DNA of 52,781 bases, counting the filler, from Jimgerdemannia flammicorona (lineage: Eukaryota): NCBI GenBank assembly GCA_003990765.1. It is 2 parts of 2 records of this genome, joined end to end, with 100 filler letters (N's around TTAATTAATTAA, not from the genome) between each part and the next. Parts side by side here need not be neighbours in the genome. Positions count along the whole stretch, not along the records: positions 1 to 26,344 come from RBNJ01000734.1; positions 26,445 to 52,781 come from RBNJ01000735.1. One strand, written 5' to 3'. The translations under genes were made by a program, and so were the position numbers. Numbering within the stretch: position 1 is the first letter of the stretch; every line of letters starts with the position of its first letter. The notes below the pieces were generated by a model. That model ran no database searches, was not told where the DNA came from, and saw nothing but the letters and a program-made list of their open reading frames with translations. Of the stretch, positions 1 through 52,781 are shown piece by piece.

Positions 1-126
1 AGTATTATTTAGTAGAGAAAATTTATAGACAGAGTGGGGGAAGTCCTCCTAGGAGGATTGGGTAGTGAGATGGGGTACTGTATTTATATTTGATAGACTA
101 ATAATAAATGGTAAAGTCCAAGAGAC

Positions 127-158
<32 letters not shown>
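1..158 (+). mobile_element. 3' end of L1-like LINE (family A) with poly(A) tail, running off the window start
   Basis: Ends AATAAATGGTAAAGTCCAAGAGACTATT + A28 (131-158). Bases 1-130 match 5163-5292 with 1 mismatch, and the terminal motif is shared with the LINE ends at 14400, 21860 and 28270. Confidence 0.9.
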
Positions 159-162
<4 letters not shown>

Positions 163-1440
163 AAGATTTTGTAAATATTGAAATCCTTGCAATTGTCAAA
201 ATCTTCTACAGATGTTGAAAAGATTCAATACTTGCAAAAAGTAACTCATAACTTAACTACCTTATAGCTAGAAAACTTGTATAAATATCCCCAATATCTA
301 AAGTGAATAAACCTCAGATTGAAAAAGTTCAAAGTAAAGTAAAAGTAAGAGAACTAGTATATATCTACAGACAGATATACTTTGAACTCACCTACTTCTG
401 TATCTTGAGGACTCTAAAGAGTCAAAGAAGATCAAGTTTTCAAGATACAGAAATCTGATATACTTATATAGTTATGCATCTTCTATATTACAATATACTG
501 AAAAAAGAAAATAACAGAGCTCAGATCAAAAGAAATCAGACTAAGAAATAAATAAAAAAATGACTCTTAAGATCTATAATCTAAAAAATGACATCTTAGC
601 TCTCATTAGATATAAAATCTATTAAAGATAGATAGAAGATATCATCAACTTTATAGAAGCTCTAAATCCTATGAAAAAAAAGAGAAATCAATTACCTTCA
701 AGATTCCTCTACTAGAGCCAGCTTAACCTTAGAGTCTGGAGACTTATATCTACTAGAGCCTCAGTCTAAGGATAATCTAAACTTAGTAAAGATATTGTCT
801 AGGATGTCTTACTATATCCCAAGACCAAATTTCCAATCAAAGCTTATCAAGAAGATATAGAATATAATTTTCATAATCTTAGAGATAAATCTATTAAGTC
901 TGAAAGAATAACAGTACTTAGTATACATAGAACTAGCTATATAGCAATCTAAAGAAACTTACATCCAATTGACCTTAAAGTCTAGACTTGCTAAATAAGG
1001 AATACTATAAAAAGAGGAATAATAAACTTTACTAAATCAAGATTATTCTGAATAATAATATATAGAATAAACCTAAATCTATAAAAAACAAAAGATTGCA
1101 CAAGCAATCTTCATAAAGGTCAAGACTCTCCAACTCAAGGTACAAGACAAACTGAAGAATTTGGAAGCTCAGATAAAAAAGAAGTACACCTTTACTAGAT
1201 TAACCACTTTAAGAAAAATATCTCTCAATAAGTATATATACTATCAACTAGTCAAGCTATATAAGAACCTTATCCTAAAACCAGAAAAGCAGACCATCTT
1301 TGAAATATTTACACCACCTGATCCTAGAAACCTCTCTTTGAATTCAATGAGGAAATCAAGAACCTAGATATAGAAAAATATATGTTTCTTGACAAGATGA
1401 ACTCTATGTACTCTTGAGTAACCAACTAAAGCTAGAAATC

Positions 1441-1804
1441 TAGTATTTCCAAATTAATTAAATCAATTTGAATCAAATTGAATTAAGAGTTATTTAAATT
1501 GAATTGAATTGGGGATTTTTCAATTTAAATCAAATTGAGGGTCCAATTCAAATTCTATTTTTTGAAATATAATAACTTGATAAAAACATATCTAACATTA
1601 ATGATCTTTAGCTTATTAAATTCCTCTTATATAGAGGAATCTAACAAGCTAATGATAATTAAATTTAGACATATTTTCATTGAGTTAGTACATTTCAAAA
1701 AATAGCATTTAAATTAAATCTCAAATTGAATTGGACCTTTGATTCAATCAAATCAAATCAAATTTGGGTCAAATTTGATTTAATTTAATTTATTGGAAGC
1801 ACTA
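1441..1804. mobile_element. Foldback MITE (hAT-like ends), copy 1, apparently inserted in degenerate retroelement DNA
   Basis: Long imperfect palindrome centred near 1630 (TTCCTCTTATATAGAGGAA). Ends are TAGTATTTCC...GGAAGCACTA. Homologous to 5919-6231. TSD unclear. Confidence 0.75.
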
Positions 1805-1959
1805 GCTAAGAAAGTCTCATTCTGCTAAAAAGAACTATTATAGACTATCTGGTGCTCTATCTCAATTAAATATATATAGAAGTTTATAAACTAAGTCTAT
1901 TGAAAAATAGTAGAAAGTCTCAGAAAAAAGAAAGACCTTTCTATAACTCAAGAGAAAGT

Positions 1960-3090
1960 AAAGCCTTCTATCAATATTAGAGAAGAATTAACACCTCAGC
2001 AATAGTAGCAACTAGTAGAACTCCTTTATAAATACCAGGATATCATTACTACAGACTATGGTAATCTATAATAATCCATTATACTACTATAGTATAAATA
2101 CAGAAAATACAACAACTATCTAACAAAAGTCTTATAGAATACTTTATTATCTAAAGATATTCAAAAAGGAATATATTTAGAAACTTTTAGATAATGAAGT
2201 TATCTGACTCTATATTAGCCTCTGGACTAGCTTTATACTTATTATACTAAAGAAAGAAGGATAGACTCTATATAGACTACAGAAAGCTCAATTCAGTTAT
2301 ACTATCAGACAATATTTTTCAGAGATAGAGAGTAGATATTATCAAACCCCTACTAGTTATACTAAGAAGAAATAAATATATATATCTTAGTATTTATAAA
2401 ACATCTGACTAAATGGTCTGAAGTTTTTTTAATAGAAATTGCTGATGCCTTAACCATTGTTAGCATTCTCTATAATCTTATACCCAGATAGAGACTTCTG
2501 AAAGAACTTATTTTTGATCAAGATATGAAATTCATCAATAATATAATTATAAGTTATATCCAAATTTATAAGATTTATCTCAAATAAACTATATTATATT
2601 ACTCTCAAACTAATGATATGATAGAATGAATGAACTAGATCATTAAGAAAGAACTTATCTAAGTTAATTCTATTAACTGAGATTTCTGCTTATCTGAGAT
2701 TCTATAGGAAATTCAGAACACTTTTATTATCTCTATCAAACAAAGCTATTTAAGATAATATTTACTAAGAAAATCAGAACTATAAATTATAAGAACCTCA
2801 GAGATCTCCTCAAAAAGACAGAATAATTATATAATCAAGCCTGAGCTCAGATAATTAAGGCTTAGAAAAAACAAAAGAAGTACTATGATCAGAAGCAAAA
2901 GAATTAAAAGATCAAGATTAGAGATTATGTACTAGTCTGGAGAAGTATAAAACAACTTTACTATTAGACTGAAGCTCAAATGGAAAGGATCTTATCTTAT
3001 ATAATATCAGAGAAATAAGTATCTATATAAGAAGTATAGATAGATATATCCTGAGAACTCTAGTATATATTAATTATCTCAAGATATATC
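1960..3090 (+). pseudogene. Heavily degenerate Ty3/gypsy pol remnant (RT N-terminus joined to integrase)
   Basis: Manual translation through many stops gives LLDNEVI...IDYRKLNS (RT start, ~2180-2300). It then gives VDIIKPL...HLTKW.EVF, KELI.DQ..KF and Y.QTN.MIE.MN (integrase core), and YYDQK...KI.DYVLV...KWKG.Y (GPY/F-like). AT-rich 160-1960 is probably the gag/PR part but is not readable. Confidence 0.75.
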
Positions 3091-4087
3091 TATCTCCTAT
3101 ATAATAATTCAGAGAATTGATCAGTGTCTTCAAGCTCTATTAATTATTCTATCTTAGTTTAGAGAAACTATTTACAACTACTTTCAATTAATTTAAGTTC
3201 ATCAAAAGAACCTCACTATAGCTCAGTAACTCCTAGAAATCTACTAGCTATAGGTATACTATACTATTGGAAAATAACTATAAGATCTCTCAATCTCTGA
3301 GTATACTTATACCATATATCTCATAGATCTTATCTAAAGAAATAGCATTATAGCAGACAGACTCTACACTCTCTATAAGTAAAATATAGAAGTATTAATC
3401 CAGACCCAATTTTGTCTTAGAGATATCCAAAAAAAAAAAAAAACTCTCTGCTACTTATCTAAGTATTATCTATTATATTGAGGAACTATTCTCTAAAAAA
3501 GAAGAGAAGCTCTTAGAATAGAGTAGCTCTGAAATCAAAGAAAATGATAAACAGAAGCTAATGCAGAAGATGCTTACTTATATTAGAATAATAACTAAAG
3601 GACAGTTTTATTTCTTTCTCTGCTACTATACTAGTCATAAGGTTGGTAAGCAATCTTCTAAGTTCTCTTTCTCCTACTATTATCTCCTCTATTTTGAATT
3701 GGTTTGCTGTATTTATAAGAGCATGGTGAGAGATGAGTTGTCTCTTTATAAGTATTGAATTAGTGTCTTCTCTACTTGTTCATAGTTTTTGATATCTCTG
3801 ACTATATTTAAGATATACTTATTTTAATATAGTATCTTCTTCCTTTTGCTATCAATAAGATATCATTTTGATATATCATAGGCTATATAGAGTATTGGCT
3901 GACCTTGAGTATCAAGTATCAATATAGGTTATCTATAGGTCCTCAATGTCTATAGTGGGGCTCTCTGAGCTTTGGTGAGCTTTCCAGTAAGTATAGTACT
4001 AGCATAGATAACGGTTTTTGGATAGAGTCAGGATGAGAGGAGAGATAATAATTACAGATAAGAGAAAGGGTAATAATAGTGAATCAG

Positions 4088-5288
4088 ATTTAGTATATTA
4101 TCTGAAATTTTCAGCCTGAGTAGTGAAGAGGCTATTGAAGCTAGCCAAAGATTGGATCTGGGCTGAGAGACAGAGTCAGATTAGCTGGGAAATTCTGTTA
4201 TTACTAGTGGATAGAGGAGGCCTTGGGCTGGTTGACTTTTCAAAGAGACTACATTGTCTGAGAGCTTAGTAGCTGAAGATAGTTATGGAACTGAGGGGTG
4301 GTAGCTGGGTTTCTCTGATAAGAAAGGTCTGGGAGATGAGGTTTTTACTAAAGGGCTCTACAGGAGATCTATTGTCTTTGGTTGGGCTTCAGAACAGTGA
4401 GTGCATACAGTATAAGGGCTTCTGGTGGAGAGTAGTTAATGGGGTGTACCATATTGATCTTTGCTAGCAGGAGACTAAGAGAGAGATACTATGGAATCTG
4501 ACAATATAGAGATGAGATTGAGTATTGTTGGGAGGTACTCTACTGATTGACTTCAATATTAGTAATGGGGTAGAGTACCAGAGAGAGTTAGGACAGTATA
4601 TATGGCCTAGTGGCTGGTAGATGGCCAGTATTAGAAAGGGGTAGGACTGGAATAGAGTTTGGGCTTAGAGTGTTGAGATATAGTAATAGCTACTATCTAA
4701 GTTCTGAGTAGTTTGATAGCACTTACTGAGAAGGAATATCATGCTTAACTTTTGTTCAGGTTATTTTATAGAGGGTGGATACTTTGATTGTAAGGAGTAT
4801 TATAATATAGAACAGAAAGAGGGGTTTGTGCAGATACCAGAATATTAGCTGAGAGAGTGTGAGATTCTTAGAGACTTTTGGTTAATAGTTGGGAATAGAT
4901 TGAATGTTGTAAGGAGGGGGGATGATGATAGAAGTTGATGGGAGAATTTGAGAGATAGATTGGTAGGGAGGATTAGAAATGAGTGACTCACTATTGGTTA
5001 GGTTTCAGATATATAAGTGGGATTGGCTAGACACTGGCTTTTTGTTTTTGAGAAAGAGAGGCAATTGGGTTTGAGAGAGTAGCTGACAAGATAGGAAGGG
5101 TTGATGGTAGATATCTTGATGAGTTAGTGACTAGCTAGGATGGGGTCTGCAAAGAGGTTATTAGTATTATTTAGTAGAGAAAATTTATAGACAGAGTGGG
5201 GGAAGTCCTCCTAGGAGGATTGGGTAGTGAGATGGGGTACTGTATTTATATTTGATAGACTAATAATAAATGGTAAAGTTCAAGAGAC

Positions 5289-5356
<68 letters not shown>
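4088..5356 (+). mobile_element. 5'-truncated, degenerate family-A LINE with poly(A)
   Basis: Aligns by eye to the ORF2 3' part at 13165-14415 (WIWAERQSQISWE, YKGFWWRVV, VQ.PE..L.EC). A64 tail at 5293-5356. Possible 7-bp TSD GAATCAG at 4081-4087 / 5357-5363. Confidence 0.88.
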
Positions 5357-5358
<2 letters not shown>

Positions 5359-5918
5359 ATCAGTCAGATATCAGACTAAAGATTGTCATCAGGGCTGGAG
5401 CAAGTACTGTATTGATAGAATCTTCAGATTGGTATAGAGTAGTTAGATAGTAGATATTACTCTCTACTACTTTTGACAATATATAGGATTAGACTCTAAT
5501 TATTAAGGGTGGTCAGAGGGTCTGAAACTATCCAGATCAGATGTCTTAGTTATACTTAATACTGAAAGCTAATATAACAACATGATTGAGGCCTATAGGC
5601 TTAAGTAGTAGGGTATTGGAAGTCTTTTTATATCTTATATATAAGTCTTTTACTCACTTTATTGAGGAGAACCAGTCCTATCTATCATTCTATACTTTGA
5701 GGGAGATTTTTCTTTATCTGTTACTCTACTTGAAGTAGTGGGGGCTATGCAAATTAGCTCAGATATAGTCTTATATATATATATTGGAGTTTCAGGTATA
5801 CATCTTTGGTTATAGATATATAGTTGCTTACTCTTTGATAATAGGAAGAGTATAGTATGCAGAATGAGATATAAGTAACTTAAGCCCTACTATATCTAGT
5901 ATAGTTGAGCTACTGGAC

Positions 5919-6231
5919 TAGTGCTCTCAATGAATCAAATCAAATCAAAGATTCAATTTGATTTAAGATTTGATTTGAACTCTATTTTTCAAAATATAAT
6001 AACTCAACAAAAATATATCCAACTTTAATAATCTTTAGCTTATTAGATTTCTCTATATAAGAAGAATCTAATAAGCTAAAGATCATTAATTTTGGACATA
6101 TTTTCATTGAGTTATTATATTTTGAAAAATAGGGTTTGAATTGGACTCTCAATTTAATTTGAATTTGATTTAATTCAAATGACCCTTAATTTGATTTGAT
6201 TCAAATTGATTCAATTTATTTAGAAGCACTA
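5919..6231. mobile_element. Foldback MITE (hAT-like), copy 2
   Basis: Ends TAGTGCT...AGCACTA, flanked by an 8-bp near-duplication TACTGGAC (5911-5918) / TGCTGGAC (6232-6239). Internally palindromic around ~6055. An 8-bp TSD with (C/T)AG ends is typical of hAT. Confidence 0.82.
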
Positions 6232-6595
6232 TGCTGGACAATAACTAGCCTAGATTTATAAGAGTATAGTGCTTAGGGAGTAGTGGGAGAGAGTTTTGGC
6301 CTATATAGTCTAGATTACCTTTTAATAAAATCTGTAGAACTTTGAGTCTGTAAAATAAAAAAAAGTAAAAATAAAAATTAAAGGATAGCCTGGGACAGAC
6401 TATTCTTTAGTAGAGGCTAATGTAATAAGCTAGTAGAAAAATATACCAAATTAGTTACTATAATTTAGCTATATATTATATTAAGTATACTAGGTAATTA
6501 GAACTACTCTACTATGAGATTTACTAAAGCTAAGACTACTATATAATAAATTTATTATATGAAAAAATACTTATACAATCTTTCCTAAAAGGGTA

Positions 6596-7125
6596 ACTGA
6601 TACAATATACTATATATAATATACAATCAATAGAATTACCATGAACTGATATAACATACTACTAATGGAATTATCACAAACTGGTATAATATTTTACTAA
6701 TGAAATTACTATAGACGATATAATATACTATATAGAATTACCCAGACTGATACAATATACTACTAATGATAGTGGTAACTTGAATGAGTTGAGAGAGTGT
6801 GATGACCTGTGAAGAGAGAGAGGATATTTAACTTAGTGACAAAATGAGATTATATAATATAAGATGAATTACTGATTATTATTCATTGAGTACTTTATTA
6901 TTATTATTATTATTATTTATTATTCTCACAATCATATTAGGAATTATTATAGACAGATATAATATACTACTAATGGAATTACCATAAACTGATAAAATAC
7001 TCTACTAACAGAATTACTATGAACTGGTACAATATACTACTAATAGAATTATTATAGACTGATATAATATAATACTAATGAAATTATTATAAACTAGTAT
7101 AATATACTACTAACAGAGTTACTAC
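6596..7125. repeat. Subterminal 35-bp tandem repeat of the MULE, two blocks (~6596-6770, ~6941-7125)
   Basis: Unit ~CTGATATAATATACTACTAATGGAATTACCATAGA, ~5 degenerate copies per block. Confidence 0.85.
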
Positions 7126-8229
7126 AATAATACCTGAAGAGAAATATGCTTATCTATTCAATATCTAGATCTTTCTTTTATATACTTAACTAATTGTACT
7201 TTAAGAATTGGTATGAAAAAATCTTCTATTCATCTCTATTAAAAAGTTATCTAGAGCTCTATTGCATTCAAACATTTGAAATAAGTGGTCACTATTCCTT
7301 ATTGAATTTTTCTATTAAAAGTTTGAATAATTTATAAGTATTAAGTAGAGAAAAACAAACCCTTGTGACACTGAGTGATATTTCACAAAAATTAAGATTA
7401 CATATATAATGATAGCTCAAAAGATCTAAGTTGAATTGTATGCTAATTCTCCTGACCATACTCATATCTTGGAGAATAGTGATAGACTAAAGTATTTACA
7501 GATAATTATAACATTGACTGAACAAGAGACCTCTAAGTCCTATATATTACTTACTATTATTACCACTATCAAAAAGCTGGTAAAAATCTTAGTATTTTCT
7601 CTAGTATAAGAAATATTGTTATAAAGGATATTGCTAACATCAAGCAAGAGTCTGTGGATCAGAAATCATAAGCCTTATTGGTGAGTCTGACCTCAAAAAT
7701 GATATTCAAGCTTTTGAGAAATTTCTTTTGATAAGAGAATATCAGATTGATCATTTCTCAATTATATAGTACTTCTCAGAAGACTTTTGCTTTATAGACC
7801 CTTAATAGTTACAGAAGCTCAACAATATGACTGGTTAACTTTTATTGATTCTACTTATAATATCAATAAGTATAGATGGTATATCTTTATTATAATAGTT
7901 ATAATTATTGAAATGTTGATATATATATACTTCTTCTTAAGTAGTAAGAACAGTAATACTGTGGTAGTAACATTGATGACAGTTTGATGATTTAATCCTC
8001 AATAGAAGTCTTGATATATACTTGCTAACCAGAGTAGCATTAATAGGCCATCTTTCTCCAGTAACATTCAGGTTACACAATCTTTTGACAACACTTTTGA
8101 TGCAGTTTCTGGAGACAAGCTACTAGTATTATAGCAACCAATGAGTATCCTGAGGTACATACTGTGCAGGGTGGCCCTGGAGCATTTGAATGGCAGTAAG
8201 TAGGGAGAGGCCTGGGCTTGGGGGGAAGT

Positions 8230-10163
8230 ATGAGGGGCCTGCTGGTGGGAGGATGCAGTGGAAGAGGGGGTGGAGCTGGAGGTCAAGGGTCTGGTAGAGC
8301 GAGCTTTGCAGAGAAGGTGAAGGGGGGTCAGCAGGGAGCTGGACTGGAGAGCTGGCTGAGAGGGGGGAGGGTGCCAGTGAGGGCTACAAGGCAGCAACCT
8401 CTTGGGGGTGCCTCTCTGGAGGGCCATAGGGGTGGAGCTGGGGGGGTAGTGGCTGAGGCAGGGACTGCTGATGGGGGTGTGATGGGTGATCTGGAAAAAA
8501 ATCTAGATGGGACTGCTGATGGTGAGCTGAGCAGTAGAAAGAGCATGAGGCCCAGGGACCTGGTGGATGGTGTAATGGGACTGGTGGTGGCTCTGTTACT
8601 CAAGAAGTCGATCTCGGAATTTGTGGTCACAATGTGTTTCCAGGGCTTGGCGGTGACAGCAAAAATGGTTCTGGGGCTGATCACGAAGCAGATGAGTAGT
8701 GTGGTATCTGTTAAGTTCCTGAAGGGCCTAGAAGGAGTGGAGGTGGGATTTGAGGAGGCTGGGCCACTGGAGGAGGCTTTGAAGGCTGGGATGAAAGTGG
8801 GTAAGGTGTGCATACTAATGGTGAGATACCTGAGGTGGGACCTGAGAGTAGTGCAGCTTCTGGTGAAAGGAGTTCCCATGGTTACTGCTGTAGAGATAAG
8901 AAAGAGAGTCAAGGAGATCATGGCAGAGTATGGGGAGGTGGTTGATATTGGGTTCAGAGTGTGGAAAGGAACCTCCCTCTGGACAGGGGATGTTGATATC
9001 AGGATTCGGTTGGCTGGGCAGGAGGCTACTGGGAAGGCTCAGGACTGGCCCTCAGTGATGGTGTGGGGGGCTTTCTTGTGCAAGGTGACGAGAGTAAAGG
9101 GGAGCGAGGAGGAGGAGGAGGATTTTCTGGAAGCACTGGAGGAGTTGAGTGGAGTGGTGGAGAGGAGGGCAAAGGCATGGAAGGTATTCGAGGAGGCAAT
9201 GCATCTTGAGGTGTTGGTGGGAAGTGAGTCTGCATCAGCAAGGTGGTGTGGGAGAGGTCTCAAGAGCACAGAAGGCAGAGGGAATTGTTGACAAAAATGG
9301 GGGTGGAGGTGATGAGGAAGGCAAGTGATAGTGCAACCACTGAAGGTGCTGAGGCGAGTGTCTGGGCTGCTGGTAGTGGAAGGAATGAGGAGGGGGGGCA
9401 GGTGGAGGCTGAGAAGGTGCCAAGCAAGAATCTGTATGAAGATAGCACACTTGAGGTTTGGGAGGAAACCTAGGAGAATTCACCTTCACCCTCCCCCCTT
9501 ATCAGAAGGGGTCCAGCAGCAAGAGGTAGGGTAGTGGAGGATGTACCAATGTGCAGTGCTCAGCAGTTGTGCTTTGGAGTCCCAAATGTAGAGAAGGGGG
9601 GATTGGTAGAGGCGACTGGGGAAGAGGAATTGGTGGATGTCCTAGAGGAGAGATGGAATGAGTCAGCAAGTGTAGGGGCTGATACTATGATGTTGGATGG
9701 AGGGAGGCCAGTGACCCCTAGAGGGAAGGAGGTGGGAAACTTACTCTGGGTGTGCCGGATGATGAACAACTTGGCAGCAGAAGAGCTGGGGGAAGTTGAC
9801 TTCCGAGTGATGAGTGATGAGCATTGGGCAAGGATCCTGCAGGGTGATGGAGTGGTGGCAGCATTGAAGGCAGAAATTCTGGCAGTATACTTGAAGGAGG
9901 AGGGGTATGAGGTAGATAAGGAGAGGGAAGCTGCTCTGGCAGTTGTGGCAGGTGAGCAGGCTGCCCACTGTTGGACTAAGTGGCATAGACTGCAGCTCTG
10001 GCAAGAGGCTTGCTTGGAGTACTGCATGGAGTTTGAGGAGAAGGAGGATGGGGAGATGGCTGAGATCCTGGCTGAATTAGAGGCTAAGAGGGCCGAGGAA
10101 GCAGAAGATATTGCTGAGTGCAACCTGGATAGGGCACAGGAGGAAGTGGACATGGAGCAGTAG
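8230..10163 (+). pseudogene. LINE ORF1 (Gly-rich N-terminus, putative RRM-like region, acidic C-terminus), disrupted
   Basis: ORF pieces 8218-9291, 9243-9473 and 9534-10163 are homologous to 32029-33800 (-) and 25433-26344 (+). Position is upstream of the APE ORF. Confidence 0.8.
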
Positions 10164-10194
10164 AGGACTCATCTGAAACTATATAATTTCCCTT

Positions 10195-13100
10195 ATGAAT
10201 AGTACAACCAACATTTTTTCTTTGAACGTGAATGGGTTATGGGGTGCTTATTGATGTAAGAACATTTTTACTTGGCTGAAGGGATTGGAGGCCAATCTCT
10301 TCCTCTTGCAGGATATCAGGTGTGAGGATGACTTGGATAGACTGGAATGGACAAAGGAGTGGGGAGGTGAGGTAGTCTGGAAGGGCAAGGTTGGAATTCT
10401 GGTGTGGAAAGGCAGAGGGAAGATGCAGGATATACAGAGCTGGGGAGATAGATTGGTCTGGGGAGAGTGGATTCACACAGGTTGGGATCCAGTCATGGTG
10501 GGCTCCTGTTACTGCCCTGTGGTATGGGGTGAGCAGGTGAATTGGGTAACAGACCTACAGGAGAGTGGAATTCTTGCAGAGGTTGGGGTGGATGTGCTCG
10601 GTGGGGACTTCAATATGGTCCAAGACATATTGAGGGATAGAACTGATGGAGGAAGAGGAGCTGTGGGTCAGAGTGGAGGACTGGCGGCATGGGAGGAAGT
10701 GGAAAGACTGAGTGCTCTGGTGGATGTGGGTAGGGAATGTTGGGGGAATAGGAGGGTGTACACATACTGGGCCAGGGGCCTGGGGATGAGGATTGATTGG
10801 ATTCTGACAGCCAGCTGCTGGGGCTTGGATGTTTGGAAGTTGCTGGAGGTAGAATGGTGCCCTTGGTCAGATCATTGGGGGCTTTTAGGGCAGGGACATT
10901 TTGGGGGGAGTGGGGATGGGTCTGGACATTGGTGTCTCAATTCCTCCTTACTGAATGATAAGATCCAGTGGGATAAATGGGCTGAAGTCATTCAACTGCA
11001 GGTGGAGTGCTGGAGGCAGGAAGGTGTCCCAGTTGATATTCGGTAGATGAGAATGAAGGAGATGGCCAGGACCTTCTGGAGTGAGGCTGGTATGGAGGCT
11101 GGGAGACAGAGGAGGAGGAGGGTGCGGTGGGCATCTAGTAGACTATTCAGAGTTATGAATATAGTTCAAACTGCGGCAAAGTCCCTGAGGTGGGAGGAGC
11201 CTAGAACAGTCTGTTTCAGTATATATAGTGTAGTTTCAGCCGGGGCTTCAGCCCATTTCAGTTTACCCCAACCGTAGTATACTTAGTTAGTACAATTTGG
11301 GGGCGCCTTTATTCACTGCAGGGCAGTGCACCCCACCCCCCCCCTCATCGTCTAGCCGAACAATAGGCTGAACAACAGCATTAGTCTCTAGTAGTAGCTT
11401 TCAAGCTGTTTTCGCGCACCCCTCCCTCCCATCCATAGTGAAATATGAATAAAGGTTGGCCTTCTTCACCGTAGGCGAGGGCGGGCCTGGGAAGCGCGTG
11501 CTTTACCCAGCCAAACCCAACATTCACTTGGTTGCTCGTTTTGATGTCCCCTTCTCCTTCCCTTCCATTTCATTCCTCTCACTCGATCAGTGCAATCTTC
11601 CCTTTTTTTTGGCAGTACCCAATTTTGGCGCGCCCGGGGACATTGCTAGACTCTTGGAGGACTGAGCAAGACTGGCAACATTGGAGGGAGAGGAGGACTG
11701 GTGATTGATAAGGTTAAGAATGGAGGTGGCTGAACTACAACAGGTGCTGTAGAATGAGGAAGAGGCAAGGGTCCAGGGTCTGGCAGTGCAGCTTCATTGG
11801 CAGGGGCTGGAGGAAGGAGAGCAGTCCTCAAAGTTTCTTATAAGAACCCTTCAGGTGAGAAGGGTGTAGCAAAGGTGGGAGGGGGTGCTTAATGCTGATG
11901 GTATATTAGTGCATAGGGTACAAGACATTCTTAGATTGTTAAAGAAGCATTGGAGTGGATTGTGGAGTGAGGAGGAGGGTGGGGCAGATGCTGAGGACAT
12001 TGATCAAGCATTGGAGGATTGGCACCCTACCCGAGCAAATGGGTTGGGTAACTTGGTACTGCCAGTGCTAGAGGAGGAGATCCACCAGGTTCTTGCTGCG
12101 ACAACCTTGGGTATAGCACCTGGGGAGGATGGTCTGCCCTGGGACTTCTGGAAAAGGATGGTGGGAGTCTCTGGAGTACTGGGAGAGATGACAGCACTGT
12201 GTGATTGGATTCTACAGATGGGGAGATGGGTGGGAGAACAGGATCTAGGGCTGGTAACATTGCTTTATAAGAACAAAGGAAGCCAAGAGGACTGGAAGAA
12301 CTGGAGGCCAATTATGCTACTGGATATAGACAGAAAGTTGGTTACCAAAGTAGTGGTTGCAAGGTTGCAAAAGGTGGCCCAGCAAGTCTTGGGTGAGGAG
12401 CAGCGGGGCTTTGTGAGAGGCCAGCTCATCAGGGATGGCACAGCATGGGTGTATGGCATTATTGAAGGGGCATGAGCCAGTGGACTGGATGGACATCTGG
12501 TCTTTTTGGACTAAGAGAAGGCTTATGACCAAGTGCGATGGGTCTGGCTGGCAAAAGTTTTGGATAGGATTGGGGTCCCATAACAGTTCAGGGCAGCCAT
12601 GGTCAGCCTGTTGGAAGGAAGTAGGATGGTACTCCTGTATAATGGACATAGAGGGGTAGCATTTCCCCTGGGTAGGGGGGTGCCCCAGGGGGACCTGCTG
12701 TCTCCCATTTTGTATGCTTTGTCTCTAGAACTCTTCATGGACAGAATCAGGCAGAAGATCATGGGGCTCTCTATCTTTGGCATTGAGTGGAAAGTAGGGG
12801 CATTTGCAGATGACATGGTAGTTGGTCTGGGATCAATTACAGATGTGGAGAAGCTCAAGGAAACAGTGGAGTGGTATGAGGCGAACTCTGGGGCTAGGCT
12901 TAATTGGCATAAGTGTGAAATAATGGTGTTAGGTAATGGTCTGGTGGACAGGGAGATTATTGGTACAATTGTCCCTGCTGGTGAGGCAGTGAGATACTTG
13001 GGTATTTATCTGTCAGTATATGGGTCAGTTCTGCCCAGACTTTGGTGGGAGCAGTGGGTTGGTATTTGGGAGGAGGCCCTGCGGAGTTGGGGGGGCCGCC

Positions 13101-14350
13101 AATTGTCTCTGATAGGACATGTTTCAATTCTGAACATCTATTGGCTGCCAAAGGTGTGGTATCTGGCTTATCATCTGGACTTCCCAGCTTGGGTGGTGAA
13201 GCGATTGATAAAGCTGACCAAGGGGTGGATCTGGGCTAGAAGGCAGAGTCAGATCAGCTGGGAGGTCTTGTACTTACTGGTGGTGAGTGGGGGACTCGGG
13301 CTGGTTGACTTTCCTAAGAGGCTGCACTGCTTGAGAGCATGGTGGCTGAAGAGAGTGGTGGAGTTGAGAGGGGGTGGTTGGGTTCCTCTACTGCAGAAAG
13401 TTTGAGAGATGAGGTCCTCTTCGAGGGGTTCAACTGGTGATCTCCTAGCACTTGTGGGCCTTCAGAACTCTGGACAATTGCAATACAAAGGCTTCTGGTG
13501 GGGAGTGGTAGAGGGGGTGTGCCACATTAGAATTAGGTGGCAGGGAAATGAAGGGGAGGAGGCTTGGGACCCAGTGATGTGGAGATGGGACCAAGTGTTA
13601 CTAGGTGGCATTTCCTTAATTGAGTTTGACATTAGGGATGAGATCAAATGCCAATGGGGACCTGGCCAGGATCTGTGGCCTAGCAGTTGGCAGGAAGTAG
13701 GAATCAGCGAGGAGTGAGACTGGCATAGCATTTGGGCCTGGAGTACCAAGGTGAGAAGGTGGCTGCTGCCGAAGTATTGGGTGGTCTGGTGGCATGTACT
13801 GAGGCGAAATGTCATACTCAACTTCTGCTCTGGTCACCTTTTTGAGAGAGGCTGCTTCAACTGTGAAGAGTGTTATAATGTAGAGCAGGAAGAGAGATAT
13901 GTACAGACACCTGAACATTGGCTAGGAGAGTGTGAGGTACTTAGTACCTTTTGGCAGAACATTGGGGATCATCTGGGAGTAGTGTGTAGGGGAGTTGCCA
14001 TACAGGGGTGATGGGAGAATTTAAGGGGCAGGCTGGAGGGGGGGGGTGGAGAAGGAATGGCTGATGCTAGGTTGGACTTTGGCCATTTGGGTGGGGCTGG
14101 CCAGTCACTGGTTATTTGTTTTTGAGGATGAGAGGAAACTTGGCTCCGAGGGCAGGCTGCTGAGGTGGCAGAGACTTATGGAAGACACCTTGATGGGCTG
14201 GTGGCTTGGTTGGGGGTTGAAGGGAGGTTGAAGACATCATTTGGTAGAATAAATCTGTCAGTAGAGTGGGGGGAGGGTTGGTGTTGTGGGTGAGAAAGTA
14301 GTCTTTATTCATGTAGGTAGAGGGAGTGGCACCCCTATGGGGATTGGGTA
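10195..14350 (+). pseudogene. LINE ORF2: APE endonuclease - reverse transcriptase - C-terminal CCHC, disrupted
   Basis: Motifs SLNVNGL, LLQD, GGDFN, RIDWI, WSDH (APE); PGEDGLP, NWRPIMLL, QRGF, GVPQGD.LSP.L, FADD, YLG (RT); CEEC...EHWLGEC. Confidence 0.93.
11153..11663. mobile_element. Unclassified 511-bp CpG-rich insertion inside LINE ORF2
   Basis: Removing it together with one flanking GAG restores ...RLFRA RLATLEG... in frame. GAG lies on both sides. No TIR, TG..CA ends or poly(A) are seen. Confidence 0.7.
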
Positions 14351-14411
14351 GTGGGAGGGTGACCTGTATAATTATTAATAGATGGGTAATAAATGGCGGA
14401 GTCCAAGTAAC

Positions 14412-14449
<38 letters not shown>

Positions 14450-15499
14450 AGAGTAGCATTAAGATGAATACTATCAAGATGATTTTTCTAGATACTAATA
14501 TAAGAGAACAAATATGCAATATTTGTACACATAATGAGAGTATAGATGAAAAAGATCTATTATATAGCTACTTATAATAAGATGATTCTTATAATATATA
14601 AGAGAATAAAAATTAGATATGAGAAGGCCATTCAAGATGCTATTACTATATATCTATCTTATCTAAGATATTACTCAATATATTTATTAAAATTATAAGA
14701 GAAATTTAGAGAGATGTGTATCAATACTCACCCCTTCTATTATAAGTAAACTCAATAAATATACTAGAGTTTTATCATAGTGAGCTCAAAGTGAGGATAT
14801 CTAGAATATATAGTATAATTAATAAGTAATTTATTAAATTTTTTAATATTATCTATATATATTAATAATCTTTATACTAATGGCTTATTCTAATTATATA
14901 ATTCTTCTCTATTAAGAGTATCTATAAAGATTGCAGAGCTTGATAATAAGAGGTACATTAGTGCTAAAAAGGCTAAATTTGATTTTTACACAAGATATAT
15001 CTCTGTAATTAATCTCAATAATAATATATATCCTCAAGTAAATATATAAGTTTCCTCTTTTTATATAAGGATGATTACTAATGAGATAATAGCTATAATG
15101 ACAAGATTAGAGAAAGACAAATTATCTTCAGATCTGATATCAGCAGAATATTATTGTCTTTTTTTTCACTATTATCTTCTTCTCTACTAATATATCTTTT
15201 ACAAGTATATCTATAGTGAAGAGAGACTTCTAACTAAAGAGGTTTGAAAGAATTTCCAGCTAATGTTTGAAAAATCTGAGTTTAAAATATATAAGTACTA
15301 TAAGTAAGTTGAAATTATAGAATCTTAAATAGAAGCTAAGAAAGGAACAGAAATATATTCGTTAGTAATTAATAAGCTAATAGAGCAAGTATATGATAAA
15401 TTTTAGAGAATTAAAGAAAGAGGTAATATAAGTATATTATTGATAGTTATTAGATATTTATCAACCTTATTAGACTTAGTTATTAATAGAGAAGATTGA

Positions 15500-16360
15500 G
15501 AACAATCTCTTTTCTCTTTTTTCTTTTTCATTATTAAGAGTAGTCTTTTTTTTCTTTTTTCTTTTTTATCTTTAAGATCTCTTTTTTCTTTTTCATTATT
15601 ATGAGTAATTTTTTTCTCTTTTTTCTTTTTTATCATTAAGAGCAATTTTTTTTCTCTTTTTTCTTTTTCATTATTGAGAGTGTTCTTTTTTCTTTTTTTT
15701 CTTTTTTATCTTTAAGAGTGATCTTTTTTCTTTCTTTCTTTTTTTATTATTTCTATTAGTTTACTTTCTCTTACTTTCTCTCTTTCACAATTATATTAAT
15801 AAAAAAATTCTCTTTTTTTTTTTTAATATTTGATAATTAGAAGATACTCAATTTGGGAGTTCTCTAAAGCCAGGACTGCTATGTGACAAATTTGTCATAT
15901 GAAAAAATACTTATATAATCTTTTGAGACCAAATTGAGTATCTTTTAATTACTGAAATACTAGAAAAACGAAAATATTAAGAGAAAATTTTTATTAATAT
16001 AATTGTGAATGAGAAAAAGAAGAGAGAAAGAGAGAGAAAGAGAACTAATAGAAATGATGAAAAAGAAAAAAGAGAAAAAAGATCACTCTTAATGATAAAA
16101 AAGAAAAAAGAGAAAAAAAATTACTCTTAATAATAAAAAAGAAAAAAGAGAAAAAAGATTACTCTTAATAATAATTACTTTTAAGAATAAAAAAGAAAAA
16201 AGATAAAAAATAAAAAAAATAAAAAAGAAAAAAGAGAAAAAAGATCACTCATAATAATGAAAAAGAAAAAAGAGAAAAAAGATTACTCTCAATAATAAAA
16301 AAGAAAATAGAGAAAAAAAATTGCTCTTAATAATAAAAAAGAAAAAAGAGAAAAGAGATT
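15500..16360. repeat. Inverted pair of low-complexity ~39-bp repeat tracts (T/C-rich 15500-15800; A/G-rich 16010-16360) at the MULE 3' ends
   Basis: Unit ~AAAAAGAAAAAAGAGAAAAAAGATTACTCTTAATAAT and its reverse complement. Confidence 0.85.
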
Positions 16361-17489
16361 GTTCTCAATCTCTTCTGTTAAGAACTAGGTCTAATAAGAT
16401 TAATAAATATCTATAAATGTCAATGATATACTTGTATCACCTTCTTCTTCAATCCTCTAAAATTTGTTACATACTTACTCTATTAGCTTATTAATTACTA
16501 GCTGATATATTTCTACTTCTTTCTTAGCTTTTGTTTGAGATTTTACAATTTCAACTTACTTATAGTACTTATATATTTCAAATTTAGATTTTTCAAATAT
16601 TAGCTAAAAATTCTTCCAAATCTCTTTAGTTAGAAGTTTCTCTTTACTATAGATATTGTGGCGTGCGGTTTGTATCCCTAGTTCTCTTCAGGCACAACTC
16701 AAGGTGCCACTTGATGAAGTGCGCGATATATGACTGAGTACGTTCGCGATGGTTATGGGTCGATAGTCACATGATCAGGTCGTTCGAAACATGCGATAAT
16801 TGATAATAGCGGGAGTTTGTTCGACGATGGCTCAATTGTTTAGTGAAAAGAGTGGCGAATAACTTGGCAGTGAACTTGAATTTATGCGGCGACGACGGGC
16901 TTGGCTTTAAGCAGTTCATGGTGCAGTAGGTCGGAGGTTGACGGCTTGCTCGTCCGTCTTGACTTGTTAACTTGAAAGGTTCCTGGCAGTCATTCGGGTC
17001 TTTGGCAGTGGTCTTGTATCCTTTGGCTGGGTAACTTGGGTTCCTTGGGTTTCCGGGTCTTGAATCTCGAATGGTAGTCAAATGCGCGGTCCGAATGGCG
17101 GTCTGAATGCACGGCGGTCATAGTCTTGAATCCTTGGCTGGGTCTCGGGTCTCGAATGGCAGTCAAATGGCAGCAGTCGGGTAACGTTTTCTTTCTGTGG
17201 CAAGAGAAAATTCTTTAACTCAAACTTCCGAGCAATCCATTGCTCTAGGTTGTTATCTTGTTCTCAGAATTTATCTGGTCTCTTGGAGGCAGTGGTTTCT
17301 TTGTAATCCCTTTTTACTTTTAAATACAAACTGACTGAGGTTTATTCACTCTAAGGATATGGGTTATTTATACAAGTTTGCTAGCTATGGATGCGGCTAA
17401 GGTATACTATGTTGTGGCGAACATTCGCTATGCTATTGGCTTGCACAATGCAAGGTGCAGGCTATTGTTTACTACGGATTGGGTTGTAG

Positions 17490-17712
17490 GGGATAGCAAC
17501 ACTGGATTCGGATGAGCAGACAGGAATGCTGATTATTGCCAGAAATAGTTGTGGAGGGTGGCAATGCTGAAAACGGGTGTTGCTGACTTGCTGACAAAAA
17601 TGCTGAAAATGGTGGCACTGGATAGCAACGCTGGATTTGGACTTGTTGACAAAATGCTGAAAACAGTTGTGCTGGGTAGCAATGCTGGTTCGGACTTGCT
17701 GACTTGCTGACA
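17490..17712. repeat. Degenerate ~54-bp tandem repeats in the putative U3 region
   Basis: Recurrent GGATAGCAACGCTGGAT(T)TGGACTTG(C/T)TGACAAAATGCTGAAAA, 3-4 partial copies between the ORF stop and the TATA box. Confidence 0.7.
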
Positions 17713-17751
17713 TGAAGGCTGCACAATTCTCACAGCTGACGGGTGGTACTT

Positions 17752-18852
17752 CTAGAGGAAATAGTACACTTCGTCTGCGGCAGGCAAACCTTGCTGGGTT
17801 AAGATTTCTTCTTCATCATACTTCTCCTCAAAAGGGGGAAGCACCGGCCAAGAGGTGAGGGGGTAGAAAAGTGGCCAGTCATCTTCAACAACATTCTCCA
17901 ACCCTTGAACAGCTTGAATGCCGACAGAGGACTGGTAGACTCTCTGTTGCTCCTCTTCTTCTTCTGAAAACTCGTCAGTTTCAGTGCCAGAGAGGGTTTC
18001 TTCAGGGGTAGGGTCTTGGAGTTCTTGGGCTTCCTCTTCAAAGACAGGGACCTCTTGGGCTTCTTCTTGATTCGGTTCCCAAATGATGAGATGTGAATTG
18101 TGGCTGACAGGGTGGTGGGTGGTTGGGGTAGCTCCCATGGGTGCTTCTATGGTAATGGGTGGTCCTTCAAATATCTCCATAAGACTCATTAGGTGACCTT
18201 GATGGTTGTCTCGGAGTGGGGTGGTGTGGAAACCTGGTTGAGTAGATTCGGTTTGTTGGCTTCCTACAGCGACGCGGTTGCTACCAGTAGAGTTGGCTAC
18301 TTCAGATTCTATCCAGTCAGCATCTTCAGTTGAAAGGCAGGAGAGGCTGCCAGCTGTTACTCCTTGCAAGTGTGCTATGGCCCAGGGAATATGGTGGAAG
18401 ATTTGGTGGACACGGAGGGCTCTCTTGATTAGCCGGCTAGTGGTTATCAATTCAGTAATGAGGCCTTCCCGATCATCTTCTTGAGTCTCATTGCAAAGGC
18501 GGTGTCTGATTTCGTAGTCATGCCAGAGGGTCATTCGTTCAGTAGTGTCTTTGAGCTGCTGGGTCATTATATACCGGTAGTTGATGAAGTGTCCAAGGTC
18601 CTCGGTGTAGAAGTTCAAGTGTTCAGAAGTATCTGGGCACCAGATGGCCTTCTTGATAGCTTCAAAGATCAGGGTCTTTGGGCCAGACAAAGGGGTAGAG
18701 CGGCGGGAGGTCTGGTTGGATCGGCGAATGGGAGGTATTGTGTGGTGGGTACTTGGTTCTTTGGTGCCGATCCCTGAGGTGGAGTATGGTTCCTTAAATA
18801 ACATGGTCTTCATTTTGGCTCGGATCATCTTGTCTTCTTTTGGGATGATCAC
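17752..18852 (-). CDS. Intact 366-aa (358 from first ATG at 18828) LTR-element accessory protein of unknown function
   Basis: Uninterrupted ORF with a basic N-terminus, a probably helical core and an acidic tail. Protein-level similarity to 35948-36778 supports real coding. Confidence 0.8.
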   Translation of the reverse strand: MIIPKEDKMIRAKMKTMLFKEPYSTSGIGTKEPSTHHTIPPIRRSNQTSRRSTPLSGPKTLIFEAIKKAIWCPDTSEHLNFYTEDLGHFINYRYIMTQQLKDTTERMTLWHDYEIRHRLCNETQEDDREGLITELITTSRLIKRALRVHQIFHHIPWAIAHLQGVTAGSLSCLSTEDADWIESEVANSTGSNRVAVGSQQTESTQPGFHTTPLRDNHQGHLMSLMEIFEGPPITIEAPMGATPTTHHPVSHNSHLIIWEPNQEEAQEVPVFEEEAQELQDPTPEETLSGTETDEFSEEEEEQQRVYQSSVGIQAVQGLENVVEDDWPLFYPLTSWPVLPPFEEKYDEEEILTQQGLPAADEVYYFL

Positions 18853-20614
18853 CTAATGAGTCAGGCTGTCCATTTGATTGTCACGCCATTATGTCGTCTG
18901 ATCTTAGCAGTCACTGGTACTCCATTGTCAATTGCGTACGTCACAATATACTTATGAAAGATATATATATTGGCAGAAAAGAAGATAATAGTGAAAAAAA
19001 AAAGACAATAATATTCTGCTGGTATCAGATTTGGAGATAATTTGCCTTTCTCTAGTCTTGTCATTATAGCTGTTATCTCATCAGTAATTATCCTTTATAT
19101 AGGAAAAGAAAGCTTATATATTTGCTTAAGGATATCATTGCTGAAATTAGCTATAGAGATATGTTTTGTATGGAAATCAAATTCTATCAATATACTTCTT
19201 ATTATCAAGCTCTACAATCTTTATAGATACTTCTAATAGAGAAGAATTATATAATTGAAATAAGTCATTAGTATAAGATTATTAATATAGATAATATTAA
19301 AATATTTAATAAATTACTTACCAATTAAACTATATATTCTAGATATTTTTACTTTAAGCTCACTATAATAAGACTCTAGTATATTCATTGAGGTTACTTA
19401 TACATAGTAGAAGAAGTGAGTGTTGATATACCCAAAGAGTTTATCTCTCTAAATTTCTCTTATAATTTCAATGAATATATTAAGTAATATCTTAGATAGG
19501 ATAGATAGTAATAGTATCTTAAATGGCCTCCTTATATTTAATTTTTATTCTCTTATATATTATAAGGATAAGTAGCTATATGATAGATCTTTTTCATCTA
19601 TAATCTCATTATATATATACTATAAAGAATAATATTATATATTTGCTCTCTTGTATTAGTATCTAGAAAAATCATCTTAATAACATTTACCTTAATGTTC
19701 TCTAGTTAGTAAGTATATATCAAGACTTCTACTGAGAATCAAATCATCAAACTGTCATCAATGTTACTATCACAGTATTACTATTCTTACTGCTTAAGAA
19801 GAAGTATATATCAACATTCTAATAATTATAGCTATTACAAAGATAGAGTATAAAGAGATACTATCCATACTTATTGATATTATGAGTAGAATCAATAAGA
19901 GTTGATCAGTCATATTGTATAAGCTTCTATAACTACCAAAAGTATACAAAGAAAAAGTCTTCTAAGAAGTACTATATAACTAAAAAATGATCAACCTGAT
20001 ATTATCTTTTTAAAAGAAACTTCTCAACAACTTGAATATCATTTTTGAAGTCAGACTTACTAATAAGCCTTATGATTTCTTGTCTATAGACTTTTTGATT
20101 AATGTTGGCAATATTCTTCATAATAATATTCCTTATACTAGAGAAAATATTAAGATTTTTTATCAGCTCTTTGATAGTAGTAATAATAGTAGGTGATATA
20201 TAGAGCTTAGAGACCTTTTGTTTAATTAATATTATAATTTTCTGTAAATACTTCAGTCTATTACTATTCTCTAAGATATGAGTATGATCAGAGATATTAG
20301 TTTACTATTTAACTCAGATCTTTTGAATTGCTATTATATATGTAATCTTAATTTTTATAAAATACTACTCAGCATTACAAGAGTTTGTTTTCCTATACTT
20401 AATGCTCTGATCTTCTTTTTATATGCTTAACTGATTGTACTTCAAAAATTAGCAGGAGAAAATCTTTCACTCATCTCTATTAGAAAGTTGTCTGGAGTGT
20501 TATTGTATTCAAATATTTGAAATAAGTAGTTACTCTTCCTTATTGAATTCTTCTATTGAAAGTTCAAATGATTTATAGATATTGAATAGATGAATATATT
20601 TCTCTTTAAATATC

Positions 20615-20870
20615 ATTGTGATAATTCTATTAGTAGTATATTGCATCAGTCTGTGATAATTCCATTAGTAATATATCATATCAGTCTATGATAATTCTGT
20701 TAGTAGTAAATTGTATAAGTCTATGGTAATTCTATTAGAAAGTATTGTACCAGTCCATGGTAATTCTGTTAGTAGTGTATTATATCAGTCTATGGTAATT
20801 CTATTAGTAGTGCATTATATCAGTCTAGGGTAATTTCATTAGTAGTACATTATGTCTGTCCATAATAATT
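20615..20870. repeat. 35-bp tandem repeat of MULE copy 2 (~7 units)
   Basis: CAGTCTATGGTAATTCTATTAGTAGTGCATTATAT-type units, the reverse complement of those at 6941-7125. Confidence 0.88.
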
Positions 20871-21845
20871 CTTGATATAATTGTGAGAATAATAATAAAT
20901 AATAATAATAATAAAGTGCTAGATAAATAATAATTTGTGATTCATCTTGTATTATATGTAAGAGTGAATAAATCTCAGTCTGAAATTGAAACCAAAAAGT
21001 AAAAGACAAGTCTGCCTACTGCACTTTGAGATATATACCTGCCAAAAGCCACTTGATCCAGGAAAGATTGCAATACTTAGGAGAAATACCTGCTCTAAAG
21101 CCACTTTTAGGAGATTGTGAGCTTGATGTCCTTTTCCACTCTGGTCCACTTTCTGATACAAAGAAGTCTGCCATCTTGCCACAAAGCCAGTCCACCTGAT
21201 GCACCTTCACAGTGAATTCATTCGCGCAAACAAAGCAGTCTTTGACGTAACTTTGCTCAAGGGAAGTCCACCAAGAAGCCTGCCGATTCAGGAATAATCC
21301 ACGCCAACTAAAATCCACGCCAACTAAAATCCACACCAGCTATGTAACCCGCCATCTAAGGAAGAATCCGCTTCACCCGCCATATCTGCATCACGCCACC
21401 CAGGAATTCGCCGCCTAATTAAAAAATTGCCGAAATCACCCGCGTTATGCGAAACAGAACATTTTGTTGCTTTTGACAAAGTAACTGGGGGCTCAAGCAA
21501 ATCTACATAGCAGCCCCAGCCTTGTAATTTGTCTCCATTGAGCTGGCACATTACAATATATATAGAGTAACCATGCTAAATATTCTTTATATATCTGACA
21601 ATACTATAGTATTTACTTATTACAATATATTTTTATTAAAGATATATAGAATTACTCTTACATATATCACAATTTTTACTCTTTTGATATTTTTCTTTTT
21701 TTTTCTATATTCTTTGATATATTTTTAGTAATTCTTACTCAAGGTTTTCTTTTGATTCTTTCCAATGAGTCTTATAAGTAATTTCTTCTATATCTAAATA
21801 TTATTTGATAGCTTTTGTATTGAATATTTTGAAAACATATAGTAC

Positions 21846-22489
21846 TTTTTTTTTTTATATATAGTTACTTGGACTTTATCATTTATTACTAATACTAAAC
21901 CAATCTATATCTATAAAATATACAATAACCCCACCCCTACCCAATCCCCCAGAGGGGTCTCCCTCTCCTCATCATAATAAAAGATCACCAGACTATTAAC
22001 TACCACAACTCTTCTACCACTCTACTTTCAAATACCCTCTACTAAACATCATCAATAACTACCCTGGAGGTTCTACCCTATTTACCAACCAGACAGAATA
22101 TCCCCCATCAACCACTCTCACCTTACCACCTTCTTCTCTAAGCTCATCTACCTATCCTCCTCAAATATATACAGCCAATGTCTAGCCAACTTCACTTATA
22201 ATATCAATGCTCACTTAATAGTGAGTCACTCATTACCAACATACTCAACCAACCTCATCTTCAAATTCTCCCATCTACTCCCTGTCCCATCAACATGTTA
22301 CCTTATCTCCAGAACCCTAACTATATTCCAGAAATCACTAATAACCATACACTCTCTCAGCCAATGTTCAGGCATCTGTACAAACCCTTCTTCTGCTCCA
22401 CATCATAATACTCTTCACAATCAAAGAATCCTCTATCAACTAAATAACCCAAGTGAAAGTTCAACATGATATTTCTCCTCAGTAAGTGC
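21846..22489 (-). mobile_element. 5'-truncated family-A LINE
   Basis: Poly(T) at 21846-21856, then ATATATAGTTACTTGGACT (terminal motif). Encodes the VQMPEHWLREC region. 14-bp TSD AAAACATAT(A/G)GTAC at 21832-21845 / 22490-22503. Confidence 0.88.
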
Positions 22490-22914
22490 AAAACATATGG
22501 TACAATCTTTTCAGCTGCTCTTTTTTCAAAATACTTCTAATCATACTATCGTTTTTTTGAATCCATAGTGGGCTTGATGTATATTAGTTTCATGTTTATA
22601 TTTTATATAGAGATAGCCGTATGTATTAATCACATTTTTGAGAAGCATAACGAAGAATATATGGCACGCATTGTTACATTTGGAATCGACTGCATATTAA
22701 TCGTCAACCGAGCATTTATATCGATCAAGATCGAAATTTGAAAAAGGGAGTCCTGGATTCTAAGGCAGTAGGCTATCTAAATTCACAATGTCCGTCTTCT
22801 TAGTTCCACGTGTAGGCGACTTGGGTGGCGGTCGTTCGACATTAGTTCTACGGACGTGATAACATGATTAACATCATGCTGTCAGACAAAGAATAATTCA
22901 GTATAAGCTTAACA

Positions 22915-25432
22915 TTACCTTTTCGATTTAGGGGTCAAGATTTTTTTCAATTCCACAGTCTTTTCTCCGAGCTCAAATTCGGTACTCTCTCCAAAAAATT
23001 TAGCTTTTCTTACAGCGGATTCCCCTAGCCGGCCCGCACGATCGAGCAGGTTCTGTAAAGGTCCCGTTAGCGAAATTGAACAGAAAATGACCAGTGAAAA
23101 TAATAAATGAACACATATCCTGTGCACGAGAAATCGCTTCGAAAGAAAAATGACGTCCGTGACGTCGCTGTCCGTTGTAGGAATGTTTTGCGTTGCCCAT
23201 TCGAAGAGGCCGAAGAGATCGCCATCAATCTGAAACAGGATGTAAAACCTAATTTTAAGGCCGATTACCTGGAAAAATGGTATGCTCAGGGACTTGAGAG
23301 CTTGCTGAACAATATATGGCGGTGGGTCGCTCCCGCATTCCTCGACACATTTTGATTTAATTGCCATATGCTGAGAACGTGCTACTTTTATGACATCGAC
23401 GAAATCTGTGATCCCTTTTTGGTGATTATCTTTGCAATTTGGTCCAGAATTTTCGCCCACGCCGGCTTCATGCTTTCGATTCTGCGCATAAATTTTGCTG
23501 TTAGATAAGACTATTTCACATCATTTTCGTATCTCAAACAAAACTTACCAGAAAGAGGAAATCGCAAGTCTTTCCTGAACGCGGGGTCTCCGAACGCGCA
23601 GATTTCTCTTCCTTATCAGCGTTCGATTGGTTCTCACCACTACCAGGAGAGATATAGTCAATCAATAATGTTAAACACTATCCTTAACAAAACGAAATGG
23701 ATAAAATAATACTTACTACAAAAAGATTGAATTTGGTGCCTTTGCGAGTGGGGCAACGAGATGCACGTCTACTGTCCGTTCTGACTGGCTTGTTCCATGG
23801 TAGTCACGCACCCAGGAATTCCTAGGATACAAATATCAAACGATATTAGCAGAGATCTCCACGTCCAAACATAGCAAATAATTGACCACAAATCAACACG
23901 TACGCGACATCCAAACATTCTGCGACGTATTGGGTATCGGCGTCATGAATGTCGATTTGTTTCAGGGTAGTAGGGTCAGCTGGTGGTCCACGTCATCTTC
24001 CGAGCGCTGAAGTACATGCTCGAGTTGTGCACATAATTCTCGCACGTCAGCGACGTTCCTATTAATGGCTTCAGTTGGGATTATCTCCTTCTGCATGAGC
24101 TGATGCGGACCTTCCTGGAGTCTTTGACAAAGCAAAGCATAGATACCAGCGGTCCCGTTGGCACGTTTCGACTTGCTGATCTCCTGAAGACTGACAATAT
24201 TCGACAGCATAAGCGCTTCGAGGAACGCTTTGACGGAGGAATTCAACTGTGATTCCGTCATTATAACATTGGCAGCCTTTTGTCGGAGTTTTTGAACGTC
24301 TGCATCCGAGAGGAACTGCTTGGCTCGGGGTAGAGATGCACATGGTCCAACGTTTGACACACGGAAGTCAACGACTCCCCAGCATAGTGGACTGTAGAAG
24401 TGTTATGGATAGTAATATCAACAACGAGAACTTGCATGCCGGAGGAAGAACCAGTAGACAGAAGTACATACTTTGTTAATGGGATGAATCGCAATGTGCG
24501 GTGTTGATACCGGCCAACACCTTGGAATATGTGTGTCTGCAATACTATGTGGACAATGTCAGAAACAAGCGCTTGCCTAACGTATCAAAGGACGATAGAT
24601 GGCGAGATGTATCCGTACTTTTCGCCTGTAGCACTGGTGGATGTGGCATCGAAGGGCTGCAGAAAAGAAGGAATGTAAATAAACAAGAAAATGACTCCAA
24701 CACTTGGCCATTTTAGATAATGACAGTTTGGAATCCCGAAGTTTACCCGTATCCTTTCAGAAATCTCGTCACTATCCTCGTCATAGTAACTACCAGTCTC
24801 TTCGTTGAAACTCTGACAGCGATATAAAATTGTTTGCTTAGCATGCTTTCGCGAGGAAGACACAATTTAGTTCATCCCATTACATGCAAATGTCTGGCTG
24901 ACCTTGGCTCCGAAAGAGTCACTCGGCCACACGCCATCGTTGTCTTCATCGTCATTTTCCGCGTTCACATCCACACGAGGTCGTTTGGAAATCTCGTGTT
25001 TATTCTGCCCATAACTGACCTCTGCGGCGGCACTTGTAGCGGTCCTGGCAATATTTTCTATCTTACGCTATATTTGCCATAATATGATGAAAAGACAAAT
25101 TTTGTTATAGAACAATAGATAGATAAATTGGACCAGCAGGGCAACACATACCTTGTTGACAACCTCGTTAATTTTACTTTCGGCGCTAATTTTTAGCAAT
25201 GATTCGTGATGCTCGACCCAAATAGATGAGGTAACAACATTCTTCTTATTTTGACGCTTAAAAGGTTTGGGAGAAAGAAACAGATGTTAGGGTGAGCTAA
25301 ACATAATAGTTGATGGCGCAAGCCACGTATGCTACAGTTGGCCTCGAAGGTCTAAACCATAGCATACTTCCCACTTCGGAATTTCTCCGTCAGTCGCAAG
25401 TAGCTATTCTTGGTGATCAAGTTGCCCAATCG
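22915..25432 (-). pseudogene. Multi-exon Crinkler-like gene with a C-terminal restriction-endonuclease-fold (PD-(D/E)xK) domain; disrupted and 5'-interrupted by a LINE
   Basis: Introns 23822-23903 (GTACGT..TAG), 23640-23716 (GTAAGT..TAG) and 23482-23548 (GTAAGT..CTAAC..CAG) splice in frame. The product reads ...QSERTVDVHLVAPLAKAPNSIFLYGENQSNADK...SGKTCDFLFLNRKHEAGVGENSGP...KGITDF...IPFFQVIGLKIRFYIL. PLCWGVVDF lies upstream. There is a frameshift near 23965. The family call comes from motif recognition, not a search. Confidence 0.7.
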
Positions 25433-26344
25433 ACACATCTGGAGGTTGTGGGCGGGAGGCGTATCCGTATGGATAAGAAGAAGTGGGAGTGGATCCAGGG
25501 ATGCAAGAGGCAGAAGGAGCTGTTGGAGGGTATGTCAGGTGGGGGGAGGAAGCAGTCGGGTGAAGTCAAGGAGTCTGGGGGTGCTGAGGCCAGTGTCTGG
25601 GCTGGTAAAGGAGGAGAGGAGGTGGAGGCGAAGGAGGCAGGTGCTGGGAAGGGGCTGGTAAAGGACCCATTTGCTGAGGGTACCTTTGAAGTGTGGGAGC
25701 CGGAGTTGGAGGCCACCCCCCCACTTATCAGGAGGGGCCCAGTGGGGATGCGAGGAAGGCCGGAGGATACACGGATGCAGGGGGCCCAGCAGGTGCGCTT
25801 TGGGGTCCCTGATGTGGCTCAAGGGGGTCAAGTGGTGGCAGTTGGCGAGGATGAGCTGGTGGATGTCCCTGAGGAGGAGTGGGATGAGGCTGCTAGTGTA
25901 GGAGCTGATACTACGATGTTGGATGCAGGGCGGCCGGGGACTCCGGGAGGGAAAGAGGTGGGGAACTTGCTGTGGGTACGCAAGGTGATGGATAACCTCG
26001 CAGCAGAAACATTGGGGGAGGTGGACCTGTGGGCGATGTCTGAGGAGCATTGGGCTAGGATCCTGCGTGTGGATGGAATGGTGGAGGCGCTGAAGGTGGA
26101 GATTCTGATGATATTGCTAGAGGAGGAGGGATATGAGGTGGATGAGGTGAGGAAGGCAGACCTGGGGGTGGTCGCTGCTGAGAGGGCAGCTTACTGTTGG
26201 GCGGAACGTCGGGGTCTACAGCTCTGGCAGGAGGCATGTCTGGAGTATCGCGAGGATTTTGAGGAGCGTGAGGATGGGGCGATGGTCGAACTTCTGGGGG
26301 TATTGGAGGCACGGGAAGCTGGGGAGAGGGATCTGGCTGCTGAA
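25433..26344 (+). mobile_element. Family-A LINE fragment (ORF1 C-terminal half), relatively young, cut by the assembly gap
   Basis: Open frame homologous to 9200-10100 (ASVGADTTMLDAGRP..GKEVGNLLWV; LQLWQEACLEY). Retains many CpGs. Confidence 0.88.
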
Positions 26345-26444
26345 NNNNNNNNNNNNNNNNNNNNNNNNNNNNNNNNNNNNNNNNNNNNTTAATTAATTAA
26401 NNNNNNNNNNNNNNNNNNNNNNNNNNNNNNNNNNNNNNNNNNNN
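26345..26444. other. Assembly gap: N44-TTAATTAATTAA-N44 artificial linker
   Basis: Exactly 100 bp and symmetric; the 12-mer has stops in all six frames. Confidence 0.97.
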
Positions 26445-27678
26445 CTACCTCTTCTTGATGAAAGACCACTTTGTCTAACACAATCCCTACCCTCCCACCA
26501 CTCTGCTCACAGATCCTTGCCACCAAACTGTGATGTTGCCCCCCCTGAGGACCCCAACCAACCCACCATCTAGTCAGCAGATCCCCCAACAGCTCCTCCT
26601 ACCTTAATACCTTCTTCTGTAGCCCTATCTGCTGCCCCTCCTCAAATACAAAGAGCCAATGACCTGCAAGTCCCACCCACACTGCTAACACCCACCCTAT
26701 AGTAAGCCAACTATCACTCACCCCACCCACAAGCCGAGATCTGAAGTTCTCCCAGCGGCCCCCCTCAACTGCTGGCCTTTGCTCTATACCCATTCTATTC
26801 CCTATTTCTACCCAAAAGTCTCCCAATACCTCACACTCTCCCAGCCAATGTTCTGGTGTCTGCACCAGACCCCCAGCTTGCCCTACATTGTAACACTCCT
26901 CACAATTGAAATAGTCACCATCCATCAGATGCCCAGTGTGGAATTTCAACATGACATTCCTCTGCAGCTTTTGCCACCATATCACCCAGAACTTGGGAGG
27001 AAGCCACCTCCGCACCTCAGCACTCTATGACCCAATATCTGCCCAGTCCCACTCCTCACTGATCTCTGCTACCTGCCAGCCACTTGGCCAAAGATCTTGG
27101 CCAAGACCCTGCTGACACTCCACTCCATCCCCAATATCAAATGTAGCAAGTAGAGTACCCCTCAGTAGCAGTCTATTCCATCACTACATATCAGGCCCCC
27201 ACATCACCTCTCCCTCATTGCCTTGCCAGTGCAGGCCAATTCAGTGTGCTCCATCTACCACTCCCCACCAAAAGCCATTAAACTGCAGCTACCGATTTCC
27301 ATTCAGCCCTACCAAAGAGAGCAGATCTCCTGAGGACCCTCAAGGGGAGGTTCTCATCTCCCACACCTTCTGCAGCAGAGGCACCCAACCTCTGCCCTGC
27401 AGTTCAGCAGCTCTCTTCAACCACCAGACTCGCAAGCAGTGCAACCTCTTAGGGAAATACACAAGGCCAAGACCTCCCCTGACCACCGGTATTGCAAGAG
27501 TATCTCAACTGATCTAGGACCTCCTCCCTGGCCAAATCTAATCTCTAGCCACCTTTGTCAGCCTCTTCACCACCCACACTGGAAAGTCTAGGTGATAGGC
27601 CATGTACCACAGCTTCGAGAACCAGTATACATTCAGAATTGACACCCGCCCTGCCAGAGAGATATGGCAGCCTCCCCA
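26445..27678 (-). mobile_element. 5'-truncated family-A LINE (ORF2 3' part) abutting family-B RT
   Basis: RVSILNVYW...PPKFWVIWW...CEECYNVGQ...EHWLGEC is A-type. It is joined directly after B-type FADDMVVGL at ~27680. Confidence 0.78.
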
Positions 27679-28235
27679 CCAACCCAACCACCATATCATC
27701 TGCAAATGTACCCAGTTTTCATACTATACCACCCATTCGCAGTCCAGAGAGATGTCCCTTCAGCCATGCTAGCAATGGCTCCAAAGAGAGTATATAAAAG
27801 AAGGGGGAGAGAGAATCGCCCTATGGTACACCACACCCCAAAGCAAACTCTGGGCCACTCCATCCATTCATCATAATAGCTACCCTGCATCCTCGTATCA
27901 AGCCCATCAATCTCCCTGCTTCTGCTGCTCCAAATCCATCTTCCTCAGAACAGTCTCTAAGTAGATCCACCACATTCTGTCATAGGCCTTCTCTTGGTCC
28001 AGAAAGACCATCCTATCATCCACCTGCCAGCTCCTACAGCTTTTTAAGACATTCTGCATCCAAGCTGTACTATCCCTGATCTGCCTTCCTTTGACAAAGC
28101 CTCGCTGCTCTTCACCAACCAGCATGCCCATATACTGCTGCATTCTTCCCACTAGAATCTTCAAGACCAGCTTTCTATCCACATTTAGCAGCATAATAGG
28201 TCACCAATTCTGCCACACCCGCTGATCACCCTTCT

Positions 28236-28239
<4 letters not shown>

Positions 28240-28270
<31 letters not shown>

Positions 28271-31200
28271 GTCACTTGGACTGCCCTTTATTACTGAAAT
28301 ATATAGTACTAACAATACAATGCCACTCTCACCCTCACCCAATGCCCCATGGGCCCAGACCTCCCCTCTCATTCTTCCCCTGCCTGAGCACCACCCGATC
28401 ACCCACTACCCGAATCCTTCCACCACTCTTCTGGGAGATGCGCCACACCAACCCCCTGTAGTTCCCTCCACCCAGTCCCCAACCCTGCCACCAGCCATTC
28501 AAAATGTCCAAAAGCAACCATTCCCAGCACGCCAACTTGTCCCCAACCCCAACCCGATGCCCTTCCTCAAATACATGAACCCAATGCCCGGCCAACCCAA
28601 CCTACATAGCCAAAGCCCAACCAAGGGTCAGCCATTCATCCCCAACTCTACCCACCAGTCGCCAGCGGAGCTCTCCCCATCTCCCCCCTCCCTCTCCCTC
28701 CAAAACACTCAGCCCCACCTGGTTCATAATATCTCTCCAAAACCCCTCCAAAACCACACATTCATCAAGCCAATGTTCAGGCGTTTGTACCACCCCTCCC
28801 TCCTGGCCAACGTTGAAACACTCCTCGCACTCGAATACTCCACCATCCATCAAGTGCCCAGACTGATAGTTCAACATCACATTCCGCTGTAGGACATGCC
28901 ACCATACCACCCAGAACTTGGGGGGTAGCCACTGCCTCACTCTTTTTCTCCAGAGCCAGAGTCCATTCCAATCCCACTCCTCACCAATTCCGACCCTCTG
29001 CCAGGCTTCAGGCCACAGGTCTCCACCTAGGCCTTGCAGACACTCCAGACCCTCACCAAGCTGAAAGTCCTCCACCAGAACACCACCCAGTAGCAACCTG
29101 TCCCACCGCCACATCCGCGGTCCCCAATCCTCCTCGGCTTCATCACCTTGCCACCAAAGTCCAATCTTCTTAGTGCTATCCACTACTCTCCACCAGAAGC
29201 CCGTAAACCACATCCTCCCACTCCCCTCCATGGCCACCATCGTGAGCAGGTCACCTGAATCACCATGTGGGGAGTACCGAACCTCCCACAATCTCTACAT
29301 GAGTGGCACCCACTCCCGACCCTGAAGCTCACTTGCCCTTCATAACCACCAAGCTCTAAGGCATAGGAGCCACTTAGTAAAGTCCACTAAGCCCAGCCCC
29401 CCTCTTTCCAAGGGCAGTGTGAGCACCTCCCAACTGACCTGGCTCCGCCGCCCTCTCCAGATCTATGACCTCACTATCTTCAACAGCCCCTTGACCACCC
29501 AGGTTGGGAAGTCCAAATGATATCCCATGTACTACAGCTTTGGTATCCAATACACATTCAGCACCATCACCCTTCCAGCTAGGGACATATGCCAGCCTCC
29601 CCAACGCAGCAGAACATTTCCCCACTCCAATAGTCTATGATCCCACCATACCCAGGGAAGAAGAGATCTGAACACTGAGAAGTAGATCCCCAAATATCAC
29701 ACCAGTTCTCCAGCCAGTATCACTGTCCCAATGACATTGCCACCAACAATCCCTGCACCAAGCACCAGAGTCTCGCACTTATGCCAGTTCAGTTTAGCAC
29801 CAGAGCCCCTCTCATACCATTCCACAGACCTCTGTAACTCCCCTACATCTACCAGGGAGCCCAGCCCGACCACCATATCATCAGCAAAGGCCCCCACCTT
29901 CCAATTAACCCCTAAAATGTCCAAACCCCCAATTTGACGCCGAATTCTATCCAGTAGGGGCTCCAGAGAAAGGGCATACAATATGGGTGACAAGGGGTCC
30001 TCTTGTGGCACCCCACGTCCCAGGAGAAAGGTCACTCCCCTGTGGCCATTAACAACCAATGCTGCCTGACTGTCTTCCAAGAGGCTGATCAATGATCCTC
30101 GGAATCCTGGGGGGATACCAATCCATTTCAGCACCCCCTCCAGCCATATCCTCCATACTCTGTCATAAGCCTTCTCCTGGTCCAGAAACACCAACCTACC
30201 ATCAACCCCTGCTGCCTGGGCACCTTCAATCACTCCATGAACCCAAGCTGTCCCATCTCGAATCAACCAGCCACCAACAAACCCATGCTGCTCCACACTA
30301 AGCACCTGCTGAGCGATTCCTTGCAGCCTCATTACCAAGATCTTTGTCACCAGTTTGTGGTCCATATTGAGAAGCATAATTGGCTGCCAGTTCTTCCAGT
30401 CCTCTTGCCTCCCCTTGTTCTTATAGAGCAAGGAGACTAGCCCTAAGCACTGTCCCCCAATCCAGGCACCAGACCGAAGAACTCCCTCACACATAGCAGT
30501 CATCTCCTCTAGCACCTTACCAACCCCAGCCATTTTCCACCAAAAATCCCAGGGAAGCCCATCCTCTCCTGGGGTGGTCCCCTTACTCGTCAAGGCCAAA
30601 ACCCTGCAAATTTCCTCACTACACACTGGGTCCCCTAACACTCCAAGCCCCATTGCAGGGTCTGGGTGCCAATCCCCCAGCTGCCTCTCAATGTCCAGAG
30701 TATCCTTTCCTCCTTCCTCCTCACTCTACAAATTCTCCCACCAGTTTCTCAAAAGGCCCAGGATCACCAGAGACCCCACCACCAGCTCGCCATTCATATC
30801 CAGAACCCCCTCCCACTGCTGTCTCATTCATCGTGCTTGTAACAACCTCAATAAAAACCTTGTAGGCCACTCCCCTTCCTCCAGCCCCTGCCACTGTAGG
30901 CGGGCCACCATTCCCTGCAACTTCACCTCCTCCTCCTTTCGTAACACTTCTTTAAGCTCATCGACCTCCTGTTGGATTCTCACAATGCACCAATCAGTTA
31001 CGTCCCCATCCTCCAGCACACCTGCCCATCTCCCCATGAGTGCTGTCAGACGCCGTGAGGCCCACAGCACCCTCTGCCTTTGCTGGGTACACTTTCCTTT
31101 CCCCACTTCCCTCCAGTACCTCTGGGCAGTTGCCTTCAGTCTTCTCCAGCGGTCCCCAATCCCCAGGCCTTGTTCCTGCCACCTACCGATATTTCCAACC

Positions 31201-34030
31201 ACCTCAGTCTCCCAGCCCTCCCACAACATCCTATCCTCCAACAAGGAAGAATTTAGCTGCCAATGTCCAGGCCCATCCTCATTTCCCCCAAATCTCTCCC
31301 CTCCAAGCAGCCCCCTGTGATCAGACCACGGACACCATATTACTTCCAGCACCAACCAGACATCTGCTCTCCAATACTCTGCCGTCAGAACCCAGTCAAT
31401 CCTGGAGCCCAGCCCTACTGCCCAGTGGGTGTACACCCACTGATCAGCCCAAAGGTGTCTTCCTGAGTCCACCAAAGAACACAACCTCTATATTTCCAAC
31501 CAGTCACCCAGCCCACCACTTTTGCCCTGCACGCCTCTCCCACCATCTGTTCTATCCATCTCCTTATCCTGTACCATGTTGAAGTCACCCCCCATACAGT
31601 CCAGGCCAACTTCTCCCAATACACTGGCCTCTTTCAATCGGCGAATCCAATCCACCCTCTCCCCTCTTTCAGCTGGGCAGTAACAAGACCCAACCATCAA
31701 TGAGCCCCATCCAGGCCTCTTCCACATACCCCACACTACCCGAGAACCCCAATGTCCAATGTCCACAATGTCCCCCATCCCTTTCCAAATGAGAATACAC
31801 ACTTTCCCCCTCCATACTGCCACGCCCCCCCATTCCTTAGTCCAATCCTGTAAGTCCACATCTTCCTCATATCAAACATCCTATAGTAAGAAAAGGTCCA
31901 CGTCCAATCCCTTAAGCCATCCAAATATGTACTCCCTCCTAGCTGCCCCCCGTAACCCATTAACGTTCAACAAGAATATCCTAGTTGTACTGTTCATATT
32001 GAAAAAATGTTGAATTGGCGACCCCAACCTAGTATTCCATGCTCATCTCATCCCCAGCCAAATCCAAGCACTGTTCAGCTTCCAAGTCACCCTCTACAAT
32101 AGCCTGAGCATCCAGTGCCTCCAAGATTTCCTGATATTCCACCCTATCCATGACCTCCATATCTGACCAGTAGTCTAAGCTGACTGTGCACCACTTCTCC
32201 AGTCCCTTCCTCGAGTTCCACAAGAGAAGTGCCCTGTCACTCGCAATCTTCCGAAGCTCCTCCTCCCGCTGGTCATCCACTTGATATTCAACTGACTCCA
32301 GGAGGACAGCCAGGATCTCATTCCTCATCTTCCTCGGCACCTCCTCCCCCCAGAGAATCTCCTCCCAATGCCTCTCCTCCATCACCCAGAAATCCTCACC
32401 CCCCAGCTCCTCAGCCGCTACCCCTTCCAGGGTCTTCCACATCTACTTCTCCTCATCCACTGCCTCTACCGCACCCTGAGCAATACGTCCCCCATCCACC
32501 TTGGGATCCATCAGCATGCTCCTCCTCACTAACTCATCCCACTCCTCATCCGGCACATCCAGCAGCTCCTCCTCCCCCTCAGCCCCGCCCGGGACACTAT
32601 ACTGAAGGTGCATACCCTCACACATTTCGGCATCTGCCTCCAACTCGCCTTCCTTCTCTTTCCCCACTCCAATCTGAGCCCCACCCTGGGCCATTTCACC
32701 CCCCTCAGCCCAAGCGCTCTCCTGCAACCCTGCAACTCCTTCCCCTGGGCTTTCACCAGCCCTACCCCCACCCAGCCCTGCCAGAAGCTCCTTCTGGATT
32801 TTCCTCCCCTGCATCTTCTCCCAAGCCCCCTTCTCCATCCGGACCTTCTTCCCATCCACCTCCCCTATCACCATCCTGGCCTCAAACTCCTTCCAGGCCA
32901 ATCTCCTCCTTACAACCACCCCTTCCAAGTCCTCCAGCACCTCCAACAGGTCCTCCTCCTCCTCCTGGATCCCCTTCACCCTCACGATCTTACACTCCAC
33001 TGGTCCCCACCTCAGCACCGCTGGCCAGTCTCTCGACTTCCCTGTATTCTCCTTCCCAGCCAGCCTTACCCTGACATCGACATCCCCAGTCCTAAGCTCT
33101 GTGCCCTCCCAGACCTTGAACCCAATGTCTACAATCTCTCTATACTCCTTGATCACCTCTACAACCAGCTCCCTGGTCCTCTCCTTCGACATGGTCGGGA
33201 AATCCAACACTGTCAACTGCACCACCTGGGGGTCCCAGCACATGCACCAGGCCATAGGGACCACAACCCTGCCAACTGTCACCCCCTTCTCCATGGCTGC
33301 CAACAAGGCATCTTCCTCCTCAAACCCCACCTCAACCCTCTCCTTTCCCCTCAAAAACTTCACCGATGCTGCTCCTTTAGCCTCCTGCGCCACCAGCCCC
33401 AAAATCATCTGTGCCATCACCACTAAGCCCCGGAAGCACATAGTGACTGCGAATTCTGACCTCAACTTCTTGAGTAATGGGGCCGACACCATGCCCGTCA
33501 TGCCATCTGCCAGGTCCCCAGGCCTCATGCCCACTCCTAGTCCCGAATTGCCAACTGCTGTCACATCTGGATTTTTGCCAGATCCCCAGTCACAGCCCCA
33601 TCAGCAGTCACAGTGCCATCTCCAGCCCCTACTCCCACTCCTACCCTGCCACCTGAGACTCCTCTGGGTACACCTCCCTGTCCCTCAGCAGCTGCCGTCG
33701 ATGCTTTCCCCAGGCCCAGCCAATCGTCAAGGCCTGAGGCCATCTTCCCCATTCTGACCTTATCATTGAAGGTTGACCTCTCCCCACCTATTTGCCTCAG
33801 CCTGCCCCTCCCTCCACCTCCAGGACCTCAGCCAACCATCGAGGCCCCCGGCATCCCCAGACCATCTCCCCTCCTCTCCACCTGCTGCCAGCCAAAGGCG
33901 CCAGCACCCCCCTGACCAGCATGCTCACCAGTTTGATCATTGCTATCCATGTTGATAGTTGCTTTATACCGAAACATAGTAAAAAGTGTTGCCTGAGTTC
34001 TTGTGTCACCCGAATGTTACTGGTGAAAGG
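28240..34030 (-). mobile_element. Full-length family-A LINE nested in the family-B LINE
   Basis: 17-bp TSD TGATCACCCTTCTCCTT at 28223-28239 / 34031-34047. Poly(T) to 28267. The 5' end (CTTTCACCAGTAACATTC) matches 8052-8069. ORF1 spans ~33840-32029 and ORF2 31997-28335, with APE, RT (FADD) and CCHC motifs and several stops. Confidence 0.95.
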
Positions 34031-35169
34031 TGATCACCCTTCTCCTTATAAAGGAGGGAAACTAATCTCAAGGAATCATTGCCAATTCAGCTACCCTCCT
34101 TTAGAACAAAGTTGGCCATCTCTACCAACCAGCCTCCAAACTCTGCCTTGAACTCCTTCCAGAATCCTAGGGCAATCCATCCTCCCCAGGTGATGAACCA
34201 GCCTGTGTCTTCTGCAATTCCTCCAAAATTTCCTCCAAAGACACTTCACCCATCACTGCCCACCCTATCTCAGGTACTGCTGCTACTGACCAAGTGTCTA
34301 CCATATTGCCACCATCCTTCCCAGGCACCACATTCCCTTCTGGCTCCCCTCCATCCTGCCAGAGAGTCTGCCATTGTCCTGAGACCTCTCCCAACATATC
34401 AGCAATCCCTGTGACCTCCATTCCATCTTCGCACAGTATAGAGACCCAACTGTGTCACACCCTCCTGGCCTTCAAGATTCCAGACAGATATTTAGTTGGC
34501 CTCTCACCCTCCTCCAACTGCCTTGCTCATAGTCTTGTGAGTAGGCCATCCACTGCTCTATCCTCAGCTGCCCTCATTTCAGTCTGTAGCTCTGCCACCT
34601 CTACTGCCAACTGGTGGCACTTCTCTCCAGACAAGTGTCCCTCTTCCATTAACTTCAATCACCACCTTAGCCTCTTTTCGACCCTCCTTACCCTATCCAT
34701 CTGCTCCTTCCCAACTACTTCAACAACATTCCTCCAATAGGCACCTACCAAATGTTTGAATTTATCCCACCATTCCACTATTAACTGCTCATCATTTTGC
34801 CACCATGTTACTTCCTGTTGTGCAATGTCTACAAACTGATCTCTTTCCTCCTTCCTCCTGAGTAAAGCTACATTGAGATGCCAGCACCCACCACTACTGT
34901 CTGCCACCTGAAATCTGCCACACACCTCCACTCTCCAGTGATCTGACCATGGACACCAATGTACCTCCACAACATTCAGCACATTACCTCAGCTCTTAGC
35001 TACCAGCACCCAATCAATTCATGTCCTGACTAATTTGTCTCCCACCAGGTGCCACCAGATGAATGGACCTGACTCATCTCTCTGATGCTGATGGACACCA
35101 TCCACCAGTCCCATATCTTACTCCACCTGAAGCCACTGAGATAGCTCAGGGGAAACCACTACTCCTGCC

Positions 35170-35936
35170 TGTAATAACTCTCACTTCTACCCCTCTCTTA
35201 TCCTTTAGATAATTAGGGAAGTAGACTATTACTTAGGGACTTAGTACACAATATATATCAAGAAGCCTTCAGTTTGAGGAAGTGCTCACTTTAAGTAGTT
35301 GTAGTGGCAGTGCCATCTGTTTCAAAGGTCTTTCTCTTGTGCCCTATTTCGAAGGTCTTGTTCTTTGCTATGCACAGACTGATTTCGCCTTGGAATTCAG
35401 GTTCAATGGGTTTACTTAAGTCTTTGGGGATTTATATACTGGTCTCAGTTCTGGCAGAAGTTAGCTAGGCTTCTGGAGTTTAGTCAGAAATACTAGAGTC
35501 ACTTAGGTGTCATTACTAAGACTCAGAGGAATGTGTGTGTATGAGGGGAACTTGATTCTTGTATCAAGGACTGAACTAAAACTGCTTTATTTCAGATGGA
35601 AACTGGGGGGTATTTATACAAGTTGGTTCGCGATTTCTGACTAAGTATGAGTGACTAATTTGGTAACTATAATGAGGTTTGTGATTGCGACCTTTGTCAG
35701 GTGGTTTGTTGGCAAAAACATCTTTGTGATCAGGACCTCAATTATTAGGCAATGATCAGCAGCTGTGGTAACTGTTGCTGTGGTGCCGATTGTTGGGGAT
35801 AAGTTGGATATTGTTTTCAATGTCGTTTCGCATCATTCATCACTCACTATTCATATGTCATGCTCAATCGTATTATGACATGATCACTGCTGGGTCACAT
35901 GATCGCTTGTCATTCATCACACCTCATTCTATTACA
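35170..35936 (-). repeat. 3' LTR
   Basis: TGTAATA...TATTACA, a direct repeat of 43502-44268. TATA at 35611-35618 and AATAAA at 35586-35591 on the minus strand. Confidence 0.96.
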
Positions 35937-35949
35937 TTCTTCTCCCCTT
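35937..35949 (-). promoter_or_regulatory. Polypurine tract
   Basis: AAGGGGAGAAGAA immediately before the 3' LTR. Confidence 0.9.
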
Positions 35950-36778
35950 AGAAATCAATGTCCTCGTTGATTGAGAAATTGAGAACCAGGGGAGAGAAAG
36001 GTGGGGAATCCTCTTCAGGGTTGTTGGCATCCTCTTCAGTAGCAGGGGGGGTGGTGGTTGTTGAAGTCTCGCTGTCCAGGATGGAGAAGTCAATGAGGTC
36101 TGCAAATGGTTCCTGCATTGGGATGGGTGCTGGTATAGGGGTTCTCCATCTGATGCAGTTGGGGCTATTCAAGTAGGGTTCTTGATCTTAATGCCTGGAA
36201 ATATTCATGTAGATAGGTGGTCCTTCAAAAAGGTCAGAGAGGCCTTGGAGCCATTGGTCTGGGTTGTCATTCAGGAGGGGGCTCCAGTAGGGTTTGCAGT
36301 CAGTGGACTTGAGGGTGATCCAGGAGTTGGCTTCTTGGGCTACCTTGATCTCTAGTTTGTCAACCTTGAAGAAAGAGAGGTTCTGGAAGTCCTTCAGTTG
36401 GACATAGTTGAGGTTGGGGAGTGCAAAGGATGTATGGCATATGATTCAATGGACCTTCTTGGCAAGTCTTTGCTCGCTCCCATCCAGGTGGGTCCAATCA
36501 GAGACTTGGTCCATGGGCAGGTTATTTGCCCATTGGAGGAGTTGATGGCCAATCTCATATTTATGCCAGATCTCTAAGTGGCTGGTGGCAAGGTAGGCTC
36601 TTTTGATGACTTCACGGTAGTTGAGGACATAATGTCCTATGTCCTGGCTGGAGAGGTCAAGGGCCTCTGAGCAGTGATTCCTTCCTTAGATAGCAACCTA
36701 GATGTGTCCAAAGAGGTGGTCAACCTGGCTTGGGAGGGGCCAACTACGGCAGGTGGTTTGGCAGTAGGTAGCAGGCAT
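35948..36778 (-). pseudogene. Accessory ORF3 of the gypsy (277 codons, 4 in-frame stops, no indels), homologue of 17752-18852
   Basis: Manual translation: MPATYCQ...PLPSQVDHLFGHI*VAI*GRNHCSEALDLSSQDIGHYVLNYREVIKRAYLATSHLEIWHKYEIGHQL...RLAKKVH*IICHTSFALPNL...PLLNDNPDQWLQGLSDLFEGPPI...acidic tail. Confidence 0.8.
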
Positions 36779-36839
36779 TCTTGTCTTGTCTTTTCTTTGT
36801 GGGAAGAGGGGGATGAGAGTTGCAAGGTATTCTTGCCTT

Positions 36840-36851
36840 GGGTATTTATAC
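36840..36851 (-). promoter_or_regulatory. Putative internal TATA box for ORF3
   Basis: GTATAAATACCC lies ~65 nt upstream of the ORF3 ATG. It is the same 12-mer as the LTR TATA box. Confidence 0.55.
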
Positions 36852-37422
36852 TTATTCACCTATCTGGTGTGACCTTCCTTTGGTCACACTTTCTGATAAA
36901 ATATATGACCTGTTGCTGTAAGTGGGGCATGTGCTGGTCACATGAGAAAGTCCTGATTTCAAAGATCTTGTTACTTGTAGTTGTGGTTACACAGGGTTAA
37001 CAGGTCTTGGTCCACTTTTTTTTTGTCTGGTTGGCACATTTGTGAGGACTGGCCATCCTTGTCTAGGGCGAGGGCTCCCATTATTGCAGCTGGGGGTTTG
37101 AACCTCTTGGAAATAGACTTTTCTTGTAATCCGAGGCAATTCCTAGTAACAATATCTATCACGTGAATGGACTTAAACTGGTTTTGACATTGTCAGCTTT
37201 CCTAAGTTCCATATGAAGCATCTGTCATCATCCAGCAGAGATGACACAGATGGTGTAAAATGAAGTTGTTCAAATGTGTTTTGCTATACTGTACTAGATT
37301 GTTCTTTTGCTTGGGTATCTTCTTGTTAGTTATCCATAGTGTTCCTTTTTCTGCAATGTTCGGTATTATATGTTTCCAGGTAAAATATGTAGTATCCTTC
37401 TTCTCATTATACGCTCCAATAC

Positions 37423-40400
37423 TCAGAGCTGTAGTTCTTTCCTTTGCTGGGGAGTGAGTGTTTCCATATAGTCCTGGAGGGCTTTGTGTGCATTCTTCAG
37501 GGCTTCTTCTTTTTCCCAGATAGCATCATGGGTAGGGTAACCCTTCCACTTGATCAGAAAAAACCGCTTGACTGTTTTGGGATATTTGCGGACCTTGTGG
37601 TCAAGTACTTCCTCAATGTCAAATTCCTCATGGTGGTTGATCCTAATTGGGGGTAGTGGTGGAACTGTACACTTGAGGAATGGGTTCTCATGGTAGTCCA
37701 CCAATTGGCTGATATGGAATAGTGGGTGTACTTGAATATTGTGAGGGAGTTGCAACTTGTAGTTGACTTCGCTGATTTTTTCCATGATCCTGTATGGTCC
37801 AATTCTTCTAGCACAGAGTTTCTTGGCTGGTTGTGCTAGGGTGTCTAGGTGGAGGTGGTCTGTTCTAAGCATGACCATGTCACCAATATTGTAGGAGGCT
37901 TTTCTTTGCTTCAAGTTCACATGCTTGGTCTGGTAGTCTTATGCTTCTATGAGAGCATCTCTTGTTATTCAGGTAAGGTCAGAAATAGTCTCGATCAGAT
38001 CTTGGACTACTGGGACTGCTGATTTTGCAGTAGTACTTGGGGTCCTTGGTTGTTGACTGTGGTTCAGGAAAAATGGAGTCTTCTATGTAGAGATTTACTG
38101 ACTGTTGTTGTAGGCAAACTTGGCATGGGCTAGGTACTTGTCCCAATCATTTTGCTTGTAACAGCAGAAGATACTAAGCATCTGTTTGAGAGTCCTATTG
38201 GTTTGCTCGGTTTGACCATCAGTCTGAGGGTGGTAGGCAGTAGAGAACTTCAGCTTAGTTCCATAGAGAGAGAAAAATGCCTTCCAGAAGTTGCTTGTGA
38301 ACTTGGCATCTTGATCAGATATAATAGGGCTAGGTATGTCATGTAGCCTAAATACTTGATTGAGGAAAATCTCGGAAATCTCTGGTGCTGTAGCAGTGGT
38401 CTTGGTTGGTGCAAAATGGGCTTATTTACTTAGGTGGTCCATGAATACCACAATGGCATCCCTTCCTGCCTTAGTCTTGGGGAGTTGGACAATGAAGTCC
38501 ATTACAATCTGGTCCCAATTGTGACTTGGGATAGGCAAGGGTTGCAGGAGTCCTGCTGGTAGCTTGTTACCACTTTTAAACCTTTGGCACATCTCACATG
38601 AGGCCACAAAGTCTTTGATGTCCTTGGTCATCTTTGGCCAGTAGAACTCTCTTGAGAGGAGGTTGTAGGTCTTTTCGAAACCAAAATGTCCTACTGCAGG
38701 AGTATCATGGAGTTCCTGCATAATCTTGAGTTGCAGAGTATCATTGTTGAGTACAACCACTCTATCATAGTCCCTGTAGATAAGTCCATTATGGTAAGTG
38801 AATCTCTTGGCCATTTGCCTCATGGGTTCTGGGACATCGGCCTCTGGGTCTTGGTAGAATTGAAGGAAATTTGTCATTGGGCTGTCTTGCTGGTAGCCAT
38901 CCTTGATCATTTGGGTAAGGTCTCCAATTACTTCGACCATGAAGACAAGTTCATCTTCCATGTACCTGGAGAAACCATCAGCCACACAGTTGGTTTTGCC
39001 TGGGATATATTTGATTTCCATATCAAAGTTGGCAATGATTTCTATCCAGCAGGCTTGTCTGTGGGTCAGCATGGGCTGTGTGTGAATATACCACAGTGCA
39101 TGGTGATAGGTGTAGACTACAAATGGCTGTCCTAGGAGAAAATAGCACCATTCCTGAAGTGCAATGATAATAGCCAAGAGTTTCTTCTTATGGGTGGTAT
39201 ACTGGGTCTCAGCTGGCTTGAGCTTTTGGGAAAGGTAGGCCACTGGGCGGTCTTCTTGGCTGAGTACTGCTTCAATAGCAATGTCAGAGACATCTGTGGT
39301 CAGGGTGAATAGTCTGGTAGGGTCAGGTGCAATTAGTACTGGGGCTTCGGTAAGGAGTCTCTTGAGATGGTCCATAGCCAGAGTGTATTCAGGGGTCCAT
39401 TCAGCTTTGATGTTCACTCCTTTGCAGGCCAGGCTGGTTAAAGGAGCTGCAATAGCAGAGTATTCTTGGATAAACCTTTGGAAGTAACTGGCAATACCCA
39501 AAAAGTACTGGAGTAGCTTGAGGGTGGTAGGGATAGGGATATCCTTGGGGGCTGATACCTTTCGGGGGTCCACATTGATACCTTCAGCAGAGATGATATG
39601 TCCTAAGTACTCAATCTGGTCTTGATAGAATTTACACTTGCTCATCTTGGCATAGAGCTGGTGTTCTCGCAGGAGGGTCAGTACTTGTCTGAGATGGGTG
39701 TAGTGTAGTTCCACTGTCTCACTGTAGATTAGTATATCATCAATATACACAAGGACACAGATGTCAAGGAGTGGTCCAAAAATGTCATTCATCAGATACT
39801 GGAATGTTGCTGGTGCATTGGTCATTCCAAAAGGCATGACTCAGAACTGGTAGTGTCCAAACTATGTTCGGAAAGCTGTCTTCTCAATGTCCTTCTCATC
39901 AATGAGAATCTGATGGTAGCCATTTCGCAAATCCAGTAGAGAAAAGGTCTTGGCCTTGAAGATTTGGTGTAGCAACTCATCAATCCTAGGTAAGGCATAC
40001 TGGTTCTTGATGGTGATCTTGTTGAGAGCTCTGTAGTCAATACACATTTGCAAAGAGCCATCCTTCTTCTTGACAAATAGAATGGGGGTTCCAAATGGAG
40101 AGCAGCTGGGTTCAATATATTCTTGGGCCAGTAGTTTGGTCAATTCATCCTTGAGAGTCTTGAGCTCAGGTTGGGCCAGTTGGTAGATACTCTTGTATGG
40201 GGGTTCAGATTCTGGAATAAGATCAATTCCATGTTGGATTTGGCACTTGGGTAGAAGTCCTTGGGGGTCTTGGAATACATCTTGGAATTCTTCAAACAGT
40301 TCTTGAGCTTCTGTTCGAATTGGGCTACTTGTAGCTTCAGTGACTTCTTGTACTGTACAGATGAAGTAGGTGTTTCCCTTTTTTCAAGAGAGTCTCTTCA

Positions 40401-40895
40401 TTTGAATGGCAGAGATGATTTCAATTCCTTGATGGTTAGTACCTTCCTGGGGTGTCAAGGTGATATTTCTGCCTTCATGGGTCAGGTTAATCTTGTTGGT
40501 TCTCCAGTTGATGTCTGGGTTGTGCTGGGTCAACCAGGCTTTTCCTAAGATAATATCTTATCCTGGGAGATCTACAATGCTGAAGTCCAACTTCTCTTGA
40601 TATTTGCCAATCTTGAGCAAAAGATCTTTGCAGATCTTAGTCAATGGTGCAGTTTTTCCATCACCAAAGGTGACACTTCTTTTCTCAGTGGCTGGTCTGC
40701 TTCGGGCTCCAATCCTCTTGGTGGTCTTGATGCTGATATAGTTTCCAGTAGCACTACTATCAAGCAAGACATTGACATTCTATCTGTGGACTTGGCCTGT
40801 AAACTTGATGTAACTGTCCTCCTTCTTGATGGTATTAAGCTCTTCATCTTCATTGTTGTCCCAATTGTTGTCAGTCTCCTCGAAGTCAGTTTTTC
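37423..40895 (-). pseudogene. pol: pol: protease, RT, RNase H, integrase, chromodomain (single frame, nonsense stops only)
   Basis: LDSSATGNYIS (PR); [28 protein letters not shown] (RT); TDVS, ADGFSR (RH); HDTP..GH..CEMC, MDFIVQLP, YHPQTDGQTE, GPY (IN); FDIEEVLDH..FLIKWKGY..IWE (chromodomain, ~37470-37630). Confidence 0.95.
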
Positions 40896-41132
40896 CCATC
40901 CTTCACAAGGAGGGTTGTCTTGTTTGGGTTTCTCAGTCTGTTGAGCTTGATGTTTCTTGGATTGAATTTTGAAAACTTTGGAGAGGCATGCATGGCATTC
41001 ACCAATATGTTCCATGCAGTACATTCTAATGGAATGAGGGCATCATCCACATGGTGCATAACTATCTGCAATTCTCCTGTACTCATTTTCATCATCTTCC
41101 TTCATGGTAGTGACCTTTTGACTGGGAGGTTT

Positions 41133-41546
41133 ATTGGTAGATCCAAACCCTTTCTTGCCATGGTCTGTCTGGGAGAGTTTGGGGACTTCTTCAATGGTGA
41201 GATCTTGATAGATTTCTTCAATAATTGCTTGGGCAATTCTCTGGCCTGTTTTGACTTCAAATGATGTGTCTCCAAAATTTTGCAAGATGACATGGATTTC
41301 GCTAGTAAATCCTTGGTCAACTACTCCTCCTCCTAGTCCAATGTTGAACTCTTTGGCTAGGCTGCTTCATTCAGCAAGGCAGATGTATATTCCTTTGGGA
41401 GCTTACATTGCAATTCCTGTTCATACTGTAGCATTGGTACTTGGTGGAATAGTGAGATCTTGACTGCTGTAGAGGTCATATCCAGTATCGGTTGGGTGGG
41501 CCTTAGTGGGGATGGTAGCCTTGTACCATATCTTCTGTACTTTGAT
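41133..41546 (-). pseudogene. dut: Trimeric-type dUTPase domain, in the gag frame
   Basis: All five motifs are readable: TGYDL, (R>*)SSL, GVVDQGFTSEI, GQRIAQ, HGKKGFGST. Confidence 0.92.
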
Positions 41547-41639
41547 AACATTCTCAGTGTTCTTCTTTCCTGGACCTTCTCCAAAGACAGTAATGTTCTG
41601 GTTACTGGGTTCACCTGTTCTGTACTTCTTCTTAGGACA

Positions 41640-43400
41640 TCTGACTGAGATGTGTCCTGCCATCTTGCAGATGAAGCACAATTCTTTTTCATGGAGCTGC
41701 TTCTTCTCATCCTCAGTGGGAGGTCTGGGTCCTCTGGGGGTTTGCTGGTTCCTTTGATCATTCCTTTGATCATATCTTTGGTCATTCCTTTGATCATTTC
41801 TCCTGGTAGGATTCCTCTTATCTTAGTTATCCTTCTTGTATTCTTGATTTCGTGGAGCTTGTATAGCAAGGATTTCACGGGCTCTTCTTTGTACTTGGGC
41901 AAAGTACTATGAGTAGTGGGGGCATCCTTGGGGAAGACCTTGTTCCTTGATCTTCTGGATGAGCCAGTCTGGTAGGGCTGCAAAAAGGTGGTTGGCTCTG
42001 ATACCATTGATGGCCAGATTGTTTTCCTGGTAGGTAAGTCCAACGGTTTTAAGGTAGGCATCCATTCTGGTGGCAAAGGTCTCTAGATCTTCTTCACCAT
42101 TCTTGTGGAACTTCATCTGGGACAGTTTGTTCCAAGTTTCTTATATATAGGCTGCATTTTGAAATTTGGTCAGTAGCAAGGCCTTGAGTCCTGGGCCTGC
42201 TTCATAGTCATCCCAACCTAGTCTGTTGTTGGCAGGTACTTGTCTATTGACTTGGGGGTGGGCTTTCCAGGTTACTGGGTGTTGTTCCAGGGTACACCAG
42301 AATTCAGCTGCTGTTCCAGTGAAGAATGTGACTACTGTTTCTACTTGTGCTGCTGATGTGGCAAACAGCTGTTGGAGGGTGCTGTTCTGGTTGTTTGTGA
42401 GCATTCCTATAGGCACTCGGTTGTCATTCTATTGGTTTGCTTGGTAGCCTGTATCAACTGCATTGATGAAGTTTTCAATGTTGCTGTTTTTTCCACTGAA
42501 TTTTGGGATTCGCAAGGTCTTGGTTGGCTTGTTCTGTTCAGCAATCTGTCCTACTATCCCTGCTAGTACTGCTAGCTGGGTGGTCAGTGCTGTAATGTTG
42601 GTATCTACCATTGTATTGACTATTGATGGTGGGCCTGTTAGGGTAGATTCTTCTGAAGATTGTTCTACTTGGTGGGGTTGTGGTGCTGTCTGACTTGGGG
42701 TTACTTGATTCCCAGATATTAAGTCAAAGAGTCCTGTGAGAGAGGGTAAACCAAACCTCTGTAAAGGTGGCTGGGTTGGTTCTGGGGTCTGATCTTCTTG
42801 ACCTGTAGTTCCTTGGTAAATTCCTAGGCCTGCTGTTCCTTATTGGCTATTGTCAGACTGGTAACCTGTAGAGTCTTCGTCTGACTCTCTTCTCTGATGA
42901 GATAGTGTGTCCTCATACTGACTAGGTCCTTCAAAGAGGATATCAGTCTCTGGCTGAGTAGATGGGCCTGCTCCTTGTTCAGCAGTAGGGGATGGTTGGC
43001 CTGCTTGCTCGTTCTCATACTTAGTTATGGCAGAGGTATAGTATACAACTAGTCTGTAGTAGAGGGAGGTCTTGGTAGGGGTGTGATGATATCTGTTAGA
43101 GGCAATCCACTCAGCAGCTGCTTCTCTTGCCACAGGGGGTGTGATATAATCTAGAAAATCCTGGGTAGCTGCAGCAGTAGATTCTGGGGTCCTAGTGGTT
43201 CCAATGTGTCCTCGGAGGAGTTCATAGAACCTATGGTGGCTAACAATATTCCTAAGTCCTGGGTGGTATGTCCTAAAGGCCTGGTATAGATCCTTGTAAG
43301 CCTGGTCAATTACAAGCTTGTGGGTCCCTGTGTCTGTGGTTTCCTGGTACCACCTAGTCCTAATGGCAAGAGCTTCTCTGGCTCTGGTTTGGGGATCCAC
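41640..43400 (-). pseudogene. gag: gag with long N-terminal extension and CCHC zinc knuckle
   Basis: ORF pieces ending at 43400, 42611, 42416, 42116 and 41681 share one frame. Motifs RIPKFSG...FI, FTGTAAEFW and CFICKMAGHISVRC. Confidence 0.85.
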
Positions 43401-43484
43401 AGTTAATTCTGGGGGTTACTCCTCTCTAAGGTTGGTCTTGTTCCAACTTCAGGAGTGTATTCTCTGGTGCCTTCTTGGCTGGTA

Positions 43485-43498
43485 ATCCACTGCTACCA
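43485..43498 (-). promoter_or_regulatory. Primer-binding site, probably tRNA-iMet
   Basis: TGGTAGCAGTGGAT, 3 nt downstream of the 5' LTR. Confidence 0.8.
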
Positions 43499-43501
43499 AG
43501 T

Positions 43502-44268
43502 TGTAATAACTCTCACTTCTACCTCTCTCTTATCCTTTGGATAATTAGGGAAGTGGACTATTACTTAGGGACTTAGTACACAATATGTACCAAGAAGTCT
43601 TCAGTTTGAGGAAGTGCTCACTTTAAGTAGTTGTAGTGGCAGTGCCTTCTGTTTCAAAGGTCTTTCTCTTGTGCCCTATTTCGAGGGTCTTATTCTTTGC
43701 TGTGTACAGACTGAATTCGCCTTGGAATTCAGGTTCAATGGGTTTACTTAAGTCTTTGGGGATTTATATACTGGTCTCAGTTCTGGCATAAGTTAGCTAG
43801 GCTTCTGGAATTTAGTCAGAAACACTAGAGTCACTTAGGTGTCATTACTAAGACTCAGGGGAATGTGTGTATATAGGGGGAACTTGATTCTTGTATCAAG
43901 AACTGAACTAAAACTGCTTTATTTCAGATGGAAACTGGGGGGTATTTATACAAGTTGGTCTGCAATTACTGACTAAGTATGAGTGACTAATTTGGTAACT
44001 ATAATGAGGTTTGTGATCATGACCTTTGTCAGGTGGTTTGTTGGCAAAAACATCTTTGTGATCAGGACCTCAATTACTAGGCAATGATCAGCAGCTGTGG
44101 CAACTGTTGCTGCAGTGCTGATTGTTGGGGATAAGCTAAATATCGTTTTCTACATTGTTTCGCATTATTCATCACTCACTATTTATATGTCATGCTCAAT
44201 TGTATGATGACATCATCGCTGCCAGGTCATGTGATTGCTCATCATTCGTCATACCTCATTCTATTACA
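43502..44268 (-). repeat. 5' LTR
   Basis: Direct repeat of 35170-35936, differing mainly by transitions. Confidence 0.96.
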
Positions 44269-46785
44269 CTGCCCCTCCATCTGACCTGTCCAGTGTCTGA
44301 TCATACACCATATGGAAATCCCCCCCCAGAATGTCTAGTGCTACCACCTCTCAACCCTCTCAAGCCCACCAGTCCTCAACCTATTGCTTTTGCCCTCTGC
44401 CAACTACAGGGAGATAAACCAAGCCTACTGCCAGACCATCACCTGCCCCTCCCTTTAGCCTTCCTGATATCAATCTATTACCATAAACCTCGACCTCCAC
44501 TAGCTCACCTTTATCAATACCCACCAGGATGCCCACCTGCTTGTTCCAACCTGTACCACCATACCATTATTTACTCCACATCTCATAGTTCTGCTCTCTA
44601 TATACCTGAACATCCTGAAGGAAAACAATATCATATCTTCTGACTTTAAGCCATCGAAACAGTCTTCACCTCTTAACACCATCTTGCAACCCATTGACAT
44701 TGATTGATAATATGTATAAACTATTCATCATCATCAAAGAAATGTTAAAAGCTCTGCTGGGACCACTACCACTTTCTCAGCCCTTTCTCTAATGATCTCT
44801 TGCTGGTCCTCACAAATTGCCCTCCAGATTCAATCACTATTTGCACTGAGGCAGAAAAGGTCCGCCCTTTCTGCTGCTACCTTCCTTATGTCTGCCATTC
44901 TGCTCTCATCAATATCATATTCTTCATTATGCAGAAGAGCTGCAACCATTGCTATCACTAGCTTAGGCCCCTGTATCACAATCTTAAGAAATCCCTCCCA
45001 CGCCTCCTGAGATCTGTAAAATATGTCCACTTCCTTGATGTCTTCCTCAGCAAGTTCTTCAAGTACCGCCTGATACCAGCTTTCTGCCATCATCACCAGG
45101 GGCCCAGGAGTTGAAGGCCTGGGGGTCCTGCTCGGCTTCTGCAATTGCTCTCTGTCTGCCGACATGTCCTAAGCCACATCCACCAGCTCATCCTCCTCCA
45201 CAACCTTCTCCAGATATACCACCTCACCAGTCTCAGGGCACTCCCAATGAACATTTACTGCCCCAGCCATATGGGTGTTCTCAACCTGTGTCTCTGGCAC
45301 TACTTCAACTTCTGCCTCAAAGCCTCCTTCTCCCATCTCCTCCTTATCTGCCCATTTTCCTCTCACCAGTGCATGTGCTGAGCTCTTCACACCACCCAGC
45401 TGGGAGAAAGACACCTCTGCTGCTTCCACACCCTCCATCTGATTCTTTGCTGCCTCTACTCTCATATTCTCTTCCACTGCCACCCCCTGAAGAACTGCCT
45501 GGAGATGCTCCCAATTCATTTTCCTCCATCTCTTCCACTTGCCATCTGCCTGAATCCAGACCCAATCCTTGGCAAACTCCTCCCACTTCCTCTTCTGCAA
45601 CTCCTTTACAGCCTCCCTCTCCTCCAGAGCAATTGCCAACTCTTCTTCCTCCTGTTCTGCCCCCTTCCTCCTCCACACCTTGCACTCCTGCCCTCTATCT
45701 CAAATCCCCTCTGGCCAATCTTGTCCCAGGCCAGTTGCCTCTTTGCCTTCCAGGTGCAGCATCACCTCACAGTTACCATTCCTCAATTTGGTACTCTCCC
45801 AGAACATGAACCGAAAATCCACCATCTCACCCTAGCTACCCAGTGCCTCCACCACCATCTCATTGGTCTCCTACCTGCCCAGAGTTGGCAAACTCTCTAC
45901 CACCAGTTGAACAGCTCATGGGTCCCACCTCAAACACCTTGCTATCCCAATTCTGACACCCTTGACCACTATTCCTTTCTCTAGAGCTTTCACCATCGTA
46001 TCCTCCTCTACAAATCCAATCTCCACTGCCTCCACCAAAGGGATGAACTTCAAGGATTCTGCCCCCACCACTTCCTTCCCCACCAGCCTTAGGACCTCCC
46101 TAGTAGATATTGCTAATCCTAAGAAATTCGCTGAAACTGCCCACGTCAATACCAATTTGTGAAAGAATGGCCTCACCATCAACTCACCCATCTCAGCTAC
46201 TAGGGTCTCCTTCCCCTTAGTCCCAGAAACACCAGTGGTTGCCTCACCAGTTGCAGCCACACCACCAGCAGTCCTCTCCCCAGCCACCTGCCCAGCCATA
46301 GAAGAACCAGTCCCTATTGTCACACCACCAGACCCCTGTCCCCTTCTAGCCACCTGACCTGTCACCTGACCTGTCACCTGACCCCTCCCCCTATCAACAA
46401 TACACCCCCCCTGCCCTGCCCCCAAGGGCCTGGCTGCAGCCCTCCTGCCTCTAACTACAGTATGCTAAGCTTCTATTCCACCAGTTCTCCTCTGACTACC
46501 AGCCTCTCCTACAGTCATACCAGCTCCTGCAACAGCTGCAAAGCTCTTGGGAATATTCAGACCAGGCCTCCTTCTCTCCAGATGCTCAGAGCTAGAGGAA
46601 TCTTGACTAGTCATATTGCCAAAACTTGATGGTTTTCTCTGAAACTTATTGTGCCTTGTAAATAGACTTCTACCACACAATGTACATCTATTTGTTCGAA
46701 ATAAAAACTTGTAAATGTGTTGTCTTTTGCTGAAAGGTGTTTGTGTGGCTTAGCTCACTCTGTGTAGTTCAAGCAAAAGAAGTCC

Positions 46786-46979
46786 CTCAAAGAAGTCCCT
46801 TCCACCACTCCATCAGCTTACCAATTCCTAACCATGGGTCCTGCTCAAACACCTATCTCCAGTGTACTGCCATCAGGACCCAGACCCCTAAGACTTGACC
46901 TAGTCCCCCCCAAATATTTACTATTTTCCCCACTAGCTGGCACTTGACCACCAGACTGATAGGATCTCCAGTTCTGACA
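46786..46979 (-). mobile_element. Relic of the ORF2 C-terminus of an older family-B LINE
   Basis: The reverse complement encodes GVWVLMAVHWR*VFEQDPWLGIGKLMEWWKGLL, matching 52500-52695. Confidence 0.8.
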
Positions 46980-49900
46980 GGACTTCTTTTGCTTGAACCA
47001 CACAGAGCAAGCTAAGCCACACAAACACCTTTTGGCGAAAGACAACATGTTTACAAAGTTTTTATTTCAAACAAACTGGTGTACATCATGTGGCAGGAGT
47101 CTATCTACAATGCACAATAAGTTTCAGAGAAAACTGTCAAGTTTGGGCAACATGGCTAGTCAAGGTTCCGGACTTCTTTTGCTCAAACCATTCAGAGTGA
47201 GCTAAGCCACACAGACATCTTTTCGCAACAAGCAACACATTTTCAAGTTTTCCTGTCATCTATACTGGTGTACAAGTTGCAGCAGAAGTCTAGCTACAGT
47301 ACACAACAAGTCTCATCTGTATCAGTGGAGTTTTCGTCAGATGGTGACCCAAGGTTCATCAAGCTCTGAGTATTTGGAGAGAAGGAGGCCTGGTCTGGGT
47401 CTCCCCAAGAGTTTCGCGGCAACAGTTGGAGCAGGGGTAGGGGCAGGAGGAGTAGGTGGTCAGGGGAGGCAGACTGGCATTGAGAGTTGGCACATGGTGA
47501 TGGGGGGCAGTAGGGCAGCTACTAGACCCATGGGGGCAGGGCAGGGGGGGCGTAGTGTTGACAGGGGTAGGAGTCAGGTGACTGGCCAGGTGATAGGTCA
47601 GGTGACTGGTCAGGTGCCTGCTAGGGGCCAGGGGTCTGGAAGTGGTGTAGCTGGGACTGGTATTCCTGGGGCTGGGCCGGTGGCTGGGGTGACTGCTGGA
47701 GTGTCGGAGAACAAGAAGAAGGTGACGATGGCAGCTGGCTCTGGTGAACTGGTGGTGTGTCCCTTCTTCCACAAGTCAGTGTCGATGTGGGCCATATCAG
47801 CGAATTTTTTGGGGCTGGGGATGTCTGCTAGGGAGGTCTTGCGGCTAGTGGGAGAGGAGATAGCAGGGGCAGAGTCACTGAAGTTCATCCCATCAGCTAA
47901 GGTGGTTGAGATAGGATTTGTCGAGGAGGAGGAGATGGTGAAGGCCTTGGAGAAAGGGCTGGTTGTCAAGAGTATCAAGGTCAGCATGGCAAGGTGCCGG
48001 AGGTGGGACCTGTGGGCAGTGTGACTAGTGATTGAAGGGCTGCCGACATTGGGGAGACAGGAGACCAAAGGAATGGTGGCAGAGGTACTGGGGGCATTTG
48101 GCAAGATAGTTGACTTCGGGTTCATGTTCTGGGAGGGGACCAAGTTGAGGAATGGTAACTGCGAGGTAATGGTGAGGCTGGAAGGCAAGGAGGCCATGGG
48201 GCAAGAGAGGGACTGACTAGAAGCAGTTCATATCAGAGGGCAGGAGTGCAAAGTGTGGAGAAGGAAGGGTTCTGAACAGGAGGAGGAGGAATTGCTCATT
48301 GCCCTAGAGGAGAGAGAGGCAGTGAAGAAATTGCGGAAGAGGAAATGGGAGGAGTTTGCCAAGGACTGGATCTGGATTCCGACTGATGGGAAGAGGAAGA
48401 GGTGGCGAAGAGCAAACTGGGAGTGCCTGCAGACAGTCCTCCAGGGCTCAAAAAGAGAGGAGGAGGAAAAAACAGAGATGGCCAAAAGTCAGATGGAAGA
48501 GGTGGAGATGGCTGAGGTGTCCTTTTCACAACTAGGGGGTGTGGAGAATTCCACTCATGCACCAGTAACAGGGAAGTGGGCTGATAAGGAGGAGGCAAAC
48601 ACTGGGGGCTTTGAGGAGGTTGTCGAGGTGGTACCAGAGACCCAGTTGGAGGATGTTCACATGGCGGGAGCGGCAAATGTGCATTGGGAATGTCCAGAGG
48701 CAGGCGAAGTGGTTTGGCTGGAGAAGGGCACTGAGGAGGACAATCTGGTGGATGTGGCTTCTGATGTATTGGTAGATAGAGAGATGCTGCAGGAGCTGAG
48801 TAGGACTCTGAGGCCAGCCACCCCTGGGCCCATGGTGATGATGGCAGATGACTGGTATCAGGCAGTGCTCGAGGAACTTGTGGAGGAGGATATCAAGGAA
48901 GTGGATGTGTTTAATGGATCGCAGGAGGCCTGGGAAGGGTTTCTCAATGTGGCATTGCAGGGGCCGAAGTTGGTGATGGTGATGGTGGCGGTGCTTCTGG
49001 ATGATGAAGGATATGAGGTTGATGAGGACCGTATGGCTGACATCAGGAAGGTGGCATCAGAGTGAGTGGTGGTCTTCTGCAGTAGTGTGAATAGAGCTCG
49101 TATCTGGAGGGCTATCTGCGAGGAATGGAAGGCTATTATTTGTGGTAGGGCTGAGAAGGTGGTGGCGAATCCGGTGGAAATTTAAACATTTATATTCATG
49201 ATGATGAACAGTCTATGTATATTATCACTAAATGTCAATGGTTTGTGTGATGGAGTGAAGCGAAGGCATTTGTTTCGGTGGCTAAAGAACAGGAGATATG
49301 ACTTGATATTTCTGCAGGATGTTCAGGCCTATGGGAAGCAAGATTATGAGAAGTGGAGCAAGGAATGGTATGGTAGTACAGGGTGGAATGAGCAGGTGGG
49401 CATCCTGGTTGGCTTGGGGAGAGGAGAGCTGAAGGAGGTCGAGGTGTATGGTTATTGATTGGTCTGGGGGAGACTGAAAGGAGGAGTGGGCAATGGGCTT
49501 GTAGTTGGCTCAGTGTATCTGCCAGCGGTTGGCAGAGAGCGAAACTGATGGATGGAAGGTTGGCTGGATTGGGAAGGCTGAGAGGAGATTGGGCTGGACA
49601 TTTTGGGAGGGGACTTCAACATGGTTCATGACAGGACACTAGATAGGTCTGATGGTGGAGTCAGCATGGTGGTTTCTACAGGGCTCTCACGATGGCTTCA
49701 AGTTGAGAAGGAAATGGGATTGGTTGATGGAGTACGACAACGTCAAGGTGAGAAGTCAGGGCCATTTACTAGGTGGCATCCAGTCAGTGAGGATTTGGTT
49801 GGCACGAGGATTGACTGGATTCTGGTGGCAGAATGCTGGGGTAATGTTTTGGATTCAACAGAGGTACGGTGGTGTCCCTGGTCAGATCACTGGGGTGTAG

Positions 49901-52781
49901 AGGTGTGTGGGAGATTCCAGGCAGCCAGTGGTGGTGGAGGCAGATGGCGACTTAATGTGGCACTACTCAAGAGACAGGTGGAGTGGGATCAGTTTGTTAA
50001 AATCGCAAGATAGGAAGTGGCGCGGTGGAAGAACAGTGGCCAGTTGATAGCACAGTGGTGGGGGAAATTTAAACATCTGGCAGGTGCATATTGGCATAAT
50101 GTAGGAGAGGTAGCCGGAAGGGAGCAGAAGGATAGAGAGAGGAGAGTAGAGCAGGGGCTGCACTGGCAGCTGAGGCTGTTAGAGGGAGAGAACTCCTCAG
50201 GGGAACAATGCTCCCTGTTGATCAAGGAGGTGGCGGAGCTGCGGTCAGATTTGAAGGCTGCAGAAGATAGGGTGGTGGATGGATTGCTGGCAAGATTGCA
50301 AGCAAAACAGTTGGAAGAAGGAGAGCAACCCACCAAATACTTGTCTGGAATCTTGAAGGCCAGGAGGGTGTGGCACAGCTGGGCTTCGGTGTTGTGAGAG
50401 GATGGAACTGAGGTGACTGATATCACAGATATGCTTGGGGAGATTTCTGGTCGATGGTGCACCCTATGGCAGGATGATGGAGGGCTGGTGGAGGGAGAGG
50501 CAGCACTGGAGGACAATAACAATTTGGTTGGCAGCTGGCCAGTGGTGGCAGAGCTGGCAATTGGTGGGGCAGTAATGGGCAGGATGTCCCTTGAAGAAGT
50601 GTTAGAGGTTCTGAGGAAAGTGCAGACGGGTTCATTGCCAGGGGAGGATGGACTGCCTTGGGAGTTCTGGAAGGAGTTTAAAACTGAGCTTGGGGCATGG
50701 CTCATGGAAATGGCGAACTTTACGCTGGGGGAAGGCTGCTGGATTGGCAATGGCTCCTTAGGGCTGGTCTCTCTGCTTTATAAGGAGAAAGGGGACAGAT
50801 GGGTGTGGCGGAACTAGAGACCCATCATGTTACTCAATGTGGATAGGAAGTTGGTCTCCAAGATTCTGGCACGGAGAATGCAACAATGGATTGGCTGATT
50901 GGTGGGTGATGAACAGCGAGGGTTTGTGAAGGGGAGACAGATTAGAGACAGTACAGCCTGGGTGCAAAATGTTTTGGAAGGTTGTTGAAGCCAGCGAGTA
51001 GATGGAAGAATGGTGTTCTTGGACCAGAAAAAGACTTACAACAGGGTGCGGTGGAACTACTTGGAGGTGGTTCTATAGAAGACTGGGTTTGGCATGGGGG
51101 AGGCTCAAAAGCTGATGGGTCTGGTGCGAGGTTGCCGGGCTGCAGTGTTGATGAATGGGTGGAGTGGCCTGGAGTTCCTCTTAGGGTGAGGTGTGCCGCA
51201 GGGGGATCCTCTCTCACCCCTGCTTTACATTTTATCTTTGGAGCCCTTGTTGGCATGGTTGAAGGGGAGGCTTACTGGATTGAAGATGGGGGATGTGGTC
51301 TGGAAGTTGGGGGCCTTTGCGGACAATATGGTAGTAGGGTTAGGCAGTGTGGAAGATGTGGCAAGCTTGCAGGAAAGGGTAGGACAGTATGAGATGCTGG
51401 CAGGAGCGAAGCTGAACTGGGGCAAGTGCGAGACTATGGAGCTTGGAGCTGGATTGGGGGAGCATGGACATTTTGGACAATTGGTTAGTCCTGGAGAAGC
51501 AGTTTGATATCTGGGTATCTGGTTCTCAGTTTATGGGACAGTGCTGCCGAAAGAGTGGTGGTGTGGATTGATACAGAAGTGGGAGAATGCCTTGGTGGGC
51601 TGGTCTGGGAGGGGCTTCTCCTTGGTTGGGAGGATTGTAGTTTTGAATGTATATTGGTTACCGAAGCTGTGGTACTTGGGGTACCACCTGGACTTTCCAG
51701 GATGAGTGGTACAGAAACTGAAGAAGGTGGTCGAAGGATGGCTGTGGCAGGAAAGGAGATCACAGATTAGTTGGAAGATTATGGTGACGCCGAAGGCAGA
51801 TGGAGGTCTGGGGCTGGTGGACTTCAGAAGGTGGCTGAAGGTACTTCGAGGCTGGTGGGGTTGTCGAATGGCAGAATTAGGAGGGGAGGATTGGAGCAAA
51901 CTGGCTATGGACAACTAGGAAGTTAGGTTCTGCCTCCAGAGTAAGGTTCGGAAGGACATGCGAGGTTTGCTCCAGGTTGGAAGAGTTGGCAGGTTGCGTT
52001 ATAGGGGATTCTGGTGGGGTATTGTAGAAGCTTGGCTAGCTATGGGCCTCACAGGCTCAGAACCTGGCGAAGAAGAGGAGGACCCAGAATGGTGATGGTT
52101 GCAATTTGGTGTAATTCGTATTGGTGGCTGCCCATTAGTGGAATACTCTTTGTCTGGGGCGATGGAGTGGATCCAGATGGGTCCACTTGAGAGGTGGCCA
52201 ATTGGTTGGCAGAAGGCTGGGTTTGGAGAAGAATGGGAGTGGGGTCAGGTTTGGGGTTGGGGGACCTCGCTACTCAAGATTGCCCCACCCAAGTTCTGGG
52301 TGGTATGGTGGCGATTTCTGTGAAAGAACGTCATGCTGGGGTACAGGATGGGGTAGATGGTGGAAGAAGGTGTAAGGGAATGTGAGTGGTGTTGCGAGCT
52401 AGATGGGGGAGTAGTGCAGACTCCGGAGCATGTTCTGGTAGCTTGTCCAGGGGTTGAAGGATTTTGGCAGATATTGGAAGATTATTGGGGGGAAGAGAGT
52501 GAGCAGGCAGAGGGCCCCACTTGTTGGGTGATCAAGCATCGACTGGTGGGAGAAATTGGGGACATCTGGGGAGGCCTGGGTCGGATTATCGGCATCTGGG
52601 TGCTGATGGCGGTGCATTGGCGATGGGTGTTCAAGAGGGATCCCTGGATGGGAATTGGAGAATTGGTGGAGCAGTGGAAGGGGTTACTCTTGGAAGTGGT
52701 GCAAGGGTGGTGGTATCAGGGGAAGAGGCACCAGTTGGGGGCCATGAAGAAGGTGTTAGACATTGTTCAGAGAAGTCGGGA
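46980..52781 (+). mobile_element. Family-B LINE with doubled 5' end, running off the window end
   Basis: ORF1 spans ~47341-49185. ORF2 starts at 49198 (SLNVNGL, FLQD, GGDFN, WSDH, PGEDGLP, PQGDPLSP, FADN, CEWC..EHVLVAC) and has scattered stops. Confidence 0.93.

Follow-up and report, generated by a model that had tools for sequence, protein, structure and literature searches.

The sag gene of mouse mammary tumour virus (MMTV) is the textbook exception to the rule that LTRs are non-coding. Other 3' accessory genes, namely nef in HIV/SIV and bel/bet in foamy viruses, also reach into U3, and foamy viruses drive their accessory genes from a second, internal promoter. For nef and bel/bet, only part of the gene overlaps U3 and the PPT is within the gene or next to it, whereas the whole gene would be downstream of the PPT in the unit described below. 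The closest precedent is MMTV sag, a protein gene located in U3, so that it is duplicated in both LTRs and kept in solo LTRs, and for which promoters within the LTR region have been described. In PMC4667437, LTRs are presented as ordinarily non-coding, most of sag is placed in U3, and this LTR location is considered to make preservation of the gene more likely. Among LTR retrotransposons, we found no description of an ORF inside the LTR in the full-text open-access literature.

The locus studied here lies in a 52,781-nucleotide stretch of DNA from Jimgerdemannia flammicorona (assembly GCA_003990765.1; hereafter, the window) and consists of a discrete 2289-bp insertion whose sense is the minus strand (Table 1). 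This unit is probably a solo LTR of a Ty3/gypsy (chromovirus-derived) family, in which a 2.3-kb LTR would enclose a 3' accessory gene. Compared to MMTV, a vertebrate betaretrovirus, the unit is of chromovirus retrotransposon type and resides in an AT-rich soil eukaryote and, unlike in MMTV sag, the whole ORF and a putative promoter would be inside the LTR. The likeness is in layout only, as the protein of the unit shows no sequence homology to MMTV Sag (no Pfam family in a scan at E values up to 1).

On the plus strand, the unit starts with TGTGGCGTGCG at 16657 and ends with CGTACGTCACA at 18945. It has TG...CA ends and a terminal inverted repeat, which the sequence-only reading had given as 11 bp; the repeat exists but only 9 of the 11 positions are complementary, both mismatches being G/A. 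Read on the minus strand, the termini (TGTGACGTACG / ...CGCACGCCACA) are as sought in an LTR (TG...CA, short inverted repeat of about 7 bp), and PMC3601003 likewise lists a TSD and TG...CA ends with a short inverted repeat as LTR features. The sequence ATAT flanks the unit on both sides, within the 4-6 bp range of LTR target site duplications. The host of the insertion is a long foldback-type inverted repeat, whose long inverted arms were verified and bear 35-38-bp tandem arrays, as foldback elements do. Because the sister arm (15100-15310, reverse complement) is uninterrupted and carries a single ATAT, which BLAST aligned to both flanks of the insertion, the 4-bp duplication is proven. Inside the unit there are only tandem repeats, and neither an internal LTR pair nor a long TIR. 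The TG...CA ends, the duplication with its empty site and the absence of an internal LTR pair had all been proposed earlier and are upheld by these observations. A complete small LTR element (TRIM or LARD) was also considered for the unit and rejected, as it has no terminal direct pair but tandem repeats only. An Rfam search of positions 14000-21500 gave no match.

Table 1. Features of the inserted unit, of its target site and of related sequences elsewhere in the window
Feature	Position	Strand	Evidence
54-bp core, third copy (87.5% identity with the one in the unit), in otherwise unalignable AT-rich DNA; LTR-like site	264..317	+	
Empty site, single ATAT, in the foldback sister arm	15207..15210	.	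BLAST
Left TSD copy, ATAT	16653..16656	.	Both flanks against sister arm
2289-bp insertion, interpreted as a solo LTR	16657..18945	-	Ends, TSD, empty site, metagenome termini
684-nt tail, proposed U5; repeats of ~85 bp in copy-variable number; ends in ...CGCCACA	16657..17340	-	
54-bp core module (TATAAATA, 18 nt, AATAAA, CCTCAG), common to other LTR families	17335..17388	-	
AATAAA poly(A) signal with a T/GT-rich stretch behind it	17341..17346	-	Sequence pattern
TATAAATA box, putative genomic-RNA promoter	17365..17372	-	Pattern counts in the window
Tandem-repeat zone, 54-65-bp units, between ORF and core promoter	17482..17721	-	Repeat analysis
Accessory ORF, 328 codons and stop; first codon ATA (Met in homologues)	17752..18738	-	
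Upstream in-frame ORF extension of 38 codons, probably non-coding (codon 11 a stop in most X1 depth)	18739..18852	-	
TATA-like box TATTTAAG, putative accessory-gene promoter, 62 nt upstream of the start position	18793..18800	-	
5' terminal inverted repeat TGTGACGTACG, proposed U3 start	18935..18945	-	Terminus recurs in X1, X2 and X4 contigs
Right TSD copy, ATAT	18946..18949	.	Both flanks against sister arm
Chromovirus 3' LTR, 767 bp (5' LTR at 43502-44268); TSD GGCAG (5 bp)	35170..35936	-	
Chromovirus PPT GGGGAGAAGAA, between ORF stop and 3' LTR	35937..35947	-	
Accessory ORF of the chromovirus, homologous but decayed (276 codons with 4 in-frame stops); ends at the PPT	35948..36778	-	

Soil-metagenome contigs provide other copies of this unit. 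Four of the 17 listed runs were compared, and 20 of their 52 loose ends are listed. No run exceeded 0.20 of the sampled words, so that none represents the source organism's own data. Among these listed ends, contigs break at exactly 18945 in X1 (four contigs) and in X2 (one contig, with 121 loose letters). All five, from two studies, enter one conserved flank of ~50% GC beyond this position. It is known over only 24-30 letters, the last 10 of which, beside the TG, are nine purines and one C; the purine run starts with AAGGGG or AAGAGG and resembles the PPTs of the resident chromovirus and of a chromovirus on metagenome contig L001. Two X4 contigs diverge, at 18950 and 18952, into AT-rich flanks that differ from each other. 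The terminus at 18945 is common to X1, X2 and X4 contigs, with at least three different continuations, and the same end is found in different flanks. A single aberrant event, in which a truncated cDNA (ORF plus 3' LTR) integrated with a left TG arising by chance, would suit the presence of a single copy in the window, but it is nearly refuted by this recurrence, and we consider it extremely improbable. A conserved purine-ended flank, as opposed to differing AT-rich flanks, is the pattern expected of 3' LTRs as opposed to 5' or solo LTRs; the conserved flank could instead represent a single fixed locus, or else a nested insertion, common to the strains of two soils. In one of its frames, this flank ends with a stop codon placed 16 nt ahead of the LTR. 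Its 30-letter version was compared by eye with the end of the chromoviral ORF, and the likeness was judged not significant.

At the other end of the unit, two observations count against the solo-LTR reading. The left terminus is represented among the listed loose ends by one contig (X2), which runs into AT-rich sequence without a PBS-like start. In X1, moreover, ORF and core depths are in the hundreds but the distal tail (16657-16900) is almost uncovered, so this tail is not constant across the family. The 24-letter conserved flank matches nothing in the window, even with three mismatches allowed, and hence the interior of the family is not represented there. A protein-alignment search (A2) detected one locus in metagenome_contigs, the distant chromovirus type of L001, and none in viral_contigs; a closer protein alignment (A5) against genome_contigs and viral_contigs detected no locus. 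No direct pair of copies with gag-pol between them, and with a PBS after ...CGCCACA, was seen in the window or in the metagenome contigs. The initial claim of an LTR carrying a gene is thus partly supported, by colinearity with the 3' end of a chromovirus (detailed below), by the recurrent terminus and by the purine-ended flank.

The accessory gene is real. Its frame is open over 366 codons from stop to stop (18852->17752, minus strand), and eight library proteins match it, including a 325-aa homologue (76-81% identity) that is open from Met to stop; in neutral simulations up to 19% amino-acid divergence, only 17 of 1000 outcomes were free of stops. The upstream extension is probably non-coding, because codon 11 of the stop-to-stop frame is a stop in most of the X1 depth. 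Codon 39, at which homologues start with Met, is ATA in the unit, suggesting that this particular copy is probably decaying. The gene, described earlier as whole, is therefore not quite whole in this copy. Among the listed ORF variants, 5 are synonymous and 18 are not (including two stops), for a neutral site ratio of 355:743; copies thus decay neutrally after insertion, a further point against the main reading.

The protein is basic at its N-terminus and acidic in its tail, over the C-terminal third, with a helical core. Its profile had no match among PDB sequences, the best ESM Atlas score (0.80) is inside the chance range, and the AlphaFold model (mean pLDDT 49.4) is too poor for fold comparison. 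Protein searches gave no longer or fused forms of the ORF, and no gene calls crossing the interior/LTR junction were found with the 67-codon window ORF as query. With low confidence, our guess would be that the protein serves the element as a nuclear factor with a regulatory or accessory role.

The order of features on the minus strand is as first described (ORF, tandem repeats, TATA, AATAAA and a tail of ~690 bp): a TATA-like box, the 328-codon ORF, tandem repeats (with 54-bp repeats at 17585-17703, inside the wider repeat zone), TATAAATA, 18 nt, AATAAA, and a tail of exactly 684 nt. The AATAAA is followed by the T/GT-rich stretch GTCAGTTTGTATTT, TATA and AATAAA are in one orientation, as sought in an LTR, and the same A+C-rich strand bias characterizes all four parts of the unit. 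The TATA-AATAAA pattern (17372-17341 in the unit) is common to both LTRs of the resident chromovirus. The 14-mer said to be shared with the gypsy LTRs at 35611 and 43943 is indeed present there, and also at a fourth site: it occurs four times in the window (274, 17365, 35611 and 43943), for 0.02 occurrences expected. Likewise, TATAAATA-N(15-30)-AATAAA occurs four times (0.01 expected), with spacings of 18, 18, 19 and 19 nt, in line with the ~20 nt previously estimated for the unit and the gypsy LTRs. A search for the core DNA pattern gave no match in viral_contigs and two in bacterial MAGs, which alignment showed to be due to chance. The 54-bp core has sharp borders at 17335 and 17388, and both its flanks are unalignable between LTR families; the LTRs in the window are therefore mosaics.

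The resident chromovirus is bounded by LTRs at 44268->43502 and 35936->35170, which are 92.8% identical over 767 nt. Its positions 36760-36203 encode a protein homologous to that of the accessory ORF (29% identity over 194 aa, E 9e-12). As proposed, the chromoviral ORF stops exactly at the PPT: its TAA (35950-35948) is directly followed by GGGGAGAAGAA, and then by the LTR start TGTAATAG. The same arrangement, with the ORF stop directly at the PPT and an LTR starting with TGTAAT, is found in L001. The two chromoviruses (35170-44268 and L001) resemble the unit in their homologous proteins (29-35% identity), in a TATA box 62-80 nt upstream of the ORF across the three elements (72 and 80 nt in the resident chromovirus and L001, respectively), in sharing the same core and in having a long U5 (684 nt in the unit, 416 nt in the resident chromovirus). 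They differ in that their ORF is internal, with its stop directly at the PPT and LTR start, whereas the ORF of the unit is inside the repeat. The sizes also differ, as the chromovirus LTR is 767 bp long with a 5-bp TSD, as opposed to 2289 bp and 4 bp for the unit. In short, the unit lines up over its whole length with the 3' end of the chromovirus, from the accessory ORF through U3, TATA and AATAAA to the long U5. It is reasonable to infer from this colinearity that the LTR boundary may have moved upstream.

The ends of the unit also bring to mind Ginger2/Tdd elements, which according to PMC2836005 have TGTNR termini, 4-bp TSDs and AT-rich alternating targets. The unit might then be a non-autonomous cut-and-paste element of this kind, moved by an integrase-like transposase and carrying a piece of retrotransposon (ORF plus LTR). 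Its termini (TGTGA/TGTGG) fit TGTNR, its 4-bp TSD lies in an alternating AT site, near the RTATAY preference reported for Ginger2 in PMC2836005, and no LTR pair is seen in it. However, the 4-bp TSD and TGTNR termini are also features of gypsy LTRs, and are therefore non-discriminating. PMC2836005 reports Ginger2 TIRs of 50-180 bp and Ginger1 TIRs of 40-270 bp, while only 9 of 11 terminal letters match in the unit; the targets of Ginger1 are CCGG or CCGT, and that of the unit is ATAT. Moreover, the content of the unit is retrotransposon-like throughout, with end-to-end colinearity with a retrotransposon 3' end and a single strand bias, and a purine-ended flank conserved in five contigs is unexpected of a DNA transposon. 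No integrase-like DDE transposase gene was found near related ends in the window. The Ginger-like alternative raised by the sequence-only reading thus fails on TIR length, and we hold it to be very unlikely.

Returning to the solo LTR, its origin can be tentatively reconstructed. A full-length element would have inserted itself into one of the two foldback arms, at an ATAT site. As LTR-LTR recombination is the standard origin of solo LTRs, such an event may then have removed the interior, leaving one LTR between the 4-bp duplications. As the TSD of the unit (ATAT) is 4 bp long and that of the resident chromovirus (GGCAG) 5 bp long, the unit must have been inserted by a different integrase, which counts against the main reading. 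This difference would also suit a LARD-like family to which the unit would belong as an LTR, non-autonomous, non-coding in its interior and mobilised in trans by proteins of another element, as would the lack of a second chromovirus pol fragment in the window and of fused or longer protein forms in our searches. Nothing argues directly against such a family; coding interiors often end with a stop codon shortly before the LTR, but the stop codon in the conserved flank is a weak point. We judge such a family very improbable; it leaves the solo-LTR and gene-in-U3 readings intact.

Within the solo LTR, U3 would extend from 18945 to about 17350 and comprise the TATA-like box, the 328-codon ORF, the tandem repeats and the TATAAATA core promoter. 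Because AATAAA follows the TATA box at a distance of only 18 nt, the genomic RNA would start at or past AATAAA and be polyadenylated only at the 3' LTR, with a very short R, and the 684-nt tail would be U5. The start of U3 is set by plus-strand priming at the PPT. If a PPT upstream of the gene came to be used, the whole gene would lie in U3 with the RNA genome unchanged, and would then be copied into both LTRs of every DNA copy. Each LTR, including a solo one, may thus combine promoter, ORF and poly(A) signal in one self-contained unit. We put forward only tentatively this combined scheme, in which plus-strand priming moved upstream of the gene, LTRs became free-standing units that spread and persist independently of gag-pol, and the 54-bp core was exchanged between otherwise unrelated families. 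Such an exchange of the core would point to recombination at the very short shared R during strand transfer as the means by which these LTRs are rebuilt.

Alternatively, the unit may be an LTR whose gene entered U3 as an inserted or recombined ORF cassette, for example through template switching between co-packaged RNAs, the PPT being unmoved. The 54-bp core is compatible with this possibility, being common to several families, sharply bordered at both ends and flanked by unalignable sequence; the distal U5 is also exchangeable, and the sequence behind the ORF shows no clear relic of an earlier PPT or LTR start. However, the order and distances in the unit match those of the chromovirus (ORF stop to TATA of about 375 and 325 nt, respectively), as predicted by a simple boundary move. 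A purine-rich stretch (17829-17805) also occupies the place colinear with the chromoviral PPT, yet it ranks only second in purine richness within the unit. This stretch (22 purines out of 25) was examined as a relic PPT and rejected as such, as acidic codons explain it equally well. Overall, we find a cassette insertion unlikely.

If its LTR does hold a complete accessory gene, this retrotransposon family, outside the retroviruses, would show that a U3 boundary can jump a gene simply by a change of priming site. It would also mean that an element-encoded protein can outlive its element, in thousands of solo LTRs, and the 54-bp common core would provide a handle on LTR recombination. For annotators, it would be a warning that ~1-kb orphan genes of repeat-rich genomes may have been carried there as cargo of LTRs.

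The window has an AT-rich background (about 22-30% GC) with interspersed blocks of 45-57% GC, which are transposable elements. The 2289-bp unit at 16657-18945 interrupts the right arm of a large inverted repeat whose two arms align at 78-84% identity. On the plus strand it starts with TGTGGCGTGCG at 16657 and ends with CGTACGTCACA at 18945, and so has the TG...CA ends reported in the sequence-only reading; the 11-bp terminal inverted repeat described there does exist, but it is complementary at 9 of 11 positions and not at all of them. The left arm, once reverse-complemented, aligns with both flanks of the unit without interruption and has ATAT only once, whereas the interrupted arm carries ATAT on both sides, which directly shows the 4-bp target-site duplication (TSD) and the empty site claimed for the sister arm. 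Self-comparison of the unit revealed tandem repeats only, with neither a terminal direct-repeat pair nor a long terminal inverted repeat (TIR), in agreement with the earlier statement that it holds no LTR pair. The unit is a discrete integrase-type insertion. The surrounding inverted repeat is itself foldback-like, with arms of ~2.5 kb bearing 35-38-bp tandem arrays, and no transposase was seen in it.

Coordinates of the unit's features and of the host inverted repeat
Feature	Position	Strand	Remarks
TATA-like box	18800-18793	minus	unit
ORF, open frame	18852 to stop 17754-17752	minus	unit
Repeat zone	17482-17721	minus	54-bp unit, 2.2 copies
TATAAATA box	17372-17365	minus	18 nt before AATAAA
AATAAA	17346-17341	minus	T/GT-rich stretch after signal
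Tail		minus	unit; 684 nt, ending ...CGCCACA
Inverted repeat, left arm	6852-8043 + 14446-15822		LINE occupies gap
Inverted repeat, right arm	15971-16656 + 18946-20957		split by unit

The minus-strand order proposed earlier (ORF, tandem repeats, TATAAATA, AATAAA and tail) holds, the tail being marginally shorter than the ~690 bp suggested, and an excess of A and C on this strand is common to all four parts of the unit. The conserved LTR features listed in PMC3601003 (TG...CA short inverted repeats, TATA box, AATAAA and GT-rich stretch) are all present. The 14-mer said to be common to the unit and the gypsy LTRs at 35611/43943 is indeed shared, with four occurrences in the window versus 0.02 expected; the TATAAATA-N-AATAAA pattern also occurs four times (0.01 expected), and the spacing given as ~20 nt is 18 nt in the unit. 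The fourth site (264-317) aligns with 17335-17388 over 56 columns at 87.5% identity, in surroundings that are otherwise unalignable. This core extends from 7 nt upstream of AACTTGTATAAATA through CCTCAG after AATAAA. Its flanks cannot be aligned on either side, and the window shares its sharp borders with three metagenome runs: some contigs of X1, X2, and X3 match 17335-17388 only, breaking off exactly at both borders. The LTRs of this group thus appear mosaic, with the 54-bp core as their constant part; this module may consist of the core promoter and a very short R, and recombination may be the means of its exchange.

The chromovirus at 35170-44268 (minus strand) serves as a comparator within the window. 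It is an old element, with 767-bp LTRs that are 92.8% identical, a 5-bp TSD (GGCAG), a PBS-like TGGTAGCAGTGG three bases after the 5' LTR, and RT, RNase H, integrase, and chromodomain regions. After pol, which ends at 37425, come a 645-nt spacer and a TATAAATA box (36850-36843), 72 nt after which begins an accessory ORF of 276 codons, now with four in-frame stops; the box before this ORF points to an internal promoter that would drive a subgenomic mRNA. The ORF ends in TAA, directly followed by GGGGAGAAGAA and by the LTR start TGTAATAG, and therefore stops right at the polypurine tract (PPT), outside the LTR, as had been noted. The same layout is found in L001, a soil-metagenome contig with a distant chromovirus type (TATA box 80 nt upstream, intact 291-codon ORF, TAA, GGAGGGAGGAT, TGTAATAAG). 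The unit's protein matches the chromoviral ORF, its sole other match within the window, at 29% over 194 residues (E 9e-12). Given this shared homology, layout, and LTR core, the unit is colinear end to end with the "accessory gene + LTR" of the chromoviral 3' end. Unlike the chromovirus, it has no PPT or TG boundary between gene and LTR part, and its TG terminus precedes the TATA-like box of the gene by ~150 nt, whereas the chromoviral LTR starts after the gene. P0003, a distant homologue of the protein, has no stop at the usual ...LNF..IN..D motif and is ~45 residues longer; its lineage may have an accessory ORF that crosses the PPT and enters the LTR.

The chromovirus is inserted at the edge of a GC-rich region (44274-49658) forming a large inverted duplication of several blocks (arms of 464-588 nt, 72-80% complementary), in which no Pfam match was found. 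The LINE at 8044-14445 has a poly(A) tail and domains for endonuclease and RT; G prevails on its sense strand (GC skew about +0.45), a bias opposite to that of the chromovirus. Its 3' tail is near-identical (99%) at two other places (listed sites 1-158, 5163-5360, and 14319-14447), so this family was recently active.

Pfam returned no family for the unit's ORF. A word-indexed search detected one homologue of the protein (76% identity) and an exhaustive search eight. Homologues both close and distant (29-35% identity) start with Met-Pro-Pro/Ala where the window ORF has its codon 39, which reads ATA in place of Met. As copies in X1, X3, and X4 have a Met codon there, and as most X1 depth shows a stop at codon 11 of the upstream extension, the real gene most probably comprises 328 codons (18738-17752). 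The proposal of a whole gene in the LTR is thus upheld as regards the frame, which lies within the unit, but not its start, which this copy appears to have lost. Among the differences listed (40 of 161), 23 variants fall inside the ORF, five synonymous and 18 not (including two stops); the neutral ratio of synonymous to nonsynonymous sites is 355:743, and inserted copies thus drift. The frame is nevertheless kept over the longer term (although gene callers report open frames only): it is open throughout in a 325-aa relative (81% identity), while of 1000 simulations run to its divergence with substitutions alone, only 17 remained stop-free. The N-terminus of the protein is basic, its first 40 residues including 7 K/R; helices are predicted for the middle part, and the C-terminal third counts 31 D/E versus 2 K/R. 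The structure model of the protein (mean pLDDT 49.4) is too poor for a fold search.

All data on other copies come from public metagenomes, mainly from soil; copies were examined in four (X1-X4) of the 17 listed runs, and the highest share of sampled words in any run was 0.20. Each of the four runs has contigs, 96-97% identical to the unit, that cover its ORF and core. Among the loose ends listed, at least four contigs in X1 and at least one in X2 (121 further letters) begin at 18945, the unit's right-hand terminus, which is therefore a family-level terminus; a one-off aberrant integration is very unlikely given this common end. At least five contigs (X1, X2) share one continuation past 18945, with one letter differing. 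Read along the minus strand, its last letters, directly before TGTGACG, are ...GCAAG(G/A)GGCAGA, with 9/10 purines next to TGTGACG and about 50% GC over 30 letters, and its purine run opens AAGGGG or AAGAGG, like the PPTs of the chromovirus and L001. At least two of the listed X4 contigs have two different AT-rich continuations instead. The alignments of these two extend 5 and 7 letters into the window's ATATA flank, which suggests a target preference for ATAT-type sites. These two classes of flanks fit an LTR family, in which 3' LTRs would be preceded by interior and PPT, and 5' or solo LTRs by host DNA. They are not predicted for a DNA transposon such as the Ginger-like element offered as an alternative; the unit does have TGTNR ends and a 4-bp TSD, as do gypsy LTRs, but its 9/11 terminal letters fall far short of the 40-270 or 50-180 bp given for TIRs in PMC2836005, and this explanation fails on TIR length.

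At the left terminus, the single listed loose end (X2) runs into AT-rich DNA, and no PBS junction was seen among the 20 of 52 loose ends listed. X1 contigs leave the distal tail (16657-16900) almost uncovered, although ORF and core depths in that run are in the hundreds; in X2 its depth is 2.4-3.4, somewhat under the 5-9 seen along most of the ORF. Copies also differ in how many ~85-bp tail repeats they have (joints skip 68 and 91 letters), and sub-families seem able to exchange the U5 part.

The unit is very probably some kind of LTR, counting solo-LTR, LARD-type, and cassette variants together, and we favor, with less assurance, a solo LTR, which would have remained after LTR-LTR recombination. 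The gene may have entered U3 through a moved boundary or through cassette insertion; a purine-rich stretch (17829-17805) stands at the place expected for an old PPT, but is indistinguishable from acidic codons. Under a moved boundary, plus-strand priming upstream of the gene would leave the RNA genome unchanged and copy the gene into both LTRs. With the TATA box so close to AATAAA, genomic RNA would start at or behind the signal, which would be active only at the 3' end, R being very short.

The observation made from the sequence alone is confirmed, and its interpretation partly supported. The nef and foamy-virus bel genes partially overlap U3. In the full text of open-access papers, we found no description of an LTR retrotransposon with an ORF inside its LTR. 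Among known genes located in U3, MMTV sag (PMC4667437) comes closest. With the gene's own TATA-like box and the poly(A) signal of the LTR, each LTR of this family would be a possible expression unit.

Follow-up and report, generated by a model that had tools for sequence, protein, structure and literature searches.

Two ORFs in the genome of Jimgerdemannia flammicorona are probably copies of the same accessory gene, a non-envelope gene specific to one lineage and carried by a clade of Ty3/gypsy LTR retrotransposons with a chromodomain; this is the best explanation for the data as a whole. Both are on the minus strand of a window of 52,781 nt (the whole stretch of DNA that we analysed) from assembly GCA_003990765.1, in which records RBNJ01000734.1 (positions 1-26,344) and RBNJ01000735.1 (26,445-52,781) are joined by 100 N; the two parts need not neighbour each other in the genome. 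ORF A (17752..18852) is an open frame of 366 codons, and ORF B (35948..36778) has 276 codons including four in-frame stops (codons 27, 31, 111 and 197). The frames run where an earlier note on this DNA had placed them (18852-17752 and 36778-35948), and no frameshift is needed to read B.

That note had proposed that the two ORFs align as proteins despite slight DNA likeness, and both parts of the proposal were borne out. BLASTP with the stops of B read as X gave 62.4 bits (E 1e-15, 30% identity over 195 columns), compared with a maximum of 26.6 bits among 500 shuffled versions of B, 294 of which gave any alignment. The common domain spans ~190 residues. At the DNA level, the best BLASTN match within the ORFs covers 48 nt at 75% (E 0.015). 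A family HMM, of the kind that the note had suggested, was built from eight other members with B left out. It recovers the B frame at i-E 1.3e-80 and matches ORF A at 6e-140. There is no third family copy in the window, where the next six-frame match to the HMM has an E of 1.3.

The family is small. The suggested link to an abundant, TE-linked Glomeromycota domain was not supported, as only 8 of 1,835,955,588 representatives (1.84 billion) match at E<=1e-3. One 325-aa protein is 76% identical, and a profile search gave five matches. The members fall into three subfamilies with 21-33% identity (23-30% between A-type and B-type), with several intact ORFs on independent contigs; one metagenome contig (locus L001) encodes an intact ORF of 291 codons. 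Conserved blocks include YEIGH, A.K.HQIFRH.P, DNPDQ and FEGPPI, plus a C-terminal motif. The description of the family as “unrecognised” stood: Pfam-A returned no family for any of the seven members searched (E<=1), and PDB gave neither a sequence match nor a fold match. The tie to retroelements is seen at three loci, which are A, B and L001. We consider the family previously undescribed, although the “add. ORF” drawn for some fungal chromoviruses (PMC2864245) could belong to it.

ORF A lies inside a solo LTR. The unit at 16657..18945 (minus strand, 2289 bp) is bounded by TG..CA and an imperfect terminal inverted repeat, and is flanked by a target-site duplication, ATAT, with its upstream copy at 18946..18949 and the second at 16653-16656. 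The other arm of a large inverted repeat retains the empty paralogous site, with a single ATAT at 15207-15210. As this site is uninterrupted, the insertion of LTR A was precise. Related metagenome contigs end at 18945, with the exception of four X1 contigs and one X2 contig that run past it into one common purine-rich sequence abutting the TG, as expected for a 3′ LTR, and one X5 contig with a different continuation. Soil-metagenome contigs carry the same LTR preceded by a polypurine tract (PPT). The unit is an LTR, based on its ends, the duplication and the five metagenome contigs. The window contains a single copy of the unit and of ORF A, with no second LTR or internal gag-pol for it, so we read the unit as a solo LTR. 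No full-length A-type element was seen in the window or the related metagenome contigs. ORF A falls within the presumed U3.

The earlier note called ORF A intact. It is open over all 366 codons, but the first 38 are not native. The family-homologous part runs from 18741 down to 17752; relatives begin at an MPP motif, and the codon at this position in the window is not a start codon. The upstream extension contains a stop in most X1 contigs, a variant found in X1 only, one of three covering runs.

Element B (35170..44268, minus strand), which is nested in a LINE, is a Ty3/gypsy chromovirus with a dUTPase, as indicated by its LTRs, duplication, domain order, PBS-like site and PPT. The LTRs (35170-35936 and 43502-44268) are 767 bp long, 92.8% identical and bounded by TGTAAT..ATTACA, and the 5-bp duplication GGCAG flanks the element on both sides. 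A PBS-like 12-mer starting with TGG, TGGTAGCAGTGG, is located three nt past the 5′ LTR. Pfam domains on the minus strand are ordered RVT_1, RT_RNaseH, Integrase_H2C2, rve, SH3_Tf2-1 and Chromo, although the pol frames are broken into several pieces. The dUTPase domain (41046..41366, PF00692, 4e-16) is between gag and RT. The end of pol, with the integrase SH3-like domain and the chromodomain, is at 37426..37938 (SH3_Tf2-1 7e-20, Chromo 6.5e-11) and terminates in a stop at 37426-37428. ORF B follows in the env position (36778-35948). Its stop codon is overlapped by the PPT (35937..35949), which abuts the 3′ LTR that begins at 35936. At L001, the ORF end, PPT and TGTAAT junction are arranged as in element B.

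The earlier note's placements, A within an LTR and B between pol and the 3′ LTR, are correct, but they are one shared layout and not two solutions. The core promoter block of LTR A (17341..17372, minus strand) has TATAAA at LTR position 1574 and AATAAA at 1600; the corresponding positions in LTR B are 319 and 346. The cores have a common 18-nt stretch (94%), and in both elements the TATAAATA/AATAAA core is 330-380 nt downstream of the ORF. Since the position of the PPT is the sole difference, both terms, “LTR-embedded” and “env position”, describe one location in the RNA. In our reading, the gene is always found at the 3′ end of genomic RNA, behind pol and 330-380 nt ahead of the LTR TATA/poly(A) core. 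In the B lineage the PPT, which sets the left LTR edge, lies at the ORF stop codon and leaves the gene internal. In the A lineage it lies upstream of the gene, which makes the whole ORF part of U3. The A-lineage ORF is therefore copied to both LTRs each cycle, and persists in solo LTRs such as the one in the window.

The gene shows evidence of selection. Comparison of B and L001 (NG86) gave an overall dN/dS of 0.24, with 0.16 for the core and 0.56 for the tail taken separately, at a dS of 1.4 that is near saturation. This differs from the value of ~1 that the earlier note had named as counting against it. The in-frame pN/pS was 0.42 (bootstrap 0.34-0.52), versus 0.84 and 1.45 in the two shifted frames, and identities by codon position were 63/78/53%. 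With the three subfamilies and the intact ORFs on independent contigs, the dN/dS of 0.24 supports a real, conserved retroelement gene family. Gaps were found in 0 of 13 listed contig pieces overlapping ORF A and in 10 of 15 listed pieces in the non-coding part of the LTR, and all 12 listed indels are at or below 17688. Short repeats prone to indels in the non-coding part may explain some of this contrast with ORF A. Among the 23 listed ORF A variants, which are the best supported (there are 172 more rows), 18 change the protein, two of them to stops, and the distribution over codon positions (11/6/6) looks neutral. Both window copies are decaying. With no family start codon in A and four stops in B, neither copy looks functional and both are relics.

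From the sequences, the product is predicted to be a soluble protein of 250-340 residues comprising a conserved N-terminal MPP..R..QT..S.PLP motif, a helical core of ~150 residues and a disordered acidic tail. The tails are acidic and Pro-rich, as claimed (D+E 18-28%, Pro 8-15%), and their hydrophobic patches (DLI.F, P.VLNF) may be akin to acidic activation or adaptor motifs. The maximum 19-residue Kyte-Doolittle mean ranges from 0.46 to 1.08 across eight members. With no window above 1.08 there is no transmembrane segment, in line with the statement that the protein is not env. Two structure models based on 7-8 sequences give the helical core a pLDDT of 60-93 and the tail less than 50, but their overall confidence is low (mean pLDDT 51 and 54). 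The pI of the core is 5.7-6.7. As it is not basic, direct DNA binding is not favoured.

How the gene might be expressed is suggested by motifs upstream of the ORFs. TATTTAA (18794..18800, minus strand), a candidate promoter motif in the LTR, is 59 nt upstream of the family start of ORF A and is the sole such motif in the 204 nt upstream. TATAAAT (36844..36850, minus strand), a candidate internal promoter, is 72 nt upstream of the ORF B start codon. A, B and L001 thus have a single TATA-like motif at -59, -72 and -80 against a background of 0.124 per 100 nt, a pattern that was noticed after the fact and in which B and L001 are not independent. An alternative candidate is a splice acceptor before ORF B, where a pyrimidine tract is followed by AG 17 nt upstream of the ATG. 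The protein is probably translated from a subgenomic mRNA. This transcript would either be driven by a TATA-type promoter of the gene itself, 59-80 nt ahead of the start codon, or be produced by splicing, and would end at the LTR poly(A) signal.

By analogy, the product could be a nuclear regulator that boosts transcription of its own element, which is our leading though tentative guess. It might instead act on the host, as an adaptor that works against silencing or brings in a host factor via short linear motifs in the tail, in a role comparable to that of MULE VANC proteins; the motif classes that come to mind are hydrophobic/acidic motifs of the SUMO, Atg8 or clathrin type. Conservation in the tail is strongest near the C-terminus, where P.(V/I/F)(L/Y).(F/L) comes after an acidic run in all three subfamilies among members with the C-terminus on record, and DLI.F patches recur in B-type members within a tail predicted to be disordered. 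However, no computed result ties these motifs to a partner and the tail evolves fast (dN/dS 0.56), and we regard this role as unlikely. We give a similarly low weight to a function comparable to that of CERV of Cer1 or of retroviral Rev, in which the protein would handle or export the unspliced genomic RNA as an adaptor and would not activate transcription. The genomic position agrees with that of CERV, which is likewise encoded after pol of a Ty3/gypsy element and is not env (PMC10309623, accessible part), A-type proteins have a short Arg-rich N-terminus, and export of unspliced RNA would be needed if the ORF is reached by splicing, as the tract and AG before the B ATG would allow. The Arg-rich stretch is not kept in B-type members, though, splicing is a candidate only, Pfam finds no RNA-binding domain, and the protein resembles nothing else in sequence or fold.

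Alternatively, a captured or ordinary host gene, or a fragment of one, could sit by chance in two elements with no role in retrotransposition. Gene capture by LTR elements is well documented, and the genomic context is known for just 1 of 10 database homologues. Such an origin is very unlikely, as A, B and L001 are all beside a PPT/LTR junction at the same distance from the LTR promoter. Fused or longer forms were absent among 3602 candidates, which is weak evidence, and the divergence of A-type from B-type (23-30% identity) under an unchanged layout speaks for a long common descent of gene and elements. More improbable still is descent from an envelope gene that degenerated, losing both signal peptide and membrane anchor. 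Element B does have the ORF in the env position, and the models have a long central helix and align weakly with the structures of retroviral fusion cores (5h9c_A, Z 3.3 and 3.5), but these scores are far under the stated noise level for helical models and none of the eight members has a hydrophobic segment. The intact members have the same soluble architecture, which excludes recent env decay.

LTR retrotransposons are known to carry extra genes, few of which have a known role, and to our knowledge almost none have been described for fungus-type chromoviruses. The small family reported here has no Pfam or PDB relatives and keeps to the 3′ end of the element in two states set by PPT position. 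It offers a natural example of an ORF becoming part of an LTR and a testable candidate for a retrotransposon-encoded regulator. Should the ORF carry a promoter of its own, solo LTRs, which usually count as inert scars, could be expressed genes. It is conceivable, though rather doubtful, that the A-lineage LTR is a self-contained cassette whose solo copies keep supplying a trans-acting factor to full-length elements. Such a cassette would run from a TATA-type promoter near the LTR 5′ end through the accessory ORF to the LTR poly(A) signal, and the factor could be an activator or an anti-silencing adaptor. We know of no description of such a distributed helper strategy for LTR retrotransposons.

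The A-type arrangement is known from MMTV, where sag is a superantigen ORF in the LTR U3, and from lentiviruses, where nef overlaps the 3′ U3. Like these genes, the A-type ORF is downstream of the PPT, in U3, at the 3′ end of genomic RNA. Sag is a type II membrane protein, whereas the family proteins are without a hydrophobic segment. Other differences from sag and nef are the lack of any Pfam match at E<=1, a host that is not a vertebrate, and an element that is a relative of Ty3/gypsy chromoviruses and not a retrovirus. Pfam models exist for Sag, Nef, foamy Bel, Tax, Rev, Tat and Transposase_28/TRP28, and none of them matched any of the seven members (Pfam-A, E<=1). Foamy Tas, which has an acidic domain, transactivates the LTR and an internal promoter. 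As with tas/bet, the gene described here is an accessory gene 3′ of the structural genes. Its product has an acidic tail, and the TATA-like motif 59-80 nt upstream at three loci is a candidate promoter, but there is no sequence or fold likeness and the core is not basic. Expression of tas/bet from the internal promoter is described in the accessible part of PMC13220597.

Within Ty3/gypsy, the accessible part of PMC10309623 describes CERV as a novel non-env protein, encoded after pol in Cer1 of C. elegans, that regulates expression of its own element; its mRNA is spliced, and its function is in the export of genomic RNA. The gene described here is likewise a non-env ORF after pol of an LTR retrotransposon, but it is unrelated in sequence, as representative and profile searches gave only the small family itself. 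Retand, a plant Ty3/gypsy element, has additional ORFs with a TRP28 domain that are antisense and known to Pfam (PMC11963269, accessible part), unlike the sense ORF without a Pfam match reported here. No placement within an LTR is reported for the Retand ORFs or the fungal “add. ORF” in the accessible parts of PMC11963269 and PMC2864245. Both resemble our gene as extra ORFs between pol and the 3′ LTR, and the make-up of element B agrees with that of the fungal chromoviruses in the accessible part of PMC2864245 that have dUTPase domains at varied positions.

Two reading frames on the minus strand of the window encode related proteins, at the positions where the earlier note had placed them. ORF A (17752–18852) is open over 366 codons, and ORF B (35948–36778) is 276 codons long, has four stops in frame (codons 27, 31, 111, and 197), and contains no frameshift. 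BLASTP with stops treated as X aligned A and B at 62.4 bits (E 1e-15, 30% identity, 195 columns). Shuffling B 500 times gave any alignment in 294 cases, with a top score of 26.6 bits. The claimed protein-level similarity therefore exceeds that of shuffled controls, and the claim that little DNA similarity remains also holds, as the two ORFs have in common just 48 nt at 75%. A family HMM built from eight other members, with B left out, recovered the B frame (i-E 1.3e-80) and A (6e-140). The next-best match in the six-frame translation of the window had an E of 1.3, and therefore the window contains exactly two copies of the family.

HMMER, run over all 1.84 billion representatives, identified eight family members at E ≤ 1e-3, five of them at E ≤ 1e-10. 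Five family proteins were found by profile search, and a single match, a 325-aa protein 76% identical to A, by word-indexed search. With just eight representatives matching, the earlier suggestion of a link to an abundant Glomeromycota domain associated with transposable elements is unsupported. Longer fused forms were absent from the 3602 longer candidates of the profile search, which is weak evidence. The family comprises three subfamilies, an A-type (A, P0002, and P0003), a B-type (B, P0004, P0007, and L001/P0005, the last from a metagenome contig) and a pair (P0010 and P0011), and each of the three has intact ORFs on independent contigs. Full-length members begin with MPP or MPA and share the blocks WH.YEIGH.L, A.K.HQIFRH.P..I, L.DNPDQ.L, and FEGPPI. 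Judged on members with a complete C-terminus, the proteins end in a stretch of acidic residues and then P.(V/I/F)(L/Y).(F/L) (P0004, P0007, L001, B, and P0011; more loosely in the A-type).

The family is indeed unrecognized, in that no characterized match was found. None of seven members had a Pfam match at E ≤ 1, and a sequence profile search of PDB returned only one match, at E 1.5. The best score of A in a protein atlas (0.80) is at chance level, and none of 23 pattern matches in viral contigs was confirmed. For the pol fragment of the element that carries ORF B, the atlas clusters were commonest in Streptophyta and Basidiomycota, a mixed result. We found no description of the family in the literature, although an “add. 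ORF” in the figure and supplements of one study may be related (PMC2864245).

No hydrophobic segment was detected in any of eight members (maximum 19-residue Kyte-Doolittle mean of 1.08), in agreement with the reported lack of a transmembrane segment. The acidic, proline-rich tails were likewise found: the part following FEGPPI has 18–28% D+E and 8–15% proline in tails of at least 79 residues, and the 21-residue remnant of P0005 has 14% D+E. The core is not basic (pI 5.7–6.7). The two AlphaFold models draw on only 7 and 8 sequences (mean pLDDT 51 and 54), and both have a helical core (ten-residue block means of 51–93) and a disordered tail. Searches with the predicted structures gave no characterized fold match: the best results were at noise level in Foldseek against PDB (E 1.3), BFVD (E 0.03, probability 0.2), and the VIA wide fold search (Z 3.9 with the A model, 5.0 with that of P0004). 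As the models are weak, this noise is not evidence of a new fold.

ORF B lies in a Ty3/gypsy chromovirus (element B, 35170–44268, minus strand) with LTRs at 35170–35936 and 43502–44268. The LTRs are 92.8% identical, start with TGTAAT and finish with ATTACA, and the element is flanked by a 5-bp duplication, GGCAG. Three bases past the 5′ LTR is a 12-mer starting with TGG that resembles a primer binding site. On the minus strand, Pfam domains occur in the order dUTPase, RT, RNase H, integrase zinc finger and core, SH3-like, and chromodomain, and are split among several frames. The dUTPase upstream of the RT is itself in two frames, with the N-terminal part at 41424–41822 and the C-terminal part at 41046–41366. 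The pol frame stops at 37426 and is followed by ~650 nt of non-coding sequence before the start of ORF B at 36778. The TAA stop of this ORF reaches into the polypurine tract (PPT), which adjoins the 3′ LTR at 35936. The same junction (last codons, purine tract, TGTAAT) is repeated on the 1535-nt metagenome contig L001, which encodes an intact 291-codon homolog 56% identical to B (58% over a 210-residue local segment by tblastx). A non-coding block is also conserved between element B (37030–37077) and L001 (12–60), about 250–300 nt upstream of the accessory ORF, where the adjoining sequence has diverged; this block may be a cis element. Element B is hosted by a LINE, as its flanks (34034–35159 and 44274–46785) match stretches of another LINE copy (50795–49669 and 49658–47170) that are only about 10 bp apart.

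ORF A is wholly inside a 2289-bp unit (16657–18945, minus strand) that begins with TGTGACG at 18945 and ends with GCCACA at 16657. The unit has an imperfect terminal inverted repeat and ATAT on either flank, and the other arm of a surrounding inverted repeat preserves the uninterrupted site, with one ATAT at 15207–15210. Contigs from four soil or coded sequencing runs (at least 80% likeness) cover 16700–18945, and the match ends at 18945. Beyond this point, four contigs from run X1 and one from X2 have one common sequence, and one X5 contig differs. On the minus strand, the X1/X2 continuation is a purine-rich tract directly adjoining the TG of the unit, as expected of a 3′ LTR after a PPT. The continuation was not found in the window (allowing ≤3 mismatches), and thus the window copy is not an element interrupted by insertion. 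Given the ends, the ATAT repeats, the empty site, and the contig continuation, we read the unit as a probable solo LTR belonging to a second element, of A-type. The chief gap in this reading is that no full-length A-type element was seen in the window or the related metagenome contigs.

The 2-kb inverted repeat around the unit had suggested a DIRS-like or foldback element for A, a candidate that was dropped because the inverted repeat is the target of the LTR insertion. The repeat spans 6601–20957, and its arms at 6601–8043 and 14446–15210 match 20957–18946 at 76–84% (81–84% in the arm core). Its center (15207–16656) is a self-complementary array of 35–38-bp tandem repeats, and a 182-bp segment (7168–7349 vs. 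20409–20590) has the opposite orientation to the arms. The inverted repeat may be either a foldback element or an inverted duplication, and was the target of a LINE as well as of the solo LTR. This full-length-looking LINE (8044–14445, plus strand, with endonuclease and RT) is inserted in one arm. The two matches of its flanks to the opposite arm overlap by 16 bp (19692–19707), a length in keeping with a ~15-bp target-site duplication.

The window as a whole consists of nested retroelements in an AT-rich background (~27% GC). Pfam was run on 127 of 128 stop-to-stop frames of at least 90 codons; one frame was dropped and one shortened at the N runs (26345–26444). These are two runs of 44 N (26345–26388 and 26401–26444), in a LINE-related region. 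G-rich LINEs with endonuclease and RT occur at ~8–14.4 kb (plus strand), 27–34 kb (minus), and 47–52 kb (plus). Their GC content is ~51–57% (8001–14000, 28001–34000, and 48001–52000), and on the coding strand G exceeds C with an extreme bias (GC skew 0.34–0.49). The window start truncates a 158-bp direct repeat with 99% identity (1–158 and 5163–5320). This may be a pair of LTRs from a young element spanning the first 5.3 kb, which also holds a LINE 3′ fragment (4096–5205). Neither Rfam nor tRNA searches of the window returned a match. Soil metagenomes were the top DNA sources of window-related sequence (0.22–0.27 of words), and related DNA is mostly there.

The two elements are unlike in LTR length (2289 bp in A vs. 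767 bp in B), target-site duplication (4 vs. 5 bp), and protein sequence (23–30% identical). In LTR A, the ORF stop is at LTR position 1194, TATAAA at 1574, and AATAAA at 1600. The ORF stop in element B precedes the LTR by 12 nt, with TATAAA at position 319 of the LTR and AATAAA at 346. The ORF is therefore 330–380 nt upstream of the LTR promoter in both, and the promoter cores have 18 nt in common (94%). From these motifs, the genomic RNA of both elements would carry the accessory ORF between pol and R. The sole difference in layout is that the PPT follows the ORF in B and precedes it in A. Thus, the LTR-embedded and env-position placements described earlier are both present, but they correspond to a single location in the transcript.

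The earlier note had also claimed a conserved, selected gene. Intact ORFs and the comparison of B with L001 favor this, with an NG86 dN/dS of 0.24 overall (core 0.16, tail 0.56), at a dS of 1.4 that is near saturation. The uncorrected pN/pS is 0.42 in frame (bootstrap 0.34–0.52) vs. 0.84 and 1.45 in the shifted frames, and identity per codon position is 63, 78, and 53%. Against it, recent A-type variants look like decay. Among the 23 ORF A variants listed, from the best-supported rows of a table with 172 more, 5 are silent and 18 protein-changing, including two stops, and they are distributed 11/6/6 over codon positions, as expected of copies decaying after insertion. All 13 contig pieces listed over ORF A are gap-free and 10 of 15 listed over the non-coding part of the LTR have gaps, with all 12 listed indels at or below 17688; this contrast may come partly from short repeats in the non-coding part. 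ORF A in the window has no start codon at the family start position, where contigs of three covering runs have one. A stop closes its 38-codon upstream extension in most X1 contigs; of the three runs, X1 alone has this variant. ORF A is thus a relic, and both window copies of the family are relics.

A single TATA-like motif occurs within 200 nt upstream of the start in A (−59), B (−72), and L001 (−80), against a sense-strand background of 0.124 per 100 nt in these elements. This suggests an internal promoter from which the accessory ORF would be expressed as a subgenomic mRNA ending at the LTR poly(A) signal. As the motif was spotted post hoc, and L001 is a homolog of B, it is only a lead. A pyrimidine tract and AG located 17 nt before the ATG of ORF B would equally permit splicing. 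The acidic tail with hydrophobic patches presumably resembles an acidic activation or adaptor region. Of the functions considered, we tentatively rank first a nuclear protein that would regulate transcription of the element itself. Below it, and improbable, are an RNA-export adaptor and, just as doubtful, an adaptor for host factors or anti-silencing.

We conclude that this is a real, hitherto uncharacterized accessory-gene family of chromovirus-type retrotransposons, in two boundary states. No report of an LTR retrotransposon with an ORF inside its LTR turned up in our literature search. The sag gene of MMTV is an ORF within an LTR, which the arrangement of A parallels. Plant Ty3/gypsy elements are well known to carry additional ORFs in the interval from pol to the 3′ LTR, the antisense TRP28 ORFs of Retand among them (PMC11963269). 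An “add. ORF” is drawn for some fungal chromoviruses in another study, which also reports dUTPase domains at varied positions (PMC2864245). The proposed expression from an internal promoter would be like that of foamy viruses (PMC13220597), and the splicing that the pyrimidine tract and AG would allow in B is how the Cer1-encoded protein CERV is made (PMC10309623).
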